Shown one piece after another: positions 1 through 64,000 of a stretch of DNA of 64,000 nt. The translations under genes were made by a program, and so were the position numbers. Within the stretch, counting starts at the first letter, position 1, and every line of letters begins with the position of its first letter. This stretch comes from a virus: IMG/VR virus record IMGVR_UViG_3300028831_000484, positions 5,398 through 69,397 of that record; one strand, given 5' to 3'. A model generated the notes under the pieces. That model ran no database searches, had not been told where the DNA came from, and was given only the letters and a program-made list of their open reading frames with translations.

Positions 1-633
1 GCGCTTTACGACACTCTGAAGGACGCTTCGTTGGAGGAAATGATCATTGAAGCAGCCGAGAAAGTGAACACCACGCCGGAGTTGTTAACGGCGCTCATGC
101 GCGACAAGACTGGCAACCCGGTGATGACAGGCGAAGCCCTGCGTAAAGCAATGGCGCGTTGTCCGTGGAACGCGAGGTTCAAGACGGCGTGTTGGAAGTG
201 CAGCGATATGTTCGTGAAGTTCTCTGGCCGTGACGACTGCTTCTACGGAGCAATCTACAAGAAGCGCAAGGCGCAGGAGATCGCTTACAACTCTCAGAAA
301 AAGTTCGCAGACCAAGCCGCTCAGAAGTTGAAGGACTTCAAGATCGGCAAGAGCACCGATGCTTACAAAGCCTACATCCAAGGGTATCTGCCGGATGCGC
401 ACTTGCACGCTAGGGCCATGAGATACACGGTCAAAGTTTTGCTGAGTCATTGGCAATTGGTGGCCTATTGGTGCCACTTCAAGACCTTGCCGCCAGCACC
501 GTATGCACTCGTATATCTCAAGCCACTGGGCCACACACACCTTATTAAACCACCGAATCTGGAGCTGTTCGAGGAGTTCAAGCCGCTCATTGAAAAGTTG
601 AAGGCTGAATGGCCGGAGTGGTGGGTGGATTAG
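1..633 (+). CDS. Tas-like Nop-domain (IS110-related) RNA-binding protein, 5'-truncated
   Basis: Frame is open back to base 1 (ALYDTLKDAS...), so the start lies outside the window. Motifs PWNARFKTACWK, FYGAIYKKRKAQE, YLPDAHLHARAMRYTVKVLLSH and PPAPY match my recollection of the phage IS110/Nop-like family. A dual-repeat array begins at its stop codon. Confidence 0.8.
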   Translation, partial: ALYDTLKDASLEEMIIEAAEKVNTTPELLTALMRDKTGNPVMTGEALRKAMARCPWNARFKTACWKCSDMFVKFSGRDDCFYGAIYKKRKAQEIAYNSQKKFADQAAQKLKDFKIGKSTDAYKAYIQGYLPDAHLHARAMRYTVKVLLSHWQLVAYWCHFKTLPPAPYALVYLKPLGHTHLIKPPNLELFEEFKPLIEKLKAEWPEWWVD

Positions 634-1033
634 TCATGTCACGAGATAGCAACAAAAGTCACGCACGTCAGTCATGACGTTCGCTCGCAACAACAACCAT
701 GCACGCCAGCCATCGTCCGGATTAGCAACAAGCCGTACGTGCAGCCACGAGAAAAGCTGGCAACATACGAATAGTTAAAGTCACATCATGTAATCGCAAC
801 AATGCCACTGAACGAGTCCTGTGATGCAATAGCAACAAGTTCGTTGAACGATCAGTTACGCTGCTCAATGGCAACAAGGAACTTGAGCGAGGCCAAGAAC
901 CGCGATAGCAACATAGCTTGCGAGCAGCCAACGTGTTCAATAGCAACAATTACGCCGAGCAGCCAAGCGTGCCAGTTGCAACAAAAGGAATGAACAAGCC
1001 AGGCATGCAGATTGCAACAGAGCGCATAATCGT
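632..1033 (+). repeat. TIGR-like dual-repeat guide array 1 (11 units)
   Basis: GCAACA loop motif at 649,687,725,760,796,832,871,908,943,978,1014 (35-39 nt period). Each is preceded by AG(C/T)CA-like + 10 nt + 2 nt and followed by ~9 variable nt. Confidence 0.88.
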
Positions 1034-1405
1034 ATGAGAATTACGTTCTGGTCGAAAGCGGAAAACCTCCCGCCGTGTCTGGTTCGAATGCTGGCGCGGC
1101 GGAGAGGTTCCCGGTTGATGACCGATGAAGAGATTGCCTCCGAATCCGGTCTGCCTTGCCAGTTGGTGAGGGCGTTATCGCAACTCACTGACTGGACGGG
1201 GGTGGACATCTGGACGATGCAAAAGTTCTTGGAGGGATGCAAGGTAGACTTTGAGGACTACAAAGAAATGCACAGAATTTCGGAATACCTACGCAGGGAA
1301 CCGAACTGGGGTCACCTCAAAAGGGATCCCGAATGGCAGACCAGGTGGTTGCCACTCATTGAACGATGGACAAAACAAATACATGGTAGTAGTAACGAAA
1401 GGTAG
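1034..1405 (+). CDS. small putative HTH DNA-binding protein
   Basis: MTDEEIASESGLPCQLVRAL resembles a helix-turn-helix; lies directly upstream of the integrase. Confidence 0.5.
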   Translation: MRITFWSKAENLPPCLVRMLARRRGSRLMTDEEIASESGLPCQLVRALSQLTDWTGVDIWTMQKFLEGCKVDFEDYKEMHRISEYLRREPNWGHLKRDPEWQTRWLPLIERWTKQIHGSSNER

Positions 1406-1407
1406 TA

Positions 1408-2577
1408 ATGAAGATAGAGAAAAACGCGGCCGGAATTTTTGTCGCCCGCGTCATAACAAGCAACGGTAAGCGGACAATCAATCTGCGAACCACAAACCTA
1501 GCCGAAGCCAAGGAAATTGCGGCAGAGGCAAACATTGAAAAGGCCGAATTGATTGCGAAGATCGGAGTCATAAAGCGGGACGTGATCGCACAGGTCGTAC
1601 TGGCCCAGCGCATGTCGATGAAGGAATCCCTCAAGGAATGGGTTGACTGGCTGAAGCTGCACTCGTCACCCAAGCACGTCCTCAACATGGAGCAGGTGAT
1701 GCGAGGGTGGATCAGGAAGATGAAGCTGGAGCAGCGCGCCGTCCATGAAATGACGGCACTGGACGTGGACCGGTGGATCAATACGGAGAACACCAACAAA
1801 GCGTCAACCAGGGAATTGAAGTTATCCTGCCTCCGTGGGTTCTTCCACTTCTGCGAAGGCCGTAACTACTGCGTTGGTAATCCGTGCCGGGAGATCCGCG
1901 TTCGCATGGACAACCTGCTGCTTGAACAGAAGGAAACCAAGTCAGCGCAGCCTTTGACGCAAGACTTGGTGGACATCATCACGAAGGCTTACGATGCTGA
2001 GAGAGCGGAGCTGAAGGTCCTCAGCGAAAAGGCTTACGCTGCGCATGAGCTGGCGATCAAGGAAGGCACGTACCTTCCGGCGCATTTGGCAAAGCGAGAG
2101 CGTTTGAGGAAGCTGATTGCCGAGAACCTGTTCTGGAGGTGCGCCACGCAGTTGGCTTGGGAGACCGGCCTGCGGCTTGGTGACATCTGCCAGTTGGAGT
2201 GGTCGTCAATCGCCGTGGCTGGCAAGCTGGTGGTCTGGACGGACAAGACCGATACCAGAGTGGAGCTGAAGATTAAACCGGGCCTGCAAGCGTTGCTGCG
2301 CACTGCGCCGAAGACCGGCTCGCCTTGGGTGTTCCCGGATATGCAGCAGTTGTATTCGGATCCATACAAGCGAACCGCCTTATTCCAAGCGTTCCGGCGC
2401 CACCTGAAGCGGCAGGGAATAGAAGGCTACACCTTCCACTCCCTGCGCCATAGTTACGCCACACGGTTAAGGGCGCGCAAGGTGCCGATGGAACACATCA
2501 GACAGCGACTCGGGCACGCTTCCGTCGAGATGACGGAGCATTACATCCACGACCCAATCCACGACCAGCACGGCTGA
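1408..2577 (+). CDS. int: tyrosine recombinase / phage integrase
   Basis: ETGLRLGDI (R), FHSLRHSYAT (HxxR), RLGHAS (H), EHY (Y) catalytic signature. Confidence 0.93.
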   Translation: MKIEKNAAGIFVARVITSNGKRTINLRTTNLAEAKEIAAEANIEKAELIAKIGVIKRDVIAQVVLAQRMSMKESLKEWVDWLKLHSSPKHVLNMEQVMRGWIRKMKLEQRAVHEMTALDVDRWINTENTNKASTRELKLSCLRGFFHFCEGRNYCVGNPCREIRVRMDNLLLEQKETKSAQPLTQDLVDIITKAYDAERAELKVLSEKAYAAHELAIKEGTYLPAHLAKRERLRKLIAENLFWRCATQLAWETGLRLGDICQLEWSSIAVAGKLVVWTDKTDTRVELKIKPGLQALLRTAPKTGSPWVFPDMQQLYSDPYKRTALFQAFRRHLKRQGIEGYTFHSLRHSYATRLRARKVPMEHIRQRLGHASVEMTEHYIHDPIHDQHG

Positions 2578-2776
2578 ACAACTTCGTGATTGGCCGTGTC
2601 ACCGAGTAGTTGTTGACGATGACGGAAGCAAGGAGATTGGCCAAGCCAAGCTCGCAATCCTTGCGGTTGTGATAACCTTCTCCCGAATCGCCAACGATAC
2701 GACCGCTGCGCTTCGCCCGCCATCTCCATTGCCGGTCGTCGTCCTTGTAGAACGTGAAGCGCGTTTTCGTATTCAT
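2498..2776 (-). CDS. DUF1508/YegP-family small protein
   Basis: FTFYKDDDRQWRWRAKRSGRIVGDSGEGYHNRKDC. The ATG at 2776 overlaps the upstream stop (ATGA). Confidence 0.75.
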   Translation of the reverse strand: MNTKTRFTFYKDDDRQWRWRAKRSGRIVGDSGEGYHNRKDCELGLANLLASVIVNNYSVTRPITKLFSRAGRGLGRGCNAPSSRRKRARVAV

Positions 2777-3159
2777 GGACTTGGTGGTTGAGGTTGTGGC
2801 TGATGCGGAACTACCGGGATGGTGCCCGGCAACGGTGGACTTGGCCGGACCCCGATGGGAAGTAACCCAAGGGGAGTGGACACAACGGAAGGCTGCGTCG
2901 GCGTCATCATGTCCGGCATCCATTGAACCGGCGTTTCAGAGATCAGTTGATGCGCGGCGTTGAACGTGCGCCGGAAGGTACCGATGTGGTCCTTGCGGTC
3001 ACTGTTGTAGATACTGCCATCTGGCAGATGCGCATTAACGATTAGCACTTGGCGTTCGATGATGCAGGTTTCCTCGTAGTTGCCATTAGCCCAGCCTCCG
3101 GACGGCAGACAGTTGGTGTTGAAGATAACGGTGGCGAGGAGGAGGGTGTTGGTGATCAT
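2773..3159 (-). CDS. hypothetical protein, hydrophobic N-terminus, Pro-rich tail
   Basis: ORF chained by ATGA overlaps. Confidence 0.6.
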   Translation of the reverse strand: MITNTLLLATVIFNTNCLPSGGWANGNYEETCIIERQVLIVNAHLPDGSIYNSDRKDHIGTFRRTFNAAHQLISETPVQWMPDMMTPTQPSVVSTPLGLLPIGVRPSPPLPGTIPVVPHQPQPQPPSP

Positions 3160-3599
3160 GGTATGGCTTGGAGTTTAACGCGATAAAATGCAAACGTGTT
3201 GTTGTTGGTAAACGGCAGAAACAGCGTGGAAATGTTTTCAAACGGCCCGGCCAGTGACGGCGCCTGCTCAATCTCCGCTCGCAGGTTGATAATGATCGGA
3301 CCCGGTGGCGTTGGCGTAAGCGGGACAAGTTGTATAACCGGCGCGCTGAGCGGACTGGACTGCCACTGGTTGGTGCAGCTCATCGCGTAGGTATGGAATC
3401 CAGGCATCACGCTGACAAGGACCGCGCTGTTGGTAACGCCAACGTCCAGCTTCCGAACCCATGTCCCGTTCACCTGCTCAAAAATACAGTACCCTGCGAT
3501 GGCTTGGTTTGGATCATTCAACGGCCAGTTGAACACGACATCCATCGCGTAAACGTTGGTGACAATGAGAAGCAACAGGAATCCAATTAGATTCTTCAT
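3156..3599 (-). CDS. secreted FN3-like domain protein
   Basis: Signal peptide MKNLIGFLLLLIVTNVYA; W...GY...YAMSCTNQWQSSPLS pattern; C-terminal FYRV. Confidence 0.6.
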   Translation of the reverse strand: MKNLIGFLLLLIVTNVYAMDVVFNWPLNDPNQAIAGYCIFEQVNGTWVRKLDVGVTNSAVLVSVMPGFHTYAMSCTNQWQSSPLSAPVIQLVPLTPTPPGPIIINLRAEIEQAPSLAGPFENISTLFLPFTNNNTFAFYRVKLQAIP

Positions 3600-3606
3600 G
3601 GGATAA

Positions 3607-3939
3607 TTACGGGGTGAGGGTGGTGGTGAAGGTTGGTGCAGTTGGCGCGGCCGGGATAAAGCTTTCAAAGTCAACACTTGGGTCCGACTCTCCGTCAACG
3701 TTGACCGCCGTGACAATATAGTAATGGGTGCCAGCCGTCACGTTCGAAACGTAAGCCATGAGCTGTGGGTCTGCCGATGGCAAGACACTGAGAAGATAAG
3801 TATAGTTGGTGCCAGTCCGTTCGTAAACCTTGTACTCGGTTACCTGATCGGAGTCCGGGTTCGGCAGGAAATAAAACCATGTGTCCAGTGCAATGGCTGG
3901 AACAACAATGAGCAGGATGATGGCGAGAGCGCGGGTCAT
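3607..3939 (-). CDS. secreted FN3-like domain protein
   Basis: Signal peptide MTRALAIILLIVVPAIA; YKVY...HYYIVTAVNVDGESDPS is an FN3 C-terminal motif. Confidence 0.7.
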   Translation of the reverse strand: MTRALAIILLIVVPAIALDTWFYFLPNPDSDQVTEYKVYERTGTNYTYLLSVLPSADPQLMAYVSNVTAGTHYYIVTAVNVDGESDPSVDFESFIPAAPTAPTFTTTLTP

Positions 3940-4190
3940 TTCTTGTTTGTCCAAAAGCTGGTGTCGATGCCGCACTTTTTCATCAGTTCAATGACGGCAG
4001 ATGCGTCGGTGGCATACAAGTGACCAACGAATCCGCCAGCGCAATTGAGCAGGAACCCAACGAAAGCAGTCCACCAAAGCACCCGGTTTGGAGCGCCGCC
4101 AGCCAGCATCGGCAGCATGCCAACGCCCATCAATGCCGTGCCAAGCGTTCCAATGGCGCCTCCCAGTGTGGTTCTCCAGTTCGGTGGCAT
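3936..4190 (-). CDS. holin-like two-TM membrane protein
   Basis: NWRTTLGGAIG, two hydrophobic helices, basic C-terminus; at the end of the late operon. Confidence 0.55.
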   Translation of the reverse strand: MPPNWRTTLGGAIGTLGTALMGVGMLPMLAGGAPNRVLWWTAFVGFLLNCAGGFVGHLYATDASAVIELMKKCGIDTSFWTNKK

Positions 4191-4357
4191 CAGTTAGCCT
4201 TGTTGTTTTTCAAAAGTTTCTCCAGCTCTTCGTTCGCCTGCCATTCATAATCAAAGCACCGCTCAACCTCATACCCGTACTTGTTGTCAATCTTTCCTCG
4301 CACACACCACTTTCGCTTTTGCTCATCCCAGCGCACCGTGTAGCGAATTATCCCCAT
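4190..4357 (-). CDS. small hypothetical protein (start uncertain)
   Basis: MGIIRYTVRWDEQ...; fills the gap between the receiver-domain gene and the holin-like gene. Confidence 0.35.
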   Translation of the reverse strand: MGIIRYTVRWDEQKRKWCVRGKIDNKYGYEVERCFDYEWQANEELEKLLKNNKAN

Positions 4358-4398
4358 AGTCCATACCAAGGACCATACCCCTGCCCCATAACTGACAA

Positions 4399-4818
4399 TC
4401 ACAATTCGATCTTGTGTGCTTTGAATACCTCTCCGAGGTTCGTATGTGTCAGCGGCTTTTCGATGATGCCAACGTACCCGATCTTCATGGCATCCTGCAA
4501 ATCCTCGCTGCGCGCATGACCGGTGACGATGACTACCGGAACATTCGGACACACCTGCTTGGCGGCTTTGAGCACGTCAACGCCGCTTCTGTTTTGCAGT
4601 TTCAAATCAAGGAACATCAGGTCAACGGCGTCGGTGGCGCTTCGCAGAAATCCAACCGCGTCATCCACGGACTTATGCCAGAACACCGTGCATCCCTGGT
4701 TTGACAATGCTATTTTGGACAGTTCGCCCTCCTCCGCTTCGTCCTCCACCAGCAACACCTTTGGCGATCTGGCCAGTGTAGCCGCTAGTTTCTGCACGTA
4801 TTTCAGCATTCTATCCAT
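4399..4818 (-). CDS. stand-alone response-regulator receiver (CheY-like) protein
   Basis: KVLLVEDE...DLMFLDLKL..RSGVDVL...PVVIVTG...IIEKP: acidic pocket, phospho-Asp, Thr and Lys-Pro all present. Start chosen at MDRML. Confidence 0.88.
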   Translation of the reverse strand: MDRMLKYVQKLAATLARSPKVLLVEDEAEEGELSKIALSNQGCTVFWHKSVDDAVGFLRSATDAVDLMFLDLKLQNRSGVDVLKAAKQVCPNVPVVIVTGHARSEDLQDAMKIGYVGIIEKPLTHTNLGEVFKAHKIEL

Positions 4819-4823
4819 TTCGA

Positions 4824-5183
4824 CTAATGCTTGAGCCAGTTCTCTATGACTTTGCTTACTATGACCGGAAGTCCCAGCAGTGCGAGATAGGCCGGTATCG
4901 ACCATTTGCTTACTAGCAGTGACCGCCATCTTTCCTGTTTCCATAGTCTGTACTCCAGTGTTCGCACCTGCTTGTTCAACAGGAGCATTTGCGCCGTGTT
5001 GAAATCCGACTGCTGAGCCATCATGTCCAGCGTCGCAACGACTTCACGCTCGCGCCGAGTGAGGTTCGGTGAATCCAAAAGGTCTGGTGGGATCCGTGGT
5101 TGAAACGCAGGCCGCTCCACAGCCGGAAACTGGGAGCGCTCAAACAGGTCTGTGTCTCCTTCCGGTTCACGTTCGTTGCTCAT
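4824..5183 (-). CDS. coiled-coil protein with C-terminal TM helix
   Basis: Hydrophobic WSIPAYLALLGLPVIV near the C-terminus. Confidence 0.55.
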   Translation of the reverse strand: MSNEREPEGDTDLFERSQFPAVERPAFQPRIPPDLLDSPNLTRREREVVATLDMMAQQSDFNTAQMLLLNKQVRTLEYRLWKQERWRSLLVSKWSIPAYLALLGLPVIVSKVIENWLKH

Positions 5184-5202
5184 TTGTTAACGCCATGATC
5201 GT

Positions 5203-6609
5203 TCAGTTCGTTGTCACCGTAGCACCGCGTGTTACTAACGCCGCCGCATCAGTTAATCCCTGGCCGGTTGGCTGCGCATTAGTTCCGCCGTTGAGCAGCA
5301 CCGTCTCGCCAGTTGTGCCCCATGTTGGTGTAGCTATCAAGAAGGCAAGGATGGCATTCACACTAGCTGCATTTAGCGAATTGCCAGTGAAATCATAATT
5401 GACACCGGCAGTTGCCACGTAGTTAGCCAGAGTGAGGGTGGTTAGCAACACGTTGGACTTTATGGTTATGCCACCAGTTGCGGCAACCAGGAGCGGAAGA
5501 TTGACGGTCGTAAGCAGGGTATTGTTTTGAAAAGTCAAAGCCGTGCAGGTGGTTAAACTGGCCAGAACGGTTGAGTCAATTGTCGTTAAGTTGGTGGCCT
5601 CAATCGTCAGCGCGTTGCAGGTCTCCAACAACGGAATTGATAATGCCGATACAGCCGAAATGCTTATCTGTCCACCAGTGTTAATCGTCGTCAGCGCTGG
5701 CAATGAAAGCGAAGGATGAACTGACCCGGCTGGCTGAAAAATAAACGCGCCACACGTCTCCAGCAACGGGACGGACAACGTCGTAAGCGATGGGCAATTG
5801 CTGACCTCCACTGCTCCGTCCGTAGCTGTACCAAGCGATGGCAGTAATATCTGCTCCAGTAATGCGGCACCTGCAAAAGACATCCCATGACACGTTGTAA
5901 GCTCCGGGAAATTAAGCTCCGTGAGAGAATCACAAGTAATAACATTGAAATTGCCGCCGATCACTTTCAACGCGGGGAAAAGCAGTGAAGCCAAAAGCGG
6001 GCAAATACGAAGATAAAAATAACTGCTTGCTTCAAGCGTCGTTAACAGCGGGAATGAAAGGCTGAGCAATTGGTTCATGCTCTCAAAGTCGTAGCCTTGC
6101 TTAGCTGACACATGGTTTATCACCAAGTCAGTAATGTCATTGTCATCAGCTTGATAAACGAATAAGCCAAGGTTGCCAGCCTTGTCCGATGGTGTAACAA
6201 CAACGTCAGCGCCACCTGTACCATCAGCGGGCAGGTACAATTTCGTGCCATGCAAATTATCCAACATCGGCCCGCCCTGCACATTCAACTCAACCTTCTT
6301 CTTACGCCACATCTCGCAGGTCAACGAAATGGCGTCGTCCGTTGTGGCTTCGGCCGATGAACCCGGCACACGAATTACGAATGTATCCGTGTCTGTGACG
6401 ATGGCCGCTTCTCCTTTTGGCGTGTTGAACTCGTCCTCCTTTGCTCCAGAAATGTAAACCCTCGTTCCGTTTTGCAGGTTGTGATCACCATCCGTGGTGA
6501 CCACAACTTTCTGCGTATCACCAACTCGCTCCATGCTGGTGATGCCGATGGTGGTTAAGCGATCCGGCGTGGACCCGCCAACCGAAAGTGTTAGAAATCC
6601 GTTTCGCAT
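5203..6609 (-). CDS. leucine-rich repeat (L-domain-like) protein, probable virion adhesin
   Basis: Repeated LxLPxLxT units; N-terminal H-x-L..V.ISGA..FN domain; paralogue of 6611-7870. Confidence 0.7.
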   Translation of the reverse strand: MRNGFLTLSVGGSTPDRLTTIGITSMERVGDTQKVVVTTDGDHNLQNGTRVYISGAKEDEFNTPKGEAAIVTDTDTFVIRVPGSSAEATTDDAISLTCEMWRKKKVELNVQGGPMLDNLHGTKLYLPADGTGGADVVVTPSDKAGNLGLFVYQADDNDITDLVINHVSAKQGYDFESMNQLLSLSFPLLTTLEASSYFYLRICPLLASLLFPALKVIGGNFNVITCDSLTELNFPELTTCHGMSFAGAALLEQILLPSLGTATDGAVEVSNCPSLTTLSVPLLETCGAFIFQPAGSVHPSLSLPALTTINTGGQISISAVSALSIPLLETCNALTIEATNLTTIDSTVLASLTTCTALTFQNNTLLTTVNLPLLVAATGGITIKSNVLLTTLTLANYVATAGVNYDFTGNSLNAASVNAILAFLIATPTWGTTGETVLLNGGTNAQPTGQGLTDAAALVTRGATVTTN

Positions 6610-6610
6610 A

Positions 6611-7870
6611 TTAGTTCGTGGTTACCGTAACTCCGCGTCCAATGAGTGTGGCCTTGTCCGCTGCGCCAGTAACGCTCGGTGGTGCGCTTGTTCCGCCAGC
6701 CAAGTTGACAGTTCCAGAAACATAAGCAGCGTTAGCCACGCAGCGAGCCAGGATTCCGTCAACGCTCTCCTCGTTCAACGCGCAATTATCGAACACAATC
6801 GGTTTCCCATTCACAGGAACAAGCGATGGAAAGTGAACCTCAACCAACGCAGTGCAGTCCTGGTAGTTAATGCCATCAGGCCCGCTGACGCTCACCAATG
6901 ACGGATAGTAAACTTCCGTCAGCGCTGGATTACCTGCTCCAGCCAAGTTGCCGCCGATTGTAGCAAGCAATGGCGCATATATTTTCAGAAGCGTTGGACT
7001 TAACTGGTTGTAATAAATGAAGTCTAGTGTGACGGACGTTAAGAGCGGCAGATTAACAGCGCAAAGCTGGTTAGCATTCAATCTCAACGAGCTAGTAATC
7101 GCTGTCAGCGCTGGAAGGTACAATCCACGAAGCTTCGGGCTTCCAGTAATTTCCAGCGCACCACTTGCAAATACATCAAGTCCCACATAAGCCAAGTTTG
7201 GATTGCTATTAAACACAATCCCATTAGCGCTGGTACTGGTCAGATTCGGAAAATCAATTACGGCCAAGTCCGGCTCGTCGTGTATGTAAAATGCCAGTCC
7301 GGGTCCCGTAAGGGTAACATCAGATACAACCGTGCTCCCGATCTTTGTCGTAACCACATTTTCAGCGGGGCCTCTTGACTGATAAGTAACATCGACAAGC
7401 GCTCCAGCCGCTAACCCAGCCGCCTGCCCATCAGAATAACCCGTGGCATACGTTGGCAGCACGTCCACTTCCGGCAGGAACAAAAGCTTCCCATCCAAGT
7501 CGTCCAATGGCTTTGTTCCCTCCACCGAAACCTCCAGCTTTTTCTTGTGCCAAATGTCGCGCAGGCAAACGATGGTCCCGCTTGCCGATGCCGTGTCGCC
7601 ACGCAGGCGCATGGAGAACGTGTCTGGTCCGGTTACAATAACCTCTTCTCCATACATCCGGTGCATTGCCTCGCCGCCCGTATTGAACTCCGGTTCTACA
7701 GCGCCGGAGATGAACACCCGATCAAACGGGGTTTGAAGTCCATGAATGCCATCGGTTACGACAAGGACCTCATCGGTGCCAACAACACGATCCATGCTTA
7801 CAACACCAATGGGACTTAACCTTGCCGGTGTGTCTCCGCCGAACGTTAACGAAAGAAATATGTTGCTCAT
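6611..7870 (-). CDS. leucine-rich repeat (L-domain-like) protein, paralogue
   Basis: Same architecture; shared C-terminus ...RGxTVTTN. Confidence 0.7.
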   Translation of the reverse strand: MSNIFLSLTFGGDTPARLSPIGVVSMDRVVGTDEVLVVTDGIHGLQTPFDRVFISGAVEPEFNTGGEAMHRMYGEEVIVTGPDTFSMRLRGDTASASGTIVCLRDIWHKKKLEVSVEGTKPLDDLDGKLLFLPEVDVLPTYATGYSDGQAAGLAAGALVDVTYQSRGPAENVVTTKIGSTVVSDVTLTGPGLAFYIHDEPDLAVIDFPNLTSTSANGIVFNSNPNLAYVGLDVFASGALEITGSPKLRGLYLPALTAITSSLRLNANQLCAVNLPLLTSVTLDFIYYNQLSPTLLKIYAPLLATIGGNLAGAGNPALTEVYYPSLVSVSGPDGINYQDCTALVEVHFPSLVPVNGKPIVFDNCALNEESVDGILARCVANAAYVSGTVNLAGGTSAPPSVTGAADKATLIGRGVTVTTN

Positions 7871-7902
7871 AAATTAAAAACCGTCCCGGCGGGCATGGTG
7901 TC

Positions 7903-7924
7903 GTCACCCTAAACGAAGGGTGAC
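7903..7924. promoter_or_regulatory. 22-bp palindrome GTCACCCT-N6-AGGGTGAC
   Basis: gtcaccct-aaacga-agggtgac, perfect arms, ~33 nt upstream of the 7870 start. Confidence 0.65.
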
Positions 7925-7936
7925 AGAACGCAATAA

Positions 7937-10900
7937 TTAAAACGACAGCGCGTTCTGAAGGCTGAAAACCTCACCAGCCTGGCGCCGCAACAACTCCGTA
8001 CGATCCGGCCGCAGCGACGACGTTGGTTGCCCTGTAAACGGGGCGATGCCAAGACGTTCCCCGTACCGGTTGAACAGCCTTATTGATTCCGTAACTGCCT
8101 GCTGGCCATTATCTGGCAGCGCCCTCAGCAAGGAATGATAATCTTTTGAGGAGGGCGGCGTTTGAAAAACAGAGCGCAGCGGATGTTGAAACGAGAAGGC
8201 ACGACGAACGTAATCCTTCGCATCCACCCGCCCGTCTTCCTTCGCCGCAGCAATGGCATCGGCGTACGCTTCGGCAAAAGCTCCGCTGTCGTTGGCCAGC
8301 GCGGACAGCATCATCTCTCGGATATAAGGCGTCGTTCGGTTGGGAACGTAATCCCCTGATGCGCTTGCCCCTTTGCGCACCGGGAGCTGTTCTGCGCGCC
8401 CGGCAACTCGTAACCAATTGTTCACGTTTAACCGGGCCGTGACGCGTGCCTCTGCGTTGTCGAATCCGAAGATACCGTTCAGCGCGTCCAACCATTGCAA
8501 GGCCCCGCTGCCACCCATCGCAGCGAACAATGGACGGTACACGGTGGCGTATGTGCCCGGCCCGCCCTGGTGGAATATCCATCCACCCATGGTGTCCATG
8601 ATGGAAGTCAGCGAGTTGACGAAGAACACCCGAGAATCAACCGTGAACGGCCTGGCCGTCGATTGATTGATGTAGGCGTTAGCCGCGTCACCGATGATGC
8701 CAAGGGATCCAACTGTGGCCACCCGGTCCAACATCGCCATCGCCAAGTTGTCTCCCCATAACGACATGCGGTTGGCCTTCTTCTTCAGCACGTCTTCATC
8801 CCACCGGTCTGCCAACAGGGAATACGCCAGTGCCACGCCAACGAGGGGCAACGCAGCGAACAGTCCACGTTGCAGCGTCAGCCACATGCCGTGCCGCTCG
8901 CCGGTAATCTGGTCCCGATAGATGGTGTCCAACGATGCCATCTGGCCAATCGCCCAGCCGGTCAATGGCGCCAGCACACCGAAGTAAGCGGAGGACGCAA
9001 GGGCAGACGGCCGTGTGGCGATGGAAGACTCACCGGTAATCTCTGTCGGGCCGATGACCAAGAGATGCTGGTATTGCTCCTTCGTCAGCACCTGCCCAGT
9101 CGTGCCACGACCAATGTAATCCTTGGCCATGTCCTCCAGCGTAAGGCCACCGTGCTGTTCCAACATGGCGATGTACCGCTCAAACTCACGCTGGCCCAAG
9201 TTGAACAACCTTGCGTGCGAACCATCGAACTGGAACGTCGGATCATTTAACGTGCCGGGCGGAGCTTGGTTCTCTATCCACTTCGCCGCCCGCGTCACCA
9301 GCCGTTCCGTCATGCTCCACACGGCGCGCACCGAAGCGGCATGGGCAATAGACGACTCCAAGTTGAACAAGGCAAACTTCAGCTTCGTAAACTTCGAACC
9401 CTTTGCAGGAGTTGGAACCGGGCTGCTGATTATTTCCCGGGACACGCGGCTTAAAATTGACACACCACGTCCAACCTTTTGAAGAATCGTTGCCGCATCA
9501 TCGGCTGGGTATGCGAGCGCGGCTGCAAGGATACGGTCCTTCAACCTTGTAACGTCGGCGTGCGGTTGCTGGTTAAGCTCATGCCACATGGCAATATGCT
9601 CAGCCTCCCAGTTCATGGTGATGTTGAACGCCTGAAGGAAACTGCCGATGGCTTCCTTTCCAAAACCAATAACACTTTTCGCAGTCTGCTCCCAGCCGAG
9701 TTTAGAAAAGCCGCCGTAGATTTGCAGCGGTTTGAACATCGCCGTCGTATCAAAGAATGCAGTCTTTGGCCCCTGCAACACGGCCGTAGTCATGGTCTGC
9801 ATCGCCTCCGCGAACGGCCGGAAATCCACCAGCACACCGCCGCGCAACTTCACCCAGTTCAGAAAGTTTTTCTCCTCCTTCGTAATGGAATGCAGGATGC
9901 GCGCAGCGTCGTTGAGCTGAGCCAACGTGAACCCTTCGGCCAGTGCCTGTGCTTCAATGTATGCCTTCTCGTCCTTCTTCGTTATCGTTCCCGCCGCAAT
10001 AGCTTCTTCCGCTCTCCTGCGGACCATGCCAAGCTTTTCGGATCGAATGCTGAAGTGATCCTTTGCGAGCTGGAATTCCTTTAACGCAACTTCCATGTTC
10101 CGCCCGAAGGCCAAGTGCAAGGCGAGCTGCGAGGATAACGCACGCGTTCCTTGGATGTCGTACCTGTGGTAACGCACCCATTCCTTTGGCAACTCATTCA
10201 TCTTGCGTGCATCCATCATGAGATGCTGCACCGGCACCACCGTTTTTCCGACAGCGTTGGCCTGATCGGACATCGCTCCGTGAATTGAGTCGTAGTAGGT
10301 TTGTATGGTGCCCAGCGTCTTCGCCACGAACGCAGCTCTCTCTGGCGGAAACGTAGGACCAGCCGGTGCCGTGGCATCAAACAGGTTCTCAGCGAACTTC
10401 AACACGTCACCAACCGGCGCATTATTGAAGGCATCCGTGACCTGCTGAACGGTTGCCAAGTGCGTGAACCCGGTATGGTCCGGCACAGCGTCGAATGCTG
10501 CTTGCCCTGGACGCCGGGCCAACGGTGCAAGGAACCGGTCCCAAACGTTCTTCGTAAACAACGGTGCCAGCTTCGCCGCCAGTGCTGGACGGTTTTCGTA
10601 TTCGCTGGCCAGCGTCTTAACGTCCATCGGTGACGTGGCCCACGCGCCCTTCTCGATGCCGTTGCCGTGCTGCATCTCCGTGTAGATACCGTGCAGCAAC
10701 GCAGAGAACGTTCTGCCGACTTCGCTCCGCAGTCCACGGAACGAGCGAAAAAAGTTTAAGTCATCATCCTTAATCTTCCCGCCGTTCTCTTGAATGAACG
10801 TGACGTATTCCTTATTGATGTCGAACGTGGTCCGCAGAAGGTTCTCCAGCGCTGCCCACTGGTGACCGGGCAGATTGAAGAAGGTCCGAACCGCAGCCAG

Positions 10901-13900
10901 TTGCCGGTTAACGATTGTATCCTCTGTTTCTCCGGCAGGACCAACCATCAAGTCGGCACGGCGACTGATATAGTCCAAGGCTGCATCGTAGTATTGTTCC
11001 AAGAACCGTTCGAAATGTTTCCGGCTGAAACCGGGGAACGCTTTGATGGCCTTGTTCAACGCGGTTGACCACTTCACCGCCCTGACTTGATCAGCTTCCC
11101 TCGTCAGGAAATGATTGCGCACCCAGTCACGGAGCTGGCGAGCAAACGCCTTCATCTCCGGAAGGCCGGTCATGTCCAGCACCTTGGCCATGTTCCCAAA
11201 GTTACGCTGCATGAAAGAAGTCACGCCACGATCCATCTGCGACTGCACCTTGTTCTCCCTCAGCTTGGCAATCTGTGTCGCCAACCGATTGTAGACTGCG
11301 CTTCCGTACTCAGGCGTGCCAGGGCCGTGCGCATCAATCCACTCCTTCATGAGTTGCAGACTTCGTTTTAGCTGATCGTTCTCCGCGCCGTCACGTTGAA
11401 CCTGATATTTCTGGCGCGGGTTAACAACCATGATGGTGCGCAGGTCATCGTTTTTAGTAACGACCGTAAGCATCTCAGAGCCGGGCAGTGCTTCGAAGTG
11501 TTCGTCCACCGCGCCAATCTCCCGCTCGTATGGCGCCAGGTATTCGTTAACCTTCTCACCAAGGCCAACCTGTGGCGCACCCGGAGGACCATAGTAAAAG
11601 CTTAACAAGTTCTTGGCCCTTTCAACGGTGGCCATGTCCTCGTACTGTTGCTTTTTGTAAGCCTCCAGCTTGTCCAACAAACGACGCGCTTTAATCTGTG
11701 CGCGGTTCTGCTTGGTCAACATGTTTCGAGCCATGCGGAAAGCTTCCTTCTGATCGCTCAGCGCCACCTTCAATGCGGCGTTAATCTCCAACTTGTCCTC
11801 GTAGTTCTGTTCCGCCGACAATCCCAGCATCTGCACAGCAAGGTCGTTGCGTTTTAGGAACAACGTTACGATAGACAGCAACGCCTTTCCGTCCTCCGTA
11901 TCAGCGCGCAGCTCGTCAATCATCGGAGCATTCGGGTTGATGGCGCCGTTGAGCGTGTCGCGCAACGTATCCTTAATCTCCTTCACGCTCATGTCGGACC
12001 AGACAAAATTCGGGTTATCAGCAAGGTAGCGTATTAAGCTAATGAAGCTCTCCTGCTTAACCCCGGTGAACGCCCTCGCCAATCTATCCATCGCCGTTGC
12101 GTAGGCACCGGCAATCGGCTGATCCAACTTGCCCTCGATGACTTCGATAACTCCTGCAATTTGTTCTTCTTTCGCGGCCAGCTTTGCTGCGTTGCCAGCG
12201 TTCGTTCGCAGCCATTTAATCCACGTCAGCACGTCCTTCTTCAAATCAGCAAACGCCAAATGCGCATCCTGATACCGCTGCGTGGCATCGTTTATTTTAC
12301 TTACGTTCCTGATGACCCTTTGAGCCGCCCCGCTCTGGTTAACGTCAACGTCAGCGCGGGCTTCGTTAACCTTCGCAAAGAAATTGCCAATCCACTTGCT
12401 GATCTTACCAGCCGCTTGAATTGCCACCTCGCGGCGTGTTGCTTCGTTCAACGTGGCCATGCGCTGGTTGGCCGGTGGCGGAGTTTGGCCTAGGTTCGCA
12501 ACGCCCTGACGCAGCGTGGCAATCATCGCAACCGGTTCATCCATGTGCGACGGCATGTGCTCCGCTTTAAAATCATCGAAGGTTTGGCCAGCAATGTTGT
12601 TGCCCTGCGCATTGTAGTCGGCAAACGCCTTCGTTATGAAATCGTTGAACTCGTTATTAGCAGCTATGGCTGTCGTAACGATGGCTGGCGTCACGTCGGC
12701 GGATGGTTGGCCCGGCTGGTTCCTGGTGCGTGGCGCGTGATACCGTATCGTAGCGTTCTCCAAGTTCTGGAACACTGCTGCCGCTGTGTCCGGGTCTGCT
12801 TCCTGCACTTCGATACCGCCACTTCGCGGATTGTAGAACCACGTCAACGCAGAGAATCCGTTCGCATGGTTACCACGTCCCCACTCCGTGCGATCCGTTA
12901 TCTTCGGCGCAGGCCCACCCATGAACGACGTGAACGACAACGGGCTAACATTCCCGGCCAAGAACGACTCAACGCGATTTTGTAAGTACGCAGTTGCCAG
13001 TTCCGCACCACGTTGCCCCATGTCCTTGCCGAACCACGCTCGCTGCATGGCCAACGCAGCACGGTAGTAAATGTTTTTCAGGAACCGCCAGAACGCCTGC
13101 GCAAGCCCACGCGCACGAGCCGGATTAAACCCAGCCGCAGTGATACGCTTGGCCACGGTATCAACGAGCCGTTCCTCTTGCTGCACGGCGGAACGTTGTT
13201 CGGCTGGGACACCCTTCGACAATGGAAGTTCCGCCGTGATGCCAAGGAAATCATCGGTGGCGCCTTTAATTGCATCCTGCAACAACGCTTGTTCACCCGC
13301 CGGTAATTGCGCGAACACTGCATGGGAGACTTCCGCGTTAAGATGGTATAGGTTAGTTAATGTCGGTTCCGTTACGTTGCTTAACACCATCGTCACCGTC
13401 TGCGTTGCGTTATCAATGGCGCCCATCTCCTGCACCATGCCTGCCGCTTCCTGGTGAACGATGGTTACGTTGTAACCTGCGTTGGCTAACGAGTTGACGG
13501 TGGCGTTGAAGGCGGATGTGACTTCGTTGGATGTGGCGCGGTTAGGTTCGATGGTGCCGCGATGCCCACGCACCTCACCACCACCAGCACGCCGAAGAAT
13601 GTCCCCCGCCTTGACCTGAATTGTCACTCGTGGTTCACCGGGTATTCCAGTTGAGTATGAAATCTCAACGTTGTTTGTTAACACGGCCTCCACTCTGCCA
13701 ACAAAACTCCCGCCACCTTTGGCGTTTTTAACCTCCACGAAATCGCCCGGTTTCAGTGCAGTTGGAGCTGCCGGTTCTTCCTCACCCATCCCCAACGCCT
13801 TCTTCAGCTCCTCCAGCTTAGCGGCTTTTTGCTCCGGGGTTAATGCTTGGGCGGAGGTTGTCTGCCCCCCTGCTGCTCCGCCTGCTCCAGACTGAGCAGT

Positions 13901-16900
13901 TTGTCCTGCCACTCCTGCTGCCCCAGGTTTTGCTCCGGTAGTACTACCGGAAACTGACCCACTGGTTGTTGTGGTGGCGGCGGTCTTTTGAGCGCGTCCG
14001 GTACTGCTCCAAAAGCCCTCAAAGTTTCGAGCAGCTTCTTCCCTGATTGCTGATGTGAGATGTTTCGCAAACTCTTCCTTGCTTCCTCCAGCCTTTGTTT
14101 TCGAGTCCACAATGAAGACGCGGAGTGCTGCGACGATTTGCTCTTCAGTTTTTGCGCCATGAGTAGTGAAAAGGGTTACGATTTTTTGGAGTGCGACACG
14201 CACATCTTCGTCAGAGTGCGCCTGCTTGGTGATGTTAACAATTGGATCACCGGTTTTTCTAACTGACCAAAACAATGAACTGGCTTCATCCTCTGTGAAA
14301 CCTTCTTTGGCAAGCAACTCATCGGCTGGCGTCGTTGGCTCAACCGGTGTCACCGTCTTCTGCTCGCCTTCGCCGCCCTCAACGGTGGTCTTTTCACCTT
14401 CAACCGCTGCGGTCTTCGCCGCCTCTGTGCCGAGGATTTCTTCCGCAGACTTAGCGTACTCTTCGAATGCCGCTTGGTCCTTGAAGACGATGCCGTGCTG
14501 ATCGTTGGTTGAGTCAACCGCTTTGTTTGCTGCCAACGTCACAGCGCCGAGCACCGTATAACGTGGAGCACCGGCCGTTTCCTTTGCCAGGAAGTTGCCC
14601 AGTTGACTTCCCTTTGCATCACCCTGCAACCTGCCAACGTAAACCTTTCCGGCAGTCTTGTAGGTGCCAAGCCCAAACACACGACCGGTGATGTTGTCCA
14701 AGAAGAACGTGAGCTGTCGCGTCAACGATTTCTTTTGAACATTCGCCCCGGCTGCATTCGCCGTGAGCCGTTCGCCAAGCTTCTTAACGTCCTTGGCTTC
14801 CTCCGGGGTGACACGGAAGAAAGCCGGTTCCTTTGTGATGCCATGCTTTTGTTCCTGCCACGGATGACCAGCAAAGTCCGTTTGATCAAAGACGGCTTGC
14901 GGCGTGGAGAACGAAGGAGGAGCCGCAAGTTCAAGAGTAGGACCATGCGCTTTGCCACCGAACTCTTTTGTTAGTTCTTCTAAAGCTTTCTCCAAACCAA
15001 ACTCTGGTCTTAGCTGATGCTCTGTCAATGGTTGCGCTTGTCCACGCAAAATGTTGTCTTGGAGTGTGGCTCTGGTGCCGTCGTCATTTACCGCGAAGAG
15101 CGTCTTCGATACCCACCTTCCAGCATCTTGCAGAAAAATGTTTGTTGACGTTAAAACGAACGGTTTCCCGGCTACCGCTCCGACCTTGGCGCCTTTGAAA
15201 AACCGCTTCCAGTTTGGTGGACGAGCTTCATGCTTGTTCCATTCCTCAGACCAGGGCTTATGGGGGTTTGCCTCTTCATCAGCAGTTACAACTCCTTTTT
15301 GGAAATCGAATTTTCCACCCGGCGCCTTGGCCTCCGCCTCAAGCTCAGCAAGGTGCTGTTTTAACGCTGGATTTCTCTCGGCCTCAGCGGCAATAGACTC
15401 AGGGTGTGGCGCCGTAGTTGTTGAAACCGCAGCCGGAGCGGTCGTGGTCGCTGGCGACGGGCTTTCAGGGGGTGCGGGCGTACCCGTCGGTGCAGCCGCC
15501 GTGGCGCCCGGCTGCGGAGATGGTGGTGCTGTTACTTGGTTGACCTGGTCACTGGGCGTTGTCCCGGTTTGCGCTGCGAGTTGTAGATCCGGGCTGCTGA
15601 CCGCTTGGCCGCTTTGAGCGGGAACCCCTCCCGGTGTAGCTTGTCCCGTATCGCTTCGTACTTCTTCGGCATTTGTAACACCCCCTTCCGTGGTTGTAGT
15701 TGTAGTTGTTGGTGCTGCTGGTGCTGCCGGTGGCACTGGTTGCGCGGCAGTTGTAGCCGTCACACCGGCAACTGGTGGCGTGGCGCCGGTATCGGTTACT
15801 GCCGTAGTCGTAGGAGCCGCCGCTGCCTGCGCCTGCTTTTGTTGTTTTAAAATCCCATACGCGGTCTGCACATCTGGTGGCATCTGCGCCAACAGCGTTT
15901 GAATCTCCAGTGGCAACGTCCCGGCAATGTCTTGACTTGCCCACTCCGCCAATCTGGATTGCGTATCCTCGTTAACGTTCCCGGTGTACTGCCCGAGGAT
16001 CCCGGTGGTTGGCAGGGCGGGCGTTGATCCGGGTGTTACGGTTGTCGTTGTCGCAGTCGTTGCCGTTGTCGTCGTTGCAGGAGGAGACGCGGCAGCGCCT
16101 CCCGCCGCGCCTCCGGGTGGTGGGATGGTTCCCTTAGCAGACTCAGCCTCCTTTTGTGAAGCAGTGGGGGGAGTAGGGGTCTTAACGCCTTTCGCTTTGC
16201 CTAAGGCATGGGTAACGACCGAAAACAAAAACCCAGTAAGAACGCCGCCCGCCGCGTTCTCTGCAAGTTCATCGCGCAGGTCACGGTCCTTGTCGTACGT
16301 TTCTTTTGCTACGACGTTTTGCAGGAGCTGTTGCCCGGCTTCCTGCACTCCGTTCTCAAAGGATTCCTTCGCACCTTCAATAAGGGCTTTCGTAAACCCT
16401 CCACCGGAAATCCCGTCCAACCGCTTCAACATGTTCGTCAGCGGAATGATTTCCGTGGCGCCGATGGGCAGGTTCCAAAGGAAGTTTTGCACTGCCTGAT
16501 CGTGCGTTGCGCCCTTCGATAACGCTTCCTCGTACGCTGAGACTCCCTGAGCCGTCGAACCAAGCGCGGCAATCGGCGCGTTATCCGCCACCCAGCTCTT
16601 CAACTTCAAAGCCTTTGGCGCGGCCTTGTAAGCCAGCTCCTTCAGCGTGTCATCCGCCGCAACTTCTGCCGCCGTTTTAACGACACCTTCTTCAATCAGC
16701 TTCTTCGTCCCGGCTTCAAGGGCAAGGTTGGCAAACTTTCCGGCCCCGGTTACCAACCTGCCACCGATACCACCGGCAATAAACCCGGCCGCTGAACCAA
16801 CGTAGGAAGGCAGTTTATTTGCCCAGAAGGATCCCTCCAATTCCGGGACTGGTTCAGGTGTGACTTTCGCGGCAAGTTCGTCAATGCCCTGGCCGATTTT

Positions 16901-17236
16901 GTAGGACAACGTTTCCCGTGCATCCTCCGGTTCACCGAACGGAATGCCGGTTGCCTTGGCCAACGCGGAGGCGCCAACGCCGATGGCTTTGAAAGGAGAA
17001 GCTAAAACGTCGGCTGCGCTGCGCACCGTTGAACCAAGGATCTCCTTTGTGTATTCCGGTATGCCGGGCTTGTACGCTTCGGCAATCGTGGCGCTTAACG
17101 AATTGTAGTCTGCTGCAAAATCCGGGGCAGCTTGAAGAAGTTCAGGGTACTTGCTGCCGAGGTCCAACGTGATTGCTTCGTCGGATCTTGGATCGTTGTT
17201 CTGCGAACGATAGTATTGTAGAACGCTGTTAGGCAC
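7937..17236 (-). CDS. giant internal virion / DNA-ejection (polyvalent-type) protein, 3099 aa
   Basis: Last of the GNAT/ejection cluster; Ala/Thr/Pro linkers; degenerate zincin-like segment. No RNA polymerase motif recognised. Confidence 0.7.
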   Translation of the reverse strand: MPNSVLQYYRSQNNDPRSDEAITLDLGSKYPELLQAAPDFAADYNSLSATIAEAYKPGIPEYTKEILGSTVRSAADVLASPFKAIGVGASALAKATGIPFGEPEDARETLSYKIGQGIDELAAKVTPEPVPELEGSFWANKLPSYVGSAAGFIAGGIGGRLVTGAGKFANLALEAGTKKLIEEGVVKTAAEVAADDTLKELAYKAAPKALKLKSWVADNAPIAALGSTAQGVSAYEEALSKGATHDQAVQNFLWNLPIGATEIIPLTNMLKRLDGISGGGFTKALIEGAKESFENGVQEAGQQLLQNVVAKETYDKDRDLRDELAENAAGGVLTGFLFSVVTHALGKAKGVKTPTPPTASQKEAESAKGTIPPPGGAAGGAAASPPATTTTATTATTTTVTPGSTPALPTTGILGQYTGNVNEDTQSRLAEWASQDIAGTLPLEIQTLLAQMPPDVQTAYGILKQQKQAQAAAAPTTTAVTDTGATPPVAGVTATTAAQPVPPAAPAAPTTTTTTTEGGVTNAEEVRSDTGQATPGGVPAQSGQAVSSPDLQLAAQTGTTPSDQVNQVTAPPSPQPGATAAAPTGTPAPPESPSPATTTAPAAVSTTTAPHPESIAAEAERNPALKQHLAELEAEAKAPGGKFDFQKGVVTADEEANPHKPWSEEWNKHEARPPNWKRFFKGAKVGAVAGKPFVLTSTNIFLQDAGRWVSKTLFAVNDDGTRATLQDNILRGQAQPLTEHQLRPEFGLEKALEELTKEFGGKAHGPTLELAAPPSFSTPQAVFDQTDFAGHPWQEQKHGITKEPAFFRVTPEEAKDVKKLGERLTANAAGANVQKKSLTRQLTFFLDNITGRVFGLGTYKTAGKVYVGRLQGDAKGSQLGNFLAKETAGAPRYTVLGAVTLAANKAVDSTNDQHGIVFKDQAAFEEYAKSAEEILGTEAAKTAAVEGEKTTVEGGEGEQKTVTPVEPTTPADELLAKEGFTEDEASSLFWSVRKTGDPIVNITKQAHSDEDVRVALQKIVTLFTTHGAKTEEQIVAALRVFIVDSKTKAGGSKEEFAKHLTSAIREEAARNFEGFWSSTGRAQKTAATTTTSGSVSGSTTGAKPGAAGVAGQTAQSGAGGAAGGQTTSAQALTPEQKAAKLEELKKALGMGEEEPAAPTALKPGDFVEVKNAKGGGSFVGRVEAVLTNNVEISYSTGIPGEPRVTIQVKAGDILRRAGGGEVRGHRGTIEPNRATSNEVTSAFNATVNSLANAGYNVTIVHQEAAGMVQEMGAIDNATQTVTMVLSNVTEPTLTNLYHLNAEVSHAVFAQLPAGEQALLQDAIKGATDDFLGITAELPLSKGVPAEQRSAVQQEERLVDTVAKRITAAGFNPARARGLAQAFWRFLKNIYYRAALAMQRAWFGKDMGQRGAELATAYLQNRVESFLAGNVSPLSFTSFMGGPAPKITDRTEWGRGNHANGFSALTWFYNPRSGGIEVQEADPDTAAAVFQNLENATIRYHAPRTRNQPGQPSADVTPAIVTTAIAANNEFNDFITKAFADYNAQGNNIAGQTFDDFKAEHMPSHMDEPVAMIATLRQGVANLGQTPPPANQRMATLNEATRREVAIQAAGKISKWIGNFFAKVNEARADVDVNQSGAAQRVIRNVSKINDATQRYQDAHLAFADLKKDVLTWIKWLRTNAGNAAKLAAKEEQIAGVIEVIEGKLDQPIAGAYATAMDRLARAFTGVKQESFISLIRYLADNPNFVWSDMSVKEIKDTLRDTLNGAINPNAPMIDELRADTEDGKALLSIVTLFLKRNDLAVQMLGLSAEQNYEDKLEINAALKVALSDQKEAFRMARNMLTKQNRAQIKARRLLDKLEAYKKQQYEDMATVERAKNLLSFYYGPPGAPQVGLGEKVNEYLAPYEREIGAVDEHFEALPGSEMLTVVTKNDDLRTIMVVNPRQKYQVQRDGAENDQLKRSLQLMKEWIDAHGPGTPEYGSAVYNRLATQIAKLRENKVQSQMDRGVTSFMQRNFGNMAKVLDMTGLPEMKAFARQLRDWVRNHFLTREADQVRAVKWSTALNKAIKAFPGFSRKHFERFLEQYYDAALDYISRRADLMVGPAGETEDTIVNRQLAAVRTFFNLPGHQWAALENLLRTTFDINKEYVTFIQENGGKIKDDDLNFFRSFRGLRSEVGRTFSALLHGIYTEMQHGNGIEKGAWATSPMDVKTLASEYENRPALAAKLAPLFTKNVWDRFLAPLARRPGQAAFDAVPDHTGFTHLATVQQVTDAFNNAPVGDVLKFAENLFDATAPAGPTFPPERAAFVAKTLGTIQTYYDSIHGAMSDQANAVGKTVVPVQHLMMDARKMNELPKEWVRYHRYDIQGTRALSSQLALHLAFGRNMEVALKEFQLAKDHFSIRSEKLGMVRRRAEEAIAAGTITKKDEKAYIEAQALAEGFTLAQLNDAARILHSITKEEKNFLNWVKLRGGVLVDFRPFAEAMQTMTTAVLQGPKTAFFDTTAMFKPLQIYGGFSKLGWEQTAKSVIGFGKEAIGSFLQAFNITMNWEAEHIAMWHELNQQPHADVTRLKDRILAAALAYPADDAATILQKVGRGVSILSRVSREIISSPVPTPAKGSKFTKLKFALFNLESSIAHAASVRAVWSMTERLVTRAAKWIENQAPPGTLNDPTFQFDGSHARLFNLGQREFERYIAMLEQHGGLTLEDMAKDYIGRGTTGQVLTKEQYQHLLVIGPTEITGESSIATRPSALASSAYFGVLAPLTGWAIGQMASLDTIYRDQITGERHGMWLTLQRGLFAALPLVGVALAYSLLADRWDEDVLKKKANRMSLWGDNLAMAMLDRVATVGSLGIIGDAANAYINQSTARPFTVDSRVFFVNSLTSIMDTMGGWIFHQGGPGTYATVYRPLFAAMGGSGALQWLDALNGIFGFDNAEARVTARLNVNNWLRVAGRAEQLPVRKGASASGDYVPNRTTPYIREMMLSALANDSGAFAEAYADAIAAAKEDGRVDAKDYVRRAFSFQHPLRSVFQTPPSSKDYHSLLRALPDNGQQAVTESIRLFNRYGERLGIAPFTGQPTSSLRPDRTELLRRQAGEVFSLQNALSF

Positions 17237-17245
17237 ATTATCTCA

Positions 17246-19042
17246 TTAGCGTTGCCACGGGTCGCGGCCAAAGTTTTCAATCGCCTTGCCTACATCGTAT
17301 GGATTTCCCTGAGTCCCTTCTTGATAAGGAGCAATGTAAGATTCCGCACGGTGCATGTTACCCATACCAACCTTGGGTGCCTGCGGACCCTGAGCGCGCA
17401 ACCAGTTCAACACATTGGCCACCCGCTGTTGAGCAGTTGGATCGCCACCCAGCGCTGCGTTGAACGTTTGGGTCTGTTCGTCTTCGCTGATGCCGTTCGC
17501 GTCAGAAAACTTCTTTGCTGCCGACAGCAACGACGGCGCATCCGGCCCCCATATCCGAGCAGCCATATACGCAACCTGTGGCGTCGTGCGCTCCGGGATC
17601 GCCCGCGAAGGACTTGGGCCGGTATCCGGAACAGCACCCGCGAACAGGTTTTGCATTACAATCCCCGGCATGGACGGGCTTGGAGCAGCCGGATAGGGCG
17701 CGGCTGGCGCTGGCATTGGACCGGCTTGGCCAGGTCCTTGAAACGGAGCAGGACGACCGGGGCGCACGGGCGGAGGTGGCGCTCCCTGCCACCCGCCCAG
17801 CACGGCGTTCGCACCCGCGTCAAACGCAGTGTCACCAGCTTGAGCAAGCACGCCCGGTAGTTCGCTGATGGTTGGCCCTGCACCGTGCGGACCAACGCCA
17901 ATTCCACCAATACCGGAAAGTATTCGTTGAATCCAATTTGCTTGTGGAGAGAACGGACCAACAGCCGTGCCCGGTGCAGCCGGTTCAGCCGCATCCGCAG
18001 CACCACCAGCGCCCGGCGCCACAGCGGTCTTTGCTCCACCAGCACCCGGAGGAGCCGCGCCTCCGCCTCCGCCACCAAGTATCCGCGCAATCGCAGCCGT
18101 GTTGCCTCCGCCGCCCGGCGCGACAAGTGGCGCGAGCGAACTACGAGCGGCTTCTTCGCTGTCGAAGGCAGCGCCACTGCCCGGCCGACCAGCCGGGGGA
18201 ACTTGCAATGCGTCACCGAAATTAACTTTGTCCATGCCGAGGAAACCCGGCTGACGAACTATGTCCTGAACGTACTGGTGCTTCTGCGCGATCTCGTTCG
18301 TCAACGTGTCAATGCGCGCCTTTAACGTCGGGTCCTGCGGGATGACATGTTGCTTCGTCTGCGGGTCGATGTCGTTAAGGTTTTTGTCCGTCAGCGATTG
18401 ATAGGTCCGCGCAATAAGGTTGGCGTCCGCATCACGCTTGCTCTTCTTCAATTGCTCAACGATGGCGTCAATTGGTGTGTTCGTGGCCAACAGCTTCTTC
18501 GCCGCACTGCTGACATTCTTAATCACCTCCGGGTCAACGCGCACATCACCCGCTGCACGAGCGGCAGATGCTGCCATGCGTTGATCATTGTCCTGCTGTA
18601 GCAACTTTCGCTGCTCATTGTGCAAGGATTCAATTTGACGCACCAATCCATTGACCGGCTTTGCCTGCTCCGCACCAACGCGATCATGCCAGTCCTCATC
18701 GGATTCACCTGGCTTGCGCGGGTGCAATGCCTCAAGTTTCGCCTTCTCCGCTGCCGTCAGTGCCGCGATATGCGCCTTGTTCATTGACTCCTGCTTCGCC
18801 AGTTCATTCTGCCGATTCAACTCGTTCTGGCGTTCCAGGAATTTCTCTTGTTGCGCCTGAAGTTCCTTGGCCGTGTCGGCGTGGATCTTTCCTTCCTCGC
18901 GGAGTAGGTCAAGTTTTTCGCTGTAACGACGGCTCTCCTCTTCCCGCTTCAAACGTTCGTCGGCCAGCGTCACGAGTGCGCCAAGCGGGTGTTCGAGGCT
19001 TTGAAAAGTTAAATTGTTTACAAAATCCTCTATCTTAGGCAT
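17246..19042 (-). CDS. putative internal virion / ejection protein
   Basis: Coiled-coil N-terminus, Gly/Pro/Ala-rich C-terminus; inferred from synteny. Confidence 0.6.
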   Translation of the reverse strand: MPKIEDFVNNLTFQSLEHPLGALVTLADERLKREEESRRYSEKLDLLREEGKIHADTAKELQAQQEKFLERQNELNRQNELAKQESMNKAHIAALTAAEKAKLEALHPRKPGESDEDWHDRVGAEQAKPVNGLVRQIESLHNEQRKLLQQDNDQRMAASAARAAGDVRVDPEVIKNVSSAAKKLLATNTPIDAIVEQLKKSKRDADANLIARTYQSLTDKNLNDIDPQTKQHVIPQDPTLKARIDTLTNEIAQKHQYVQDIVRQPGFLGMDKVNFGDALQVPPAGRPGSGAAFDSEEAARSSLAPLVAPGGGGNTAAIARILGGGGGGAAPPGAGGAKTAVAPGAGGAADAAEPAAPGTAVGPFSPQANWIQRILSGIGGIGVGPHGAGPTISELPGVLAQAGDTAFDAGANAVLGGWQGAPPPPVRPGRPAPFQGPGQAGPMPAPAAPYPAAPSPSMPGIVMQNLFAGAVPDTGPSPSRAIPERTTPQVAYMAARIWGPDAPSLLSAAKKFSDANGISEDEQTQTFNAALGGDPTAQQRVANVLNWLRAQGPQAPKVGMGNMHRAESYIAPYQEGTQGNPYDVGKAIENFGRDPWQR

Positions 19043-19799
19043 TTACACCTTTCAGCTTCGGATTGAATCGAGCGTAATGTGGATCAACCTTCGCATGGCA
19101 CTTGGCGCACAATGTCACGCCGTTGCTCACGTCGTAGCGCAACTCCGGATGTGAGCGCCACGGCTTGATGTGGTGTACCATCACCTTCAATCCAGGTTCC
19201 TTGCAATCAGTGCAGGTCTTGTTGTCGCGGGCGAACACCGCCTCACGCCAAATGTCATACCCACATTGATTAAGTGCGCGTGTTGGTCTCTTGCCGTTGT
19301 GCGGAACGGTTGCGAAACGCGCCATGTGAATTGCTGACAACTTTCGCCTGTGTTCCAATGAACGCTTCTTTCCACGATTTGCTGCGGCAATCTTTTCTAC
19401 AGTGGCTGCATCAATAACGCGCCCTACACCTTTGCCTTTTCTGGCGGCAGACATCCTGGCGCGCACCTCCGCAGAATTCTTCCTACCACGGTTGGCCGCT
19501 ACAGTTTTGATAACAGCTTCCACTGGCTGTTTTTTGCCTTTGTTTACGGCACTAAGCTTCGCTCGCGTTTCCGGCGTGGGATGATAACCGCCTTTCGCCG
19601 CCATCGTCGCACGACGTTTGGCCACGGTCTCCGGTGCGATCTTCTTTCCTGTGCTGGCCGCACTAATCTTATCGCCCCATGTAATCACGCGGCCCTTCAA
19701 TCTGGCGCTCATCTTGGCACGGTATTCCGGTGATTTAACAACAGCGAGCAGTCGTTCTTTACGCAGTGCTTCCTTTTGTGGGTCTGACAGGGTAGGCAT
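19035..19799 (-). CDS. HNH endonuclease with NUMOD3-like repeats
   Basis: Repeats ETRAKLSAVNKGKK / EVRARMSAARKGK / EHRRKLSAIH; C-terminal CTDC...VHHIKPW...SNGVTLCAKCH. Confidence 0.85.
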   Translation of the reverse strand: MPTLSDPQKEALRKERLLAVVKSPEYRAKMSARLKGRVITWGDKISAASTGKKIAPETVAKRRATMAAKGGYHPTPETRAKLSAVNKGKKQPVEAVIKTVAANRGRKNSAEVRARMSAARKGKGVGRVIDAATVEKIAAANRGKKRSLEHRRKLSAIHMARFATVPHNGKRPTRALNQCGYDIWREAVFARDNKTCTDCKEPGLKVMVHHIKPWRSHPELRYDVSNGVTLCAKCHAKVDPHYARFNPKLKGVNA

Positions 19800-19808
19800 G
19801 GTGCTGTT

Positions 19809-19817
19809 ATTATAGCA
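19809..19817 (-). promoter_or_regulatory. extended -10 element (TGcTATAAT) upstream of the HNH gene
   Basis: Minus strand reads tgctataat-aacagcacc-ATG. Confidence 0.45.
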
Positions 19818-19825
19818 CATAGGCA

Positions 19826-21013
19826 TCAATACTCCCACAGTGCCGCAGTTTGCTCATCCGCTGCCGCTCCAGCAGCAGCTCCAGCTCCGCCGTAACTACC
19901 ATAGCTCCCAACGCTTGGTGTATCGGCAAATGATGTAGAGCCAGTTGCTCCGCCCTCCCAAGCCGATGGATCCTTGCCAATAGCTCCCTCCGCTGCCGCT
20001 TTCGCCGCCGCACTGCTATACCCACCATATTGACTGGATGGCGTGAACAGTCCCTTCGCCCAAGCATTAGCCAAGTCACCTCCGGCGCGTCCGGTTGTTG
20101 CCGACAGGATTTGCCATGGAGAAGTTTTAACGCCGGGCGTTGGCAATGGCGTAACCTGAAACGGATTTTGGCCAGTCCTGAAAAACTGGAACGGTTGCAA
20201 CCTGCGATTGAACGCCGTGTTGACCTGTTCGGCTGGTTGCTCCTGAAGGTTTAAAATGTTCTGAGCCTGCGCCGTTGGCAGGTTCAGCGATCCTAACTTC
20301 AAGTTACGACCAGACGCTTGGATGCCTTGCACTTCCTGCGCATTGGCCAAGTTCGCGCCAGCCACGTCCATCGCGTTTTGACCAAGGATGCCCCTTGTAG
20401 CATCCAACTGTATGCGCTGATTGGCCAATGAGTCTCCGGTGTAACCACGGCGCGCTTGAATCGCCCTTGTATCGTTGAGGATCTTTTGAAGGGCTTCCAA
20501 CCCCGATTCCTTGCGCGCACCGGCCAGCGCCAGCCGCGCATCTGCAACCGGCCCGGCTTCCGCCAGTGCCTGGTTCGTCAACGTGTTGTCGTAGATCCCG
20601 CGCACCACATCGCCGCCCGCCTCCGCCGTTGGAAGGTAAGCGTTGACGACTGCTTGTGCGCGAGCGGCCTGTTCCTCCGGCGTCCCGAGAACGTTGCCCG
20701 TCGCCGTAAATGTTCTCCCCGCCTCGTCTGCAATTGCGCGCTCCTGATCGCCAAAATAATAAGGAAGGAACGCGGATTCCCGGCCGACCACGTCACTTGG
20801 CACCTGCACGGCGCCAACGCGAGACGGCAACGCCGCGCCACGGGAAGCCAGTTGAAATAACAGGTTGGCCTGACGATCCTGCAACGCAGACTTTCTCTGA
20901 CGTTCGGAGGCTTTATCCTGCGCTGCGGATCCCAGAACTGCGGCAAGCGTACCCGAAAGCACCGTGCCCAGCATTGGCAACACCGCGAAACCAGCTAGTA
21001 GTTCCAATATCAT
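19826..21013 (-). CDS. putative ejection (pilot) protein
   Basis: Hydrophobic Gly/Ala N-terminus, Ala/Gln-rich; lies between the GNAT gene and the giant protein. Confidence 0.6.
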   Translation of the reverse strand: MILELLAGFAVLPMLGTVLSGTLAAVLGSAAQDKASERQRKSALQDRQANLLFQLASRGAALPSRVGAVQVPSDVVGRESAFLPYYFGDQERAIADEAGRTFTATGNVLGTPEEQAARAQAVVNAYLPTAEAGGDVVRGIYDNTLTNQALAEAGPVADARLALAGARKESGLEALQKILNDTRAIQARRGYTGDSLANQRIQLDATRGILGQNAMDVAGANLANAQEVQGIQASGRNLKLGSLNLPTAQAQNILNLQEQPAEQVNTAFNRRLQPFQFFRTGQNPFQVTPLPTPGVKTSPWQILSATTGRAGGDLANAWAKGLFTPSSQYGGYSSAAAKAAAEGAIGKDPSAWEGGATGSTSFADTPSVGSYGSYGGAGAAAGAAADEQTAALWEY

Positions 21014-21405
21014 TTCAGGATTAGTTTTCTCCCAGTCGGCGGTTCTTCAATGGGAACACGAGTCAAACCATCCTTCGATGCGGGCTTGGTAGTTACTGGG
21101 GCCGGAGCGGGCGGAGGGCCGGGCGTCTCTGCTAACTCCTGAAGTCCCTTCAGGAACTTCATTAACGCGGTCTCCTGCTGTTCCTTTGTGGGGCCATGGG
21201 GCAGCGGTTTCCAGTGATCGGGTGGCGGGTCGTAAGGATTCGCAGGATCATAAACGAAGTCTGTATGGTCCGAGGTGTACGGATGAACCCCCGCGTACCC
21301 ATCCAACGGGCCACAAGTCCCAGCGCCAATCGCGCCACCGATGCCGGGATCGCCAAACACCGATGGGTATTGTTGGATAGCCAGTGGTTGAAAAAGGTTG
21401 CTCAT
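21010..21405 (-). CDS. hypothetical Pro-rich virion-module protein
   Basis: ATG at 21405 overlaps the GNAT stop (ATGA). Confidence 0.55.
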   Translation of the reverse strand: MSNLFQPLAIQQYPSVFGDPGIGGAIGAGTCGPLDGYAGVHPYTSDHTDFVYDPANPYDPPPDHWKPLPHGPTKEQQETALMKFLKGLQELAETPGPPPAPAPVTTKPASKDGLTRVPIEEPPTGRKLILK

Positions 21406-21845
21406 AACTCTTTCATGTAGTGGTGCTCGATACATTTGTAACCGCACCGTTCATAAAACGCACCCAGCTTTTCCGGCTGCAACGACATCAGGTGCGTCAT
21501 CCCAACGAACTTTGCGCCTCGCTGCCGGGCGTGCCGTTCAAACGCTTCCAACAATGCCAACCCGTAACCCCTGTGCTCCGGCAACACGTACCACAACAAC
21601 TCTGTAGCCACCGATTGACCGGTGAAGAAGTCCGGCGCAATTGCGTAACCAAGCGCACCAAGGATATTGCCTTCATCATCGAATACCCCGAGGATTGCAC
21701 CATCCGCGTGCGTGATGAGCCGTTCCCATTGATTGCAAAAGTGCGCCTTGTTGAACTTGCCGGGCAAGTTCCCTTCTGCGAAAAACCGTTCCCCGCCTTC
21801 CACACAGGCTTCGAGTTCCCATACGTTAAGAGCGCGAATGATTAT
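21402..21845 (-). CDS. GNAT-family N-acetyltransferase
   Basis: ELLWYVLPEHRGYGLALLEAFERHARQRGA acetyl-CoA motif. The frame extends to an ATA at 21845; the first GTG is at 21803. Confidence 0.82.
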   Translation of the reverse strand: MIIRALNVWELEACVEGGERFFAEGNLPGKFNKAHFCNQWERLITHADGAILGVFDDEGNILGALGYAIAPDFFTGQSVATELLWYVLPEHRGYGLALLEAFERHARQRGAKFVGMTHLMSLQPEKLGAFYERCGYKCIEHHYMKEL

Positions 21846-22384
21846 GCTGACGGCCTTTCCCTGTATTGTTTGATGGCGATCTCGTGCGTCTCATCAATTG
21901 CGTCACCCTGCCAGTCCAGCTCCACGGACTTCGGCTCGCCGTTCAGCCAGTTTTGAACTACCAGGAATGCCCCGCCTCGCGGACCAACGGAAAAGCTGTG
22001 AGGCGCACCCGGTGGAATGCGCCACATCATACCGTTCGTGTTAACGGTGCCATCCTCCCGTTCAACAAGCATGGTCTCATCAACCACGGTTTTGCCGTGA
22101 ATACACACGTTCAAATCGCCGGAGATGTAAACGCCAATGCCGTCAACGTGCGGATGGGAATGCTCGCCTACAACCATACCGGGTGCGCAAATCCAAAGTT
22201 GCACCTGAAAGGGAGCCTGCCGGAACAGGACAATCCCCGTCGCGTCCCCCACCTTGGAGAGGCCATCGTATAACGAGCGCGGCACCCCAAAGCCAGGTTG
22301 ATGAACGTACCATGTGGCAAAAGCCATGAGCGGGTCGTAGGCCGGTGCAGATACGGGCGTTGCTTGTTTCGGTTTATCGCTCAT
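21842..22384 (-). CDS. cupin-domain protein
   Basis: GEHSHPHVDG...IPPGAPHSF cupin motifs. Confidence 0.78.
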   Translation of the reverse strand: MSDKPKQATPVSAPAYDPLMAFATWYVHQPGFGVPRSLYDGLSKVGDATGIVLFRQAPFQVQLWICAPGMVVGEHSHPHVDGIGVYISGDLNVCIHGKTVVDETMLVEREDGTVNTNGMMWRIPPGAPHSFSVGPRGGAFLVVQNWLNGEPKSVELDWQGDAIDETHEIAIKQYRERPSA

Positions 22385-23505
22385 ACAACCCTTGTGGCAG
22401 AAACTGCCAGGTCAAAATCTTGGGACAAATCCGTGAGGTTCAGGGTAGCGTGCGTCAGGGTATCGCGTCGAAGAATGGCCCCAACGTTCTCAATCAGCAT
22501 GTCCAGCTCCGTGCTGGTCGTTAACGGAATGAACACGTCGTACACGTCGGCGCTGTAAAAAATTGCACGTAAGTCAACACGGTCACCAACCGCGTATTCA
22601 TGGGCTATTCCAGAGGCGTTGCCCTTGTTCACCAGCCACCACTGCACAGAGTCAGGTAATCCGCCAAGCCCATGGGTCAACGCTGCGGCCAGCTTTGAAG
22701 TCGTTGATGTTGGGATGGCGATGCCGGTGCTCCGATAAATCAAAGTTGTTCCAGCCGACACCGGGTTGGCTACTAGCCAGTACGTGCCATCGTAGGTTAA
22801 CTCGTAGATTCCACCATTTACCAGCTCCCCGCCCACCAGCGCTGCCCCGGAATACTTCCGGACTTCAGCAAAACCGAGGTCAATGGCCGGGTCCGTGACC
22901 GCAATCTTCAAACGTGGAACACCGGTATTGGTGGCGCTGAGCTTAACCAAGACCGTATAACCAGCGTAGTACGTCTCCGGCACTTCAAAGCCCTGAGAGG
23001 CCAAGGAGGCAACCGTGGCCGTGTAGTCGTTGCCGGAGTTGGAAGCCGCCGCGTAGTTAACCTGTGAGTTTGAACCAGGATTCAAAAGAAGGAAGGAGGC
23101 GCTGACTGGATCGTACACCAGGGCCGCAATCCCAGGCTTCAAATCCCCGGAAACCAAAGCCAACCCGCCGGTTTTTTTAATGCCCGTGGCCGAAAACGAA
23201 TTGATGGCAATGGTCGCCGGTCCTGTGTTGGCCACGTCAACCTTGATGAGGATTACACGACCGGCAAAATCAGTGATGGCGCCGAACGTACCGGCAATTG
23301 AAATTGCGTAGGCGTCTGTGCCAGATGCAGTTGTTGCGTACGGAACCTTTTGATCCCTCACGCTGCCGTCAGCGTTAATGGACACGTCCAGCCGGGTCTC
23401 CAAGCCGTTGACGAAGTTTTCGATTGTTGTAAGGTTGCCGTCCCCCTCTGCTGGAGTTAATCTCGATCCCTTGATCAATCTCTTTGTCAATGTGCCAATT
23501 GGCAT
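22381..23505 (-). CDS. tail fibre-like protein
   Basis: Two copies of an ANTG..T....IKK..G..L..G.L..G module; beta-rich. Confidence 0.65.
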   Translation of the reverse strand: MPIGTLTKRLIKGSRLTPAEGDGNLTTIENFVNGLETRLDVSINADGSVRDQKVPYATTASGTDAYAISIAGTFGAITDFAGRVILIKVDVANTGPATIAINSFSATGIKKTGGLALVSGDLKPGIAALVYDPVSASFLLLNPGSNSQVNYAAASNSGNDYTATVASLASQGFEVPETYYAGYTVLVKLSATNTGVPRLKIAVTDPAIDLGFAEVRKYSGAALVGGELVNGGIYELTYDGTYWLVANPVSAGTTLIYRSTGIAIPTSTTSKLAAALTHGLGGLPDSVQWWLVNKGNASGIAHEYAVGDRVDLRAIFYSADVYDVFIPLTTSTELDMLIENVGAILRRDTLTHATLNLTDLSQDFDLAVSATRVV

Positions 23506-23517
23506 GATCTTGTTTCC

Positions 23518-24174
23518 TTATTTTGGGTTCGGAATCAATTGTTTCTTCGGAGTAAAAAACGCCGACTCAGCACCCCAGCCGTAATTCAACCGGTCCCGCA
23601 CGATGGCTGTGGATACACCGAACTTCTCAGAGAGTGCAGCGAGGCATCCTGTGACCCCACGCACAGTCACGATGCGATTGTTGCGCTTGTTTCGGTTTTG
23701 TTCCTTAGTCGTCGCCCAGCGACAGTTCCCAGGCTCGTAATCCTTGTTATTGTCGATTCGTTCAATCGTCATGCCTTGCGGCTTCTCTCCCATGTCGGCG
23801 AGAAAGTTTTCAAAATTTAGCCAGCGTTCACAAACCGCAATGCCCCGCCCGCCGTAAATCGGAAAGTGATGATCTTTAGGATTAAAACAGCGCGCCTTGA
23901 TGTGCGCCCAGCAAATGTATGTTCTGGTTGGCTTCCCCCTCGGCGAGTGCCCGTGCGTCACTTCAGCTAGGGTATCCCGCAAGAAGCATCCACACGATTT
24001 CGTGTCCCCGGTGCGTAATTCTTGGTTGCACACCAGAACCACGGCACCGCAGTCGCACACGCACTTTGAACGCGTGCGGTAATTCCTCCCAGGATTAGTG
24101 CGAATCGACTGCGCGTCATCAACAACTAAAAGCCTCCCGAATCTTTTCCCGATGAGACAGATTTTGACAGGCAT
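23518..24174 (-). CDS. HNH homing endonuclease (YGGRGIxVCxRW family)
   Basis: GKRFGRL..., YGGRGIAVCERW, TIERIDNNKDYEPGNCRWAT. Confidence 0.88.
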   Translation of the reverse strand: MPVKICLIGKRFGRLLVVDDAQSIRTNPGRNYRTRSKCVCDCGAVVLVCNQELRTGDTKSCGCFLRDTLAEVTHGHSPRGKPTRTYICWAHIKARCFNPKDHHFPIYGGRGIAVCERWLNFENFLADMGEKPQGMTIERIDNNKDYEPGNCRWATTKEQNRNKRNNRIVTVRGVTGCLAALSEKFGVSTAIVRDRLNYGWGAESAFFTPKKQLIPNPK

Positions 24175-24238
24175 ACGCGTTGTTCCCCTAAAATTAGGTT
24201 GACATTTAAACCTCCACACCCTCATCGTCAACAACGAA

Positions 24239-24574
24239 ATGTCACTGTGGGCCAGCAAAGCCGACTTAAACGAAACCGAACGGATCCTCAAGTCATCCAT
24301 TCACAACGCAAGGGACACCATTATGGAAGCAATCACCTCATTCGCAAACCGCGTCAACACTGCCTTCGATAAGTTGGGAACGGCCGTCGATGGCGTTGCC
24401 TCAGACGTGGATTTCCTGAAACAACAAATCGCCACGCTGCAAAATTCACCGGGAACCCTTTCGGTGGAAGACCAAGCCACGCTGGACGCCATCCAATCCC
24501 GTGCGGAAACGTTGTCCGACAAGGTGGACGCGCTGGACAAGGCCACCGAACAGCCCCCGGTGCCAACTTCGTAA
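24239..24574 (+). CDS. small coiled-coil protein, antisense to the tail operon (start may be 24323)
   Basis: Heptad-rich AFDKLGTAVDGVASDVDFLKQQIATLQ; followed by a terminator. Confidence 0.65.
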   Translation: MSLWASKADLNETERILKSSIHNARDTIMEAITSFANRVNTAFDKLGTAVDGVASDVDFLKQQIATLQNSPGTLSVEDQATLDAIQSRAETLSDKVDALDKATEQPPVPTS

Positions 24575-24588
24575 GCTGGCTTTCCTTT

Positions 24589-24619
24589 AAAGCCGGGGAT
24601 ACACCATCCCCGGCTTTTT
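24589..24619. terminator. intrinsic terminator, probably bidirectional
   Basis: aaagccggggat-acacc-atcccggcttttt between convergent genes. Confidence 0.7.
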
Positions 24620-25158
24620 CATTGCCTGCATGTCACCGCCCACGCAAATCTCGTGGCCGGGATCCCACCCTGCGTAGTGATTTTAACCCCGACTTCAACT
24701 CCCGGCAAAATCAGAATTGCGTGTGTCGTGTTCGTGCCGCGCATCTCGGTAGCACCAGCAACACTTGTTTTTAAACCCGTTGGCAATCCGTTCGTCATCA
24801 ATTCCAGGGTGTTGGTATGAAGCGAGCCGGGCGGAACACTGCATACGAAATACAAATTCGTGAAAGCCGTGGCCACGGTGATGATGTTGGCTGTGACCGT
24901 AGAAGAGTAAACGGTCTGGTTGTTTGGCCCGATGTTCCATAGCGGCCAGTATGTCGTGCTGCCTGCTGCCGGTGTATTGTTCCCGGTGTTGGCCCCTTGC
25001 GTGATACCAAAGGACAACACGGCGCCATTCGTATTCCAAAAGGATTTAAACCCATCTGTGACGAGCGCTGCGCCAAGAACTGGCGGGCCTTGCGGATCAG
25101 ACTGCGCGTTCATGCAAAGGGGCAGCACCAGAAACAGCAAAAGAAATATCGTTCTCAT
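24619..25158 (-). CDS. signal-peptide-bearing beta-rich protein
   Basis: MRTIFLLLFLVLPLCMNAQ; ATGA overlap with the upstream stop. Confidence 0.6.
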   Translation of the reverse strand: MRTIFLLLFLVLPLCMNAQSDPQGPPVLGAALVTDGFKSFWNTNGAVLSFGITQGANTGNNTPAAGSTTYWPLWNIGPNNQTVYSSTVTANIITVATAFTNLYFVCSVPPGSLHTNTLELMTNGLPTGLKTSVAGATEMRGTNTTHAILILPGVEVGVKITTQGGIPATRFAWAVTCRQ

Positions 25159-27398
25159 TTTAACAACCAATTCGCTGACAAGATCGTCACGCTTGCCCCA
25201 ACGCCGCTGAGATCGTTGAAAGAATACACTTCGTTCGGTCCCACATCAGGGATGACCATTTGCAGCGTGACCGTAGCAGTCAAACCGAATTGAACGTTAT
25301 TCGTAAAACACCGGCCAGAGGTGCTGTTTGTCCAGTACCACGCCGGGTCGCCGGTCGCAGCATCGGCGTATTTTATGGACAACTCAATGTCGGCTCTCGC
25401 ACCAAGATCGTTTGTTCCACTCTTCCCAATCGTCACAGCATGAAGGTTGGCCGGGGCAACAACCGTAATCGGAGCTGTATTACTTGGCATGTGGACGTAG
25501 CTCTGATTCGTCAAGCTATTCGGAACAGTGACGCTATGGTTGGTGTTAATCTGAAGGTCCGCAGACGTTCCATTCGCGCCCAATGCCAGCGGCCTTGCTG
25601 TGCCGTTTGAACTTCCCTTCTGAGCGCGCAGGAAGAACCAAGATTGTGCGCCGTCATAACCGTATTCCATCCATTCGGCGTTGGTCATTCCACTGACAGT
25701 AATCGTGCCTGTCGAGGTGCCAAAAATGCGGTTGGTGACAGCCTTTGTCGCTGAATTGGCGTTGTAGATATCGAAGACGCCGCTGATGTCTCTGATTAGC
25801 GTAATGTCGTCATTGACGAGGCCGTTTCCTCCAAACAAAGGAACCGTTCCGAGATGCATTCCGGTTGAGTTTATGCGAACAAACTCAAAACCATTGCAGG
25901 AAATTCCGACTGCATTTGCAGCCGACCTAAACAGCCCCGTCCCACCCCCATCATCATCTGCCGTCCAGCCGATTGCCGGGAACGACGCGCTGCCGGATTG
26001 GAACGTCACGTTGCCCACGCCGTTGGTATTGATGAGGATGTTTGCGTTCGTCCCGATGCCGATGGCCAAGGGCTGGTTGGTGGCGTTGAGGATGCCGGTC
26101 TGATTGGTGTTGCTCCGCAGGAAATACCAGTTGAACGTGTTGTCGTAGCCGAGTTCCAGAAAGTGGGCGTTGGTGGGGTTGATAACACTGTTGAATCTTC
26201 CGAATCCGTAAATGCGATTTGTCACAGCGTCGTCCACCCAGCCGGACGCGCCGCCTCCTCTAGCCATGTGGATGACACCGGAGCCGGGACCGTAAATCGC
26301 CGCTCCAGGCGTGTTGCCGATAACGCTGTTCCAGCTGATGCCGTAAGTGTTGAGGAGCTGCAACCCACTACCACCAACTGACGTGAATGCCGCCCTCTCC
26401 GTTCCATTTACAGCAAAGTCAATTTCCGGCGTGCTGGCGCTCGCGATAAAGTACAGCCCGGTATTGTCCTGGTTCGTGCCTCCGACGGCGACCTGCGAAA
26501 CGGAGCCGTTGGGAAGCCTCAGTACACCATTGCTCTTAATCGTCGCCTGCACGTTGCCGTTGGTGTCCTTGACCTCGAACAGGTTCGTCACCATGCCGGT
26601 GATTCCTTGCACGGTGATCGGCACTGCCGTAATCGCTCCCGTCGTGTTCGTCGCGTTGATCAGCGTCGTGTTCGTCCCGCGACCGCTCTGGTTGTCGATT
26701 TTGTTGGTCAACCCGTTGATCGTGGTCGTGTACACCGCGTTGCTAACCGTCATGCCGAACGCCACGCAGGCATTGCTCACTGCCGCGTCGGCTGCGATGT
26801 AAGCGGTGACAAGCGCGTTGCTCGTCGTGGTATCAAATGATACCATCGTTGAATACAGTAGGTTACTCAAAGACACCGAAAACGCAGCCAAGTCGTTGCT
26901 GACACTGAGCATGTTGGCCGTAAGGAGAAGGTCCAAAGAGTTGGAAGCTGTCAGCGTGAATAACGTCGATGCCGAGTAAACCCCGTTCGAAGTCGTCGTG
27001 TCCCGAGCTGTCAATAAAGCCACCAACGCATTCGAAACCACCAAGTCCCCGGAAACGATCTCCGCTTCCAATGAGTTGGAAGCAGTCATAGTAAATGCGA
27101 TTGCGCCATTGCTCACTGCGTTATCGCCGGTCACCATCAACGTAGCCAATCCGTTGGAGCTAATGTTAACGTAGGAGATGGTTGCAAGACCATTTGTTGA
27201 CGAGCCTCCCGCCGAAATACGAATGCCCCATGAACCAACGGACAGCGTGATGTTTGTCCCGGCAACGAAGTTGTTTGTTCCGAAGAACGTGGTTGGGGAA
27301 GTAACCTTACCAGCCGTGTTGACCGTTACGGTTCTGACTTGTCCAAACGCCGGTAAAACAAGAAGGAAGAGGAGGGCAATCCTGCCCAGAAAGTTCAT
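25155..27398 (-). CDS. fibre/adhesin-like protein with signal-peptide-like N-terminus
   Basis: MNFLGRIALLFLLVLPAFGQ; Thr/Asn-rich; internal duplicated module VTNRIYG..ELGYD vs VTNRIFG..EYGYD. Confidence 0.65.
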   Translation of the reverse strand: MNFLGRIALLFLLVLPAFGQVRTVTVNTAGKVTSPTTFFGTNNFVAGTNITLSVGSWGIRISAGGSSTNGLATISYVNISSNGLATLMVTGDNAVSNGAIAFTMTASNSLEAEIVSGDLVVSNALVALLTARDTTTSNGVYSASTLFTLTASNSLDLLLTANMLSVSNDLAAFSVSLSNLLYSTMVSFDTTTSNALVTAYIAADAAVSNACVAFGMTVSNAVYTTTINGLTNKIDNQSGRGTNTTLINATNTTGAITAVPITVQGITGMVTNLFEVKDTNGNVQATIKSNGVLRLPNGSVSQVAVGGTNQDNTGLYFIASASTPEIDFAVNGTERAAFTSVGGSGLQLLNTYGISWNSVIGNTPGAAIYGPGSGVIHMARGGGASGWVDDAVTNRIYGFGRFNSVINPTNAHFLELGYDNTFNWYFLRSNTNQTGILNATNQPLAIGIGTNANILINTNGVGNVTFQSGSASFPAIGWTADDDGGGTGLFRSAANAVGISCNGFEFVRINSTGMHLGTVPLFGGNGLVNDDITLIRDISGVFDIYNANSATKAVTNRIFGTSTGTITVSGMTNAEWMEYGYDGAQSWFFLRAQKGSSNGTARPLALGANGTSADLQINTNHSVTVPNSLTNQSYVHMPSNTAPITVVAPANLHAVTIGKSGTNDLGARADIELSIKYADAATGDPAWYWTNSTSGRCFTNNVQFGLTATVTLQMVIPDVGPNEVYSFNDLSGVGASVTILSANWLLK

Positions 27399-27829
27399 GT
27401 CGTTGCATCTCCAATGTTGAATTGTTCCATGCCTGCACCACCTACAATCGTGATTCTATGCCACTTACCGGTGTCAGCGTTCTGCACTTCAAGTACGTTG
27501 TTTATCAAACGCACCCGTGACCCGTTGAGACCAGTCACGTAATCCGGCGTCGTTGCTTCGGTTGGCGTTGCCGCTGGCGTCGTGGTGGTTGTCGTTGTGC
27601 TGGAGCTTTGAGCCGATAAGTCGGAAACGGCCACGGAGACAGAAGTAAACCGTTTGCGCAGCGCATCCTTCAACTTCATCCAATTGTCCCTGGCTTCCTT
27701 CAACCAATCATCCAGATGCGGGAATCGTTCCAACACCTCCGGTGGAAGCTGCGGGTACAGTTCATCGGGCAGATCCTCAACCCCCGGCGAGACCTTTGAC
27801 GGCGGCGCGGTTTTCCTAGTAATCGCCAT
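27395..27829 (-). CDS. hypothetical virion-module protein
   Basis: Chained ORF with a Thr-rich linker. Confidence 0.6.
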   Translation of the reverse strand: MAITRKTAPPSKVSPGVEDLPDELYPQLPPEVLERFPHLDDWLKEARDNWMKLKDALRKRFTSVSVAVSDLSAQSSSTTTTTTTPAATPTEATTPDYVTGLNGSRVRLINNVLEVQNADTGKWHRITIVGGAGMEQFNIGDATT

Positions 27830-27957
27830 TAAAACAAATGACTACCCGCGAAGAAGGCAAGGCCAGCCGCAATCCACGAAACGCCGCCAATTTGTCCAAC
27901 CCCACATGCGGCCAGAACGAACATGACAATCGACGTGATGATGAGTGCTTTTTTCAT
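27829..27957 (-). CDS. 42-aa membrane peptide (not in the ORF track)
   Basis: MKKALIITSIVMFVLAACGVGQIGGVSWIAAGLAFFAGSHLF; TAATG overlap with the next start. Confidence 0.6.
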   Translation of the reverse strand: MKKALIITSIVMFVLAACGVGQIGGVSWIAAGLAFFAGSHLF

Positions 27958-27966
27958 AAGTTATGA

Positions 27967-27995
27967 TTGACCGGCGCCTTTTATGTTGCTATAAA
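27967..27995 (+). promoter_or_regulatory. sigma70-like promoter of the antisense HNH gene
   Basis: TTGACC-17 nt-TATAAA, 22 nt before the ATG at 28018. Confidence 0.6.
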
Positions 27996-28017
27996 AACCA
28001 ACATTCCACCTGCAATT

Positions 28018-28833
28018 ATGAGCACGAAAATTGATCTTACCGGCCAAACGTTTGGAAGACTTACGGTGATAGCTGAAGTTAATAAACTTAACACGGGTGG
28101 AAGACGTAGGATTGCTTGGCAATGCAGATGTTCGTGCGGCAATTTGCGCGTCTTCACATTGGATACGCTGCGTCGAGGAATGACCAAGTCCTGTGGCTGT
28201 TATCGCTACGAACTGCTTGCAGCCGGTCGCGCCGTAATGCGTAGCCATCGTGGACCGCATATTGATCTCACTGGCCGACAGTTCACATATCTTACTGTCA
28301 TTGAAAAAAGCCACATTGATAAACATGGATGCGTTTGCTACAAATGCCGTTGTAAATGCGGTAACATCCACGTAGCAAAGGGGCACAACCTCACTCGCGG
28401 GACTGTAAAATCCTGCGGATGCTACCGCAGCACGCTGGCAATAGAAAGAACAAGGAACAAACTTGGCATTAACTCTCCAGCTTGGAAAGGCGGGAAAACC
28501 ACCAATGCTGACGGATACGTGATGGTATATGCCCCAAACCACACAAACGCTACGGCAAATGGAAGAGTGATGGAACACAGGCTTGTAATGGAAAAAATCA
28601 TTGGCCGTGCGCTCAAGAAGAATGAAACTGTACATCACAGGAATGGAAACCGAGCAGATAATCGACCGGAAAATCTTGAACTGTGGGCAAAGATAACGCA
28701 TCCATACGGCCAGCGCGTGACCGATCTTGTTAACGTGGCTAAAGAAATTTTGAAACAATATGGTCATCTATGCAATTCCGATGCTTTTGGTCTGCCCACG
28801 ACTGAGCACTTTCGAGAAGCAAACGGTTCGTGA
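28018..28833 (+). CDS. HNH endonuclease (HNH_3-like) with repeated N-terminal DNA-binding modules
   Basis: IDLTGQTFGRL / IDLTGRQFTYL repeats; EHRLVMEK...VHHRNGNRADNRPENLELW. Confidence 0.88.
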   Translation: MSTKIDLTGQTFGRLTVIAEVNKLNTGGRRRIAWQCRCSCGNLRVFTLDTLRRGMTKSCGCYRYELLAAGRAVMRSHRGPHIDLTGRQFTYLTVIEKSHIDKHGCVCYKCRCKCGNIHVAKGHNLTRGTVKSCGCYRSTLAIERTRNKLGINSPAWKGGKTTNADGYVMVYAPNHTNATANGRVMEHRLVMEKIIGRALKKNETVHHRNGNRADNRPENLELWAKITHPYGQRVTDLVNVAKEILKQYGHLCNSDAFGLPTTEHFREANGS

Positions 28834-31800
28834 TGCCAGTCGAAATGGATTATTCTGACCAATTACGATCAGCTCATCTTGGAAGTACCCCGCTCGAAGC
28901 CAGCACGGCACCAAGTTCTCCAACTGCGGCTGCGGCAACTCAACGCTCGCAAGCAGGGTTGGCGGCTGACGCACGGAGTTTGAGTAGCCGTACAAGTTCA
29001 AAGTGTAAGCAGTAGTATTCGGGAAACCCTGCGAACCCAGCTCCGCCATCCACTCTGACATGTTCGTTTCAAAGAAATGATCGCCATACAACCCGGACTT
29101 CAACCGCGAGGTATAGCCACTGCCCAAGCGGGAATACAGCGCCCTTACTCCGCCCCAAGCGTCCTCCGGCAAGTCCGAACGACCATACCTCATAATCGTT
29201 CCAGTCATGTCGCCCATGATGCACCAATCCTGAATGACACCAACGGCCAAGCTGCTCATCGGTTTTTTGATGGAAGCCATGGCCGTGAACCAAGCTGACG
29301 TGGTTGACACGGTTCCCCAGCGCAGGTCCAAGCACAACGCTCTAACGTCCGTGTCGGACGGGAAGCAAACGAATATCTCCTCCGTGGCAGAGTTCATGGC
29401 GGAGAAGATAAGGTTCGTCAGTGCAAGATTTGCTTGTTCGTAGAACAAGTCACTGCATCCTTCGGTGATTGCATCAAGGCGTGGAACTTCGTTCTCCAGC
29501 GCGAACCGATAAAACCCAAGCCTTCCTGCGTACAAGTGGAATTGTCCACTCACGTTGATCAACGTGTTCCGATAATACAACGCGCAGGATTCAAGCGACG
29601 GAGTTTTCCGGAATTCAAACGGGTCTGTCGCACGCGCCGTGTACCGCCCAAGGAAGATTGCCGAACCGGTGTAAATGACCAGCGTGCCGCGAAGGTCCAT
29701 CATTTTGATAATGGAGGAACCGTCATCCTGCAAATCGTCGTAGCCGACAATCGAACCATTCGCGTCCGAACGCGCAATGAGTTGATCAATGGCCGTCGCC
29801 TCCGCCTGCATGTCCAAGAACATCGTTTGATGGTCCGGATGCACGTAAAGAATCGTTGCTTGCAAGTTCCCGCCATCCAACCCGGCGCCAAGCACGGTAA
29901 TCAAATCGCCTGCGTTGAACGACCGAGCTTGATATTTCAACTTCAAGAATCGAGATCCGGCAAACATCGTGCCCGGCGTGGCGGCGGCAAATCGAAGCGG
30001 TTCATCCGGTGAAGACCACAGCGTTCGGAACTGAACCCGGTCGTACAAGGCCGGGTTGGTGATGCGGTCGTAGGCCGTGATGTTTTCCAGCTTGAACACC
30101 TGCGACGGCACGGACACGTAGTAATCGGTGGCGACGATGCGCGGCGAAACATAACCGGTGATGAGGCGCCAAGCCAAGTTGTCGAAGAAAATCTTGCGCC
30201 CAACCATCGACGGCTTGAAGTAATCGGTATCAGCCAGAACGTACGTGTCCGGCAACTGCTTTGCCGACTGGCCCGTTGCCGAGCCTACAAAAGCCGCTAT
30301 AACGACCAGTGCCGTGTCGCTCGTGATTGTGCCCACCTGCCGAACTTCGTCGCCCTCAGTGTCACCAGGCACGAGGATGGACGCTCCAGGATACAACTCC
30401 GAAGTGAACGCCGTGCCGCTGCCAGTGACAGCCGTTGTCCCCGCCTTGTCCACCAGTCCGGTCAAGTTGATTACGTTATCGTTAATCACTTGGAAAAGGG
30501 CGTCCGTGAATACCGTTGGCTCATCATCAACTTGGATGCGAACCGGACTCGTAATGGCGACAATCTTCGTTCGAAAGCCGTTGAGGAGGAAGATGTCTTT
30601 TCCGACCATCCCGTTATAGTTAAAGGCGGCTGTGCCAAAAAGCGCACGCTGCATCACCGGGGCGCCTGTATCGGGACTGGCTGGAGTGCCCGACACCGCG
30701 TACGTAAACGTCAACGCATCAATCACCGTAACAGTGAATAAGCCATTGTATGCCGCGTCGTCCGCGCCGGAGATGTTCACCAAGTCCCCGGTCGTAAGCT
30801 GGTGCGCCCTTACGCACACGAATGTAGCCGTGCCGGTTGCAGAAGTCAGACCGTTTGCAGTTGCTGCAACCGACGTGACATCCACGTAATTGTTTCCGGA
30901 ATCAATAACCGGGATGCCGGTAAAGGGGTAAGAGAAGAACGGGCCGTGCTGACGAAGCTCCAGCGTCCCGCCGTCCTCGTGCGCGAAGTTCGGCTCGATC
31001 TGATCCTGTTTCAACGCGGCGATGTCTCCACACATCAGGATGCCACCAAACTCTGCGATGGTCCCCACCAGCGCAACGCCCGCCTCGCGCAATTCGTAGT
31101 TCGGTTTGACCACGTCCTCTTCCACGCGATAAGTCTGCACCAAGTCTGAGCCATTGTTGAAAAGGCTGTAACCGTTGATATTGACTGCCTCCCATCTTTG
31201 TCCGTCAGAGTCGTAACCAAGGCCAACGACTCCCCATCGGCCAGGCTCGTCGTCGTAGTAATCGTCAATGTAAACGGTGTCTCCGATGTACTCGTAGTAA
31301 TCGTCAATGTAATCGTCTTCCGTGGTGTAATACCCTTCGTCCTCTACCGGCTCATAATACTGGCCATCATCGAAAGCATAGTAACGATAAAGATGAGTCG
31401 CCGTGCCAGCGATTACCGCTTGGTTTCCATTCGGGCGCTTAGCCTGACCGATTAAAACAATCGGCAGGTTTCGAGCTTCACGCTCCTCCAAAAACAAACT
31501 ATCAAATTCCGCAGTGCCGGTGGTGACGCTGGATGCCAGCTTGCCATAGAACCGTAACTTCCCGTAGACCGCATCGAACGGAACAACGACATCGTAGGAT
31601 ACATCCTCCCACGTCGTTGGATTGCCGGATGCCGAGTCTAGCAGTGTCTCGATGGACAATTGATTCAACTCTCCATCGAACCAAATAATTTCAACAAGCA
31701 ATGCCAGGGCTGCATCGCTCACCTGGTAGGAAAACTCAACATGCCACGAACGGCCGCGTGTTGCCTTCAAGTAGTAGGAAGACTCCACATATTGCTCCGC

Positions 31801-31842
31801 AGTCGCAGAGCTACTTACAATTGTTATTTCTGCGGTTGGCAT
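28768..31842 (-). CDS. putative tail tubular / head-stabilisation protein with inserted domains
   Basis: 1024 aa, beta-propeller-like; position after the adaptor; contains the AHQLTTGDLVNISGA module. Confidence 0.6.
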   Translation of the reverse strand: MPTAEITIVSSSATAEQYVESSYYLKATRGRSWHVEFSYQVSDAALALLVEIIWFDGELNQLSIETLLDSASGNPTTWEDVSYDVVVPFDAVYGKLRFYGKLASSVTTGTAEFDSLFLEEREARNLPIVLIGQAKRPNGNQAVIAGTATHLYRYYAFDDGQYYEPVEDEGYYTTEDDYIDDYYEYIGDTVYIDDYYDDEPGRWGVVGLGYDSDGQRWEAVNINGYSLFNNGSDLVQTYRVEEDVVKPNYELREAGVALVGTIAEFGGILMCGDIAALKQDQIEPNFAHEDGGTLELRQHGPFFSYPFTGIPVIDSGNNYVDVTSVAATANGLTSATGTATFVCVRAHQLTTGDLVNISGADDAAYNGLFTVTVIDALTFTYAVSGTPASPDTGAPVMQRALFGTAAFNYNGMVGKDIFLLNGFRTKIVAITSPVRIQVDDEPTVFTDALFQVINDNVINLTGLVDKAGTTAVTGSGTAFTSELYPGASILVPGDTEGDEVRQVGTITSDTALVVIAAFVGSATGQSAKQLPDTYVLADTDYFKPSMVGRKIFFDNLAWRLITGYVSPRIVATDYYVSVPSQVFKLENITAYDRITNPALYDRVQFRTLWSSPDEPLRFAAATPGTMFAGSRFLKLKYQARSFNAGDLITVLGAGLDGGNLQATILYVHPDHQTMFLDMQAEATAIDQLIARSDANGSIVGYDDLQDDGSSIIKMMDLRGTLVIYTGSAIFLGRYTARATDPFEFRKTPSLESCALYYRNTLINVSGQFHLYAGRLGFYRFALENEVPRLDAITEGCSDLFYEQANLALTNLIFSAMNSATEEIFVCFPSDTDVRALCLDLRWGTVSTTSAWFTAMASIKKPMSSLAVGVIQDWCIMGDMTGTIMRYGRSDLPEDAWGGVRALYSRLGSGYTSRLKSGLYGDHFFETNMSEWMAELGSQGFPNTTAYTLNLYGYSNSVRQPPTLLASVELPQPQLENLVPCWLRAGYFQDELIVIGQNNPFRLASRTVCFSKVLSRGQTKSIGIA

Positions 31843-32823
31843 TTATGTACCTGGATAACCCGGACCAAATGCAAGCCCAGCGCCCGCGTTGTAGATGGCC
31901 GTTGCATCGCTGTCCGAAAGAATGCCGTTGAATATAGCAATTTCGTCGTAGTTCATCGACGTATTGAGACTCGCCTTCACAAAGGCAATAACACAATGAT
32001 CCCAAGCCGGTAACGGCAAAACAGGAGAAGCGTCCACGCTTGTTGCGGTCCCGTTGTTAAGGCTGAACCAAAGCAAGCTTGTGCTTGGGTCAAACCAAAT
32101 TCGGAAGAAATTCCAGACCCCGTTTGTGCTGGCCAACGGAATGTCTACCGATGTCGAAAGCACGGCATTCTCCATGAACAATGTGCTTAGCCCATTGCCA
32201 ATTTGAAGGTAAACCATCCATGCCTCGAAATTCGATGCGTCATCAAATTCAAATTGAACATCTCCAAACTGCGCAGTGCTGTCGTTTTTATACCATCCGC
32301 AAATGCTAAAACCGGCTTCGCTTGGCCCAACTGGCGGGTTCCATGTTGCAGGGTCTAGCCCAGCACCACCAGCATTAGTGGCTGACGCAATGTTCAAAGC
32401 ATTCCCAACCACGCCAGCCACAGCGGAGAGAACGCCAGAGCCACCGACATGCGACAAGTCGTTGCCGTTTACAGAATCAACCCTGGTTGTAAAGTTGCCA
32501 GCTTCCTCCAATGCCCAGTAAGAAACCAATTCAAACACAGGTTCCTCTCCGCCGCCCTCATCGGTCGTTATGACATCGGTTAAGTTACGAAATCCAGCAA
32601 GCGGGTACGATTGTCGTTCCGGGTATGGTTGATTGCCAATGGGGATGTCGAGGTTCGGATGAAACCAATCATGTCCCTCCCTGCGAATTTCTTGGTCGTA
32701 GTCGCGCCGAAAGTCCTGCTTCGCTACGTAGTTCGGGAATGCAGCGACTTCTCCGGTTGCCCTCGAAAGCAGTTTGCCACCGTCCTTCGGTGTGACCGTG
32801 ACTGGTTTGTTGACGTTGGGCAT
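31843..32823 (-). CDS. virion protein with LamG/ConA-like domain
   Basis: VSYWALEE...SICGWYK...YDEIAIFNGILSDSDATAIYNAG. Confidence 0.7.
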   Translation of the reverse strand: MPNVNKPVTVTPKDGGKLLSRATGEVAAFPNYVAKQDFRRDYDQEIRREGHDWFHPNLDIPIGNQPYPERQSYPLAGFRNLTDVITTDEGGGEEPVFELVSYWALEEAGNFTTRVDSVNGNDLSHVGGSGVLSAVAGVVGNALNIASATNAGGAGLDPATWNPPVGPSEAGFSICGWYKNDSTAQFGDVQFEFDDASNFEAWMVYLQIGNGLSTLFMENAVLSTSVDIPLASTNGVWNFFRIWFDPSTSLLWFSLNNGTATSVDASPVLPLPAWDHCVIAFVKASLNTSMNYDEIAIFNGILSDSDATAIYNAGAGLAFGPGYPGT

Positions 32824-32830
32824 TGCAGCA

Positions 32831-33772
32831 TTACCGTTTCAAGTAGGTGGCTCGCCGGTTGGTGAGATAAAGGTCCGTGCGCTTTGAGCGAAACATTGCC
32901 TCCGCAGCCTGCGCTTGTTTTAAATCCTGATCAACGTGACGCTTGAACCATTCCGTGACGTACTCCGCCACTGCCTCTGCGGCCTGCTCATCAAACGGCG
33001 TCTCATCGGCATCTGCCCATTCCAGCTTAACGCCGTCCCAGTTGAGTTCGAAAGACCACAAAAACCCATCCGCGTCTAAACCGACTGGAAGCACCGGGGA
33101 AATGAGGAACGCGGAACCGTTCGGGTCCAGTGCTATGGCAGCTTCACCGTTCGCCAAACAGTTGCCACCGTGCGTCAAGTCGTACCGATACTTCCAATCG
33201 ATCTGCCTGCAAAGAAACCTGGCCACCGCATAATCCATCGTCGTGGTGCCTGTCCCTGCGCTCGTAATATCAACGACGCCTGTATTATTCAAAGCACCGG
33301 TTGCCGTGGTGTGCAGCGACAGCGTGTTGCCGTCCACCACACGAATCCAATACGTGTGATTGCTGGCCAATCCGCCCGGCAAAGAACCACCAGTATTGGC
33401 GAGCTGCCCGTTGAAAATCTCCGCCAATGAAGTGGCAATCGGAATGCCGTGCGCCGTGCTGGTCAACGTGTCGCTCGTGGCGTCAACGGCGGAAACGGTG
33501 ATGGTCTTCTTGCGGACAACGTAGCAATCACGCGGCTCGCAGCGTTCGGGCAATTCACCAGTGCTGGCGAAACCGTCAGCCGTCAAAGACGAGTTAATCG
33601 TTCCATCATCAACGTAGATGTCTTGGTGACCAGTCCGATATTTGGAAATGCTTTCCTGAAGCTTCATCGCCCCGCAGCGAATCTTTACCTCCTTGCCAGC
33701 AGTGGTTCCAAGGCGCACGGCATCCGTGAGGAGCAGTGCGTTTACGGCCGCTTTGAAGTCCTGCCAAATCAT
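32831..33772 (-). CDS. putative head-tail adaptor with inserted beta domain
   Basis: Position after the capsid gene; insert GGSLPGGLASNHTYWIRVVDGNTLSL. Confidence 0.55.
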   Translation of the reverse strand: MIWQDFKAAVNALLLTDAVRLGTTAGKEVKIRCGAMKLQESISKYRTGHQDIYVDDGTINSSLTADGFASTGELPERCEPRDCYVVRKKTITVSAVDATSDTLTSTAHGIPIATSLAEIFNGQLANTGGSLPGGLASNHTYWIRVVDGNTLSLHTTATGALNNTGVVDITSAGTGTTTMDYAVARFLCRQIDWKYRYDLTHGGNCLANGEAAIALDPNGSAFLISPVLPVGLDADGFLWSFELNWDGVKLEWADADETPFDEQAAEAVAEYVTEWFKRHVDQDLKQAQAAEAMFRSKRTDLYLTNRRATYLKR

Positions 33773-33775
33773 GGT

Positions 33776-34276
33776 TTACCTGTCCAGTGGTGGACGAGCG
33801 GCACGCAGCCGTTCTTCCAAGGTTGAACGCTTCTTTCGCTGGCGCGGGCCTGCCGGTGCAGCTTCAACCTTCAAGGCTTCCGCAACGCTGGCCACCGGTT
33901 CCGTGCTTACCGGTGGTTCGACTTCCGGAGCATCGGGATTACCCGCCGCCCTGACCGCAGCACCCTGGCCCTTTATTGCCGCGAGCGGAGCGCCGGTTCT
34001 CGTTGTAGGCGTGACCGGCTGAATAGGCCGCTTCCAAGCTGGCGACCCTGGAGAACTTTGGGTTTTTTTTTGAACCATCAGGTTGTAGTCATCCTGCGTG
34101 ATCTCCTTCAACCCGGCGCGTGGATCCTTCATCGCCTCCAATATGGATGCAATCACCGCCTCGTCCTCTGTCGCGTAAACCCCGTAGAGTATGCCGCTGA
34201 GTGTGTCAACCGGATCGAAGTAAAGCTTGCCCACCGGTTTGTTGGCTGGGGCCTTTGAAAAGTAACGTTTGCTCAT
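33776..34276 (-). CDS. hypothetical protein
   Basis: ORF downstream of the capsid terminator. Confidence 0.6.
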   Translation of the reverse strand: MSKRYFSKAPANKPVGKLYFDPVDTLSGILYGVYATEDEAVIASILEAMKDPRAGLKEITQDDYNLMVQKKTQSSPGSPAWKRPIQPVTPTTRTGAPLAAIKGQGAAVRAAGNPDAPEVEPPVSTEPVASVAEALKVEAAPAGPRQRKKRSTLEERLRAARPPLDR

Positions 34277-34313
34277 GGTCGTCACCTTAGATTTTACCTG
34301 CCGCGTTTCAATG

Positions 34314-34342
34314 AAAAACGGGCGGAAGTTGCCCTCCGCCCG
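34314..34342 (-). terminator. intrinsic terminator after the major capsid gene
   Basis: Minus strand cgggcggagg-gcaa-cttccgcccg-ttttt. Confidence 0.78.
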
Positions 34343-34381
34343 CCTACCATGCCCACCGGACTGGCCGACGGGAAGGAATTG

Positions 34382-36049
34382 TTAACCCTCGCTGGTGCCA
34401 GAGCAGACGTTGTCCGTGGCGAGCACAGGGCAATCACCCGAGAAGTTCTTCAGCACATAGTGCCGGAGCGGGTCTTCGATGATCGAAGTCCACTTCTTGC
34501 TCTTCAGGATGTAAGTGTTCTGCACCGCTTTGATGACGCAGTTATACAACCGATCCGTAGCCGGGTCAGGACTGACGCGCTGCACCGAGTTGGAGTCAGC
34601 AATGCCGAGCTGAATGTCCGACCAGTCCAGCGCCCACATCGTGCGCTGCCGGTTAATCTGATCGGCGTCCGTGCCAGCCGCCAGCAACTTGTCGGAGAAG
34701 TAGTCATCGTGCCAGATGACCAGTTCGAATCCGCCGAATTCGGCAGGGATTTCGTACAAGTCGTAGTTCAACATGACCTGCTTCTCGAAGGTCAGCTTCT
34801 CGTTCGGCTTGTAGAACCTGGTGTTGTCAACCCCGTAGTACGCCTTGAAGAAGTTGAGCATCGTCGTGAAGATGCGGCCAGCGTTCGTCCGGTTCGTGGC
34901 CCATTCGATACGGTCAATCGTCCCACCGGATGCTTCACGCGCACGCTTCATGTCGTAGGACAGGTCGAACAAATCGGCCAAGTCCAGCGGGTTCCCGGCG
35001 AGATCGCCGTAACGGCCGCAGTCAATGAGCTGCTGCTCGAACCCGAGCGCGTTGGCCTTGTATTCCAACGTGCAGTCGGTGGCGTTCGGGTCAACCACCG
35101 TGGGCAGGTTGGTGTAGTTGTTGACATCCTGATTCTCGTTGATGCGCTGCCCGAAGAACACCGAGTTGAGCCAAGCTTTGTAAGCCTGCGCCTGCTGCTG
35201 CACCTTCTGCTGTGCCAGCGGAAGCTGCTTGAACTGCTTCCAATACCCGGAAGTCAACGCTGCATTCAGCGCCATCAGGTACTCCGTGTTGACACAGGAA
35301 GTTTCCCGGCTGGTTTGCAACCAATAGCATAGCAACATGTTGGGGTTATCGGACGGATCGTTGTAGCACCAGGACTCGTAGTCCGAGACCGAGTTCGCCA
35401 AGTTGAGGAGCAAGCCAGCCGTGGGTTGCCAAGCTTTCTTTTGATCGCTCGTCAGGCCACTCCATCCCGCATCGGAGTAGTTCGGTTCCAACGTCAGCGT
35501 GGCATCGCTGCCATCGTTAACAGAGGCGATGATCTTGAACTGCATCGCATAGGCAGCTTTCGTGGAGGCGTCCACCGTTTCGATGAGAACGTAACGGCCC
35601 GGCAGGAAAAATCGTTCGATGTTCGTTAACGGCGTCCCATACTTGGATGGGTTGTTCGACACCGTGACATCCCAAGCCCCAGAATGCAGACCTTCGCCAT
35701 CATTGTCCTCGCCAGCGGTCACCAACCAGTAGTTGGAGTTGATGTTGCGCTTCTGCCTTCGGTAGATGTAGGGCAGGATGATGGACTCGTTTTTGATGGG
35801 CGCCCGCGCCAGTTCGCCCTTGATGGGAACCATGCGGGAGTTCAGCAACGACTCCAAAAATTTCTCCTGGTAACCGGCCACCACCGCTTCAGCAGCGGAA
35901 GAGATGACGCGGTCCATATAGACTTCGGTTGCCCCCTGCGCTTCGAACGTGTCAGGCGTCATGCCAACGATCGAGGCCCGCGTGAGAGCACAACCACACG
36001 AAGCGTCAACGGCGACGTACCGCGATCCACAATTGGATGGGAAACTCAT
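34382..36049 (-). CDS. probable major capsid protein
   Basis: 555 aa; follows portal and scaffold; followed by a strong terminator. Assigned from synteny. Confidence 0.72.
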   Translation of the reverse strand: MSFPSNCGSRYVAVDASCGCALTRASIVGMTPDTFEAQGATEVYMDRVISSAAEAVVAGYQEKFLESLLNSRMVPIKGELARAPIKNESIILPYIYRRQKRNINSNYWLVTAGEDNDGEGLHSGAWDVTVSNNPSKYGTPLTNIERFFLPGRYVLIETVDASTKAAYAMQFKIIASVNDGSDATLTLEPNYSDAGWSGLTSDQKKAWQPTAGLLLNLANSVSDYESWCYNDPSDNPNMLLCYWLQTSRETSCVNTEYLMALNAALTSGYWKQFKQLPLAQQKVQQQAQAYKAWLNSVFFGQRINENQDVNNYTNLPTVVDPNATDCTLEYKANALGFEQQLIDCGRYGDLAGNPLDLADLFDLSYDMKRAREASGGTIDRIEWATNRTNAGRIFTTMLNFFKAYYGVDNTRFYKPNEKLTFEKQVMLNYDLYEIPAEFGGFELVIWHDDYFSDKLLAAGTDADQINRQRTMWALDWSDIQLGIADSNSVQRVSPDPATDRLYNCVIKAVQNTYILKSKKWTSIIEDPLRHYVLKNFSGDCPVLATDNVCSGTSEG

Positions 36050-36078
36050 AGATTTTGTCGTTAATTATTTTGTGTCCT

Positions 36079-36100
36079 GTCACCCTAATTTTCGGCTGAC
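36079..36100. promoter_or_regulatory. 22-bp palindrome copy upstream of the capsid gene
   Basis: gtcaccct-aatttt-cggctgac (second arm 6/8). Confidence 0.6.
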
Positions 36101-36194
36101 ATTTCCAGGAACCAATTAAAATCTAAAAAAGAGGCTAAAAACTCCAATCCAGTGCAGGCTTGAAAAACTGTGCGGATTAACGCACCATGCTGCC

Positions 36195-36821
36195 ATGAAT
36201 CAAGGAGCGTGCCGGTGGTGCCGAAAACGAGACAAATGGGCTAGGGGACTATGCAGTGCCTGCTATGGCAAGTTGTGGAGGCGAGAAAATCCAACGGGTT
36301 GGGAAAAGATACGCGCCAAGCAACGACGCTACTACCAATCAAATAGGTATTGGATCCTGGAAAAACAGAAGCAATACCTGCAACGCCACAAGGCAGAGCG
36401 ACGCAGATATATCAAACGATGGAATAGAAGGAACAAGCACCGATTGAATGGATACACGGTTGCATACCGCAATCGCCACAGGAAGGCCGCGCCACAGGCT
36501 TTCCTTTTAATGAGAAGACGACGGTACTGGCGGCGAGTCGATCACTACCGGATGAAAAGTCGGGATTACGCCCATGTAAGGTACGCCCGCTTGCGAAACT
36601 CAAGCTTTCAGTTTTTTAGCTCTCTGGAGATTTTTGAGCGCGATGGATGGCGCTGCTGGATTTGCGGCAAACCAACCAGAAAGAAAGCGCGTTTCAGACA
36701 AGATCCACTTTCGGCTTCAATCGACCATGTTATTCCAGTTTCCAAGGGAGGCGCCCACACAAAAAGAAACGTGCGCTGTGCGCACCTTTTCTGCAACAAG
36801 AAGCGCAGCAACGCACTGTAA
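36195..36821 (+). CDS. HNH endonuclease, antisense, between scaffold and capsid
   Basis: FERDGWRCWICGK...SIDHVIPVSKGGAHTKRNVRCAHLFCN. Confidence 0.85.
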   Translation: MNQGACRWCRKRDKWARGLCSACYGKLWRRENPTGWEKIRAKQRRYYQSNRYWILEKQKQYLQRHKAERRRYIKRWNRRNKHRLNGYTVAYRNRHRKAAPQAFLLMRRRRYWRRVDHYRMKSRDYAHVRYARLRNSSFQFFSSLEIFERDGWRCWICGKPTRKKARFRQDPLSASIDHVIPVSKGGAHTKRNVRCAHLFCNKKRSNAL

Positions 36822-36844
36822 ATGTTCCATGTGGCACGTTACCG

Positions 36845-38476
36845 TTAACTTAGACCGAGCAACTTACTGGCCCCAGGCGCAATCGTTTCCAAAAATTTGA
36901 GATTGGGGTTCGGTGCCGGTGCGTTGCTTGCCGCTCCCGGTGCTATTGAAACCCCGCCCCTTGGTGAGGCGGCAGGCAGCGCAGCGGGAGGTTGTGCTGC
37001 TTGACCGTTTTGTGCGGCGGCTGGCACAGCGGGCGCCGGGCGGGCGGGTGCAGCGGGCGGAGGTGCAGCCGGAGCACCCGGTTTTTGATACCCAAGCTGT
37101 TCGGCTTGGCGGGCAATTTCCTCGTAACGCTGCGTTATCAGGAGCTGAGCGTTCCCCTCCAATCGTTCAAGGATGAATTCCGGATCCGTTCCTACCGCCC
37201 AATACTTGGCCTTTGTTCCCTCTGCGTCCTTTGCCATCAAGGCATTGTATTGGGTAGCGGGAAGCCAATGTTTACCGTGGCGCACGCGGTCCTTCACCGG
37301 CAGCGCAGTCATCTGCTGCTCCGTATAAAACAGGAAGTTGGACAAGTCCTGATGCATCCGGTTGTTCTGGTCATGCTTGGAGACCCCGTAGGCCAAGCGA
37401 AGAAACTCACCGGCCAGGTTGCGATGGTCATGCAAGATTCTTGCTTCGATTGCGAACTTCGTCTGGTCGAAGTTGCTGTTGATTATCTCTTTAGCCTTCG
37501 CCGGGTCCAACCGTTTGGCGGCTTGTTCCGGCGCCACCGGTTTCGTGAAACGATCCACGAACTCATCGGTGAGCTTGCGGAGGTGTGGCGTCATCTCCAT
37601 CTCATACTGCTTTTCGATGACGGGCTTTAACCGTTCCTCGGTTTCCCGAAGAATCTCCGCCCGAGCTTCGTTCTTTGCGTCCGTGATTAACTTCTCCCGG
37701 TTCAGCTTACGAATTAAGGCGTCGGACAATTGCGGCTTGTTGCGCGTTTGGAATTCCGCCAGTGCATCCTCATCCGGATTGGTGGCGTTGAATTCATCCA
37801 ATCGTCGCAGGTAGGCAACCTGTTCGGCAGCTTTGCCCTTCAACTCCGGCCGTGTTCCTTCAGCCCATGTGAGCAAGTCGATTAACTCGCGGTTCTCTTC
37901 CGGCAACGTTTTAACATATTCCGCGTTTGGATCAGGCGGCGGCGGAGGCGGCGGAGCAGGCGTCGTAAGGCCCGAAAGCTTCGCTTGGATGTCACGTTGA
38001 ATCTCCAGGATTTCCTGAGTGCTGCTACGGCGCACGGTGAGTGGTGGCGCAGGCGGCGTGGACGGTGCAGGCGGCGCGGCAGAAGGAGCAGCGCCGGGCG
38101 CGGCGGCGGGAGCAGCGGGCGCGGCGGGAGGCGCAGGTGTGGCTGCGGGTGCTGGTACAGCGGCAGGGGCGGCGGGAGCGGCTGGAGGGACGGGTGGTTG
38201 CACAGGTCCCGGAGGAAGAGGAGGGGATCCATTGTTGGTGGGGTTCGGTGGTTTGCTTGCTGCGATGGCGGCGGCACGTTCACCGACAGTCTCTCCCGGA
38301 TCAAAGCGCGGAGGTGGTGGAGGAGGAGCATTGGGATCTGCTGGCGGTTCGGGCGCCAGCGGTTTCAGCGTGAGTTGATCGTCAAGGGTGGCGTTTAAAA
38401 GTGATTTTGTTAAACGTTGCATCCACGGATCGACCTTCGGTTTCGGTGGCGGGGTAGGAGGAGCTTGTTCGGGCAT
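36845..38476 (-). CDS. putative scaffolding protein
   Basis: Pro/Ala-rich ends, helical core; lies between portal and capsid. Confidence 0.6.
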   Translation of the reverse strand: MPEQAPPTPPPKPKVDPWMQRLTKSLLNATLDDQLTLKPLAPEPPADPNAPPPPPPRFDPGETVGERAAAIAASKPPNPTNNGSPPLPPGPVQPPVPPAAPAAPAAVPAPAATPAPPAAPAAPAAAPGAAPSAAPPAPSTPPAPPLTVRRSSTQEILEIQRDIQAKLSGLTTPAPPPPPPPDPNAEYVKTLPEENRELIDLLTWAEGTRPELKGKAAEQVAYLRRLDEFNATNPDEDALAEFQTRNKPQLSDALIRKLNREKLITDAKNEARAEILRETEERLKPVIEKQYEMEMTPHLRKLTDEFVDRFTKPVAPEQAAKRLDPAKAKEIINSNFDQTKFAIEARILHDHRNLAGEFLRLAYGVSKHDQNNRMHQDLSNFLFYTEQQMTALPVKDRVRHGKHWLPATQYNALMAKDAEGTKAKYWAVGTDPEFILERLEGNAQLLITQRYEEIARQAEQLGYQKPGAPAAPPPAAPARPAPAVPAAAQNGQAAQPPAALPAASPRGGVSIAPGAASNAPAPNPNLKFLETIAPGASKLLGLS

Positions 38477-38485
38477 GGTAGGTAG

Positions 38486-41095
38486 TTATTTTGGTGCGCC
38501 ATTGCGCTTTGTTTCTAAAGCGATTTTTTCTTCAAGGTAGGTTGGTTGCTGCGGAGCAGTGTAACCAGCGCGTGCCTCAAGCTGACGGCGAACTTCTTCG
38601 GGCGCGTCCGTGTAGGGGATGTCGATAGGCTTCGGCTTCTTATCCAGCGCATCAACTCGATTGTGGAGCGAGTTAATATCCATTGCGCTGCGCTGCATCA
38701 CACGGGCCGCATCCATAAGTCCCTTGAGCATGTCCTCCTGCTTTGCGTTGACGGCTTCCTGCTGCTGCAATTCCTGAGCCGATTGTTGAATCTGCCCGGC
38801 CATTTGTTGCATTGCCTGTTGAAGAGCCTGTAGGGTCTGACCCATCTTCTGAATCTCGTCTTCTCCGAATGTCTGTCCATCGCCTTCCTGTAACTCCAAG
38901 TTAAGATCGACACCAGTGCCGGAAAGCCGGAAGATTTCATTGAAAATCTCGTAAATCTTTTCCTTACCAATCGCCTCCAAGACGGGCGGCACTTGCAACA
39001 CAACCTGCATTAGCTGTGTCAGCGTGTTAGCCCCCTGCGTGTTTACCGGACGCTCAGCGCCATCGCGGCTAGAAAAAACAAGATCATGCCGTAGATACTG
39101 TTTGCTTCCTACTAATGTCACGCGCTGCGGCCGATTCGTTTCGTCTTCCCTGGTCTCATCCTGTATGGCAAAGCCTGCGGCTTGAATCGTCTTCCGCGAG
39201 TACCTGGAGACGACCGGAACTTCCACCTTGCCCTCCTTGCAGCAGCACGCGCTTTCATAAATGATTCTCTTTTTTGCTGCCCGATACTCGTCAATAGCAT
39301 CGGAGATGAAATCGTACACGTTTTGGGTCGTTGACGAAATCTGCACCACCTCAGTTGCGCTTATCTCCCTTGGCGCTGGTTGTCCTTGCTCAGCAGGAGA
39401 AAGAGCAGTTAGTCGCTCGAAGATAGCCACCACCTGCGTCATGGCTTTGAAAATAACTTCTACGCTTTGGCCTTGCCTTGTCTCACCGAGCTTAAAGACC
39501 GCGTCCAACTTAATGTCCAGTTCATCCGCCACTTGTTTAACGGAGAACGGAATGACGAGCGGCCCACGCGCAGACCAATCACGACCGCTGAGCCGGTCCA
39601 TGATCTTTTTAATCTCTTCCGGAGGGACAAGGTCTTGGTTAATGCCGAGCACCTTGAACAGCTCACCCTCTACGGCAAGCATGAGCTGGGTAATGAGATT
39701 GGATAACAAATCCTGTATCCATAGAGCGTCATGTGCCATTGATGGATTAATTTGCCGTCCATCTGCTTGATTAATTCCAAGGTAAGCAGCCGGTGCGGAC
39801 GGCAATGGCTCAGCGAAGATGACCGTTGAATCTGATGCAACAACGAACCGGATCCAAATCGGGAACGGATAGCTGCCCATGCGATGATCGGCCGGAATAA
39901 GTTTTCGGAAGTATTCGCATTTGAACATGGCTGCTTGCGGCACGTCGGAACCGTACAAAGCAATGTTGCTTCTCCTATCATTTGCTCCACCGGGATCAGC
40001 CACGCTGGCGGGCGATGCGGAGGTGGGCGCGCAGGAATCGGGAACCGGCGTTGGAGAAAACGCGGATGGCGGAGGCGTGATATTACAAAAGTACTGCGAG
40101 AAGTAAGGCGTATACTGTGTGTACAACTGCCACAGGCCCTGCCCATACGTAATTGCGTTCCTGTTGAAATACATGGGGTTATTGGCCACGTCAGCGTAGC
40201 GAACAACATCCCAATAACCTATCCACTTTGGCCCCACATCATCGTTAATCGCACTGATCGGTTCACTGTTGTCTAAGATGAGCCGTGTGGGGTGCGGATT
40301 GATCCACGACAAGCCTTCCTTCGTAATGTAATCGCGCACCGGCAGGTCCTTCGGATCACCGGATTCGTAATTAACGAAGGCCGGGTCCTTCGGGTCAACC
40401 TCGTATTGCCGATAGCATTCCCAAGCGCAACGAACAAAGTCTATGGAATGACCATACAAGAAAGCATCCCGCATGACCTGACTATCATGGTGCCGATACC
40501 CAAAGCCATCTACCATGACTTCGGCTTCCTGCGACATCACGTCAGCTCGTAGTTTACCAACCTGCCCAGTGCTGCGAGATTCGTACTTGTAGTAAGGGTA
40601 AAGGTTTGAGTATTTAACGCTCTGCGCGGCATGGCGGCGGGTGATGTAGGAACGCACCATGTTGATGGACGTTTCAACGAACTTCGGCATGTCCACGGCG
40701 ATTGGAGAACCAGCCGCATCCTTTCGAACAAATTGATCAGAGCAACCAAGTGCCGACAACTGGTTGGAACAAGCTTGAATGTTAATCTTGCCCTGCGCAA
40801 AAAGGAGTAACGGAATCATTTCCTTCGTCACCGAAGGGGTGTCCCAAGCCACGTCGGCGGCGGCGAAGAATTGATAGTTCTTCAAACCCCAGGCCACGGA
40901 CTCTTGGAAGTTGGCGCTGATTTCAGCCTCCATGGCAATGCGCACCTTCTCATCGGCCAAGTAATCCCGATACTTCTGCTTCTCCTCTTCAGTGGCGTTC
41001 CTACCGGTGGGCATTTCACGCGGAACCTTTTCGAAGATTTCCCGGAGGCGGGAGCGGGTGCACCCAAAGCGTTCTAGTATCTTAGGCGAAATCAT
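38486..41095 (-). CDS. portal protein
   Basis: 869 aa after the terminase; PAEQGQPAPREISATEV resembles podovirus portal motifs; coiled-coil C-terminus. Confidence 0.72.
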   Translation of the reverse strand: MISPKILERFGCTRSRLREIFEKVPREMPTGRNATEEEKQKYRDYLADEKVRIAMEAEISANFQESVAWGLKNYQFFAAADVAWDTPSVTKEMIPLLLFAQGKINIQACSNQLSALGCSDQFVRKDAAGSPIAVDMPKFVETSINMVRSYITRRHAAQSVKYSNLYPYYKYESRSTGQVGKLRADVMSQEAEVMVDGFGYRHHDSQVMRDAFLYGHSIDFVRCAWECYRQYEVDPKDPAFVNYESGDPKDLPVRDYITKEGLSWINPHPTRLILDNSEPISAINDDVGPKWIGYWDVVRYADVANNPMYFNRNAITYGQGLWQLYTQYTPYFSQYFCNITPPPSAFSPTPVPDSCAPTSASPASVADPGGANDRRSNIALYGSDVPQAAMFKCEYFRKLIPADHRMGSYPFPIWIRFVVASDSTVIFAEPLPSAPAAYLGINQADGRQINPSMAHDALWIQDLLSNLITQLMLAVEGELFKVLGINQDLVPPEEIKKIMDRLSGRDWSARGPLVIPFSVKQVADELDIKLDAVFKLGETRQGQSVEVIFKAMTQVVAIFERLTALSPAEQGQPAPREISATEVVQISSTTQNVYDFISDAIDEYRAAKKRIIYESACCCKEGKVEVPVVSRYSRKTIQAAGFAIQDETREDETNRPQRVTLVGSKQYLRHDLVFSSRDGAERPVNTQGANTLTQLMQVVLQVPPVLEAIGKEKIYEIFNEIFRLSGTGVDLNLELQEGDGQTFGEDEIQKMGQTLQALQQAMQQMAGQIQQSAQELQQQEAVNAKQEDMLKGLMDAARVMQRSAMDINSLHNRVDALDKKPKPIDIPYTDAPEEVRRQLEARAGYTAPQQPTYLEEKIALETKRNGAPK

Positions 41096-41945
41096 ATTTG
41101 TCGTGCTTACTTAGGTTTTCAATAGCCCACATCGGTTGAAGGTTGGACAGCGCCCAACAAGACCTGAAACCGGGATCGCTTGCTGACGAGAATTGAAATT
41201 TGCTTTTCGGAATTTTATGATCAATGTGAATCTTACCAGCACGGAACAGTTCCCAGGACATTCCTCCCGTAAACTTTGACTCCAAATGCTTAACCAAATC
41301 ACTAAGCGTATAACCAACCAAAGACTGCCACGAACGCCACCCCTTTGTTCCGGCCAATGCGCTGCGAATTCCAACTGCCATCCTGACATTGACATTGTAA
41401 TTGCTGTTCGTCTTGTACAACCAGTTTTTCTTACGCGCATTCTTGGCGTTTATCTTGGTCCTATTCTTTTCAACCCAAGCTTTTTGCTTTGCGTACGCTT
41501 TATTTCCGCGCTTAGCACTCCAAGCGCGATGCCATGCGTTCACATGGGCGCGATTTTTAAGGCGCCACAGTCGCTTGGATCTGTTAATTTTCTCACGATT
41601 TGCTATCCTGTAAGCCCTGTCGGTGGTAGCTTTCTGCTCTTTGCGCTCAAGTCTATAACGCCTATCTCTGGCTAAAATTCGCACTCGATTGGCGACGTAG
41701 TAGGCGCGATCCTTTGGCTTTCTTCTACTTCGAAGAAGCCTTAGTTTTTTCTTATTTCGTAATCGCCAAAGCCTTCCTTGCGCTGCCACCTGAGCCTTGT
41801 GGGAAGCATTGTATGCACGACACCGAGCCAAAATGTGCTTCCTGTTCGCCCAATAATAAGCTTTCGAAGTTGACGGAAATCGGTTGTCCACGGCGGGGAT
41901 GCCAAAACCATAACCGATTAAGCCAACAAGTTCAATAGAAATCAT
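41082..41945 (-). CDS. HNH-type endonuclease with Arg/Lys-rich repeats
   Basis: HIDHKIPKSKF...CWALSNLQPMWAIENLSK; ATGA overlap at 41945. Confidence 0.78.
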   Translation of the reverse strand: MISIELVGLIGYGFGIPAVDNRFPSTSKAYYWANRKHILARCRAYNASHKAQVAAQGRLWRLRNKKKLRLLRSRRKPKDRAYYVANRVRILARDRRYRLERKEQKATTDRAYRIANREKINRSKRLWRLKNRAHVNAWHRAWSAKRGNKAYAKQKAWVEKNRTKINAKNARKKNWLYKTNSNYNVNVRMAVGIRSALAGTKGWRSWQSLVGYTLSDLVKHLESKFTGGMSWELFRAGKIHIDHKIPKSKFQFSSASDPGFRSCWALSNLQPMWAIENLSKHDKYDFA

Positions 41946-42370
41946 TTTGTTCCTTCGATAGCTTTCAACTCGGCTTCCCGTTTTTGTTTCGTGGCGGCAA
42001 ATGCCCACACCGGTATTAACGGCTTTGGCGGGTTACCCAACAACGATTGCTCCAGCGGATAGAAGTGCAGCACGTCCGATTGATGCACCTGTTGCTCTTG
42101 AAGCATCTGCCACCTGGTTGCATTGCCCATAAGGTACATCTGACAAAGTTCCTTCAACGTGCAACCAAGCATCTGGCACAGGTTATGAGCGCGACTCAGC
42201 GGCCACGGCTTAATCAAGCCAAGGTCCGAGTAGTGCCCTTCGATCAAGAGTTCGAAAGTATTCGGGACGAGAGTTTCGTTTAGATTGAAATACTCATCAT
42301 CGTGCCTGCCAAAGGGACCAACCGTCCGCTGCAATGGCACGAACGTTGGCGTTGGATCACGGTGCTTCAA
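41942..42370 (-). CDS. hypothetical protein
   Basis: Chained ORF. Confidence 0.6.
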   Translation of the reverse strand: MKHRDPTPTFVPLQRTVGPFGRHDDEYFNLNETLVPNTFELLIEGHYSDLGLIKPWPLSRAHNLCQMLGCTLKELCQMYLMGNATRWQMLQEQQVHQSDVLHFYPLEQSLLGNPPKPLIPVWAFAATKQKREAELKAIEGTK

Positions 42371-42647
42371 CGGGTGTTTTCTTTTTGGCTGGTCCTGTTA
42401 TCTCCATCGAAACTCCTTCGTCAGGAGCAGGCACAAGTTCGCCAGGTTCGCCCTCTTCCTCCGGTGGTTCGTAGCCGTCAAGGCCAATGGAGGTTATCGA
42501 ACACTCCACGAACTCATCGGTCATTACGACCTTGTCTCCGTCCACTTCAATGTGAAAACTTTCCCCGTCCGGTATCTTGGAGAAGTACTCTTTTAAACGA
42601 GGGTTTTGTTTTACATCGATCCTTAATTTGTTTTGCGGCGCATCCAT
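42357..42647 (-). CDS. small acidic hypothetical protein
   Basis: Start MDAPQNK directly follows the palindrome. Confidence 0.6.
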   Translation of the reverse strand: MDAPQNKLRIDVKQNPRLKEYFSKIPDGESFHIEVDGDKVVMTDEFVECSITSIGLDGYEPPEEEGEPGELVPAPDEGVSMEITGPAKKKTPVEAP

Positions 42648-42651
42648 GTCT

Positions 42652-42673
42652 GTCACCCTTATATTAGGGTGAC
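42652..42673. promoter_or_regulatory. 22-bp palindrome copy
   Basis: gtcaccct-tatatt-agggtgac, perfect arms, 4 nt before the ATG. Confidence 0.65.
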
Positions 42674-44370
42674 CCGGATGGCAAGGATGAAACGCCAGCA
42701 CCTGGAAGTTGCAAACCGGGGATGTTTGCCCGGACCCCCTGGCCCGCCCAAAAAACCCTTGGTCGTTCAACCTTCCCAACCTGCGCCCGGCCCGGCAAAA
42801 CGTGGTAACGCCATGGGGGGTACGTTAACGAATCCAAGGAGTGCAGGTGCGGAGACTTCTGGGGGCGAAGCCCAACAAAGGCGTCGTACTCATCGTCCTT
42901 CGGTTTTTTGGAAGGGAGACCCTGCAACATGTCGATGGTTTTTGACAAGCCTGCCGATACAAAAATCGTTTCGTACAACAACATATCAATCAACATTTGA
43001 ACGCGCTGCGGCTGGCTGTCGGCGCCTTTGGGGGCGGGCAACATTTTGAACGGGAAACCCTGTTCACGGCCGTAGTTTTGGATGTCCCGCGCATCAAAAG
43101 AACCGTTTGAATTCTTCGTCGTAAAGGCGGCTTCGTCGCAAACATGACGGAACACGTAGTTAAAACCTGCCGTTGGGTGATCCATCCAAAATCGCATCCG
43201 CTCAATCATTTCCTTAACGACGACGGGGTACGGTTTGTACAAGCCGACGAAATTCAGTTCGTCAAAGATTATCCAAATGATGGGTCTGTCCGGATCCTTC
43301 GTAGGGATGCGCTGCTCAAAATGAATCGAATAATTCTTCGGCCCAGGGTCGTGGCCAACAATGATTGGAAATCCACGGATCGGCACCAACCCGGTTTCCG
43401 CGATGGCATCACCCCGAACGTGAATTTCGGGAATGAAATACTCCTTGAACATCGCGTCCCCGGCCGGACGGTCAATCCATTCACCATCAATGAGTTGCCT
43501 GCGCTCGTAGGGGTCCCGCAACGTCATGTCCAGACGGCGAGTGTAATCAGGGGAGATGCGATGAAGATTCTCCGACAACGGGACGTGGTGAACGGAGATG
43601 TCCTTGTTGCCATCAATGGAGGGTTGAATGAGCGTTTGATACACCCAATGGCGCTGCCCCTTGGGGTTGCAGGAAGCCGTGAACTGCATCGGCGTATAAG
43701 TCCTCCTTCGACGGGACAACTGCAACGCCGGGTAAGTGTAGTATTCCGGCCCGCCGCAGTTCGTTAACTCATCCACGTAGACCAAGGACGGCGCCGGTCC
43801 TTTGATACGGTCCTCAACCTGGCCGGGGTGCGGGATGGATTTCAAAAGGACCTTGCTCCATCCGCCGTGCATGTTGGCAATCCACAGGTGACGGTCCTTC
43901 GAATTGGGATCCAACTTGGAATTCGTGTACTGCAACCCGATGCCGGAGTCCATGAGCTGCCCGGCCTTCGGGTGCTGCTTTCCGTCCAGCCAATCCGGGT
44001 ATCTGTTCCCGTCTCTCCACGAAGGAAGGACCAGGTCAACGAGGTCGTGCCACACGCCTTCGGCGCCAGCGGAAATGTAAACGGAAACGATAAGCCACAG
44101 CGCATTCCAGTTCTCGTAACAATGCCGAACCCCCTTCGTTAACATCCCGATAGACTTGCCAGAAGCCTTCTCCCCATAGGCCAGAACGACCATGTTCTGG
44201 TCTTCAAAAATCTTGCGCTGTGTCGGATTTAACGCCGGATACCAAGCTTGGTCATGCTTGATGGGCGGGACTTCCTGTTCGGGTGGTAACCACAGATTGG
44301 CGTCCTGGCCCGCGCCGTCCGCTTCATCCGCCAAGTGCTTCCAGTAATCAATGTCCTTGTCAACCCCCAT
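42664..44370 (-). CDS. terL: terminase large subunit
   Basis: Walker A AYGEKASGKS, Walker B LVYVDE, ASCNP motif, nuclease GHDPG...DEL...LDSLTY. Confidence 0.88.
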   Translation of the reverse strand: MGVDKDIDYWKHLADEADGAGQDANLWLPPEQEVPPIKHDQAWYPALNPTQRKIFEDQNMVVLAYGEKASGKSIGMLTKGVRHCYENWNALWLIVSVYISAGAEGVWHDLVDLVLPSWRDGNRYPDWLDGKQHPKAGQLMDSGIGLQYTNSKLDPNSKDRHLWIANMHGGWSKVLLKSIPHPGQVEDRIKGPAPSLVYVDELTNCGGPEYYTYPALQLSRRRRTYTPMQFTASCNPKGQRHWVYQTLIQPSIDGNKDISVHHVPLSENLHRISPDYTRRLDMTLRDPYERRQLIDGEWIDRPAGDAMFKEYFIPEIHVRGDAIAETGLVPIRGFPIIVGHDPGPKNYSIHFEQRIPTKDPDRPIIWIIFDELNFVGLYKPYPVVVKEMIERMRFWMDHPTAGFNYVFRHVCDEAAFTTKNSNGSFDARDIQNYGREQGFPFKMLPAPKGADSQPQRVQMLIDMLLYETIFVSAGLSKTIDMLQGLPSKKPKDDEYDAFVGLRPQKSPHLHSLDSLTYPPWRYHVLPGRAQVGKVERPRVFWAGQGVRANIPGLQLPGAGVSSLPSGSP

Positions 44371-44593
44371 GCGGTTTTTGTTCTTCGCCACTTCCGCCCA
44401 TGCACACATCGGCTAACATGGCGCGCAGGGCCAGTCGGGTTTTGGGAGTCCCGAAGTTGGTGATGATGATAGGCAGCTCGTCTCCGCCCGCGACGGCTGG
44501 CGTCAATGCAACCAGCACGTACCCGTCGTACAGTTCACTCAGGCGGCTTGAGGTCGCCTGCACCACCCGTTTCACCGTTTGTTCCGGATTCAT
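44360..44593 (-). CDS. small hypothetical protein
   Basis: ORF between putative TerS and TerL. Confidence 0.5.
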   Translation of the reverse strand: MNPEQTVKRVVQATSSRLSELYDGYVLVALTPAVAGGDELPIIITNFGTPKTRLALRAMLADVCMGGSGEEQKPHGG

Positions 44594-45314
44594 CCGTGAT
44601 CTCCTTGTGTTCTCCGTTGCCGTTGCCGTTCGTTATGGCCTTTTCCGCATTGTTACTATTAAACACGGCCGTTGCCCCCGTCTGCACGAGCACCTGCTGG
44701 CGCGCAGGCGGCGAAAAGCCTGGCTTGCCGTGCGACACCCCACCGTTCTGGTTCATCGAATCAAGTATCTGTTGAGACCGGGCACGCACGAGCATCATGG
44801 AGGCATACTCCGTGGAGCGGCGTCCGTATTCGCACTGCGCCCGCAGGACCATCTCATCGGCCAACCGCTTCCCGGAGCGCGCCAGCGTACCGTCAGGTCC
44901 AAATTCATCGGGATACGGTTCATTTTGCAACCGCTCCATCATGCTCAGCAACATCATCGACGCTTTAACCTGCCCGCCCGCCAACTGCGACAATGCTTGG
45001 ATGGAGTTTTTTAATTGGAACTGGTACAGCCGTGCGCCCAGCTCAGCTTCAGCGATGGAAACCTGCATGGATTGCAGGGCGGCTTTGTACTTCTCCCGGT
45101 CAACGGCGTCTTTAACCGTTGAAAGCGCGGCCTTATTCTTCAGCGCTGCCAAGTGCTTTTTGAGCTGGGGGACCTTTTTGCAGCGCAACTCCACGGTTTG
45201 TTTGGAGATCGCCAGGGATTCAGCGGCCACGCTGATGTTCCCGCCGCTGGCCGTTAACGCGAGCTGAATTGCGTAGTTTAACTCGTTGGCTTCCGGCTGT
45301 GTCATCTTTGACAT
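44535..45314 (-). CDS. putative terminase small subunit / HTH protein (start uncertain)
   Basis: ALTASGGNISVAAESLAISKQTV Fis-like HTH; first gene of the late module. Confidence 0.55.
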   Translation of the reverse strand: MSKMTQPEANELNYAIQLALTASGGNISVAAESLAISKQTVELRCKKVPQLKKHLAALKNKAALSTVKDAVDREKYKAALQSMQVSIAEAELGARLYQFQLKNSIQALSQLAGGQVKASMMLLSMMERLQNEPYPDEFGPDGTLARSGKRLADEMVLRAQCEYGRRSTEYASMMLVRARSQQILDSMNQNGGVSHGKPGFSPPARQQVLVQTGATAVFNSNNAEKAITNGNGNGEHKEITDESGTNGETGGAGDLKPPE

Positions 45315-45478
45315 TTCGTGCACTCCTATCATGTTGCCGTGTTGAAGGCTACCGAAAAAATAAGGCCGAAACGGATTTTCATTGACGAGTCCAAGCGGCT
45401 GGTAGTAAAAAAACCAGCACACCAGCGAGTCGGAAAAGCGTAGTCGCCTCCCGCCCCGCAGAAAAAAAGTGAACACCA

Positions 45479-46672
45479 ATGAACACCAGCACCACGCCAA
45501 GCAATAAGCCCGCACTCCTCAAAAAGGAGGCCCCAACACTGCCGGACCTGATTAAACAACCGCAGTACTCAGATCGTTTCAAAGAAGTCCTGCGCGAACG
45601 CGCTCCGCAATTCATGAGTTCAGTGATGCAGGCCGGGAATGCACTCGGGAAAGATTGCGATCCGAAATCAATCATCGCCTCCGCGATGACTGCCGCCATC
45701 CTTGACCTGCCAATTGATCGTAACTTGGGTTTCGCTTGGTTGGTTCCCTACAAGGCGGGAGGCACGAAATTTGCACAGTTTCAAATGGGCTACAAAGGAT
45801 ACATTCAACTGTCCCTTCGGACGGGTTCCTATCAACGCATGAACGCGCTGGCAGTGAACAAGGAAGTTATGACCGGCTACGATGAGGTAGGGGAACCCGT
45901 CCTTAACTGGAACGCATTCGATCCATCAAAGCCGGTCGTTGGTTACGCCTTCGCATGGAAGACGATTAACGGATTTCAAAAGATTTGTTTCTGGTCAAAG
46001 GCGAGGGTTGAAGAACACGCCAAGCGTTACTCGCAGTCGTATCGTTCCGGTGGAGAGTCGCCATGGAAAACGCACTTCGATGAGATGGGATTAAAAACTG
46101 TGATTGCCAACGAACTGCGACGTTGGGGCATGATGAGCGTGCAGATTCAACGCGCCATCGTAATGGATCAAGCCGTCCTGCGTGACTTGGACGCTGCTCC
46201 GGAATACATCGACGGGAGCGGAACCACCGTTGACATTGAACCTCCATCTAAGCCTGCCTTTGCTGAACCCGCGACGGATGTTGGTGCTCCATCCACGCAT
46301 GTAGAGGGCGCGAAGGCAGGCCCTCCCCCTACGAAGGCGCCAGAACAAGCCCCGGTGCAAGCCCAAGCACAACCACAACCGCAACCCGAAACAGCTCCCG
46401 CTGCGAAGGGACCGGATTCTACGACCGCGACACCTGCATCAACATCAACCCCCCAACAACCATCCGTCCAGGAGCAGGTGCGCGTGCGCATGGAAGCTGG
46501 CGGGGTAGCATACGAAGCCGCCGCCAAGTGGTTGAAAACGTCCGGACGCTGCGAGAACGCTTTAACGTTCAAGGGCTATGGCGAATGGCCGGATGAAGTT
46601 TGTAAGAAGCTGTTAACCGATAAGCGCGGCATAAATAGTGCCATTGTATTGCACGGAACAAAAGCACCGTGA
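45479..46672 (+). CDS. recT: RecT-family single-strand annealing protein
   Basis: CDPKSIIASAMTAAILDLP...LGFAWLVPY...QFQMGYKGYIQL. Confidence 0.9.
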   Translation: MNTSTTPSNKPALLKKEAPTLPDLIKQPQYSDRFKEVLRERAPQFMSSVMQAGNALGKDCDPKSIIASAMTAAILDLPIDRNLGFAWLVPYKAGGTKFAQFQMGYKGYIQLSLRTGSYQRMNALAVNKEVMTGYDEVGEPVLNWNAFDPSKPVVGYAFAWKTINGFQKICFWSKARVEEHAKRYSQSYRSGGESPWKTHFDEMGLKTVIANELRRWGMMSVQIQRAIVMDQAVLRDLDAAPEYIDGSGTTVDIEPPSKPAFAEPATDVGAPSTHVEGAKAGPPPTKAPEQAPVQAQAQPQPQPETAPAAKGPDSTTATPASTSTPQQPSVQEQVRVRMEAGGVAYEAAAKWLKTSGRCENALTFKGYGEWPDEVCKKLLTDKRGINSAIVLHGTKAP

Positions 46673-47153
46673 TTTTGTGGCAAGCGGCGAGGCACACCAT
46701 CAATATCGACATGGCCACAAACTTGGCGGTAAACCATCACCGACTTACAACTGCTGGAGCAACATGTTGAAACGGTGCGAGAATTCGAAGAACGACATGT
46801 TCCACAGGTACGGTGCTCGCGGAATTAAGGTCTGTAAACGCTGGCATGTTTTCAAAAACTTTCTCGATGACATGGGGCCAAAACCCAAAGGCAGAATGCT
46901 TGAACGCAAGGATAACAATGGCAACTACAACAAATCGAATTGCACTTGGGCAACCCCATTTGCTCAAGCCAATAACACCTCCAAGAACGTCCGAGTTGCG
47001 TACCTCGGCTATAATCTGACAATCAGCGAATGGGCCAGGGTTCTAGGTTTTAAGGTGGAAACACTTTGGGTTCGATTGTTCCAGTATAACTGGCCATTGA
47101 TTAGAGCGTTTGGCGAACCGATAAATTACGGAAGATGGCACAAGAAACCATGA
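46638..47153 (+). CDS. HNH homing endonuclease (YGGRG family)
   Basis: WSNMLKRC...YGARGIKVCKRW...LERKDNNGNY..SNCTWAT. Confidence 0.87.
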   Translation: MPLYCTEQKHRDFVASGEAHHQYRHGHKLGGKPSPTYNCWSNMLKRCENSKNDMFHRYGARGIKVCKRWHVFKNFLDDMGPKPKGRMLERKDNNGNYNKSNCTWATPFAQANNTSKNVRVAYLGYNLTISEWARVLGFKVETLWVRLFQYNWPLIRAFGEPINYGRWHKKP

Positions 47154-48289
47154 AGATCATAATTGATAAGGAACAATTCTCCGACGAACTCAGCGAACTT
47201 TCTTCAGTAGTGAAGGCTCGCACAACCCTCCCCGTTCTACGGTTCGCGCACTTGGAAGTTCAGGAAGGGCATTTGTTCATTACAGCCGATGATCTGGAGT
47301 GCCGGTTAACAAGATACGTAAAGGCTGTGGAGGGCACGGAATCAGTGGAAGGTGCATGCCTCCTGCCGTTCAAGCTGATTGGAGAATGGTTAAAGCAAGC
47401 CCAGGAAGGACCGCTTGTAATTGAAGGAACGGACAGCTCAGTTGCATTGAGGGCATCCGGGAACTTCAAGATACGTCTTCAGACTTGGGCACCAAAAGAT
47501 TTCCCGCCCGAACCGGAGGCCGGTACAACCAGCGTTCTACAAGCTGATTTGGCACCGTTGAAAACTGTTCGCTTGGCCGTTCATTCAAACGCTCAGGTTT
47601 CAAGACTCGAACTGCAAAGCGTCATCATTGAACGTGAAAAAGATCAGCTCATCGCCGTAGGCATGGACGGGAAGCGTCTATGCAGCCGAGTGTTCAATGG
47701 CGAATTAAAAACTGGATTTAATCGCTTGGAAATCCGACCGGAAGTTGTCGATATTGTTGCTGGCCTTGGCGAGGTTGCGGTGCAAGAAGGCGACAGAAAC
47801 TTCATCTTTACCGGCATCAAGAAACCCTTCCGACTGCTGGCACGCAAAACGGAAACCAAGGCGCCGGACTGGAGAAGAGTCGTGGACGGATGGAAGTATA
47901 TTGCCTATGCCAGCATGATGCGAGAGGACCTACTGGCGGCGATTACGAGCTGTCACTGCCTGCGCGGCTACGACGATGACCACGTTCGGTTCAACATTCA
48001 ATACAACGAGCCGGACGGAGGAGCAATCGTTATCAACGCAACGACGATGATGGGAGAAAGCGAAACAACCGTACCGGCCAAGGTTACCGATAAATTCCCG
48101 TCCGTGCTCCTGCCAACCGACCAAGTGCTGGAATTTTTGGAGCAGGAAAAAGACGAGGAACTTATTAAGCTAGCCTTCGTTGAGGACGGACGCATTGTGT
48201 CCTTCTTCGCGGGGAAGGATAAAAGCTATCACGTTTGCGGTTTCTTAACAACTCAACACCCGGATACGCATGCAGGAAAAAAACATTGA
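47135..48289 (+). CDS. dnaN: DNA polymerase III beta-clamp-like protein
   Basis: VVKARTTLPVLRFAHLEVQEGHLFITADDLE; VAGMDGKRL-like motif (AVGMDGKRL); PDWRRVV; ~380 aa. Confidence 0.78.
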   Translation: MAQETMKIIIDKEQFSDELSELSSVVKARTTLPVLRFAHLEVQEGHLFITADDLECRLTRYVKAVEGTESVEGACLLPFKLIGEWLKQAQEGPLVIEGTDSSVALRASGNFKIRLQTWAPKDFPPEPEAGTTSVLQADLAPLKTVRLAVHSNAQVSRLELQSVIIEREKDQLIAVGMDGKRLCSRVFNGELKTGFNRLEIRPEVVDIVAGLGEVAVQEGDRNFIFTGIKKPFRLLARKTETKAPDWRRVVDGWKYIAYASMMREDLLAAITSCHCLRGYDDDHVRFNIQYNEPDGGAIVINATTMMGESETTVPAKVTDKFPSVLLPTDQVLEFLEQEKDEELIKLAFVEDGRIVSFFAGKDKSYHVCGFLTTQHPDTHAGKKH

Positions 48290-49124
48290 ACTACTGCCGG
48301 TTGGAATTCATTACGACGTTCCGGAAACAGTGTACAGAGCGGATCCTGGACTCAACCAGTCATTGTTGAAGAAGTTCATGCAGGCTAATTCCCCTGCCCA
48401 CTTCCTTTGGGAGTCAACGCAACCCGATGAGCTGAAGGAAAAGGACTTCATTAAAATCGGGAATTTCGTGGATAACGAAGTGTTCCGGCCGGGAACCTCA
48501 AAGAATCGTTTCGTAGTATGGCCGGGCGAACGCAGGGGCAACGAATGGAAAGCATTCAAGGAAGCCAACAAGGACAAAGAAATCCTTAACGAAGACGAAA
48601 TGAATCGCGCCATTGGGGCCTACAACGCGTTGATGGCGCACACGGACGCCAAGCGATGGATTACGTCCTCCAAGCATCAAGTTGTCGTTATCGCCGTGCA
48701 CCCGGAGACCGGGATAAGGATGAAGGGACTGGTGGACCTGTTCCCGGATATTACGTATGGATGGATCGCGGATTTGAAAACCGCCGCCGATGCGAGCCTG
48801 CAATTCCATATTCAAGCGTTTAAAATGGGATATGCCATCCAAGCACGCTATTACATGGACCTGCTTCGGTTCAACGACGTGTTCATGAATAACTTCGCGT
48901 TTGTGGTTGTTGAGAATTCCCCATATCACGGCGTTCAGGTGCACCACTTCTCCTATGACCAGGAAGAAATTATTCGGGCCGGGAAGGACTACACAGCGGC
49001 CATGATTGCCTACGATGAGTGCCGTTCCACGAATACATGGCCGGGGTACAGCACGGCCTGGCAACGTATTACTTTTCCGCGATGGGCCTTGGCTGATCCT
49101 AAGCCGGTTGACGTGATCGAATAA
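48270..49124 (+). CDS. RecE/Exo VIII-like PD-(D/E)XK nuclease (DUF3799-like)
   Basis: YRADPGLNQSLLK, KGLVDL, IADLKT, GYAIQARYY; same operon as recT. Confidence 0.85.
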   Translation: MQEKNIELLPVGIHYDVPETVYRADPGLNQSLLKKFMQANSPAHFLWESTQPDELKEKDFIKIGNFVDNEVFRPGTSKNRFVVWPGERRGNEWKAFKEANKDKEILNEDEMNRAIGAYNALMAHTDAKRWITSSKHQVVVIAVHPETGIRMKGLVDLFPDITYGWIADLKTAADASLQFHIQAFKMGYAIQARYYMDLLRFNDVFMNNFAFVVVENSPYHGVQVHHFSYDQEEIIRAGKDYTAAMIAYDECRSTNTWPGYSTAWQRITFPRWALADPKPVDVIE

Positions 49125-49125
49125 C

Positions 49126-49752
49126 GTGAAAACCATTGCGCCAGGTGACAAATTCGGGCGATTAACAATCGTCTCAGTAATTCCAAGGAATAATGGAGAA
49201 AAGATTCTTTATCAACGATACTTGGCGCAGTGCGAGTGCGGAAGAACATCAAAGCCATTTCACTATGGTCTTTTGAGCGGGCAATCAAGAAGTTGTCGAT
49301 GCTTAGCCATTGATCGAAGCACAACTCATGGCATGACTCATTCCGTAGAATACAGAGTATGGGTGGACATGCACAAGCGATGCGGCAATCCAAGCTTATC
49401 ATATTTTAAGTATTACGGTGGACGCGGGATTAAGGTATGTAAACGATGGAAAAAATTTGAGAATTTTTTCGAAGACATGGGACCTCGGCCGTCACCAAAG
49501 CACCAACTTGAGCGAAACGACAACAGCGGAAATTACTGCAAGAAGAATTGCTGTTGGGCTACGAGCATCCAACAAGTCCAAAACAGAAGAACAACACTGC
49601 GCTTCACAAACGACGGTGTCACGTTAACACTGATGGAATGGTCGAAGAAAATCGGCATCGACTATCTTTGCTTATGGCATCGCATTACAAAATTGCACTG
49701 GAGTTTTGCAAAAGCGATCAATACGCCAGTTCGTAAGAAAGCCAAGCCATGA
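49126..49752 (+). CDS. HNH homing endonuclease (YGGRG family)
   Basis: YYGGRGIKVCKRW...LERNDNSGNYCKKNCCWAT. Confidence 0.87.
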   Translation: MKTIAPGDKFGRLTIVSVIPRNNGEKILYQRYLAQCECGRTSKPFHYGLLSGQSRSCRCLAIDRSTTHGMTHSVEYRVWVDMHKRCGNPSLSYFKYYGGRGIKVCKRWKKFENFFEDMGPRPSPKHQLERNDNSGNYCKKNCCWATSIQQVQNRRTTLRFTNDGVTLTLMEWSKKIGIDYLCLWHRITKLHWSFAKAINTPVRKKAKP

Positions 49753-50033
49753 TCCAAAAAGTCATCTGCATGACGTGCAACGAGACCAAGAAAGGGTTAT
49801 TCCCTGAAGACAGAGAATGCGGGTGGCGAGAGCGAATTGTTACAATTGAAATTAAAACACCCGAAACGTTTCCACTAGACAATGTCATGTGCGACGAGTG
49901 CAATGCGATACTACATGACGGGGTGCGAGCCAAGGGAATCACGAACTGGAACATCAACAAAGAAACACGACCTGGCAGATGGGAAGACATGTTCGGAGAA
50001 GTAATCTACGAAGACCATGAAGACGCTACATAA
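49749..50033 (+). CDS. hypothetical CxxC protein
   Basis: CMTC and CDEC motifs; ATGA overlap. Confidence 0.55.
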   Translation: MIQKVICMTCNETKKGLFPEDRECGWRERIVTIEIKTPETFPLDNVMCDECNAILHDGVRAKGITNWNINKETRPGRWEDMFGEVIYEDHEDAT

Positions 50034-50301
50034 CTCAACAGTAAGCGGAGCGAAGAAGAACGTGCCTGATTTAAAGGTTGTCGGCAACGGCGACACGTTT
50101 AAGCTGCTCTGCAAAGCTTATTCGCAGGATGAAGGCTGGATGAAATCGACAAAAGCAATGGAGATACCCGGCGTAGGGTGCGTTGTGCAGGTGACGACGC
50201 AACAGGGCGATAACGTAGCCGAGGCCGTCTGCTTTGTTCCCGGCGTTGAAATCCAGCAGGACATCAACGGCGGATGCAAGCTTGGCCAAATGACAAAATG
50301 A
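50017..50301 (+). CDS. conserved phage hypothetical protein
   Basis: FKLLCKAYSQDEGWMKSTKAMEIPGVGCVVQVTTQ, recalled from other phages. Confidence 0.65.
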   Translation: MKTLHNSTVSGAKKNVPDLKVVGNGDTFKLLCKAYSQDEGWMKSTKAMEIPGVGCVVQVTTQQGDNVAEAVCFVPGVEIQQDINGGCKLGQMTK

Positions 50302-50395
50302 CTTTTACAAGGCGAACGATGCCAATGTAAAAAGGAGCGGCGGCTGGTCCCGCTGATAGCCGTTGCTATACGGCGCCACGCCGCTCCCGCGATTT

Positions 50396-50953
50396 ATGAG
50401 TGATTACCTGGAAGTCCTAGTTGGAGCAGCGAAGTCTATTTCGGACATCTACAAAAAGCAGGCCGTCGTCATTCTATCATGGGACGAAGAGCACCAGGTG
50501 GTGCACACGACAACTTACGGGATTGAACTGGTTAATAAGTTTCGTGCTGCAAACTGGGGTGAAATTTGCACAACTGCCATTGTCGATCAACTTCGACATT
50601 TCAAACGAGAAATCGAAAATCTTCGCGCTGACGTGGATCGTTTTCACAAAGAACGCCAAGAGTTACGAACCATCCTTGGTGCGGGCGGCATGGACTTCGA
50701 AGGTGACAGCTTGTTGGTATCAGCGCAGAAAGCCATGGCGGAGATCATTAAACTTCGTTCCATGGAAACCAAGTGGAAGAAATCGTTGGACTGGTCTGAG
50801 CAGGCCAGGTTGGAATGGTTGAAGGAATTCGACGGTTACAGGAAACGCATTGCGGAGCTGGAAGGGTTCATGAACCGCGCACTGCATGACCAAACGCCCG
50901 GACTGCTGTGCAAACCAGACTGCCCGCGCTGTGCCTACGAGAAAACGAAATGA
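50396..50953 (+). CDS. coiled-coil hypothetical protein
   Basis: Heptad-rich; C-terminal CKPDCPRC. Confidence 0.6.
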   Translation: MSDYLEVLVGAAKSISDIYKKQAVVILSWDEEHQVVHTTTYGIELVNKFRAANWGEICTTAIVDQLRHFKREIENLRADVDRFHKERQELRTILGAGGMDFEGDSLLVSAQKAMAEIIKLRSMETKWKKSLDWSEQARLEWLKEFDGYRKRIAELEGFMNRALHDQTPGLLCKPDCPRCAYEKTK

Positions 50954-51243
50954 CTGAATACACCCACACCTGCTGCGTATGCGGACACGTTTGGGAGCAA
51001 CCGCCAAAAGACTGGAAAAAGACGCGCACTGCGGTCACGGTCAACAAGGACGGGCCGTATTGCGAAGGATGCAGAACCGGGATTGAGTTTTTGAGGATTG
51101 CAAGGGTAAGAAAAAAAGCACCGATTGTTTGGTTGAACGATCTAGCCGAAAGAGAACTGCTCAATGAATACGAATTTAAATACGAACAAGCTACGACCCG
51201 ATCTGCCACCATTGACACCACGGATAGCCAAGCTGCCGATTGA
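50950..51243 (+). CDS. hypothetical Zn-finger-like protein
   Basis: CCVCGH...YCEGC; ATGA overlap. Confidence 0.55.
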   Translation: MTEYTHTCCVCGHVWEQPPKDWKKTRTAVTVNKDGPYCEGCRTGIEFLRIARVRKKAPIVWLNDLAERELLNEYEFKYEQATTRSATIDTTDSQAAD

Positions 51244-51252
51244 TGAGCGATC

Positions 51253-51849
51253 ATGAGGGACGGCAGACAAAAACACCCACTCTACCAGACGTGGCGCGGG
51301 ATGCTAAGACGCTGTGAGAAGCCAACCGCAACCGGCTACAAAAACTACGGTGGACGTGGCATTGAGGTCTGTGAACGCTGGCACAACTTTTGGATGTTCA
51401 TTGAAGACATTGGACCGAAGCCAGGATCTGACTACCAGCTTGAACGAAAGAACAACGACGGCAATTACGAACCAGGCAACGTCAAGTGGGCGACAACTAA
51501 AGAGCAGACCAGGAACGCAAGATACAACAAACCAATGACAGTTGCCGGAACAACGAAGATCATGTCGGATTGGGCTAACGGCAATGGCATTCCGAAAAGC
51601 ACACTGTTCAATCGGCTGAAACGCGGACTGTCGCACGAGCAAGCCATCATGAAGCCAATACAATTCAAGGCCGAAGCCGGTTCAGTGGTTCCGCTCGGGG
51701 CGCGAGCGATTGCACTTGAACGAGGCATAAAAATTGAAACACTCCACAGCCGAATGCGCCGTGGATGGTCGTTGCACGATGCACTTAACGCGCCAGTAGG
51801 ACCACAACACGGAGGAAATTATGGAACAAAAATACAAAGTCAGAGCTGA
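51253..51849 (+). CDS. HNH homing endonuclease (YGGRG family)
   Basis: YGGRGIEVCERW...LERKNNDGNYEPGNVKWAT. Confidence 0.87.
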   Translation: MRDGRQKHPLYQTWRGMLRRCEKPTATGYKNYGGRGIEVCERWHNFWMFIEDIGPKPGSDYQLERKNNDGNYEPGNVKWATTKEQTRNARYNKPMTVAGTTKIMSDWANGNGIPKSTLFNRLKRGLSHEQAIMKPIQFKAEAGSVVPLGARAIALERGIKIETLHSRMRRGWSLHDALNAPVGPQHGGNYGTKIQSQS

Positions 51850-52474
51850 TCTACCACCAGCTCCGCCACGAATTGCAAAGCTACCAGTGGACGAACGCGG
51901 GTTTTACATACCGTGGTTCGTGCCATTTATTAACGGTAAACCTGAATTCCGCATGGCCGATGCTGAGAAATGGATCGAAGCAATCCAAAAGCACCTGTGT
52001 TGGACATGTGGGCAACCGATGGGAAGGTTCAGTTCGTTTGTGCTCGGTCCTATGTGTTCCATCACCCGCACCACATCCGAACCGCCCCTGCACCAGGAGT
52101 GCGCGCAGTGGACCGTTAAGGGATGTCCGTTCCTGTCGAAGCCGCAAATGGTGCGCCGGGAGGACGCGTTGACGGAAGCCAACAAGGGCAACGTGGCCGG
52201 TGAAATGATTGAGCGCAACCCCGGCGCCACGGCAATATGGACGACAAGGGAGTTCAAACTTTTTAGCGACAACAAGAGAAAGCCATTGATTCGGGTTGGT
52301 GAACCAACCGAAGTAACCTGGTGGCGGCTGGGCAGAGAAGCAACACGGGAAGAAGTGCTCGAAAGCGTTAACTCCGGCTATCCGATACTGGCTGCAACAT
52401 GCAAGGGGGATCCGGAATGTTTAAGTGATTTACACGAGGCTCGGCAACGTGCGATTAAATATCTACCTAAATGA
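51821..52474 (+). CDS. conserved phage Cys-rich protein
   Basis: PWFV..GKPEFR...LCWTCG...GPMC...EPPLHQECA...CPFL. Confidence 0.7.
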   Translation: MEQKYKVRADLPPAPPRIAKLPVDERGFYIPWFVPFINGKPEFRMADAEKWIEAIQKHLCWTCGQPMGRFSSFVLGPMCSITRTTSEPPLHQECAQWTVKGCPFLSKPQMVRREDALTEANKGNVAGEMIERNPGATAIWTTREFKLFSDNKRKPLIRVGEPTEVTWWRLGREATREEVLESVNSGYPILAATCKGDPECLSDLHEARQRAIKYLPK

Positions 52475-52668
52475 CAACCGTACCAGGCATTCAACAAATC
52501 GGTTGCAAGATATGGGCGGAGCGTCTTCCATCAGGCGATATTCAGCTCAACGCAGAGTTCGCTGACGATGGGACGTGGTGCAGGGACTATTTTCGGTTCC
52601 CGCGTATTTCAGCAGAAGATGCACACGAACTTGCCGAGTTTATTTGTAATACGGAAAGGATTGATTAA
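52471..52668 (+). CDS. small hypothetical protein
   Basis: Chained ORF. Confidence 0.55.
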   Translation: MTTVPGIQQIGCKIWAERLPSGDIQLNAEFADDGTWCRDYFRFPRISAEDAHELAEFICNTERID

Positions 52669-52670
52669 CT

Positions 52671-52928
52671 ATGGCAAAGTTATCACCAGAAGAAGAAGCA
52701 ACGCGCAGGTTCTGCAAAGCCTACTGGGCTTGGCTGCGAAGGGACCTTGTGGAGGAACCACTGCCGGTAGACTTCGGCGTTGACCCGCAGTTCGGTGAAG
52801 CAGTGGCCAGGCAGATTCACATAGAATTCGAAGATCGTGTTATGCAGAAGACTTTGGCTAACCTGCCTCAACGGCCAGTCAAGAGAAGCGCTAGCAACAA
52901 TTCAGACGAACGCAAACCGATGTTGTAG
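52671..52928 (+). CDS. small hypothetical protein
   Basis: Chained ORF; its 3' end overlaps a guide-like unit. Confidence 0.55.
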   Translation: MAKLSPEEEATRRFCKAYWAWLRRDLVEEPLPVDFGVDPQFGEAVARQIHIEFEDRVMQKTLANLPQRPVKRSASNNSDERKPML

Positions 52929-53151
52929 CATTCAAAATACAAGTTAGCAACATAGCCACAGTGAACAAGCACGAGCTACAGGAGGAATACCAGTATCGCT
53001 ACGACGAGCGGCTTGGTATCTTTTGCGGAAATAACGAACCTACCGTTGAACAAAAAGCCATTGCCACCGAAGAGGCAGAGCAATGGTTAGAGGAGGAGAT
53101 GGAACGAAGTCAAATGCCGGGATAGCAACAAACCTGTTATACGTCGCGCCA
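52877..53151 (+). repeat. TIGR-like mini-array 4 (3 dispersed units)
   Basis: agtca-N10-tagcaaca at 52877/52892 and 53108/53123; attca-N10-tagcaaca at 52930/52945. Confidence 0.65.
52961..53125 (+). CDS. 54-aa acidic hypothetical protein (not in the ORF track)
   Basis: GTG start; NKHELQEEYQYRYDERLGIFCG...; lies between guide-like units. Confidence 0.5.
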   Translation: MNKHELQEEYQYRYDERLGIFCGNNEPTVEQKAIATEEAEQWLEEEMERSQMPG

Positions 53152-53175
53152 TTAACTTGGCGCGTTTCTTTTACA

Positions 53176-53391
53176 TCACCCACCGGTTGCTGGCGGAGGA
53201 GGCCCGCCAAACGCTGAAGGAGGATTGTCCGCCATCCAATCATCGTAACTTTTATTGACCCGCGCACGCAACGCTTCCCAATCGGCCTGCGTTGGCTCGC
53301 CGCTGGCAAATAAAACCTTAAACTCGGCCACCAGCTCCGGCGCCAGCTTCAACGCAGCCTCGATGATCTGTAACGCCAAAATTGCATTCAT
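53176..53391 (-). CDS. small hypothetical protein
   Basis: ATGA overlap with the upstream gene. Confidence 0.6.
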   Translation of the reverse strand: MNAILALQIIEAALKLAPELVAEFKVLFASGEPTQADWEALRARVNKSYDDWMADNPPSAFGGPPPPATGG

Positions 53392-53768
53392 GGTTTTGAT
53401 TGGACGAAGGCTTTAATCACGGAGACCAGATCGGCCTGCGCGTTCATAACCAGCGTAATGGTGTTTTGAAGGCTGGATGTGTCGTTCGTTTTGACGCCAG
53501 CCTCGGCCAGGTCGATAAGCAGGTTCATCGACTTTTGATACTTACCGTAGGCACCCCGGACCTTGTCCTGTTGTTCAGGGGTTGCCTTGCCGGAGTCAAC
53601 GTAGGTCTTCCACAAGGTCATCGCCGCCTCCACGGACAACACGGCGGCTCCGGAAGTCTTGTAGCTCGTTTGTTGAAAGGATTTACAACCTTGTGGCGCC
53701 AGGCCCAGGAACCCAACGCAAAACAAAAGGAGCACCGATAGGACCACCGAACGAGCTTGAATCTTCAT
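53388..53768 (-). CDS. putative lipoprotein / exported helical protein
   Basis: Hydrophobic leader ending ..LAPQGC; preceded by the palindrome. Confidence 0.6.
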   Translation of the reverse strand: MKIQARSVVLSVLLLFCVGFLGLAPQGCKSFQQTSYKTSGAAVLSVEAAMTLWKTYVDSGKATPEQQDKVRGAYGKYQKSMNLLIDLAEAGVKTNDTSSLQNTITLVMNAQADLVSVIKAFVQSKP

Positions 53769-53773
53769 GCACT

Positions 53774-53795
53774 GTCACCCTAAACTTAGGGGATG
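53774..53795. promoter_or_regulatory. 22-bp palindrome copy (degenerate second arm)
   Basis: gtcaccct-aaactt-aggggatg, 5 nt before the ATG at 53768. Confidence 0.55.
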
Positions 53796-54098
53796 AACAG
53801 TGTCAATGTTAAAGCTTGGTGGCGGTTAATTTCAATAACCTGTCCGACTTGGAGGCAAAAGTTCAGGCTTTTTCTGCACATGATGAAGCGGGCGCGAGCC
53901 GGTTTCGTAACTCCAAGCATCAGACGGCAACGCCTGGCGGTCTGTGAACAATGCCCGATTTATTGCCCTGAACTCCAAAGTTGTGGCACAATCGAAAGCA
54001 AGCTTGGCTGCAAATGTTACGTGCCGATCCTGACTTGGTTCAAGGGCAGTTGCTGGGCGAAAACAGATTTCCCTGAATCGGAGCTGGGTTGGGATTGA
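53793..54098 (+). CDS. Cys-rich small phage protein
   Basis: RLAVCEQC...CG...GCKC...CW pattern. Confidence 0.55.
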   Translation: MNSVNVKAWWRLISITCPTWRQKFRLFLHMMKRARAGFVTPSIRRQRLAVCEQCPIYCPELQSCGTIESKLGCKCYVPILTWFKGSCWAKTDFPESELGWD

Positions 54099-54900
54099 TT
54101 TTCCAAGCCAACCCCCTGAGTATTCGACTAACGTTTCCGCCATTGTTGTTGAACCTTTTGGCAATAGCGTCAACAGTCCAACCGTCTTTTCTTAGTTGGT
54201 GCATCTGTCTAACGATTTCCACACTAAGCGCGGTTTTGCTTTGATTGTAGTTCTGTTCGGCACGAGTTGCAAAACGACAGTTGCCGGGTTCATAGTCCCC
54301 ATCGTTGTCAATCCTCTCGATTGTTAAGTCGGGCTTCCAGCCGTGATTTTTCGCCCAAGCGTAAAACACATCGAAGCTGCACGCCCACTGCTCGCAGACC
54401 TTTATTCCACGCAGATAATAATACTTTCGTTCGCCCTCATTTGCCTTTGAGGAACACCTTCTTAACATCCCTCGCCAGATCCGCTTTAACTTTTTGTAGT
54501 CAGGCAGGAGCACTGGCTTTGGTGGTTTTACTTCTGGAATCTTTTTGGGTCTCAACTCCCACGCTTTCTTTTGCGCGCAATTGAAGCATCTAACGCTGAC
54601 TTTCTTTGGACTAGAATATGTAACCAGTTTTTCCTTCCCACAATCAACACATCGAACAATATACGTCCAGTGCTTCCCAACTTGGTTGGCTCGCTGAACA
54701 CCATCAATGAAAATCCGCCTGTGTGACGAACTGCAAGCGTGCGAGCAGTAAAGTCGATGCCTGAAGTGTTCTATCGGTTCGATTCGTCCCGAAGATAATC
54801 GGCCGCGAGAAAAAGATTTGCCGCAATGCTGGCAAATTTTGTCAGGCAATGGAATTAGTGCTGACACTTGGCTGGGAGTAGGCGAATTCCATTTGGTCAT
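54040..54900 (-). CDS. HNH homing endonuclease (YGGRG-like) with N-terminal Zn fingers
   Basis: CQHCGK..YCSHAC; RGIKVCEQW; TIERIDNDGDYEPGNCRFAT. Confidence 0.85.
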   Translation of the reverse strand: MTKWNSPTPSQVSALIPLPDKICQHCGKSFSRGRLSSGRIEPIEHFRHRLYCSHACSSSHRRIFIDGVQRANQVGKHWTYIVRCVDCGKEKLVTYSSPKKVSVRCFNCAQKKAWELRPKKIPEVKPPKPVLLPDYKKLKRIWRGMLRRCSSKANEGERKYYYLRGIKVCEQWACSFDVFYAWAKNHGWKPDLTIERIDNDGDYEPGNCRFATRAEQNYNQSKTALSVEIVRQMHQLRKDGWTVDAIAKRFNNNGGNVSRILRGLAWKINPNPAPIQGNLFSPSNCP

Positions 54901-55222
54901 CCTTTTGGAACGAAGCGGCCGGGGAAGCTTTAAGGTTGGCTCCGTAGAGCGCGCCGAATTTGTTAACTCGACGTAGCAAGGTAGCCCTCCTTGCCCTCAT
55001 CACCTCCCCGGCCTTTTTCAGCTCACACCAGACGGGGTGTACAACCCGGCACCCTTCACAGTATTGAGCCGGATCTTCGAAGACCTGCCAGCAGTTCGGA
55101 TCGTTGGTGCACGGATGATCAGCGCGCAAGTCGTTCCTTTGTTTACGAAACGCGGAAACTTTTTCGTAAGCTTCCCCGAAGGCGATGCCCGCCTTGGCAA
55201 TGTTAATGAGTTCTTTGTTCAT
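54842..55222 (-). CDS. hypothetical protein
   Basis: Starts immediately after array 2. Confidence 0.55.
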   Translation of the reverse strand: MNKELINIAKAGIAFGEAYEKVSAFRKQRNDLRADHPCTNDPNCWQVFEDPAQYCEGCRVVHPVWCELKKAGEVMRARRATLLRRVNKFGALYGANLKASPAASFQKDDQMEFAYSQPSVSTNSIA

Positions 55223-55224
55223 GA

Positions 55225-56030
55225 TGACTACGCTCTGCCATTTTGTTGCGAATGCTGCTCCTGGCTATCGAACAACCATATTGTTGCTATCACTGTCTCT
55301 GTCTTTTAACTATTCATTCTTGGGCTTTGTTGCCATTTCCACTTGCGGCTGCGTGCTACGAGCTTGTTGCGATTTGCCGTTATAACTACTTCATTACCGT
55401 GTTGCTACTTGGTGCTGTGGTTACGAGCTTTCGCCTTGTTGCTATTCAGCATGATGCCTTCGTGCACACTGTTTGTTGCGAACTGGTTGTTTGACTGCGT
55501 TCGGGATTTTTGTTGCCATCTGCTGCTACGACTTCATACGACGTTCCGGTTGCAAACCTCTTCTGTGATTGCGTGCCTTCTCTCTGTTGCCATCGGGCTT
55601 AGTGACTTCATTCGCGGCAAATGTTGCCATCACAGTCTGCGGCTGCGTGCTCATTATATGTTGCCATCAGGATTCATGACTTCGTGCTCGGTGAACGTTG
55701 CTATCGACACCCTTAACTACGCTCTTCGGCATTGTCGCCATCATTATTCTTGGCTGCACTCGTCTGGTCTGTTGCGATTCAAGCGCGTGATTAACGCATG
55801 AGCTTTCTGTCGCTATTTGCTACGTTGGCTTCGTTCGCTCAGGGATCTTGTCGCTATCCAGCATATTGGCTGCGCGTGTAACGTTCTTGTTGCGATGCTC
55901 CTTCATGACTACGTTTTATGAACACGGCATTATTGTTGCGATTCCTCACCATGGCTACGCTTTGTGCTCCTGTTGCAATTTCCCATCGTAACTACGTTCG
56001 GCCAATTTGTTGCGATCTTGTGATGTGACT
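55225..56030 (-). repeat. TIGR-like dual-repeat guide array 2 (21 units)
   Basis: TGT(T/C)GC-type motif on + at 55244,55282,55328,55365,55400,55437,55474,55511,55548,55585,55622,55659,55696,55733,55770,55808,55849,55888,55934,55971,56008; mostly 37-nt period; same consensus as array 1. Confidence 0.9.
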
Positions 56031-56040
56031 GGGTTATGGG

Positions 56041-56412
56041 TTACGATGGAGGCTGACGTAAACGTTGCAGCCTGTCAATCTCCGCCGCGATTAAAGCTCC
56101 GGCTTTGATCAAGTTGTAAATCGGGTCTGGAGACGGTTTCCACCACTCAGACCCCCATGGCCAGGTTACCTGCTCTGGCTTGCATTCCGAATACTCCATC
56201 GGGTAACAATTCTCGTCTATGCCGCGTGCCGAATTGAGCGTGTGGAGAACATGCGTTCCGTCCGGTCCAAGCGCGTAACACGCAGCGGCAATGCGAAGCT
56301 GCCCGTCGAAGTGTTCGTTGTCGTGCTCCTCCGTCCATCCTTCGCCTCCATGGTCCTTCGGGGCCTTTTGGCGTTCTCGTTCTGCTGCGATGAGTTCGAT
56401 TCCAGTTTTCAT
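56041..56412 (-). CDS. conserved phage protein (IAAERxRQ..EGWT.EHD family)
   Basis: ELIAAERERQ...EGWTEEHDNEH..GQLRIAAACYA...LIKAGALIAAEIDRLQR. Confidence 0.75.
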   Translation of the reverse strand: MKTGIELIAAERERQKAPKDHGGEGWTEEHDNEHFDGQLRIAAACYALGPDGTHVLHTLNSARGIDENCYPMEYSECKPEQVTWPWGSEWWKPSPDPIYNLIKAGALIAAEIDRLQRLRQPPS

Positions 56413-56678
56413 AAAGCCGGTGGTTCGGGTTCTTGGGGGAACGGCAAAACGCCGCAATGCAGGATCCTGTCCTTGCCGAATTCGGCCAAGCCCAAACAGG
56501 CCATCGCTCCGCCGTGCCAATAGCAGGTGTGCGCGTTGCACCGGTCCCCCTTCTCATCCTCTGTCTCCCAGTCCAAAGCAATGAGCACATGCTCGAAGTG
56601 TTCGCCAAGCAGGGAAAAGGCTTTGCGGATCGCATCCCGCTGGGCAGGCGTCATGTCATCGGGGTATTTGGCGCTCAT
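56409..56678 (-). CDS. hypothetical protein
   Basis: ATGA-chained. Confidence 0.6.
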   Translation of the reverse strand: MSAKYPDDMTPAQRDAIRKAFSLLGEHFEHVLIALDWETEDEKGDRCNAHTCYWHGGAMACLGLAEFGKDRILHCGVLPFPQEPEPPAL

Positions 56679-56998
56679 GGCTCAGCCCAAGATTCTCCAC
56701 GAACTGCCTTGTCGAACAGTTCTTCAGCCCGCGCAAGAAGAACCGGCGCTTTGGCGTATTTACCATATTCAGTATGGCCCGCTAATATCTCGCGCTCAGG
56801 TAGTTGGCTGCCGTCTGGAAAGGTTCTGGCTTTTGCAATGCGAATCTTGTGCACCTCGTAATACTTCACCGGCCCTTCAATGCTTTCGTAGATGACCGCC
56901 TTTCGGCAGGCAGAAATCTTCAATAGCCTGAGCCGATATTTGCCATTCAAGAATTCCAGTGGGACTTTCGTTTTATCGACCTGGTTCGTTGTTCTCAT
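56675..56998 (-). CDS. hypothetical protein
   Basis: ATGA-chained; YEV...FPDG...E..GKYA pattern. Confidence 0.6.
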   Translation of the reverse strand: MRTTNQVDKTKVPLEFLNGKYRLRLLKISACRKAVIYESIEGPVKYYEVHKIRIAKARTFPDGSQLPEREILAGHTEYGKYAKAPVLLARAEELFDKAVRGESWAEP

Positions 56999-57024
56999 AA
57001 AAACGCTAAAAACGCTAAAAACGC
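56998..57024. repeat. 3 x 9-bp tandem repeat TAAAAACGC
   Basis: Exact copies at 56998, 57007, 57016, abutting a start codon. Confidence 0.8.
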
Positions 57025-57141
57025 ATTAGAGGGTTGGAGGAGCGATCCTGATTTGTGGTGCGCCCCTTTTTACCAATCGGGCGGCAAACGCATTTACGGG
57101 TACCTGCCTCGTGACGCATTGCATGGTTCTGGCACTGTTCT

Positions 57142-57591
57142 TCATGGCGGCACGTCCTTGTAATCCCAGCCTCCATCTGCCCCACGTCTGACCATCCGAA
57201 ACTTGATCATGGGGTACATCCGGGCCACCACCTTGACCTTGACCCATGAATCTTCCCACATATGCGCCCCCTTCACCTCGTATCCCAACCAGTTCCCCAG
57301 CTCGTCTATGCAGATGAAATCGCAAGTGTACCGGCACTTGTCCGCAAGCTTCAACGTAACCGATTGCACGTAAATCTTCGGATACCCCTGCTGCAACAAA
57401 TGCAGGTAAAACGCCCGCTCCAGCTTGTTCAACCCGTCCACGTCCTTCGATTGGCGAACGAGCAGCTTTTGCAGTTCCCGGCCGGGCGCCGGGTTGTCCA
57501 GCACGTAACGGCTCATCGGCGTGCTCTCCGGGTTCAAGGCCGGGTTCTTGGCCAGGAACTTGCGATACTGCTCGTCCGTCCATCGTGGCAT
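57142..57591 (-). CDS. PD-(D/E)XK endonuclease (DUF1064 / resolvase-like)
   Basis: NKLERAFY...RYTCDF...YEVKG. Confidence 0.75.
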   Translation of the reverse strand: MPRWTDEQYRKFLAKNPALNPESTPMSRYVLDNPAPGRELQKLLVRQSKDVDGLNKLERAFYLHLLQQGYPKIYVQSVTLKLADKCRYTCDFICIDELGNWLGYEVKGAHMWEDSWVKVKVVARMYPMIKFRMVRRGADGGWDYKDVPP

Positions 57592-57617
57592 GTAAGTTGT
57601 TGACGTTTAACTACTTA

Positions 57618-57875
57618 TCAAAAAGGTACATCGTCACTGTCATCCATCGGCGGAGGCGCAGGTTTGTTTACGGCCGGTGCGCTGCGTTCCTTGGGCAATT
57701 GCAGGTTCAGGGTCATGAACTTCTTCCCGTTCTGACTTTCCTTGATCCATCCGGCCATGCGATATTCCACGCCTTTGACCGTCATTTTGCCCGTATAATC
57801 AGGCCGTTTATCGCCCGGTTCCTTCTCCTCGTTTCTGAAGAGGATCCCGCTCATGTCGTAGGTTTTTTCTGCCAT
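57618..57875 (-). CDS. small SSB-like protein
   Basis: GILFRNEEK...RPDYTG...AGWIKE; acidic DDSDDVPF tail. Confidence 0.72.
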   Translation of the reverse strand: MAEKTYDMSGILFRNEEKEPGDKRPDYTGKMTVKGVEYRMAGWIKESQNGKKFMTLNLQLPKERSAPAVNKPAPPPMDDSDDVPF

Positions 57876-57899
57876 AGTTCCTTCCTTTTTTGTTCCTTT

Positions 57900-58172
57900 T
57901 TAATGGAATTTTATCCTGCCATCCGCAATGAAATCAATGAGTTCCTGAACCGTCATCGCCCCGGTGCACTCCTTCTCCAGCCAAATGTCGTCAATTTCAC
58001 AGTTCAAGGAGTCCTCAAGCTCCAACGAGAAATCAATCCGCTCCAACGAGTCGAACTTCAACTCCGCAATCGTCGTTTGCAGCGATACCCCAGCCGCCAG
58101 CTCTGAGTTGTTGCGCAGGATTTCAAGAACCACGTCGTGCAGCAGGTTGTATTGGGCGGTTGTGGGCTTCAT
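57900..58172 (-). CDS. acyl carrier protein-like
   Basis: ELKFDSLERIDFSLELED...TVQELIDFI; DSL phosphopantetheine motif; acidic, 90 aa. Confidence 0.8.
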   Translation of the reverse strand: MKPTTAQYNLLHDVVLEILRNNSELAAGVSLQTTIAELKFDSLERIDFSLELEDSLNCEIDDIWLEKECTGAMTVQELIDFIADGRIKFH

Positions 58173-60049
58173 AGATCGAAGGGAGGTGGCGGTTCAGGCG
58201 CGGGCGGCTCCAAAGGCCCTGGTTCAGGTGGAGGAGGTGGCGTAAAGTCAAGAAGTGGGTCAATTTTTGGATCCGCAACCGGTCCAACCTTGCAGTAGCG
58301 CATGACATCAGCAAAAAACCAGAAGCCAAACGTGCCTTCCACGCCCGTATCCCGCTGCTTGTCGCATTTGACCAGCGCATCCGCCGAATGATCGTGAGGA
58401 TCATCGTTATTTTTCTTCTTGTTCCTCCAAATCACCATGACGTTGTCGGCTTGGTTCGTTAAATCGCCGCTCCCTTTGACATCCTGCTTCGTAGCCGAGG
58501 TAAACTCATCAGTTTTTTTACGACTGTGAACCACCAGGTGCACATGCGCGTCATAAAGCTGAGCGTGAGCCGACAATTCATTCGAAAAAGCACGTTGCCC
58601 GTCCAAGTCATCACCCGCCAAATCAATTTTCATGAGCGAATCGACCACGAAATGATCGATGCCATACCTGGCCGAGGCGTATTCCATCAACTCAAGAACT
58701 TCTGCGGTCTTAACGATGCCCTTCAAATCGAAAATCCACAGCTTGCCAGTCATCCATTCCAAAACCTGATCGATTTCTTCGTTGGTAACGCTCGTTTTAA
58801 CCAAAGCCTGACGTATCATGCGCCAAAGAGTTATCTTTCCGGGCATCTCCATCGAAGCTATAGCCACCGTTTGATCCGCTAGCATGGCGTGCAACATCAG
58901 CTCAGAAAGAAAAATTGATTTTCCGTGCCCAGAGAACCCCGTCCAAATCGTCATAGCGGCCGGTGCGAACTTAACCTTGTTATGCAACAGGTCCGGAATG
59001 AAGCCTTCAGGCTCGTTGCCGGTAGGATTAGCGACTTCATGAATTTCATCGGAGAATTCAATGGGTCGTTTAATGCCAGCAGGAACAAAAGGCTGCGCAT
59101 TCAACAGTGCCTTTCCAAAAAACTCCCGCTCGCATCCGTGTTGCAAGGCTTCGTTCGCATCCTTGAAGCCTTCCAGCACCACGCGAAAGCAACGATGCCG
59201 CCCCAGCCGCTTGGCTACACCCTCCGCTGCTTCCATGCCCGCCTTGTCGGAATCGAAAGACAAAAAGATTTTATCGAACGCCTGCAAGTTCTCCCATTCG
59301 AAATCAATCCATGAACGATCCGATGCACCCTGCGGAACCGACAACGCAGGGAACCCAACCTCCGCCCACGTTAACGCATCGATCTCTCCCTCCGTGATGA
59401 CTACCTCACGACACTTCGCCGGAAAAGCCTGCCAACCGAACAGGGAGGGTGGCGTGCCAGTGCCTTCTTTGCGTATAAGTTTCTTCCCGTCCGGTCCACG
59501 CTTCACGTTCAGATATTTCATCGCCAGCAACTCATCGTTCGGGGAATAATACGGGAAGGCGATTTCCGCCCGCGCACCCGGTCCTTCACCGGTCATCAAC
59601 TCTTTCATTCGAAACGCACGCAGCGTTTCAAACGACAACGCCCGTTGACCCGTCAGATATTCGCAGACCGGGGATACGAAACGAACAAGGACCGCAGAAG
59701 CAGGCTCAGCGATCTTTGACCACTTCCGTTCTCCAAACGTAGACTGCGGTTCCTTGATGTGTAGAAACTCCCGCGCCATAGCAAGAGCTTTAACCAACTT
59801 CACGCCCTTCGATGCTACAATCAAATCCAACAAGTCGCCGGAGGAGCTACTACCACCCGCCGCGAAATCACACCACACCCCGGCTTTATCACCAATCAAA
59901 TGAACTTTTAACGACGAGCCGCTACCCCCGTTGACGTTGCTCGCTTCATACTCGTTTCCAACTCGTTTCCCACCGGGTAACAACCAGTGGGCCACCGCTT
60001 CAGCTCGTTGAGCCAATAACCTGGACAAATCTTTAGCATCGTATTTCAT
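58169..60049 (-). CDS. bifunctional primase-helicase (TOPRIM + SF4, T7 gp4/Twinkle-like)
   Basis: VITEGEIDAL, FDSDKAG (TOPRIM); TGFSGHGKS, FVVDSL, VVHSRK, KGSGDLTNQADNV (SF4). Confidence 0.9.
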   Translation of the reverse strand: MKYDAKDLSRLLAQRAEAVAHWLLPGGKRVGNEYEASNVNGGSGSSLKVHLIGDKAGVWCDFAAGGSSSSGDLLDLIVASKGVKLVKALAMAREFLHIKEPQSTFGERKWSKIAEPASAVLVRFVSPVCEYLTGQRALSFETLRAFRMKELMTGEGPGARAEIAFPYYSPNDELLAMKYLNVKRGPDGKKLIRKEGTGTPPSLFGWQAFPAKCREVVITEGEIDALTWAEVGFPALSVPQGASDRSWIDFEWENLQAFDKIFLSFDSDKAGMEAAEGVAKRLGRHRCFRVVLEGFKDANEALQHGCEREFFGKALLNAQPFVPAGIKRPIEFSDEIHEVANPTGNEPEGFIPDLLHNKVKFAPAAMTIWTGFSGHGKSIFLSELMLHAMLADQTVAIASMEMPGKITLWRMIRQALVKTSVTNEEIDQVLEWMTGKLWIFDLKGIVKTAEVLELMEYASARYGIDHFVVDSLMKIDLAGDDLDGQRAFSNELSAHAQLYDAHVHLVVHSRKKTDEFTSATKQDVKGSGDLTNQADNVMVIWRNKKKNNDDPHDHSADALVKCDKQRDTGVEGTFGFWFFADVMRYCKVGPVADPKIDPLLDFTPPPPPEPGPLEPPAPEPPPPFDL

Positions 60050-60069
60050 AAGTTACCTTTCTGCGCGCC

Positions 60070-60277
60070 CGGCCGCATCGCATCGGTTGTTGCAATTCCC
60101 GTGCTTGTCTTGGCCGGGCGCGCTTCAATGTATTGGTTGTCGCTACTGCCTACGTTGATTACTCGAACAAGGTGTTTGTCGCTATCCCGTCGAATGTTTG
60201 AACGAACTGTCTGGTTGTTGCCATCTCGTCTCATGACTGAACGAACGCCAAGTGTGTTGCTATTGAGCTTTCTGTCT
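60070..60277 (-). repeat. TIGR-like dual-repeat guide array 3 (5 units)
   Basis: Loop motif on + at 60088,60138,60177,60216,60255 (spacing 50,39,39,39); edge variant TTCGTTC. Confidence 0.85.
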
Positions 60278-60287
60278 CTCGTGAAAT

Positions 60288-61217
60288 TCATAGACTCGGC
60301 TTCCTCACCTGCGGCGGCGGATTTAAAACTCTCCTTCGCCTCGAAATCTCCCCATTCTCATCAAACCCCTCCAGCGTCGTCTGCTCACCCACGACCTTTC
60401 CAACCTCCTCCCGCATCACCGGCAAATCACGCGCCGAGTAATACGAATCAAACTTGGTTTTTGCGAACAACGTGATCGGCCGAAGGTATTCCTCCTGCGG
60501 CGTCCCTTTCCAACGGCTGACCTGCCGATTGATCATGACCCTACATCCCGCCTCCTCCACACCAGCCTCCGCCAGCCTCGCAGCAATTATCGAAAGATTG
60601 GACTCCACCTCCCGAAACGGCTTCCCAGTCGCCTGCGCCAAGTGTCCCAATAACCTGCGCGCCACCTCATAACGAACAATCTTCTCTGAATCACCGTTTG
60701 TGCTTGCCTTAGTAATCGCGCGCGCGGTACAAGGATCTCTTACAAGGTCCTTGTAAGAATTCTGAGTAAGATCCTGATCCTGATCCTTATCCTCATGGGA
60801 GGGGGCCTCCCATGCCACTGGGAGTGGGGGTGGGAGGGGGGCTACCAGGGGGACTGGGAGGGGGGCTACCACCCCATCGCTTCCTATCAAAAGCCCATGT
60901 TTCTTCAACAATGCCATCACTCGAACATGGTATTGGCATCGTCCTGATAGCTCTCCGTATTGAAACTTGATGAACTTCGGAATAAACCACTTCGCCTCCG
61001 CCAGCCTCCTCACCCTGTCCCCCAATAATCCCATGTCCGTTTCCTTAAAACCTCCCGCCCCTACTCCTGACTCGAAATTTACCCTGTCCCAATCTAACTC
61101 GATTACTCCTGCCCCATCACATTGATCGCAGATATACAACCACAACCACTGCAATCGCATTCCAAGCTGCCGGAACCATGGATCTCCCCACTTCCCACCT
61201 TCAGTAAATCGCTTCAT
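60288..61217 (-). CDS. phage replication initiator (Phg_2220_C-like C-terminus)
   Basis: MKRFTEGGKWGDPWFRQL N-terminus; YLRPITLFAKTKFDSY C-terminus; DKDQDQD linker. Confidence 0.8.
   Translation of the reverse strand: MKRFTEGGKWGDPWFRQLGMRLQWLWLYICDQCDGAGVIELDWDRVNFESGVGAGGFKETDMGLLGDRVRRLAEAKWFIPKFIKFQYGELSGRCQYHVRVMALLKKHGLLIGSDGVVAPLPVPLVAPLPPPLPVAWEAPSHEDKDQDQDLTQNSYKDLVRDPCTARAITKASTNGDSEKIVRYEVARRLLGHLAQATGKPFREVESNLSIIAARLAEAGVEEAGCRVMINRQVSRWKGTPQEEYLRPITLFAKTKFDSYYSARDLPVMREEVGKVVGEQTTLEGFDENGEISRRRRVLNPPPQVRKPSL
60796..60871. repeat. iteron-like direct repeats inside the initiator gene (putative origin)
   Basis: TGGGAGGGGGGCTACCA at 60831 and 60855; partial copy at 60796. Confidence 0.5.
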
Positions 61218-61699
61218 CCGTGACTTTCCTTCCTGTAAAAAAATCGGGACCCCACCAGACTGAGCTTTCTTCGGAAGATACTGGCCGCTCGGCCGTTTCG
61301 AAGCAATCGGTGGAGTCCCAAACTTTAAATCTCGTTTCCAAAGAAAGCTGCCCGCTGTTCTACTCCCTCCACCATCCCCTGCAAGTCTTTTTTTCAACTC
61401 GCTCGTTTTTCCTCCCAATTCAATGAACCTTAATGAAATTGAAATTGTCAGAAAGTTGAGAGAAGGGCCATTGTGCGCCGCCCCGGCCTGGCCCCCTCGC
61501 CCCCGGATCACCCCGGATACTCGAAATCCTGGCGTTTCTCCTCATTTGCAAGGAGTTACGCGTTTCACAACCTCAATCGCCGTATGATCAAGCAAGTCGC
61601 CCGTTTCGGGATTTCTCCAATTCCTTCAAACGACTTGCGGATCAAACGGAAACACAGCTTAGCTGATAGACCTTGACGCGTTCAACGGATTTGACCGTA

Positions 61700-62515
61700 T
61701 GGAAAGGGAGAAAGCAAGTAACGGTAAACGAGACAAGCCACACGGTCCGCTTCAAAGGGTTAGCCCCTAGACTGCTGGCGACACCATTTCGGTTTCAAAT
61801 CTCTGCTATCGTGAACAGCGCGGTTTCCATAGACGCAGATTGCGAGCGTAACTCGCAAGGTTCACGAACCTACAATCGTAGCACGGTCTAAGCCGTGACG
61901 TTGTAAGCCCAGTATGTCAGACGTGAGTAGACGGGCAGTTCAAACTGAGGTGCGAACTGAGACACGTTTACCGAATAGGTGAGTAACACCTTAGAACGGG
62001 GCGAGCTAAAGCGGGAAGTCGACGGGACAAGCCCAAGCAAGCTTTCGAGTGAGACGCGCGATAAACAGCGTCTACGCCATGGAGAAACGCAAGATACTCC
62101 GTAGGTAGGTAGGCACGTAGATAAAGCCTACAATGCCCGATGAGGGCGGACTAAAGCCAGTCCGTAATCCGTGAAGAACGGAGCGAGACTGGCAAGCAAT
62201 ACTTTATGCGGTAGTGAGGAACTACCGGGCAGGGAAAGCAATCCTGCAATCCGTTGAACCAAGTAGCAAGGTAGGCAAGGAGTGAAGATTAGGATCTGGC
62301 TTACAATACCCATTGCGAAAGGTTGAGACGGTCAAAAGCAAGTTGTGCCGATGCTATCAATAACACAGTATCGGAAACTAACACGACAACGTAGCAGCGT
62401 CCGTTAGACGCTGGGAATAACACTTAACAAGCGGGAAGAGTAGAAGACAGGGGAAGACAATCAAAGGTAGTTGAAACGGGCAGGTGAGAGAGAAACAACT
62501 CACCTGCCCTTTGTG
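61700..62515 (+). ncRNA. candidate large structured non-coding RNA (boundaries approximate)
   Basis: No convincing ORF; perfect stems at 61840-58, 62156-93, 62209-27, 62395-413; ends at an 11-bp hairpin. Confidence 0.55.
62478..62515 (+). terminator. terminator-like hairpin
   Basis: gggcaggtgag-N10-ctcacctgccc-tttgtgtt. Confidence 0.55.
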
Positions 62516-62618
62516 TTGAGCCTACAATGTCGTAGGTTCAAACCAAGGGGCAATGTCCAATTGGTTCAGGTAACAAAAACAAATGCCCCAATAGGGGCGA
62601 AAGGTAGTTAAGGTAAGT

Positions 62619-63119
62619 ATGAAAGTAAGCAAGTTGACAGTGGAACAGCTCAAGGCTGAGTTGATCAAGGCGAATGAAGCAAGGGCCAACGGGACAATCA
62701 CCGTTGAGAATTCACGGGGTGAAACCCGTACGCTGTCATTCACGAGTGTCAGTCATACGGGCGGATTCGCTCTTAACAAAGACGTTGAGGCGAACAAGCC
62801 GGCATTTCTGGAATACTTGGCGATCAGCACAATGGCGTTGAGTCAGACACAGAAGGCTAGCAGTGGCGGACACGTTGCGCGTTCGTCCGCGACACATAAC
62901 CAAAAGAAGGACGTGGCGAGTCTTTCCACCCGCATTGCGGGATTGGTGCCGAAGACGGTTCCGGCGGTTATCGCATTGGCGCAAGCGCAAGCTGCGGCCA
63001 AGTTGGTGAAACAGATCGAGAATGAAATTGCGGATCGTGAAGCGATTGCCAAGAAGTTGGCGAAGGCAGCGGCGAAGCGGGCGGAGAAGGCAGCGGCTTT
63101 GAAGCAGAATGCGGCCTAG
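62619..63119 (+). CDS. hypothetical protein with Lys/Ala-rich C-terminus
   Basis: 166-aa ORF followed by a terminator. Confidence 0.7.
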   Translation: MKVSKLTVEQLKAELIKANEARANGTITVENSRGETRTLSFTSVSHTGGFALNKDVEANKPAFLEYLAISTMALSQTQKASSGGHVARSSATHNQKKDVASLSTRIAGLVPKTVPAVIALAQAQAAAKLVKQIENEIADREAIAKKLAKAAAKRAEKAAALKQNAA

Positions 63120-63147
63120 TCCTGGCAAGTAGGTTTGGTTCAAAATC

Positions 63148-63184
63148 AGGCGAGATTGAGCGAAGGTTCTGTCTCGCCTTTTTT
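63148..63184 (+). terminator. probable intrinsic terminator
   Basis: aggcgaga...tctcgcct followed by a T-run. Confidence 0.55.
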
Positions 63185-63209
63185 GCATCAAAATGGATAC
63201 AATGGTGGC

Positions 63210-63671
63210 ATGAAGCAGGCGCACGGTTATGCTGGGAAGGTGAAGCATCCGCTTTATCTAGTGCGGATGGCGATGCTGGAAAGGTGTTACAACAAAAAGC
63301 ATCACGATTACAACCGGTATGGTGGTCGCGGGGTGATAGTTTGCAAGCAGTGGATTAACGATCCTGTGGCTTTTATTAAATGGGGATTATCACATGGATG
63401 GGCACCGGGGTTAACGATTGATCGGAAGAACAACGACGGGCCGTATTCACCTGGCAACTGTCGATTCAGCACTCGATTGCAGCAGGCTCGTAATCGGTCG
63501 GACAACGTGTTGACGGCCGCAGACGTGGTGTGGATTCGCAAATTGTTCAATGAGCTTGCGGTGCCCTACGGGGACAGGGTGTGGTTCGACAGGGAAGTTG
63601 CGGCCGTGTTTGGAGTAGCGCACAACACAGTTCGAAACGTACGGCTGGGCAGAACATGGAAACAGCTTTGA
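63210..63671 (+). CDS. HNH homing endonuclease (YGGRG family)
   Basis: YGGRGVIVCKQW...TIDRKNNDGPYSPGNCRFST. Confidence 0.86.
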   Translation: MKQAHGYAGKVKHPLYLVRMAMLERCYNKKHHDYNRYGGRGVIVCKQWINDPVAFIKWGLSHGWAPGLTIDRKNNDGPYSPGNCRFSTRLQQARNRSDNVLTAADVVWIRKLFNELAVPYGDRVWFDREVAAVFGVAHNTVRNVRLGRTWKQL

Positions 63672-63760
63672 TGACAAGTCTGAGGGCATTAGTAGGGACT
63701 AATGCCTTCAAGCATGTCATTAACGTAATGGCAGTAGAAACAACGAAAGAAAGGTAGTCT

Positions 63761-64000
63761 ATGCAGATTGAAGTAAAGGAGAACATTACGATTATCACGC
63801 TGGCAAGTGGTGTTCAGCTCGAAGTTCATCCCCGTGACAGCTTGACGATTAACACGCCGGGCGGGAGAACGTCGTGGAACATTGGTTTGAACCAGGACGG
63901 GGAAATGATGCTTGACGGGTGGAGCATTGATGCGTTGGTCACTGCGGAGGTGCAGCGTCAGCAGTCCAAGGGAATTACGCAGTGGTTGGAGAATACGCCT
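63761..64000 (+). CDS. hypothetical protein, 3'-truncated
   Basis: AAAGG then ATG; MQIEVKENITII... open to the window end. Confidence 0.55.
   Translation, partial: MQIEVKENITIITLASGVQLEVHPRDSLTINTPGGRTSWNIGLNQDGEMMLDGWSIDALVTAEVQRQQSKGITQWLENTP

Follow-up and report, generated by a model that had tools for sequence, protein, structure and literature searches.

TIGR-Tas systems were first described in 2025. The dual-repeat TIGR-TasA type, exemplified by FpTIGR of Flavonifractor plautii, combines a Nop/coiled-coil Tas protein lacking a nuclease domain with units of about 36–38 nt, in which two short repeats alternate with two spacers of about 9 nt; the arrays are phage-borne, lie directly up- and downstream of tas, and typically have a rho-independent terminator past an array end (Faure et al. 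2025, PMC12045711). Work with TIGRFinder shows that arrays can lie on either side of tas or flank it on both, and characterises TasA as a repressor guided by RNA (Xu et al. 2026, bioRxiv 10.64898/2026.09.09.750476). As for the production of guides, dual-repeat Tas proteins cut within the edge repeats, as shown for SpTasH, whose C-terminal processing dyad consists of Y289 and H296 (PMC13421893), and TasR has been loaded experimentally from a separately expressed array (PMC12045711).

The phage considered here is represented by a virus record of 77.6 kb, a metagenome contig with a CheckV completeness of 100%, which was analysed with emphasis on a stretch of 64,000 nt, hereafter the window. The only sequencing runs found to contain it are three DNA soil metagenomes of one study, the contigs being identical to the window where they overlap it. 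We consider it likely that this is a temperate soil phage whose dual-repeat TIGR-TasA system draws on guide genes at five separate sites (A0 to A4), used in trans.

The single tas gene and its product

The 3' two-thirds of tas occupy positions 1–633 of the window on the + strand; the start of this TasA-type gene lies outside, probably at an ATG at window position -478, and this putative start is found 7 nt past the stop codon of an HNH_3 gene. A profile search of the whole 77.6-kb record finds exactly one tas, which bears out the statement in the preliminary description that no tas lies beside the distal arrays, and rules out the case that it had named against its own reading, namely a second tas just outside the window. 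The product matches Pfam Transposase_20 (3e-7), and a profile built from a family of 22 homologues matches TaTasR (9mty) at 1.5e-22 and TasH at 1.8e-12. Its AF2 model (pLDDT 85.8) is all-helical with 41 disordered residues at the N-terminus, and the top 11 PDB matches of this model are TasH and TasR, each with a probability of 1.00. Both the profile and the modelled fold thus indicate a Nop-type RNA-binding domain and a coiled-coil dimerisation domain, and Pfam detects no nuclease domain, that is, neither HNH nor RuvC fused to Nop. Judged from sequence and model, the protein is a Tas of the TasA subtype, with the Nop/coiled-coil fold and no nuclease; its closest homologue is only 47% identical, and it carries an insertion of about 55 aa.

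This Tas has the conserved C-terminal block P-Y-x6-G-H-x-H, lengthened by three inserted residues. In the family consensus, PPxPYxIAxLGHAH, the Y and the H are seven residues apart, matching the SpTasH dyad; the phage block reads PAPYALVYLKPLGHTH, with the three extra residues, and the alignment with SpTasH stops before the C-terminus.

The neighbouring HNH_3 gene was considered as the other half of a split TasH (upstream HNH plus tas) and rejected, its product resembling neither Tas nor any TasH of known structure, SpTasH included. The HNH_3 protein is similar to phage homing endonucleases, whose relatives of this gene are encoded well away from tas in other phages.

Guide units and their repeat grammar

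Each unit consists of an edge repeat ending in AGYCA, a 9-nt spacer A, a loop repeat (A/G)TNGCAACA and a spacer B of 8–9 nt. Matched exactly, the motif AGYCA-N10-TNGCRACA occurs 21 times in the window, against 0.07 occurrences expected from shuffles, and all 21 matches of this window scan are confined to the four named loci A1 to A4. Relaxed and matrix scans extend the set to 40 units in the window (11 + 3 + 21 + 5), so that the earlier claim of about 40 units with the same repeat grammar at four loci holds for the window itself; the number of places did not, since the whole 77.6-kb record contains 46 units at five loci, the fifth being A0, a group of 6 units upstream of tas at window positions -1484 to -1255. 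All 46 fit the dual-repeat pattern, with a usual period of 35–39 nt. An independent scan was performed with a matrix trained on the tas-adjacent A1 alone, its threshold set at the 95th percentile of genome-wide shuffle maxima; the distal loci yielded 13, 3 and 2 units, A0 was recovered as well, and nothing outside A0–A4 matched across the 77.6 kb.

The architecture differs from that of CRISPR arrays: repeat and tandem-repeat scans found no identical repeats of 25–36 nt with spacers of similar length between them, and the units here combine two short repeats at a period of about 37 nt. The A3 RNA folds worse than all 20 of its dinucleotide shuffles (z = +2.93), so no stem-loops stand between the spacers, in agreement with the expectation for the dual-repeat type. 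A search of Rfam found no known RNA gene, and a tRNA search found no tRNA.

The spacers are essentially all distinct, near-identical 9-mers amounting to only three pairs, and the comparison agrees with the preliminary description in that its arrays 1 and 2 have no spacer A in common. Scores of the distal repeats equal those of the proximal ones, which, together with the fact that all spacers differ, argues for selection on the repeats and not for decay. This bears on the idea that the distal arrays are inert passengers, i.e. tas-proximal units moved by recombination or by HNH homing genes, then tolerated and unused. Such an origin would suit the presence of about ten HNH paralogues in the phage, some of them adjoining arrays, the edge variant GTTCGT..A..CA common to A4 and A0, which suggests copying, and the isolated single units that make up A2. 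However, the distal core repeats are as well kept as those of A1, the largest array (A3) holds 21 different spacer pairs, and the orientation is sense throughout, both here and in other phages, whereas inert repeats should decay and should point either way; we regard the passenger idea as decidedly improbable.

Placement of the arrays and their probable use in trans

A0 and A1 adjoin tas, while A2, A3 and A4 do not, which is a departure from the published description: 17 units flank tas, and the other 29 of the 46 form three groups in the early replication and recombination region, separated from the end of tas by 47–59 kb along the linear record and, should the genome be circular, by no less than 17 kb. 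Beside tas, the apparent operon order is ORF107-[A0]-HNH-tas-[A1]-ORF123-integrase. A1 (632–1033, + strand; 11 dual-repeat units with periods of 35–39 nt) begins inside the tas stop codon and extends to the ATG of the next gene; the genes 3' of it (1034–2577, + strand) are a 123-aa ORF of no assigned function (1034–1405) and a tyrosine integrase (1408–2577; Pfam Phage_integrase, 3e-24), with no terminator-like site between A1 and these genes.

The A2 locus (52877–53144), formerly taken for an array, proved to be three single units that sit where two small ORFs end. Units 1 and 2 lie at 52877–52966 (+ strand), the first forming the last 17 codons of an 85-aa ORF (52671–52928) and the second beginning 2 nt past the stop codon of this ORF. 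Unit 3 (53108–53174, + strand) overlaps the last 6 codons of a 54-aa ORF (52961–53125) and is followed by a terminator-like hairpin (53145–53164) with a T run. Except for this hairpin, promoter and terminator scans gave counts at or below shuffle expectation.

A3 (55223–56030, - strand) comprises 21 units, mostly with a 37-nt period, between a 166-aa ORF (56041–56541) and a 126-aa ORF (54842–55222); the genes 3' of it (54040–55222, - strand) are this 126-aa ORF, of no assigned function, and an HNH endonuclease (PHROG 374, 6e-37). A4 (60079–60277, - strand; 5 units with periods of 39, 39, 39 and 50 nt) has a replication initiator directly 5' of it (60288–61511, - strand; Pfam Phg_2220_C, 1.5e-14; PHROG 428, replication initiation protein) and a primase-helicase directly 3' (58169–60049, - strand; Pfam Toprim_2, DnaB_C and AAA_25). 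The whole of A4 is enclosed in an 81-codon ORF (60046–60291, - strand), whose ATG overlaps the initiator TGA and whose TGA overlaps the primase-helicase ATG (ATGA in both cases), with GAGGA 9 nt 5' of its ATG and no family in Pfam or PHROGs. Because the frame is open and its start and stop are coupled, the A4 stretch may also, or instead, be translated. The coordinates first given for the filling of intergenic space from stop to start codon (631/1034, 56041/55222 and 60288/60049) are correct, and it is true of all arrays that they run in the sense of the flanking genes.

The gap between initiator and primase-helicase genes is a common site of phage origins, and iterons are near-identical protein-binding sites of about 17–22 bp beside or inside the initiator gene. 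The position of A4 could accordingly suggest that the repeats act as DNA, for example as origin iterons or as binding sites for a protein, and are not RNA genes, but this position fits A4 alone and the repeats do not have the form of iterons: the conserved blocks measure just 5 to 9 nt with fully variable 9-mers between them, a build foreign to iterons. The same grammar also flanks tas, both here and on many unrelated Tas-encoding metagenome contigs, and its orientation always follows transcription, which leaves DNA elements as a highly improbable explanation.

The dispersed layout is not unique to this phage. Arrays lie 34–39 kb from tas in 2 of 13 whole phage records (36–39 kb in G005 and up to 34 kb in G004), and in these two and in G002 the arrays abut their flanking genes and are operon-embedded; phages with such gene-interleaved arrays have little beyond Tas and HNH genes in common with the present one. 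At about 88% of 79 loci the arrays are tas-adjacent only, and in most relatives a terminal array behind tas is the sole one. Neither Tas nor primase-helicase reveals a close relative in IMG/VR or among isolate phages, the best primase-helicase among 5.8 billion proteins being 49% identical. In three distant replication modules without tas (L175–L177; 44–47% identity), the initiator and primase-helicase genes form an abutting pair and no arrays are found at their junction, which overlaps in distant relatives; by this comparison, A4 looks like an insertion at that junction. Scans with the array pattern gave one chance match in IMG/VR, inside a large ORF, and single matches only in prokaryote genomes. 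In metagenomes, they gave many short contigs with real arrays of the same repeat type, four of which also encode a Tas homologue; none of the contigs carried any further gene of this phage.

The arrays are packed between genes or into gene ends and run in sense, so each group is most likely transcribed as part of its host operon; alternatively, a dedicated promoter inside the upstream gene may drive them. Two distal arrays, A3 and A4, lie on the strand opposite tas, which makes read-through from tas impossible and means that, if used at all, they require separate transcripts and loading in trans. The earlier proposal that one TasA is loaded in trans from several transcripts is thereby well supported by inference. 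A single TasA dimer would bind the units in trans; cleavage at the edge repeats, by Tas itself, as for SpTasH, or by a host RNase, would release guides of about 36–38 nt, and the resulting RNPs, like published TasA, would bind but not cleave DNA targets located outside the phage genome. A search for tandem targets (rc(A)+B and B+rc(A), gaps of 0–2 nt, permuted-pair controls) found none above the controls in the phage's own genome, and none at ≤1 mismatch in 2.45 Mb of other phage and metagenome DNA; in public collections, about 3 exact matches per 18-mer guide are expected by chance.

The same geometry suggests that excision of guides may regulate polycistronic mRNAs. Taken to its end, this would make the embedded arrays mainly Tas-dependent cleavage sites that split early polycistronic mRNAs at the initiator/primase-helicase, ORF166/ORF126-HNH and tas/integrase junctions, the level of Tas tuning replication and integration genes and the guides being secondary or additional. 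The arrays do lie exactly between cistrons with zero spare sequence, likewise in other phages, and A4 resembles an insertion; cleavage within edge repeats is established for dual-repeat Tas (PMC13421893), and the C-terminal block is present in this protein, interrupted as it is by three residues, although its catalytic residues cannot be mapped onto SpTasH by sequence. Yet 46 different spacer pairs would be needless for a cleavage site, their diversity pointing to a guide function, and in most relatives the terminal array after tas stands alone; cleavage as the main role is thus unlikely. Guide use in trans remains the preferred reading. A broader form of the coupling, in which guide units have spread into early-operon junctions in a subset of phage TIGR-TasA systems and their excision couples guide supply to the expression of replication and integration genes, seems to us a doubtful proposition; if true, an RNA-guided system would in effect form part of the programme by which the phage expresses its own genes.

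Significance and comparison with known systems

The TIGR-Tas literature consulted, in which scans were confined to a neighbourhood of about 5 kb or to the 'surrounding' of tas loci, does not describe distal TIGR arrays, as the preliminary description had supposed of this layout. Whether or not there is any coupling, a catalogue that stops about 5 kb from tas misses more than half of the guides in some phages, and since most guides lie far from tas here and 2 of 13 other records also have remote arrays, array surveys need whole-genome scans. For the hunting of targets, the full set of 46 units is likewise preferable to the 17 beside tas. Units appear able to colonise new sites, such as a junction that overlaps in distant relatives, which bears on the origin and expansion of arrays; furthermore, guide production may be tied to transcription in the early replication phase, and processing by Tas may affect neighbouring genes.

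CRISPR arrays are normally transcription units of their own, with a leader. Multi-array CRISPR-Cas systems with one cas operon resemble the present case in having one effector, several separately transcribed arrays and guides cut from a long precursor; in contrast, the arrays described here are leaderless, have no spare intergenic sequence and apparently lie within protein-coding operons, and the protein family and guide architecture of CRISPR-Cas are unrelated to those of TIGR-Tas. The intron- or operon-embedded box C/D snoRNA clusters of plants, yeast and archaea are also Nop-bound, carry two guide segments and are excised from gene-carrying transcripts (PMC12045711), but they serve RNA methylation together with fibrillarin and L7Ae, whereas the expected target here is DNA and the system is phage-borne. 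TIGRFinder reports units within coding sequence that leave the frame intact, as is the case here, but its intragenic units are inside tas itself and its scan covers the surroundings of tas loci; in this phage, units overlap the ends of unrelated small ORFs, and A4 is wholly inside the 81-codon ORF, far from tas. With dual-repeat TIGR-TasA, finally, the system has in common the Nop/coiled-coil Tas without nuclease domain, the unit length, the alternating repeats and paired spacers, arrays directly up- and downstream of tas, a terminator after one array end and carriage by a phage. It is set apart by the divergence, insertion and disordered N-terminus of its Tas, by the distance of tens of kb that separates 63% of its units from tas, at three additional sites of which two are on the opposite strand, and by the packing of these units between unrelated genes for replication and recombination or into the ends of such genes.

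Guide units and their distribution

The genome under study is that of a temperate, tailed phage (77,647 bp, linear, 100% complete according to CheckV), of whose IMG/VR record the window covers bases 5398-69397; its sequence occurs in three sequencing runs, all of DNA and from the same soil-metagenome study. Apart from a tyrosine integrase (window 1408-2577), it comprises a long run of minus-strand ORFs, the biggest of 3099 aa, which are taken to be the structural genes; a plus-strand recombination/replication operon (45.4-53.1 kb) encoding RecT, a beta-clamp homologue and a PDDEXK nuclease; and a minus-strand replication operon (61.5-53 kb) encoding the initiator and the primase-helicase. The phage-encoded clamp (window 47135-48289, plus strand) is homologous to the beta sliding clamp of DNA polymerase III, and in the replication operon an acyl-carrier-protein-like gene (90 aa; PP-binding, E = 1e-4; window 57900-58172, minus strand) is found immediately 3' of the primase-helicase. 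About ten paralogous HNH endonuclease genes are dispersed over the genome (for example window 23518-24300, 46638-47153, 49126-49752, 51253-51849, 54040-54900 and 63135-63671), and they account for two families of direct repeats, D2 and D3, in the repeat scan.

The preliminary description had assigned about 40 guide units, defined by the motif AGYCA-N10-TNGCRACA, to four loci. Within the window, this motif has 21 matches against 0.07 expected, all of them at the four loci, and relaxed and position-matrix scans raise the count to 40 units: 11 in A1 (window 632-1033, plus), 3 in A2 (52877-53144, plus), 21 in A3 (55223-56030, minus) and 5 in A4 (60079-60277, minus). Just beyond the window edge, at genome 3913-4142 (window -1484 to -1255), a fifth array, A0, with 6 units is located 5' of the tas gene, where it separates a 107-aa ORF from an HNH gene, so that the dispersed layout is confirmed and slightly extended, to five loci and 46 units. 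As a guard against circularity, a 23-nt matrix was trained on A1 only and applied with a cut-off at the 95th percentile of the genome-wide maxima of 100 shuffles; it recovers 13 units in A3, 3 in A4, 2 in A2 and 2 in A0, and at this cut-off no further units anywhere in the 77.6 kb.

Each unit consists of an edge repeat with an AGYCA end, a 9-nt spacer A, the loop repeat (A/G)TNGCAACA and an 8-9-nt spacer B, after which the next edge begins with G-(A/C/T)-(A/T)-CG; unit periods range from 35 to 39 nt, being mostly 37 nt in A3. Faure et al. 2025 (PMC12045711) described this build as the dual-repeat TIGR architecture. Folded as RNA, A3 has less structure than any of 20 shuffles (z = +2.9), in keeping with the dual-repeat rather than the stem-loop class. 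That the repeats might instead be iterons of a replication origin is highly improbable, given that the conserved blocks are not long enough for iterons and that the same grammar accompanies tas on many unrelated contigs. Another reading, that the record is an assembly chimera, is made less likely by the shortness of the conserved blocks (at most 9 nt) and by the occurrence of one HNH paralogue family in both halves of the contig.

Essentially no two spacers are alike. Two consecutive units of A0 have spacer B CAAACAAAG in common and two other units are one base apart, these pairs being the sole clear unit duplications in the genome. Furthermore, the 9-mer GAAAGCTCA occurs identically as spacer B of an A3 unit (window 55835) and as spacer A of the first A4 unit (60282); with about 0.02 exact 9-mer matches expected among all spacer pairs, it reflects either chance or a trace of the process by which spacers are made.

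Placement of the units among genes

All arrays have the orientation of the genes around them, as had been noted initially. The accompanying claim, that three of the arrays fill the space from stop to start codon (631/1034, 56041/55222 and 60288/60049), is correct. Almost no free sequence remains around A0, A1 and A3, and A4 lies wholly inside an 81-codon ORF. A0 extends from inside the last codons of the 107-aa ORF to about 17 nt before the HNH ATG, A1 from inside the tas stop codon to 5 nt before the next ATG, and A3 from 10 nt past a stop to a final edge repeat abutting the next ATG. A2 was rejected as an array and consists of three single units: an 85-aa ORF takes its C-terminal 17 residues from the first, the second begins 2 nt past the stop of that ORF, and the third, which precedes a terminator-like hairpin, shares six codons with the end of a 54-aa ORF. 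Because A3 and A4 lie on the other strand from tas, they cannot be read-through of the tas transcript.

The ORF that runs into A0 (107 aa, genome 3612-3935) has no match in Pfam or PHROGs. It does have a homologue in an otherwise unrelated phage with a homologous TasA, G005 (50915-51115; 38% identity over 69 aa, E = 9e-9), located right at the end of the array downstream of tas, and may serve these loci as a small accessory gene.

The ORF that contains A4 (ORF81; window 60046-60291, minus) lies between the initiator and the primase-helicase, its ATG overlapping the initiator TGA and its TGA overlapping the primase-helicase ATG (ATGA at both ends), with GAGGA 9 nt 5' of its own ATG. Three of the four periods in A4 are 39 nt, a multiple of three, and the reading frame is kept. 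This ORF, which the preliminary description held to be spurious, may be genuine or a chance frame: stops in the repeats close two of the three frames, so that an open third frame is little surprise, but the two ATGA overlaps and the upstream GAGGA are harder to dismiss. A4 may also be translated, perhaps keeping the initiator and the primase-helicase translationally coupled.

Cutting at each edge repeat, by Tas or by a host RNase, would necessarily sever the transcripts joining initiator and primase-helicase, those around A3, and those joining tas and integrase. That regulation of polycistronic mRNAs through excision is the main role of the embedded arrays is unlikely; the 46 diverse spacer pairs argue that guide function is primary. 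Less probable still is that the distal arrays are inert passenger copies, as their repeats show no less conservation than those of the proximal arrays and always stand in sense.

The Tas effector and its putative guides

The tas ORF ends at window 633 and starts beyond the window edge, probably at the ATG at genome 4919. Its product matches Pfam Transposase_20 (IS110/Nop-type RNA-binding domain) and has 673 homologues by word-indexed search and 2019 among cluster representatives by exhaustive search, mostly of 270-400 aa. A 22-sequence profile of the family finds the solved TasR (9mty; 1.5e-22) and TasH (1.8e-12), and the AlphaFold model, all-helical with a pLDDT of 85.8, is closest in the PDB to structures of TasH and TasR, with IS110-family recombinases next. 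The product contains no nuclease domain and is hence of the TasA type. According to a profile search of the whole record there is exactly one tas, which excludes for this record a second copy just outside the window, a case that had been named as refuting the proposal.

Between A0 and tas lies an HNH_3 endonuclease gene (251 aa; genome 4157-4912, window -1240 to -485), whose stop is 7 nt 5' of the probable tas start, a tight coupling to a nuclease-less TasA. It was considered as the nuclease part of a TasH and rejected, its similarity to TasH being undetectable and its homologues lying far from tas in other phages; it looks like a phage homing endonuclease. Its last codons, just 5' of the tas start, contain a lone, degenerate sequence that resembles a unit, AGCAT-N10-TTAGCAACA (genome 4872-4894, window -525 to -503), which scores below the matrix threshold.

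All five loci are best read as guide genes of the one TasA, and the interpretation first offered is partly supported. The units would be transcribed inside their host operons, the transcripts would be cut at the edge repeats, and the guides would be loaded in trans onto the single TasA. There is precedent for trans loading in the expression of Tas and array from separate plasmids (PMC12045711). [quoted passage not shown] Proteins of the TasA type bind DNA, which they do not cut, and act as transcriptional repressors (bioRxiv 10.64898/2026.09.09.750476; 10.64898/2026.08.11.744272). With either tandem arrangement of the spacers, no targets were found in the phage genome itself, nor in 2.45 Mb of other phage DNA, and they probably reside in the host or in competing elements.

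Recurrence and relation to known systems

A search for a close relative found none, and comparison was made with other phages carrying homologous TasA genes (36-44% identity). In a first survey, de novo matrix scans within 10 kb of tas at 79 IMG/VR loci, arrays directly adjoin tas in most cases; at nine loci (~11%), some of them perhaps false positives, an array lies more than 1 kb away with genes between. Arrays are on the tas strand at every one of these loci. Thirteen records were scanned whole, five of them picked because they already looked dispersed. In G001 and G002, four to five arrays alternate with genes across 9 kb; in G003, arrays extend on either side of tas to about 5.7 kb; in G004 (130 kb) they reach as far as 34 kb from it; and G005 (80.9 kb) has two arrays at 36-39 kb whose units are plainly the same as the tas-adjacent ones; the remaining records have tas-adjacent arrays only. 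Arrays abut flanking same-strand genes in G002, G004 and G005, and the compared phages share little with this one beyond Tas and HNH endonucleases. In this TasA clade the dispersed layout, with arrays embedded in operons, is recurrent but a minority, with the present phage as the extreme case (63% of units distal) and the only one compared with arrays on both strands. As for relatives without tas, distant replication modules (primase-helicase 44-47% identical) also lack arrays; in these, an initiator-like gene and the primase-helicase abut or overlap, suggesting that A4 was inserted at this junction.

In CRISPR systems, several arrays served by one effector are familiar, and trans loading as such would therefore be no surprise to a specialist. 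Surveys of TIGR-Tas systems have been centred on the effector gene: Faure et al. (PMC12045711) scanned 5 kb either side of tas and reported arrays upstream and/or downstream, and Xu et al. (bioRxiv 10.64898/2026.09.09.750476) annotated arrays 'surrounding tas loci', in upstream, downstream, flanking and intra-tas positions. The impression that the layout is undescribed is borne out in that the TIGR-Tas papers searched, these two studies included, contain no distal, orphan or trans-acting arrays, which is not proof that none is in print. What is new here is that most guides lie outside the region covered by current surveys, that these guides sit inside early protein-coding operons on both strands, and that this arrangement recurs in phages with little else in common.

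Follow-up and report, generated by a model that had tools for sequence, protein, structure and literature searches.

The last gene junctions of a RecT/beta-clamp/PD-(D/E)XK operon in a soil phage are the sites of three units (U1, U2, and U3) that follow the repeat grammar of the phage's own TIGR arrays. We consider it probable, with modest confidence, that they are guide units of the phage's TIGR-TasA system, set singly at junctions, embedded in an operon, and cut from its mRNA by TasA. This reading is drawn from sequence comparisons, on which basis a guide function is plausible. The dual-repeat TIGR-TasA system itself is known; what is new is the placement of its units, single, at gene ends, and far from tas. 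The phage is a 77,647-bp (77.6-kb) soil virus record in IMG/VR, rated complete by CheckV. The window, that is, the whole stretch of 64,000 nucleotides that was analyzed, comprises bases 5398 to 69397 of the record, and positions refer to it unless given as genome positions.

Unit grammar of the phage and the three units

The motif AGTCA-N10-TAGCAACA was found 18 times in the window at up to one mismatch, against 0.04 copies expected from dinucleotide shuffles. These copies, together with further units recovered by a matrix scan, form regular runs at 632-1034 on the + strand and at 55229-56030 and 60073-60277 on the - strand. Each unit consists of an edge repeat (ACG-nn-AGYCA), about 10 variable nt, a loop repeat (T-n-GCAACA), and again about 10 variable nt, with a period of 35 to 39 nt. 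The last two "variable" positions preceding each repeat are semi-conserved (G, then A/N), and thus the true spacers are about 8 nt long. According to the column information content of 47 units, edge and loop repeats have common box-C/D-like termini, as both end in CA and are preceded by G-A/N, then N-N-G. This unit layout corresponds to the dual-repeat architecture that Faure et al. 2025 describe for TIGR (PMC12045711).

Four arrays are built in this way. A0 (genome 3918-4145) is a further run of units just 5' of the window, and A1 (632-1034, +), which follows tas directly with 11 dual-repeat units, is the reference for the repeat grammar. The same grammar is used by A2 (55229-56030, -), which lies in the convergent replication operon and has about 21 units. 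A3 (60073-60277, -) is made up of 5 units and separates the replication initiator from the primase-helicase. The arrays of the phage fill intergenic gaps in the sense of the neighboring genes and do not overlap them; U1-U3 represent the same gap filling, done with one or two units. Two further features were observed around the arrays. The last unit of A3 (60073-60125, -) is bracketed by a perfect 12-bp G+C palindrome (GCGCGCCCGGCC ... GGCCGGGCGCGC), so that a dual-repeat unit sits in the loop of a long hairpin, an arrangement reminiscent of stem-loop TIGR, with no T-run after it. Furthermore, the phage has four paralogous genes resembling HNH_3-type homing endonucleases (window 49126-49752, 51253-51849, and 54040-54900 (-); genome 4157-4912) with the common motif YKNYGGRGI-x-VCERW, two of which adjoin TIGR arrays or tas and two of which lie inside the recombination operon.

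U1 (52871-52919, +) is composed of a 5' edge ACGGCC-AGTCA (52871-52881), spacer A (52882-52891), the loop TAGCAACA (52892-52899), spacer B (52900-52909), and a near-complete 3' edge ACGCA-AACCG (52910-52919). U2 (52930-52972, +), 16 nt after U1, is degenerate: its loop TAGCAACA is intact (52945-52952), ATTCA stands in place of AGYCA, and its 3' edge (GAACA-AGCAC) has lost the box-C-like CA, which is now AC. U3 (53104-53145, +) has a full 5' edge ACGA-AGTCA, spacer A (53113-53122), the loop TAGCAACA (53123-53130), spacer B (53131-53140), and a truncated 3' edge ACGTC (53141-53145). All three lie on the + strand, which is the sense of the surrounding operon. In line with the two exact units and one single-mismatch unit of the original prediction, AGTCA-N10-TAGCAACA is exact at 52877-52899 and 53108-53130, with a one-mismatch ATTCA copy at 52930-52952, all on the + strand. 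The edges that it named, ACGCA after U1 and ACGTC after U3, are real, and complete 5' edges were found in both units as well. U1 and U3 thereby have the two recognizable edges of a dual-repeat unit and show the box-C/D-like terminus pattern, which the altered 3' edge of U2 does not.

The units were scored in a whole-genome scan with a 23-column matrix derived from 42 array units of the phage's four TIGR arrays, from which U1-U3 had been left out. U1 reached 23.0 bits, U2 19.3 bits, and U3 24.4 bits. True array units ranged from 14.8 to 27.6 bits, and the maxima of 50 shuffled genomes averaged 14.4 bits, with an extreme of 19.8. Because of these scores relative to the shuffled genomes, we regard the units as real and not as chance matches. 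The value of U2 is borderline genome-wide, as it is near the shuffle extreme, but the unit lies only 16 nt from U1 and on the same strand.

U1-U3 differ from the array classes described for TIGR systems. Tandem arrays run head to tail, most often with 5 to 15 units; here, U1 and U2 are 53 nt apart, and U3 follows 178 nt further on. Since they are spaced irregularly, with a coding-like ORF between them, we treat U1-U3 as units and not as an array. None of the locations of tas-adjacent arrays (upstream, downstream, or inside tas) applies to them. They also differ from the stem-loop TIGR class, as no inverted repeat brackets U1, U2, or U3 and the sole hairpin is that of the terminator after U3. 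The layout runs from the ORF85 core through U1, the ORF85 stop, U2 over the ORF54 start, the ORF54 body, and U3 to the terminator. A possible fourth solitary unit (genome 69936-69975, +; 15.0 bits) was noticed 539 nt past the window end. It reads AATCA, 10 nt, TAACAACA, 10 nt, and AGT-AGTCA directly into an ATG start and is preceded by two small hairpins after the stop of the upstream ORF.

The six spacers of U1-U3 are unique, the strings that they have in common with any other spacer being at most 7 nt long, which is the noise level. A recent duplication of U1-U3 from an array was ruled out, as their spacers are not copies of array spacers. In the whole spacer set, 14 pairs share at least 7 nt, about twice the 6.7 expected from shuffled spacers. 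Individual cases of sharing include the 9-nt string GAAAGCTCA, present in a spacer B of A2 (55830) and in a spacer A of A3 (60277), and two adjacent units of A0 (genome 4032 and 4070) with an identical spacer B. The published cleavage geometry comprises an 8-nt 3' overhang and a C-5 rule (PMC12045711), and from it we derived that a target should read spacer A and then, after 0 to 2 nt, the reverse complement of spacer B. When the phage's own genome was searched with all 47 units, no 8+8 nt match was found at up to one mismatch in either strand geometry with gaps of 0 to 4 nt. For U1-U3, there was no such match in the phage genome at up to two mismatches and no excess over control geometries. 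Given the lack of an 8+8 nt self-match, the targets would lie elsewhere than in the phage genome.

Overlapped genes and the predicted terminator

The units overlap two small ORFs on the + strand. ORF85 (52671-52928) has its stop (52926-52928) downstream of U1 and its conserved core at residues ~14 to 62; U1 falls within its last 17 to 19 codons, and residues 67 to 85 are read from U1 and its edges. ORF54 (52961-53125) opens with a GTG in spacer B of U2 (52961), lacks a Shine-Dalgarno sequence, and is bracketed by U2 and U3, its stop being the TAG of the U3 loop (53123-53125). Consequently, the overlap with ORF 3' ends that had been claimed for the locus holds for U1, in the tail of ORF85, and for U3, at the stop of ORF54, but U2 overlaps the start of ORF54.

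Coding potential was scored with a three-periodic second-order Markov model trained on 32 long ORFs of the phage genome. Pieces of real genes 165 nt long scored 0.136 +/- 0.13 bits/codon, and 212 spurious ORFs of 45 to 90 aa scored -0.21 +/- 0.12 bits/codon, with a maximum of 0.116. ORF85 before U1 reached 0.178 bits/codon, a value attained by none of the 212 spurious ORFs, and ORF54 before U3 reached 0.242 bits/codon, with -0.17 and -0.48 in its other frames; the two alternative frames are clearly negative in both ORF bodies. On the contrary, the ORF85 tail under U1 scored -0.208 bits/codon with no frame preference, and the array sequence of A3 reached 0.06 bits/codon in its best frame. Gene-like codon statistics are therefore found in the bodies of ORF85 and ORF54 and are absent from the parts beneath the units. 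A single frameshifted gene spanning ORF85 and ORF54 was set aside, as ORF54 has a coding signal of its own. Frame 2 is open only from the TAG of the U1 loop and offers no canonical start codon upstream of 52961.

An exhaustive HMMER search of 1.84 billion representative proteins returned about 33 small homologues of ORF85 at E <= 1e-3 (best 3.8e-14, 51 to 58% identical) and two additional matches to very large proteins that look off-family. The homologues align only over residues ~3 to 68, and the conserved core stops at about residue 62, before U1. Together with the core part of ORF85 (52671-52874), they define an unannotated family of phage proteins of 51 to 100 aa with the core F-x2-AYW-x-W-x-RR ... 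EP-x-P ... FG ... ARQ-x-H-x-EFE. In two relatives (L124, 390-692; L125, 274-498), the ORF85 gene belongs to a tightly packed operon, in which its stop codon overlaps the start codon of the gene that follows, without any unit between them; in L125, a gene with a DnaA C-terminal domain is found just downstream of the homologue. Since its homologues end before U1, ORF85 is an ordinary operon gene with a variable tail read from a putative guide unit. ORF54, which was predicted by JGI's gene caller, has no homologue besides itself, and neither Pfam nor PHROG returned anything for ORF65, ORF85, or ORF54. Overall, ORF85 and ORF54 look like real genes, judging by codon statistics and family alignment, with the units in their non-conserved ends.

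[quoted passage not shown] The hairpin has 7 pairs, 6 of them G-C, and is present in both the minimum free energy (MFE) and centroid folds. No other terminator-like site in 44000-57000 is as strong, and downstream of RecT it is the only strong one on the + strand. The last base of the truncated edge of U3 is also the first base of the hairpin. TIGR arrays have been described as ending in a truncated edge and then a terminator (PMC12045711), and U3 with its predicted terminator is of this published array-end form.

TasA and few-unit sites in other phages

The window begins within the phage's only tas gene, of which it holds the 3' two-thirds (1-633, +). The whole gene (genome 4858-6030, 390 aa) starts 539 nt before the window and ends exactly where A1 begins. 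The distance from tas, ending at 633, to U1-U3, starting at 52871, is about 47 to 52 kb, on the same strand and in a different operon. The Tas protein was identified through PHROG ("transposase"), Transposase_20, and the PDB. Its match to Pfam Transposase_20 (3e-7) is above threshold, no nuclease family was found in it (no Pfam match to HNH or RuvC), and the Pfam Nop model PF01798 has no match anywhere in the genome. By itself, the protein matches 9MTY (TaTasR), the TasR RNP of Faure et al., at 1.5e-5 in the PDB. A profile of the 28-member family (277 match positions) matches 9MTY at 2e-22, TasH at 7e-13, and the IS621 transposase at 2e-4, with matches that begin after the nuclease domains of the solved Tas proteins. 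The family-profile and Pfam results therefore indicate a protein of the TasA type, with a Nop-like domain and free of a nuclease, and TasA is the presumed partner of U1-U3. TasA proteins have been described as RNA-guided transcriptional repressors (bioRxiv 10.64898/2026.09.09.750476).

The SpTasH protein cuts pre-tigRNA in the edge repeat with a Tyr/His loop and without metal ions (PMC13421893; Xu et al. 2026). The C-terminal loop of TasA, with the motif PP-x-P-Y348 ... G-H358-x-H360, appears to resemble it, as Y348, H358, and H360 occupy the loop that in SpTasH contains the catalytic Y289 and H296, an equivalence by position and not by structural alignment. H358 is invariant in the 28 homologues, and the position of Y348 is Tyr in 19 and Phe in 9 of them. 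Because about one-third of the TasA family has Phe and not Tyr there, self-processing is not certain for this clade.

Recurrence of such sites was assessed via the family alignment in 80 TasA-bearing viral loci, covering 10 kb on each side of tas, with a de novo detector that combines periodic 7-mers, a per-locus matrix, and a threshold above shuffles. Arrays were detected in 71 of the 80 loci. At least three separate array sites were present in 6 loci, and isolated clusters of 1 to 3 hits, separated from all others by 150 nt or more, were present in 11 of the 71; these counts are approximate because some detector hits are repeat halves. All multi-site and isolated clusters are on the tas strand. 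A closer view comes from a phage with a TasA 37% identical to ours on a 130-kb contig (L098 as a locus, G002 as a whole record). Mini-arrays of 1 to 2 units extend there from the stop of a small gene to the next start, one repeat (GTAACCA) makes up the last codons of a gene, and the fillers mostly do not overlap coding sequence. In the whole record, further mini-arrays lie 19 kb and 34 kb from tas (one with 3 units, the other with about 6), each reaching from a stop codon to the next ATG. In another record (G003), two units form a site 21 kb away from tas. Operon-embedded guide sites of a single or a few units, in part remote from tas, thus make up a recurrent minority layout. In G002, the conserved motif GTG(T)GAT-yw-TTAATC(A) flanks the mini-arrays of 1 to 2 units at gene junctions (L098 5130-5145, 5555-5572, and 8880-8895) and may be a boundary or processing signal.

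Relatives of the locus itself were sought at several levels. Megablast of 51000-55200 against phage records returned nothing, and there was no close relative of the U1-U3 locus in the viral, metagenome, or genome collections searched. Relatives of the neighboring 217-aa gene on viral and metagenome contigs are 41 to 53% identical and come without ORF65, ORF85, ORF54, or the motif. The Tas protein alone found no relative among viral contigs; the family alignment was required. Searching viral contigs with the array pattern yielded the same repeat family only in IMGVR_UViG_3300017492_000043, where all units stand in one array and none are scattered. The repeats in this low-GC record of 40 kb (L019 500-1000, -; G001 18997-19566) are near-identical (GA-ACG-AGYCA and TAGCAACA). 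Among 185,579 prokaryote genomes, the pattern gave 10 matches, none of them an array, against about 9 expected by chance.

Candidate readings and known systems

From these elements, we infer how U1-U3 would be transcribed, processed, bound, and directed to a target. The polycistronic RNA of the operon would have them at its 3' end, with transcription stopping at the hairpin at 53145-53172. TasA dimers would bind each unit via the box-C/D-like ends of its edge and loop repeats, and the C-terminal Tyr/His loop would cut within the edge repeats, freeing guides of ~36 to 38 nt, most likely from U1 and U3 and doubtfully from the degenerate U2. The guides would then direct the nuclease-free TasA to DNA whose strands match spacers A and B, outside the phage genome, and TasA would block it. 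Since the cuts would fall in the ORF85 tail and at the ORF54 start and stop, guide release and translation of ORF85 or ORF54 would be mutually exclusive on any one transcript. Minimal arrays of 1 to 3 units are processed in Escherichia coli when given full edge repeats (PMC12045711); U1 and U3 have complete 5' edges and scores in the mid-range of true array units. Because U3 has only a truncated 3' edge, its 3' end would have to be set by the terminator or by trimming. A point against the guide reading is that ribosomes may occlude a unit that lies inside a translated tail.

The strongest alternative is that U1-U3 are decaying remnants of a former small terminal array, eroded and overwritten by coding sequence, with no working guides now. 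ORF85 would have been extended through stop loss, and ORF54 would have been inserted or have arisen between units 2 and 3. Some decay is real: the edges of U2 are degenerate (ATTCA; AGCAC), which leaves its score near the shuffle extreme, and U1 and U2 are spaced at 53 nt instead of ~37 (35 to 39) nt. A faint loop-less skeleton can also be followed after U2 (an edge-like AGCAC, 10 nt, a non-loop octamer, 10 nt, and ACGAC), and the orphan ORF54, which may be an insertion between U2 and U3, is flanked by the edge-like GAACAAGCAC and GAACGAAGTCA. However, U1 and U3 match the best array units and keep their full 5' edges, U3 retains the exact array-end form next to the terminator, and the body of ORF54 scores as coding, well above the best frame of A3. 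Moreover, single or double intergenic units recur in distant TasA phages, which argues for sites that are maintained and not accidental. We therefore regard decay as a serious possibility, but an unlikely one. The original prediction had offered both a decayed array invaded by an ORF and single guides at gene junctions; the latter agrees with the ORF85 family, its unit-less relatives, the codon statistics, and the fillers elsewhere, and the former fits less well.

A second alternative is that the units are cis-regulatory TasA sites, at which TasA cuts the operon mRNA, takes away the ORF85 stop as well as the start and stop of ORF54, and so tunes or shuts off both genes as it accumulates, guide activity being secondary. 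The predicted cuts do fall in a tail close to a stop and on a start and a stop codon, and no spacer target was found in the phage's own genome, which was the one searched. Additionally, Xu et al. raise a coupling of tigRNA maturation and translation for intragenic units in tas. Nevertheless, the lack of a target is common to all units of the phage and not specific to U1-U3, its other arrays are intergenic without gene overlap, and the fillers of G002 are mostly free of coding overlap. We consider cis-regulation improbable, since it is without specific support. Finally, the motif is short, but chance matches, or a repeat element unrelated to TIGR, are highly improbable, as three matches on one strand lie within 275 nt and agree beyond the 13 searched bases, including the edge halves, Rfam has no known RNA family at this locus, and only 0.04 copies with up to one mismatch and ~0.002 exact copies are expected per window, the latter following from the arithmetic (2 x 64000 / 4^13) and being lower still than the ~0.03 first estimated.

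In the guide reading, U1-U3 combine features that have been described separately. With the dual-repeat arrays of Faure et al. 2025, Science (PMC12045711), which belong to a system first described in 2025, they share the box-C/D-like repeat ends, the truncated last edge with a terminator, and a nuclease-free Nop-domain Tas. They differ in that they are not tandem, are split 2+1 by a gene, lie ~47 to 52 kb from tas in an unrelated operon, and overlap coding ends. The intragenic tigRNAs of Xu et al. 2026 (bioRxiv 10.64898/2026.09.09.750476), e.g., that of BlTasA, are similar in being units inside an unbroken ORF, in a poorly conserved or disordered part. Those are mostly of the stem-loop class and inside tas, whereas U1-U3 are of the dual-repeat class, in the tails of unrelated small genes, and remote. 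The engineered minimal arrays of Faure et al. 2025 (Fig. 2C-D) indicate that 1 to 3 full-edge units suffice for processing and loading. These are laboratory constructs with their own promoter; U1-U3, on the contrary, are natural and ride on an mRNA.

Single guide units away from their effector gene have parallels in other systems. Viral mini-CRISPR arrays and solitary repeats are guide loci of one or two units on mobile elements, away from the effector gene. They carry CRISPR repeats and depend on host-supplied Cas effectors, whereas the effector of U1-U3 is encoded by the same phage. Box C/D snoRNAs are single dual-guide RNAs that are bound by a Nop-domain protein and excised from longer host-gene or polycistronic transcripts, and their task is to direct RNA methylation, in which fibrillarin and L7Ae K-turns take part. 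U1-U3, in contrast, would work with TasA and are predicted to target DNA. The relation between box C/D snoRNAs and TIGR is discussed in PMC12045711.

Published TIGR surveys place arrays upstream, downstream, or inside tas; the intragenic units that they describe are confined to tas itself and belong mostly to the stem-loop class. The literature searched holds no description of solitary dual-repeat units in unrelated genes remote from tas, an absence that is not proof. One Tas branch has been reported without a detectable array in densely packed viral genomes (bioRxiv 10.64898/2026.09.09.750476). It is tempting to generalize, although we find this broader idea doubtful, that dual-repeat tigRNA units could work as single operon-embedded genes overlapping the ends of protein genes anywhere in phage genomes, with TasA carving guides from mRNAs, tying the guide repertoire to operon transcription, and switching off the overlapped genes. 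If this were true generally, it would explain the "arrayless" Tas lineages in dense viral genomes, and searches of the tas neighborhood would miss part of the guide repertoire.

The locus bears on the questions of the natural targets of TIGR-Tas, the origin of its arrays, and its regulation. If the units are processed, the catalogues understate both the size and the scatter of guide repertoires, the timing of guides can be set by the carrier operon, and it becomes feasible to study how guide loci arise at gene junctions. If they are not processed, the locus is a snapshot of array decay. The exact sequence of ORF85 was found on 7 soil-metagenome contigs, all 100% identical to the window, and no diverged copy was among them. 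The identity extends over 51794-53944 on the seven contigs, which belong to three or more soil metagenome projects (ENA PRJEB10725, ERZ272627xx, JGI 3300039435); this points either to a widespread phage or to related samples.

Follow-up and report, generated by a model that had tools for sequence, protein, structure and literature searches.

A 21-unit TIGR array embedded in a replication operon, 54.6 kb from the only tasA gene of a phage genome

Results and Discussion

The 77,647-nt IMG/VR virus record IMGVR_UViG_3300028831_000484, of which bases 5398–69397 (64,000 nt) form the stretch analysed here (hereafter the window), comes from a soil phage and contains an ordinary, well-preserved TasA dual-repeat array (array B) that is notable only for its remote position inside an operon. 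The reading that we prefer, to which we give a probability of about 0.8, is that array B is a TIGR array carried by the transcript of a replication/recombination operon and loaded in trans by the TasA protein of the same phage, for RNA-guided DNA binding that blocks transcription or replication. The features on which this reading is built are collected in Table 1.

Table 1. Arrays, genes and other features of the phage genome (window coordinates unless given under genome).
Feature	Window	Genome	Strand	Remarks
Array D		3932-4160	+	outside the window; 6 units, 38-nt period; upstream of the HNH_3 ORF and tasA
HNH_3 endonuclease ORF, 251 aa		4157-4912		between array D and tasA; stop 5 nt before the tasA ATG
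tasA	1..633 (3' part)	4918-6030 (full gene)	+	full gene = window -479 to 633
Array A	634..1040		+	11 units directly past the tasA stop, in tasA sense
Terminator-like hairpin	54837-54816			after the 126-aa gene
Downstream gene, 126 aa	54842..55222		-	no family match
Spurious small ORFs	55185-55385, 55243-55494, 55848-55991		+	
Array B, TIGR dual-repeat array	55225..56036	60622-61433	-	21 guide units; 22 edge and 21 loop repeats
Last (3') edge repeat of array B	55225..55235		-	GAGCGUAGUCA
Spurious 152-aa ORF	55343..55801		+	antisense to the operon
Central block of array B	55400..55778		-	11 loop repeats, exact 37-nt spacing
First (5') edge repeat of array B	56026..56036		-	UAACCCAGUCA; matches the consensus at 8/11 positions
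Upstream operon gene	56041..56541		-	matches several PHROG families without known function (best, phrog_6628)
ACP-like ORF, 90 aa	57900-58172		-	Pfam PP-binding, phosphopantetheine attachment (E 1.3e-4); directly downstream of the primase-helicase gene
Primase-helicase (Toprim_2 + DnaB_C)	58169..60049		-	same operon
Array C	60070..60277		-	5 units, 39-nt period; edges of UUCG type; flanked by the replication initiator gene and the primase-helicase gene
Replication initiator-like gene	60288-61511		-	

Anatomy of array B

Array B is 812 nt long and fills the stop-to-start gap between two operon genes, its 5' end lying 4 nt past the stop codon of the upstream gene and its 3' end 2 nt ahead of the ATG (55222) of the downstream one. 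Read on the minus strand, each unit is composed of the 11-nt GAACGYAGYCA, 8 variable nucleotides, the 10-nt GAUNGCAACA and 8 further variable nucleotides; on the plus strand, this appears as TTGTTGCNAT at intervals of ~37 nt, and another conserved block, TGRCTNCG, stands halfway between copies. Because the array both starts and ends with GAACGYAGYCA, we regard this motif as the edge repeat defined by Faure et al., the other one being the loop repeat. A first-pass annotation of the same DNA had described 21 units with a long central run at exactly 37-nt period, conserved repeats and all-different spacers, and this description proved accurate: 21 loop repeats are bracketed by 22 edge repeats, 11 consecutive loop repeats (the first at 55778, the eleventh at 55408) keep the exact period, and all 42 spacers (8 nt each plus a conserved purine) differ. 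Moreover, no spacer pair is common to two units (the best match is 12/18, the same as in shuffled sequences), while the distribution of 8-nt spacer similarities equals the expectation.

The loop core U.GC[AG]AC occurs 21 times; when the 812 nt were mononucleotide-shuffled 2000 times, it was counted 0.30 times on average and never more than 4 times. Five positions of the loop repeat are invariant in all 21 units. A common template, GA..G.A..CA, fits both edge and loop repeats, and the distance from AGYCA to AUNG is exactly 9 nt (8 variable plus the conserved purine) in 20 of the 21 units. Loop-to-loop spacings are, in order, 37, 37, 46, 39, 41, 38, ten times 37, 35, 37, 46 and 38 nt; thus, 13 of 20 are exactly 37 nt, the irregular ones being 35, 38, 38, 39 and 41 nt and two of 46 nt, so that some units may yield non-functional guides. 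TRF reported no repeat at this locus, which is not surprising, as the repeats are conserved to only about one half, and Rfam gave no match up to E 1 within 54700–56400.

Two irregularities at the borders of the array can be mentioned here. The two 3'-most units (window 55243–55345) have edges of the array C/D type (AAAGACA; UUCGAUAGCCA), and one of them, 46 nt long, shows a tandem double edge; this is a weak hint that the segment may be a recombination junction between arrays. At the other border, the last ~25 nt of the upstream ORF, including its stop (window 56041–56064), resemble a degenerate unit of the array (ACGUCAGCC ... AUCGUAACC), wrongly spaced.

A single, distant TasA-like effector

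The genome encodes one Tas protein, of 370 aa, and the genes between arrays D and A are the HNH_3 ORF and tasA. Neither a second tas nor a tas remnant was found anywhere in the genome, including around arrays B and C, using tblastn with 14 Tas proteins and a six-frame HMM search. Array B is thus an orphan in cis, its presumed partner being encoded 54.6 kb away along the record. It follows that the label “orphan”, already given to this array by the first-pass annotation, is apt in that no effector gene stands beside it, but only in cis, since a cognate tasA is present in the same genome.

In Pfam, the phage Tas matches only Transposase_20 (the IS110 RNA-binding module), with no nuclease domain, and it is not detected by the Nop family PF01798. 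It belongs to a large family with members of 270–390 aa, whose profile matches TaTasR (9mty; E 1.3e-20) and SpTasH (E 1e-8). The AlphaFold model (pLDDT 88.9, pTM 0.83) is all-helical after a disordered N-terminus of 30 aa, and the best 11 Foldseek matches of this model in the PDB are TasH and TasR chains (probability 1.00), followed by the IS110-family recombinases IS621 and ISCro4. As no nuclease domain is detected, we call the phage Tas TasA-like, i.e., a nuclease-less protein with a predicted Nop domain; TasA proteins combine a coiled coil and a Nop domain and have neither HNH nor RuvC.

SpTasH is known to process its own precursor through a C-terminal Tyr/His loop (Y289/H296; PMC13421893). 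In the consensus of the phage Tas family, PYxIAxLGH, Y and H are 7 residues apart as in SpTasH, and H is invariant. The loop of the phage Tas itself reads PYALVYLKPLGH, i.e., Y...GH with an insertion of 3 residues relative to the family consensus; it is modelled with low pLDDT, and the sequence alignment to SpTasH stops short of it. For the HNH_3 protein encoded beside tasA, sequence comparison gave no relative of solved structure; its ORF could represent the insertion of a homing endonuclease, or else encode a separate nuclease that partners TasA.

Strand of array B and its kinship with tas-adjacent arrays

For comparison, 80 viral loci encoding a Tas 36–46% identical to the phage Tas were fetched; at least 61 of them showed a candidate repeat with a period of ~36 nt, abutting tas in most. 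What follows on strand and repeats covers the arrays that were read individually (e.g., L122, L155 and L201). In tas sense, the two repeats read GAGTGAACCA / GAnAGTACCA in L122, GAGCGAGCCA / GATAGAAACA in L201 and GAATAAATCA / GAnAGTATCA in L155, and the template GA..G.A..CA is common to array B and to the arrays of L122, L123, L155 and L201. On sequence grounds, we identify these pairs as the counterparts of GAACGYAGYCA / GAUNGCAACA. The period of array B is 37 rather than 36 nt owing to one extra base in its 11-nt edge repeat.

Box motifs alone cannot fix the strand, because UG...CA reads alike on both. The strand follows instead from the tas-sense repeats of the relatives and from the fact that arrays D and A run in the same direction as tasA; these two lines agree with each other, and with the first-pass annotation, that the minus strand is the RNA sense of array B. 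Each of the four arrays of the genome reads in the sense of its surrounding genes.

TIGR arrays are defined by two alternating repeats and paired short spacers (PMC12045711). The criteria that we used were repeats of 8–12 nt, alternating; spacers of 8–9 nt, rarely up to 12; tas adjacent; and edge ends plus an intrinsic terminator. Array B displays the two repeats, the paired spacers, box C/box D-like ends common to both repeats (a pseudo-symmetry suited to a Tas dimer) and a cognate Tas in the genome, and departs from the definition by its distance from tas. This grammar and the homology to tas-adjacent arrays bear out the earlier view of a guide-type array.

A closer look at known systems leads to the same placement. 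Array B resembles the dual-repeat TIGR-TasA systems (Flavonifractor plautii FpTIGR-TasA and MbTasA; PMC12045711, bioRxiv 10.64898/2026.09.09.750476) in its repeats of 10–11 nt with GA...CA box-like ends, in a predicted Nop-fold effector without nuclease and in being phage-borne, but it differs from them in lying 54.6 kb from tas, within a replication operon and without a terminator of its own, in its 37-nt period (36 nt, with the 11-nt edge accounting for the difference, being canonical) and in that the guides of this phage are spread over four loci. With SpTIGR-TasH of Salicola phage CGphi29 (PDB 9W03/9W04; PMC13421893), which gives the best structural matches to the phage Tas model, it shares 8-nt spacers, a guide total of 16 nt and carriage by a phage; in contrast, SpTasH has an N-terminal HNH nuclease, cuts DNA and has its array adjacent, whereas the phage Tas is devoid of a nuclease domain. 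The boxes of array B also differ from the UG...CCA of TasR arrays. Finally, orphan CRISPR arrays and phage mini-arrays using Cas proteins encoded elsewhere offer a parallel, in that a guide array without an adjacent effector is served in trans, as we propose here. The proteins of the two kinds of system are unrelated, however, and the arrays themselves are unlike, CRISPR having a single repeat of 25–36 nt and one long spacer where array B has two different short repeats in a 37-nt unit. A CRISPR identity for array B was rejected on account of this unit and of the absence of cas genes, no cas-like family being found among the neighbour genes scanned.

Gene context

In transcription order, the minus-strand block that includes array B comprises the initiator-like gene, array C, the primase-helicase gene, the ACP-like ORF, a Holliday-junction-resolvase-like gene, small genes, array B, the 126-aa gene and an HNH endonuclease gene. 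Array B is within 2.2 kb of the primase-helicase gene and 4.3 kb of the initiator gene. Edge repeats are found at both of its ends, but the next terminator-like hairpin is located only past the following gene, and scans for an array-specific promoter or terminator, around array B and up to 62.8 kb, stayed at chance level. Without a promoter or terminator of the array's own, co-transcription with the operon is the most economical inference. The GC skew changes sign near 62 kb, which fits a transcription unit extending from ~62 kb down to ~54.8 kb, the site of the only terminator-like hairpin.

Proposed mechanism

From this organisation, and by analogy with characterized Tas systems, we infer the transcription, trans-loading and processing of array B and the repressive outcome. 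A minus-strand polycistronic transcript of the replication/recombination operon (early genes) would carry the array. TasA, whose gene stands 54.6 kb away next to arrays D and A, would recognise both kinds of repeat as a dimer and cut, or direct cutting, inside the edge ones, releasing tigRNAs of ~37 nt with two 8-nt spacers each. Each TasA ribonucleoprotein (RNP) would then bind a foreign or host DNA site of ~16 bp, one spacer per strand, and the bound RNP would block transcription or replication without cutting, as for other TasA. Indeed, TasA RNPs bind DNA and repress transcription, and catalytically dead TasR represses likewise (bioRxiv 10.64898/2026.09.09.750476).

A further idea, which we regard as speculative and rather doubtful, is that stop-to-start arrays would tie guide sets to transcription programmes and make edge-repeat cutting a regulator of downstream genes. 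If so, the guides of arrays D and A, which neighbour tasA and the integrase gene, would be available in the lysogen, and arrays C and B only when the replication operon fires, while TasA-dependent edge cuts would sever the polycistronic mRNA 10–15 nt before the next start codon.

Alternative explanations

Arrays B and C might instead be relics of a tas locus that the replication module once contained, passively transcribed but unused as guides. On the contig that encodes the closest Tas homologue (47% identity), tas immediately precedes the gene for a 623-aa Toprim/AAA_25 primase-helicase, and gaps of ~560 and ~670 nt could hold arrays; in addition, irregular units (46, 41, 39 and 35 nt) are found at both ends of array B. 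Against this stand the absence of any tas remnant near B or C and the state of array B, whose repeats are conserved as well as or better than those of the tas-adjacent array A and whose spacers are fully diverged; moreover, tas is only rarely near a primase-helicase gene among the 80 relatives (5 weak cases). We consider a relic unlikely. The related notion that B and C mark the ancestral position of tas was abandoned, as it depends on one contig and is not borne out across the 80 relatives.

Less probable still is that array B is read by, or titrates, the Tas of a co-infecting phage or of the host. Array B has the repeats of A and D, the arrays on either side of the tasA of this phage, so that the resident TasA is the simplest partner.

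At face value, 21 regularly spaced direct repeats inside a replication module might also suggest a DNA-level element, i.e., iterons or other protein-binding sites of a replication origin. However, arrays of this grammar also flank tasA, 54 kb away, and the guide arrays beside tas in unrelated phages match it; besides, two different short repeats separated by variable gaps fixed at 8 nt, with a period of 37 bp, make up the TIGR layout and not that of iterons. Furthermore, the four phages with the closest primase-helicases (44–47% identity) have no such repeats, no tas and no arrays within 10 kb, and other flanking genes, and the turning point of the GC skew is near 62 kb rather than at array B. 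An origin element is therefore, in our opinion, very improbable.

Finally, a translated repeat protein can be practically dismissed: the plus-strand ORFs open over array B (152, 83, 66 and 47 aa) are all antisense to the operon and have zero matches in Pfam and PHROG, ORFs on the sense strand do not exceed 42 aa and, since 37 = 1 mod 3, the repeat motif shifts from frame to frame along the 152-aa ORF, occupying all three (the plus-strand ORFs read it in frames 2,1,2,0,1,2,0,1,2,0,1,2), which excludes a constraint at the protein level, so that the earlier judgement of these ORFs as artefacts is correct.

Array size and the question of expansion

Four arrays of this grammar are present in the 77.6-kb record, and array B is, as had been noted before, the largest (21 units, vs. 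11 in A, 6 in D and 5 in C) and about twice as long as the tas-linked array A. The first-pass annotation had seen in this size a suggestion of ongoing expansion, a proposal that the data do not support. Array B has no duplicated or near-duplicated units, and in the three soil-metagenome DNA runs in which it was recovered (one study, possibly the source samples) it shows zero indels and zero substitutions; the run search listed the array B stretch in these three DNA runs only and in no RNA run. Besides, tas-adjacent arrays of relatives reach ~1.0–1.5 kb, i.e., 30–40 units, so that 21 units need no special explanation.

A close relative of the phage, on which a polarised gain or loss of units could be followed, was not present in the collections searched: the primase-helicase has no relative among the viral contigs and the Tas none among GenBank phages. 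A scan of the viral contigs for two correctly spaced loop repeats returned only chance or coding-repeat matches.

Targets

According to the published 3'-overhang geometry, a target was modelled as spacer A joined, in that order, to the reverse complement of spacer B, and the mirror arrangement was searched as well. The 43 spacer pairs of the genome were compared with the 77.6-kb genome itself in both geometries, with gaps of 0–2 and on both strands. As 9+9 nt, one 16/18 match was obtained vs. 0.6 expected and, as 8+8 nt, nothing at 15/16 or better. With no self-match beyond chance, the guides are not self-regulatory at full complementarity. Related phage DNA (2.6 Mb) contained two exact 16-mers (for arrays D and A, with a 2-nt gap) vs. 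0–1 in controls; given these controls, we judged them to be chance matches and did not retain them as targets.

How unusual is the remote position?

To situate the distance between array B and tasA, five tas-positive relatives were fetched as whole records (G001–G005). Three of them (G001, G004 and G005) are complete genomes with one tas-adjacent array each, while the other two (G002 and G003) have three arrays each, interleaved with genes and within ~5 kb of tas. In addition, locus L155 has an array of more than 20 units at 19479–20981, i.e., 8.5–9.3 kb from tas, with none detected beside tas. Array dispersal thus occurs in the clade, and 54.6 kb is the extreme value among the genomes examined.

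TIGR-Tas systems were described only in 2025, and our search of the TIGR literature found no mention of orphan or distal TIGR arrays. Published surveys look within 5–10 kb of tas (PMC12045711; bioRxiv 10.64898/2026.09.09.750476). Of the 43 guides of the present genome, 26 belong to arrays B and C, at a distance from tas that exceeds 50 kb on the record; catalogues limited to a few kb around tas would miss all of these. Surveys centred on tas may thus under-count guide repertoires, and systems regarded as “arrayless” or as having short arrays may have remote ones. The position in an early operon would also make array B a concrete case for the trans-loading of TasA, and may tie guide production to the timing of expression.

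Observations on the other arrays

Arrays D and A flank tasA, both in its sense. Array D has duplicated spacers (CAAACAAAG twice; ACGACGUAG/ACGACAUAG), which we read as a sign of local duplication, one that array B does not show. Isolated motifs resembling loop repeats (AUAGCAACAA and CUAGCAACAA) are found on the plus strand at window 52891–53131. Lastly, the 9-nt spacer GAAAGCUCA is found in array C, as spacer A of its first unit (60255–60263), and in array B, as spacer B of one unit (55799–55807), for about 0.01 such identities expected among all spacer pairs; the two guides carrying it may have a common half-site.

Follow-up and report, generated by a model that had tools for sequence, protein, structure and literature searches.

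Repeat units between two replication genes

The DNA described here comes from a soil phage, specifically from a 77,647-bp virus record rated complete, bases 5398-69397 of which constitute the 64-kb stretch that was analysed, hereafter referred to as the window; coordinates refer to the window unless they are marked as genome coordinates. On its minus strand, a replication initiator gene is followed by a gene encoding a primase-helicase, and five tandem repeat units (60088-60277), referred to below as the mini-array, lie between the two, all of them within an open reading frame of 81 codons (ORF81; genome coordinates 65443-65688) (Table 1). The position of the array between these two functions, proposed in a first-pass annotation of the same DNA, is borne out by the Phg_2220_C and phrog_428 matches on one side and the Toprim_2 and DnaB_C domains on the other. 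Because the homologue in contig L004 aligns from residue 99 of the longest initiator frame, the true start of the initiator is probably Met99 (position 61217). The primase-helicase has 1303 homologues, the best of which is 49% identical to it, and its stop codon is overlapped by 4 nt by an acyl-carrier-protein-like gene of the same operon (57900-58172, minus strand; PP-binding 1.3e-4, phrog_5934). The units of the mini-array are oriented in the sense direction of the minus-strand replication operon, and neither a sigma-70-like promoter nor a terminator-like site was found at the mini-array; given this orientation and the lack of a promoter-like site, co-transcription with the replication genes would be the simplest reading. 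No RNA runs holding the mini-array sequence were listed.

Table 1. Location of the repeat arrays, the mini-array units and the adjoining genes.
Feature	Coordinates	Strand	Basis and remarks
6-unit array	genome 3917-4150, outside the window	+	upstream of tasA; loop-core anchoring
tasA	1-633 (3' part); whole gene L001:4858-6030 (genome coordinates)	+	Pfam Transposase_20, 3.2e-7
11-unit array	632-1033	+	directly downstream of tasA; loop-core anchoring, model R1
Three solitary units	52877-53130	+	same repeat family; model bits 17.0, 11.9, 19.3
21-unit array	55225-56040	-	4 kb downstream of the mini-array, same operon; loop-core anchoring, model R1
Primase-helicase	58169-60049	-	Toprim_2 + DnaB_C; phrog_239, 2.3e-104
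ORF81	60046-60291	-	contains the whole mini-array; ATGA overlaps at both ends
Inverted repeat	60063-60123 (arms 60112-60123 and 60063-60074)	-	perfect, 12 bp, GC-rich; encloses unit 5 as a 37-nt loop
Unit 5 core	60088-60110	-	edge AGACA, spacer A, loop TTGCAACA; R1 11.7 bits, E 0.024
Unit 4 core	60138-60160	-	edge AATCA, spacer A, loop TAGCGACA; GTTCGAGT before; R1 7.9 bits, E 0.43
Unit 3 core	60177-60199	-	edge AAACA, spacer A, loop TAGCGACA (rare G variant); GTTCGTTC before; R1 10.3 bits
Unit 2 core	60216-60238	-	edge AGTCA, spacer A, loop TGGCAACA; edge variant GTTCGTTC before; R1 18.4 bits, E 1.6e-4
Unit 1 core	60255-60277	-	edge AGACA, 10-nt spacer A, loop TAGCAACA; spacer B and next edge down to 60239; R1 11.1 bits, E 0.04
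Replication initiator	60288-61511 (longest frame)	-	Pfam Phg_2220_C, 1.5e-14; phrog_428, 4.8e-14

All five units quoted in the first-pass annotation are present letter for letter, each consisting of an ARWCA edge, 10 nt, a TDGCRACA loop and about 10 nt that lead into a short edge. The core pattern ARWCA-N10-TDGCRACA has 11 matches across the 64-kb window, where shuffled sequences lead one to expect 0.07, and the six matches outside the mini-array fall in or beside the further arrays of the phage. The loop reads T-D-GCRACA in every unit. Each of the ten spacers is preceded by NCA, and the A spacers are followed by AT except in unit 4, which has GT ahead of its loop; the ARWCA edge is preceded by (T)CG at three of the four internal edges. 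The ten spacers are 9-10 nt long and all different. Overall, the edge of the mini-array is weaker than the edges of the large arrays, and spacer B is followed by TT or TC, as opposed to mostly AC or GC in the large arrays.

The period of 39 nt that had been claimed for the mini-array holds for the first three loop-to-loop spacings, but the fourth is 50 nt, so that unit 5, which starts 50 nt after unit 4, is not in codon phase with the units before it. The edges are 2 nt longer than those of the 21-unit array (TCG-TTC-AGTCA versus ACG-T-AGTCA), which accounts for a unit of 39 nt here and of 37 nt there; across the other arrays of the phage, the unit measures 35-39 nt, occasionally 41-46 nt. As for edge sequence, TTCGTTCA occupies two of the four internal edges and GTTCGAGT the third, with a GC-rich stem arm taking the place of the fourth, whereas the tail of the 6-unit array has GTTCGTC, GTTCGTA and GTTCCAA edges at a 38-nt period. 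TTCGTTC, which the first-pass annotation considered peculiar to this locus, is thus present at half of the internal edges, and edges of the GTTCG type recur in the array at genome 3917-4150.

Tandem Repeats Finder, run with a minimum score of 30, does not report the mini-array because whole units are only about 60% alike, and Rfam gives no match within it, with a single sub-threshold match to a snoRNA model (E 0.83) located outside the array. A sequence-only covariance model, R1, was trained on the 32 units of the 11- and 21-unit arrays, with the five mini-array units excluded, and recovers all five of the latter (7.9-18.4 bits; E 1.6e-4 to 0.43), unit 2 being the best preserved and unit 4 the weakest; at E <= 10, the model produces 57 matches in 80.6 kb, all inside arrays. 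Apart from unit 2, the units fall short of the scores of nearly all units in the two large arrays, which are also the training set of the model, and these four score like the degenerate tail of the array upstream of tasA (9.4-12.6 bits). The excess of pattern matches and the recovery of every unit by R1 establish that the five-unit array is real.

The TIGR-type repeat family of the phage and its tasA gene

Loop-core anchoring reveals four arrays of one repeat family, with 6, 11, 21 and 5 units, as well as three solitary units; outside the mini-array, there are 41 units at four other loci, two of which flank tasA. The solitary units overlap the 3' ends of two small open reading frames (52671-52928 and 52961-53125), and the stop codon of the latter is the TAG of the loop repeat. 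The tasA gene, situated between the 6-unit and 11-unit arrays, encodes a product of 387-390 aa that matches PDB 9MTY, the TasR structure from the paper defining TIGR-Tas (Faure et al., 2025, PMC12045711), at 1.5e-5 in a phmmer search. A profile of 22 homologues reaches an E value of 3.2e-19 against the same structure (TaTasR) and of 1.4e-8 against TasH structures, and its match to 9MTY spans the Nop-like domain up to and including the C-terminal PY...GH.H..PP stretch. The TasA-type protein has a conserved C-terminal stretch containing Tyr and His; according to a preprint, Tas proteins of the dual-repeat class use a Tyr/His dyad to process the precursor of their own arrays (Xu et al., 10.64898/2026.09.09.750476). 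As judged from the recovery by R1, the Transposase_20 domain and the profile match to 9MTY, the phage carries a TIGR-TasA system and the five units belong to its repeat family, in line with the first-pass annotation. The mini-array is separated from the sole tas gene by 59.4 kb along the record, or by about 17 kb if the genome is circularly permuted, and no Nop or Transposase_20 match was obtained near the mini-array by profile search.

Two HNH genes were also noticed near other arrays of the phage. One, between the upstream array and tasA (L001:4157-4912, plus strand, genome coordinates; Pfam HNH_3, 2.5e-7), shares 55 nt with the longest tasA frame but is read in a different frame, and could represent either a TasH-like layout in split form or a homing HNH gene unrelated to it. 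The other, downstream of the 21-unit array in the same operon (54040-54900, minus strand), encodes an HNH endonuclease of 286 aa (phrog_374, 6e-37; no Pfam match) with no detectable similarity to the solved TasH structures.

Dual-repeat TIGR arrays consist of alternating edge and loop repeats of 8-12 nt and spacers of 9 nt (up to 12 nt), contain most often 5-15 units and yield 36-nt guides (PMC12045711). The present system shares with such dual-repeat TIGR-TasA systems (Faure et al., 2025, PMC12045711; e.g., FpTIGR-TasA) the alternation of edge and loop repeats, two short variable spacers per tandem unit, the ..CA before each spacer, a number of tandem units that falls within the published 5-15, and residence in a phage genome together with a nuclease-less Nop/IS110-like Tas. 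By contrast, its unit in the mini-array measures 39 rather than 36 nt and has degenerate edges, and the mini-array, instead of adjoining tas, lies 59 kb from it on the record, inside a replication-gene operon and open in one reading frame. Moreover, whereas the published arrays end in a truncated edge and a rho-independent terminator, the mini-array has no terminator and ends in a stem followed by the ribosome-binding site of the next gene.

The arms of this stem around unit 5 are the only two exact copies of the sequence in the window, and the predicted fold of minimum free energy includes the stem (z -2.7 over the full 271 nt). No T-run follows it, and the ribosome-binding site of the primase-helicase (AAAGG) begins 2 nt past its 3' arm. 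The core of unit 5 can be parsed as ACA + 9 nt + AT, a 4-nt gap and again ACA + 9 nt + AT. With this 14+4+14 layout, as in TIGRFinder, and its 12-bp palindromic stem, unit 5 alone resembles the stem-loop TIGR units (Faure et al., 2025; Xu et al., 2026), from which the locus differs in that the other four units lack stems and the Tas protein is of the dual-repeat class. The 15-mer GCCGGGCGCGCAGAA, located at 8390-8404 (minus strand) inside an open reading frame of 3099 aa, is identical to the 3' arm of the stem plus 4 nt, which, in coding sequence rich in GC, probably reflects chance.

Direct repeats beside an initiator gene, accompanied by an inverted repeat, are a common origin layout in phages and plasmids. 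The repeats described here, adjacent to the initiator gene and upstream of the helicase gene, could in principle be iterons, that is, binding sites of the initiator, with the GC-rich inverted repeat forming part of the origin, but we consider this extremely unlikely. Iterons would not be expected to be dispersed as 41 further units over four other places, two of them flanking tasA, and the conserved blocks are arranged according to the dual-repeat grammar, two variable segments of 9-10 nt included. Furthermore, the 39-bp spacing corresponds to about 3.7 helical turns and thus provides no helical phasing, and the region contains no AT-rich stretch, its GC content being 0.46-0.58 throughout.

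The edge variants had been taken, in the first-pass annotation, as a sign of independent duplication in place. However, the mean pairwise identity of the spacers within the mini-array is not above that within the other arrays, so that a simple recent in-place duplication is unsupported, and there are hints of ancestry shared with the 21-unit array. Units 3-5 align with units 5-7 of that array, and the GCGACA loop, a rarity in the other three arrays (3 of their 38 units), is present in both pairs. Over the collinear spacers, 32 of 60 positions are identical against a null mean of 19.3 (permutation p 0.03, or 0.046 counting all positions); spacer A of unit 4 has 7 of its 10 positions in common with unit 6 of the 21-unit array. 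In addition, the 13-mer GACAGAAAGCTCA, which spans the edge and spacer A of unit 1, recurs as the loop end and spacer B of that same unit 6. This marginal support is suggestive, but not conclusive, of a descent of the mini-array from a partial copy of the 21-unit array followed by spacer drift; the 21-unit array is the probable source or sister of units 3-5.

Targets were sought with joined spacers, in both orders and with gaps of 0-2 nt. Within the phage itself, this produced 19 matches with at most 3 mismatches of 18, compared with 6-18 for shuffled spacers, and in 2.3 Mb of further loci it produced 20 matches with at most 2 mismatches, compared with about 26 expected; in neither search was a target found for any spacer. 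Spacer B of unit 2 of the 21-unit array (55960-55998, minus strand), followed after a 1-nt gap by the reverse complement of spacer A, has one mismatch of 18 at L181:12554, L183:5429 and L184:4337; this is one sequence common to three related TasA-phage contigs, and about one such match is expected by chance in 2.3 Mb.

Against this background, the mini-array could be a decayed relic, that is, a piece of a TIGR array, perhaps copied from the 21-unit array, that provides no usable guides and serves as filler keeping the translational link between the neighbouring genes. We regard this as possible, albeit rather doubtful. Decay would account for the 7.9-11.7 bits of four of the five units, the lengthened and degenerate edges and the failure to find spacer targets in either search, and the identity of units 3-5 with units 5-7 at roughly half of the spacer positions is what an old copy drifting by point mutation would show; the sole polymorphism in 3 kb (see below) also falls in the mini-array. 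Yet the loop repeat and the CA before the spacers are intact at all ten positions, and the perfect 12-bp stem framing unit 5 looks maintained rather than decayed. Nor are the low scores and long edges confined to the mini-array: the array tail next to tasA is equally degenerate, and the edges of the 11-unit array are likewise 1-2 nt longer than those of the 21-unit array, so that edge length varies among presumably working arrays.

The gene junction and its open reading frame

In the relatives of the primase-helicase, which are at most 49% identical to it, the upstream gene overlaps the start of the primase-helicase gene directly: by GTGA in L004, where the upstream gene is an initiator homologue (E 2e-24), by ATGA in L123, by 4 nt in the contig of P0004 and by 19 nt in L005. 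No intervening open reading frame or array is present at the junction in any of these four contigs. As judged from this comparison, the coupled junction has acquired an insert of 242 nt specific to this lineage, with coupling signals on either side of the insert. The ATG of ORF81 overlaps the TGA of the initiator (ATGA, 60288-60291), its TGA overlaps the ATG of the primase-helicase (ATGA, 60046-60049) and GAGGA is located 11 nt upstream of its ATG. TATGAA stands at both ends of the insert; if these repeats are an insertion footprint, both ATGA overlaps would come free, and all that is left to explain is the matching frame and its openness (jointly about 0.13).

Comparable arrangements, defined as an array-confined open reading frame overlapping open reading frames of at least 80 aa at both ends, were sought among 132 arrays of 80 related TasA loci. 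None of the 132 arrays passed this test, whereas ORF81 was flagged by the identical script; the exact 6-mer chain array finder on which the test relies misses the mini-array, and similar degenerate mini-arrays in relatives could be missed too. Among the loci compared, the bridging open reading frame is found only in this phage. Dispersed arrays between unrelated genes, as far as array positions in these loci indicate, are a recurring trait of the TasA clade.

Closer relatives of the locus were sought in several ways. The 3.3-kb region has no blastn match among 50,697 phage records, and the related-locus search using the primase-helicase alone returned no relative. Viral contigs scanned for three loop repeats at array spacing yielded 117 stretches, none of which has at least three units by the position matrix; no phage with an identical repeat sequence was thus found. 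Wherever Logan contigs from four soil DNA runs of one study overlap the window, their sequence is identical to it; at low depth, these contigs contain no joints or length variants. A soil contig, L003, is 99.97% identical over 3025 bp, with a sole difference at 60167 (T here, C there), which lies in spacer B/edge of unit 3 and is non-synonymous in ORF81 (Val to Ala). Among the related TasA loci, L130 (IMGVR_UViG_3300021560_000022) has five dual-repeat arrays interleaved with genes at 1871-10695, a layout found also in L131, and its arrays at 8384-8641 and 10394-10695 flank the large terminase gene terL (8739-10250).

The first-pass annotation dismissed the 81-codon frame as spurious, a view that can be upheld only in part. 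In its favour, a search of 5.8 billion proteins returned a single match, from the 99.97% identical soil contig, and no Pfam or PHROG family matches ORF81. No fold is predicted for its product either (pLDDT 0.29 in the ESM Atlas and 52 with AlphaFold2), and a structure-atlas search gave no usable look-alike. The composition of the sense strand is array-like (A 0.33, T 0.16, GC skew +0.02), whereas the flanking genes have a GC skew of +0.16 to +0.29 and an AT skew near 0. Neither conserved homologues nor a substitution pattern indicative of purifying selection was seen, the one relative being nearly identical and differing by a non-synonymous change. The open frame as such is not surprising given the 39-nt period: when the spacers are shuffled around unchanged repeats, 40% of the versions stay open (codon score 0.086 +/- 0.076). 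On the other hand, the ATGA overlaps at both ends have no counterpart at the 132 control arrays, and this double overlap makes translation through the array more probable than not, with the 81-aa peptide probably a by-product.

It is very unlikely, in our estimation, that ORF81 is a genuine protein-coding gene whose 81-aa product, built of repeats of about 13 residues, has a replication function of its own and whose DNA derives from, or resembles, an array. The coupling signals at both ends, the GAGGA upstream of the ATG, the absence of the bridge arrangement from the 132 other arrays and the gene called at this position in the ENA contig all speak for a gene, as does the codon score of +0.152 per codon, which lies at the 14th percentile of real in-frame windows and above every wrong-frame window of real genes. 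However, codon usage does not tell a gene from an array here, the same score being within the range of stop-free stretches in non-coding arrays and at the 80th percentile of the spacer-shuffled nulls, and the base composition equals that of arrays, not that of genes. The lack of homologues beyond the nearly identical contig, of any family and of a predicted fold, and the non-synonymous nature of the single known difference further argue against a gene, and the relatives replicate without ORF81.

Guide-type units within an unbroken frame have been described as intragenic tigRNAs, which are located inside the tas reading frame without breaking it (10.64898/2026.09.09.750476; BlTasA) and for which the authors propose a link between guide maturation and translation. 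The two cases also resemble each other in that the encoded stretch is predicted to be disordered. They differ in that the host gene of the intragenic tigRNAs is tas and the arrays are mostly of the stem-loop type, whereas the frame described here is a stand-alone open reading frame of 81 codons, almost all of it array, far from tas.

A mini-array within the replication operon

We give slightly better than an even chance to the reading that a satellite TIGR mini-array occupies the coupled junction, where it is transcribed along with the replication operon and ribosomes probably translate through it. The mini-array would have been inserted, or would have grown, exactly where relatives have the 4-nt stop/start overlap at the primase-helicase gene, and it would be transcribed as part of the replication mRNA. 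TasA could bind the array RNA and cut within the edges, yielding guides of about 36-39 nt. A 39-nt period amounts to 13 codons, so that the insert would stay open in one frame, and ribosomes finishing the initiator might restart on the insert and then again on the primase-helicase, whereby the coupling would survive the insertion; the 81-aa product would be a by-product of this passage rather than a folded protein.

Orphan or mini CRISPR arrays on phages and mobile elements are short, remote from effector genes or without them, and presumably served in trans. The mini-array resembles them as a short array remote from its effector but belongs to another RNA-guided system; mini-arrays of the CRISPR type are equipped with a leader and a promoter of their own, and they do not form part of a translated gene junction.

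A more demanding possibility, which we consider unlikely, is that the insert is a dual-use element, one RNA being both a translated coupling bridge and the source of guides cut by TasA. If so, processing by TasA would sever the replication mRNA between its two cistrons, guide supply would be linked to the initiator-to-helicase ratio and vice versa, and selection for the double role would have acted on the period of 39 nt (13 codons) and on the stem that frames the last unit.

TIGR-Tas systems were described only in 2025, and their natural roles, their regulation and the origin and growth of their arrays are open questions (PMC12045711). The published surveys extended to within 10 kb of tas and located arrays upstream of, downstream of or inside tas. 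In this phage, a seemingly working array family is scattered over five places, and the location of one copy in a translationally coupled junction of the replication operon is an unusual placement. Were the mini-array active, as the satellite reading supposes, guide production would depend on replication-gene transcription and TasA would cut an essential mRNA, making the locus a concrete case of cross-talk between an RNA-guided system and the gene expression of its carrier. If it is only a relic, it would indicate that array fragments are tolerated in an operon and can become open reading frames. Finally, the partial likeness to three units of the 21-unit array hints that arrays may spread as copied segments whose spacers drift afterwards, a point of relevance to the expansion of TIGR arrays.
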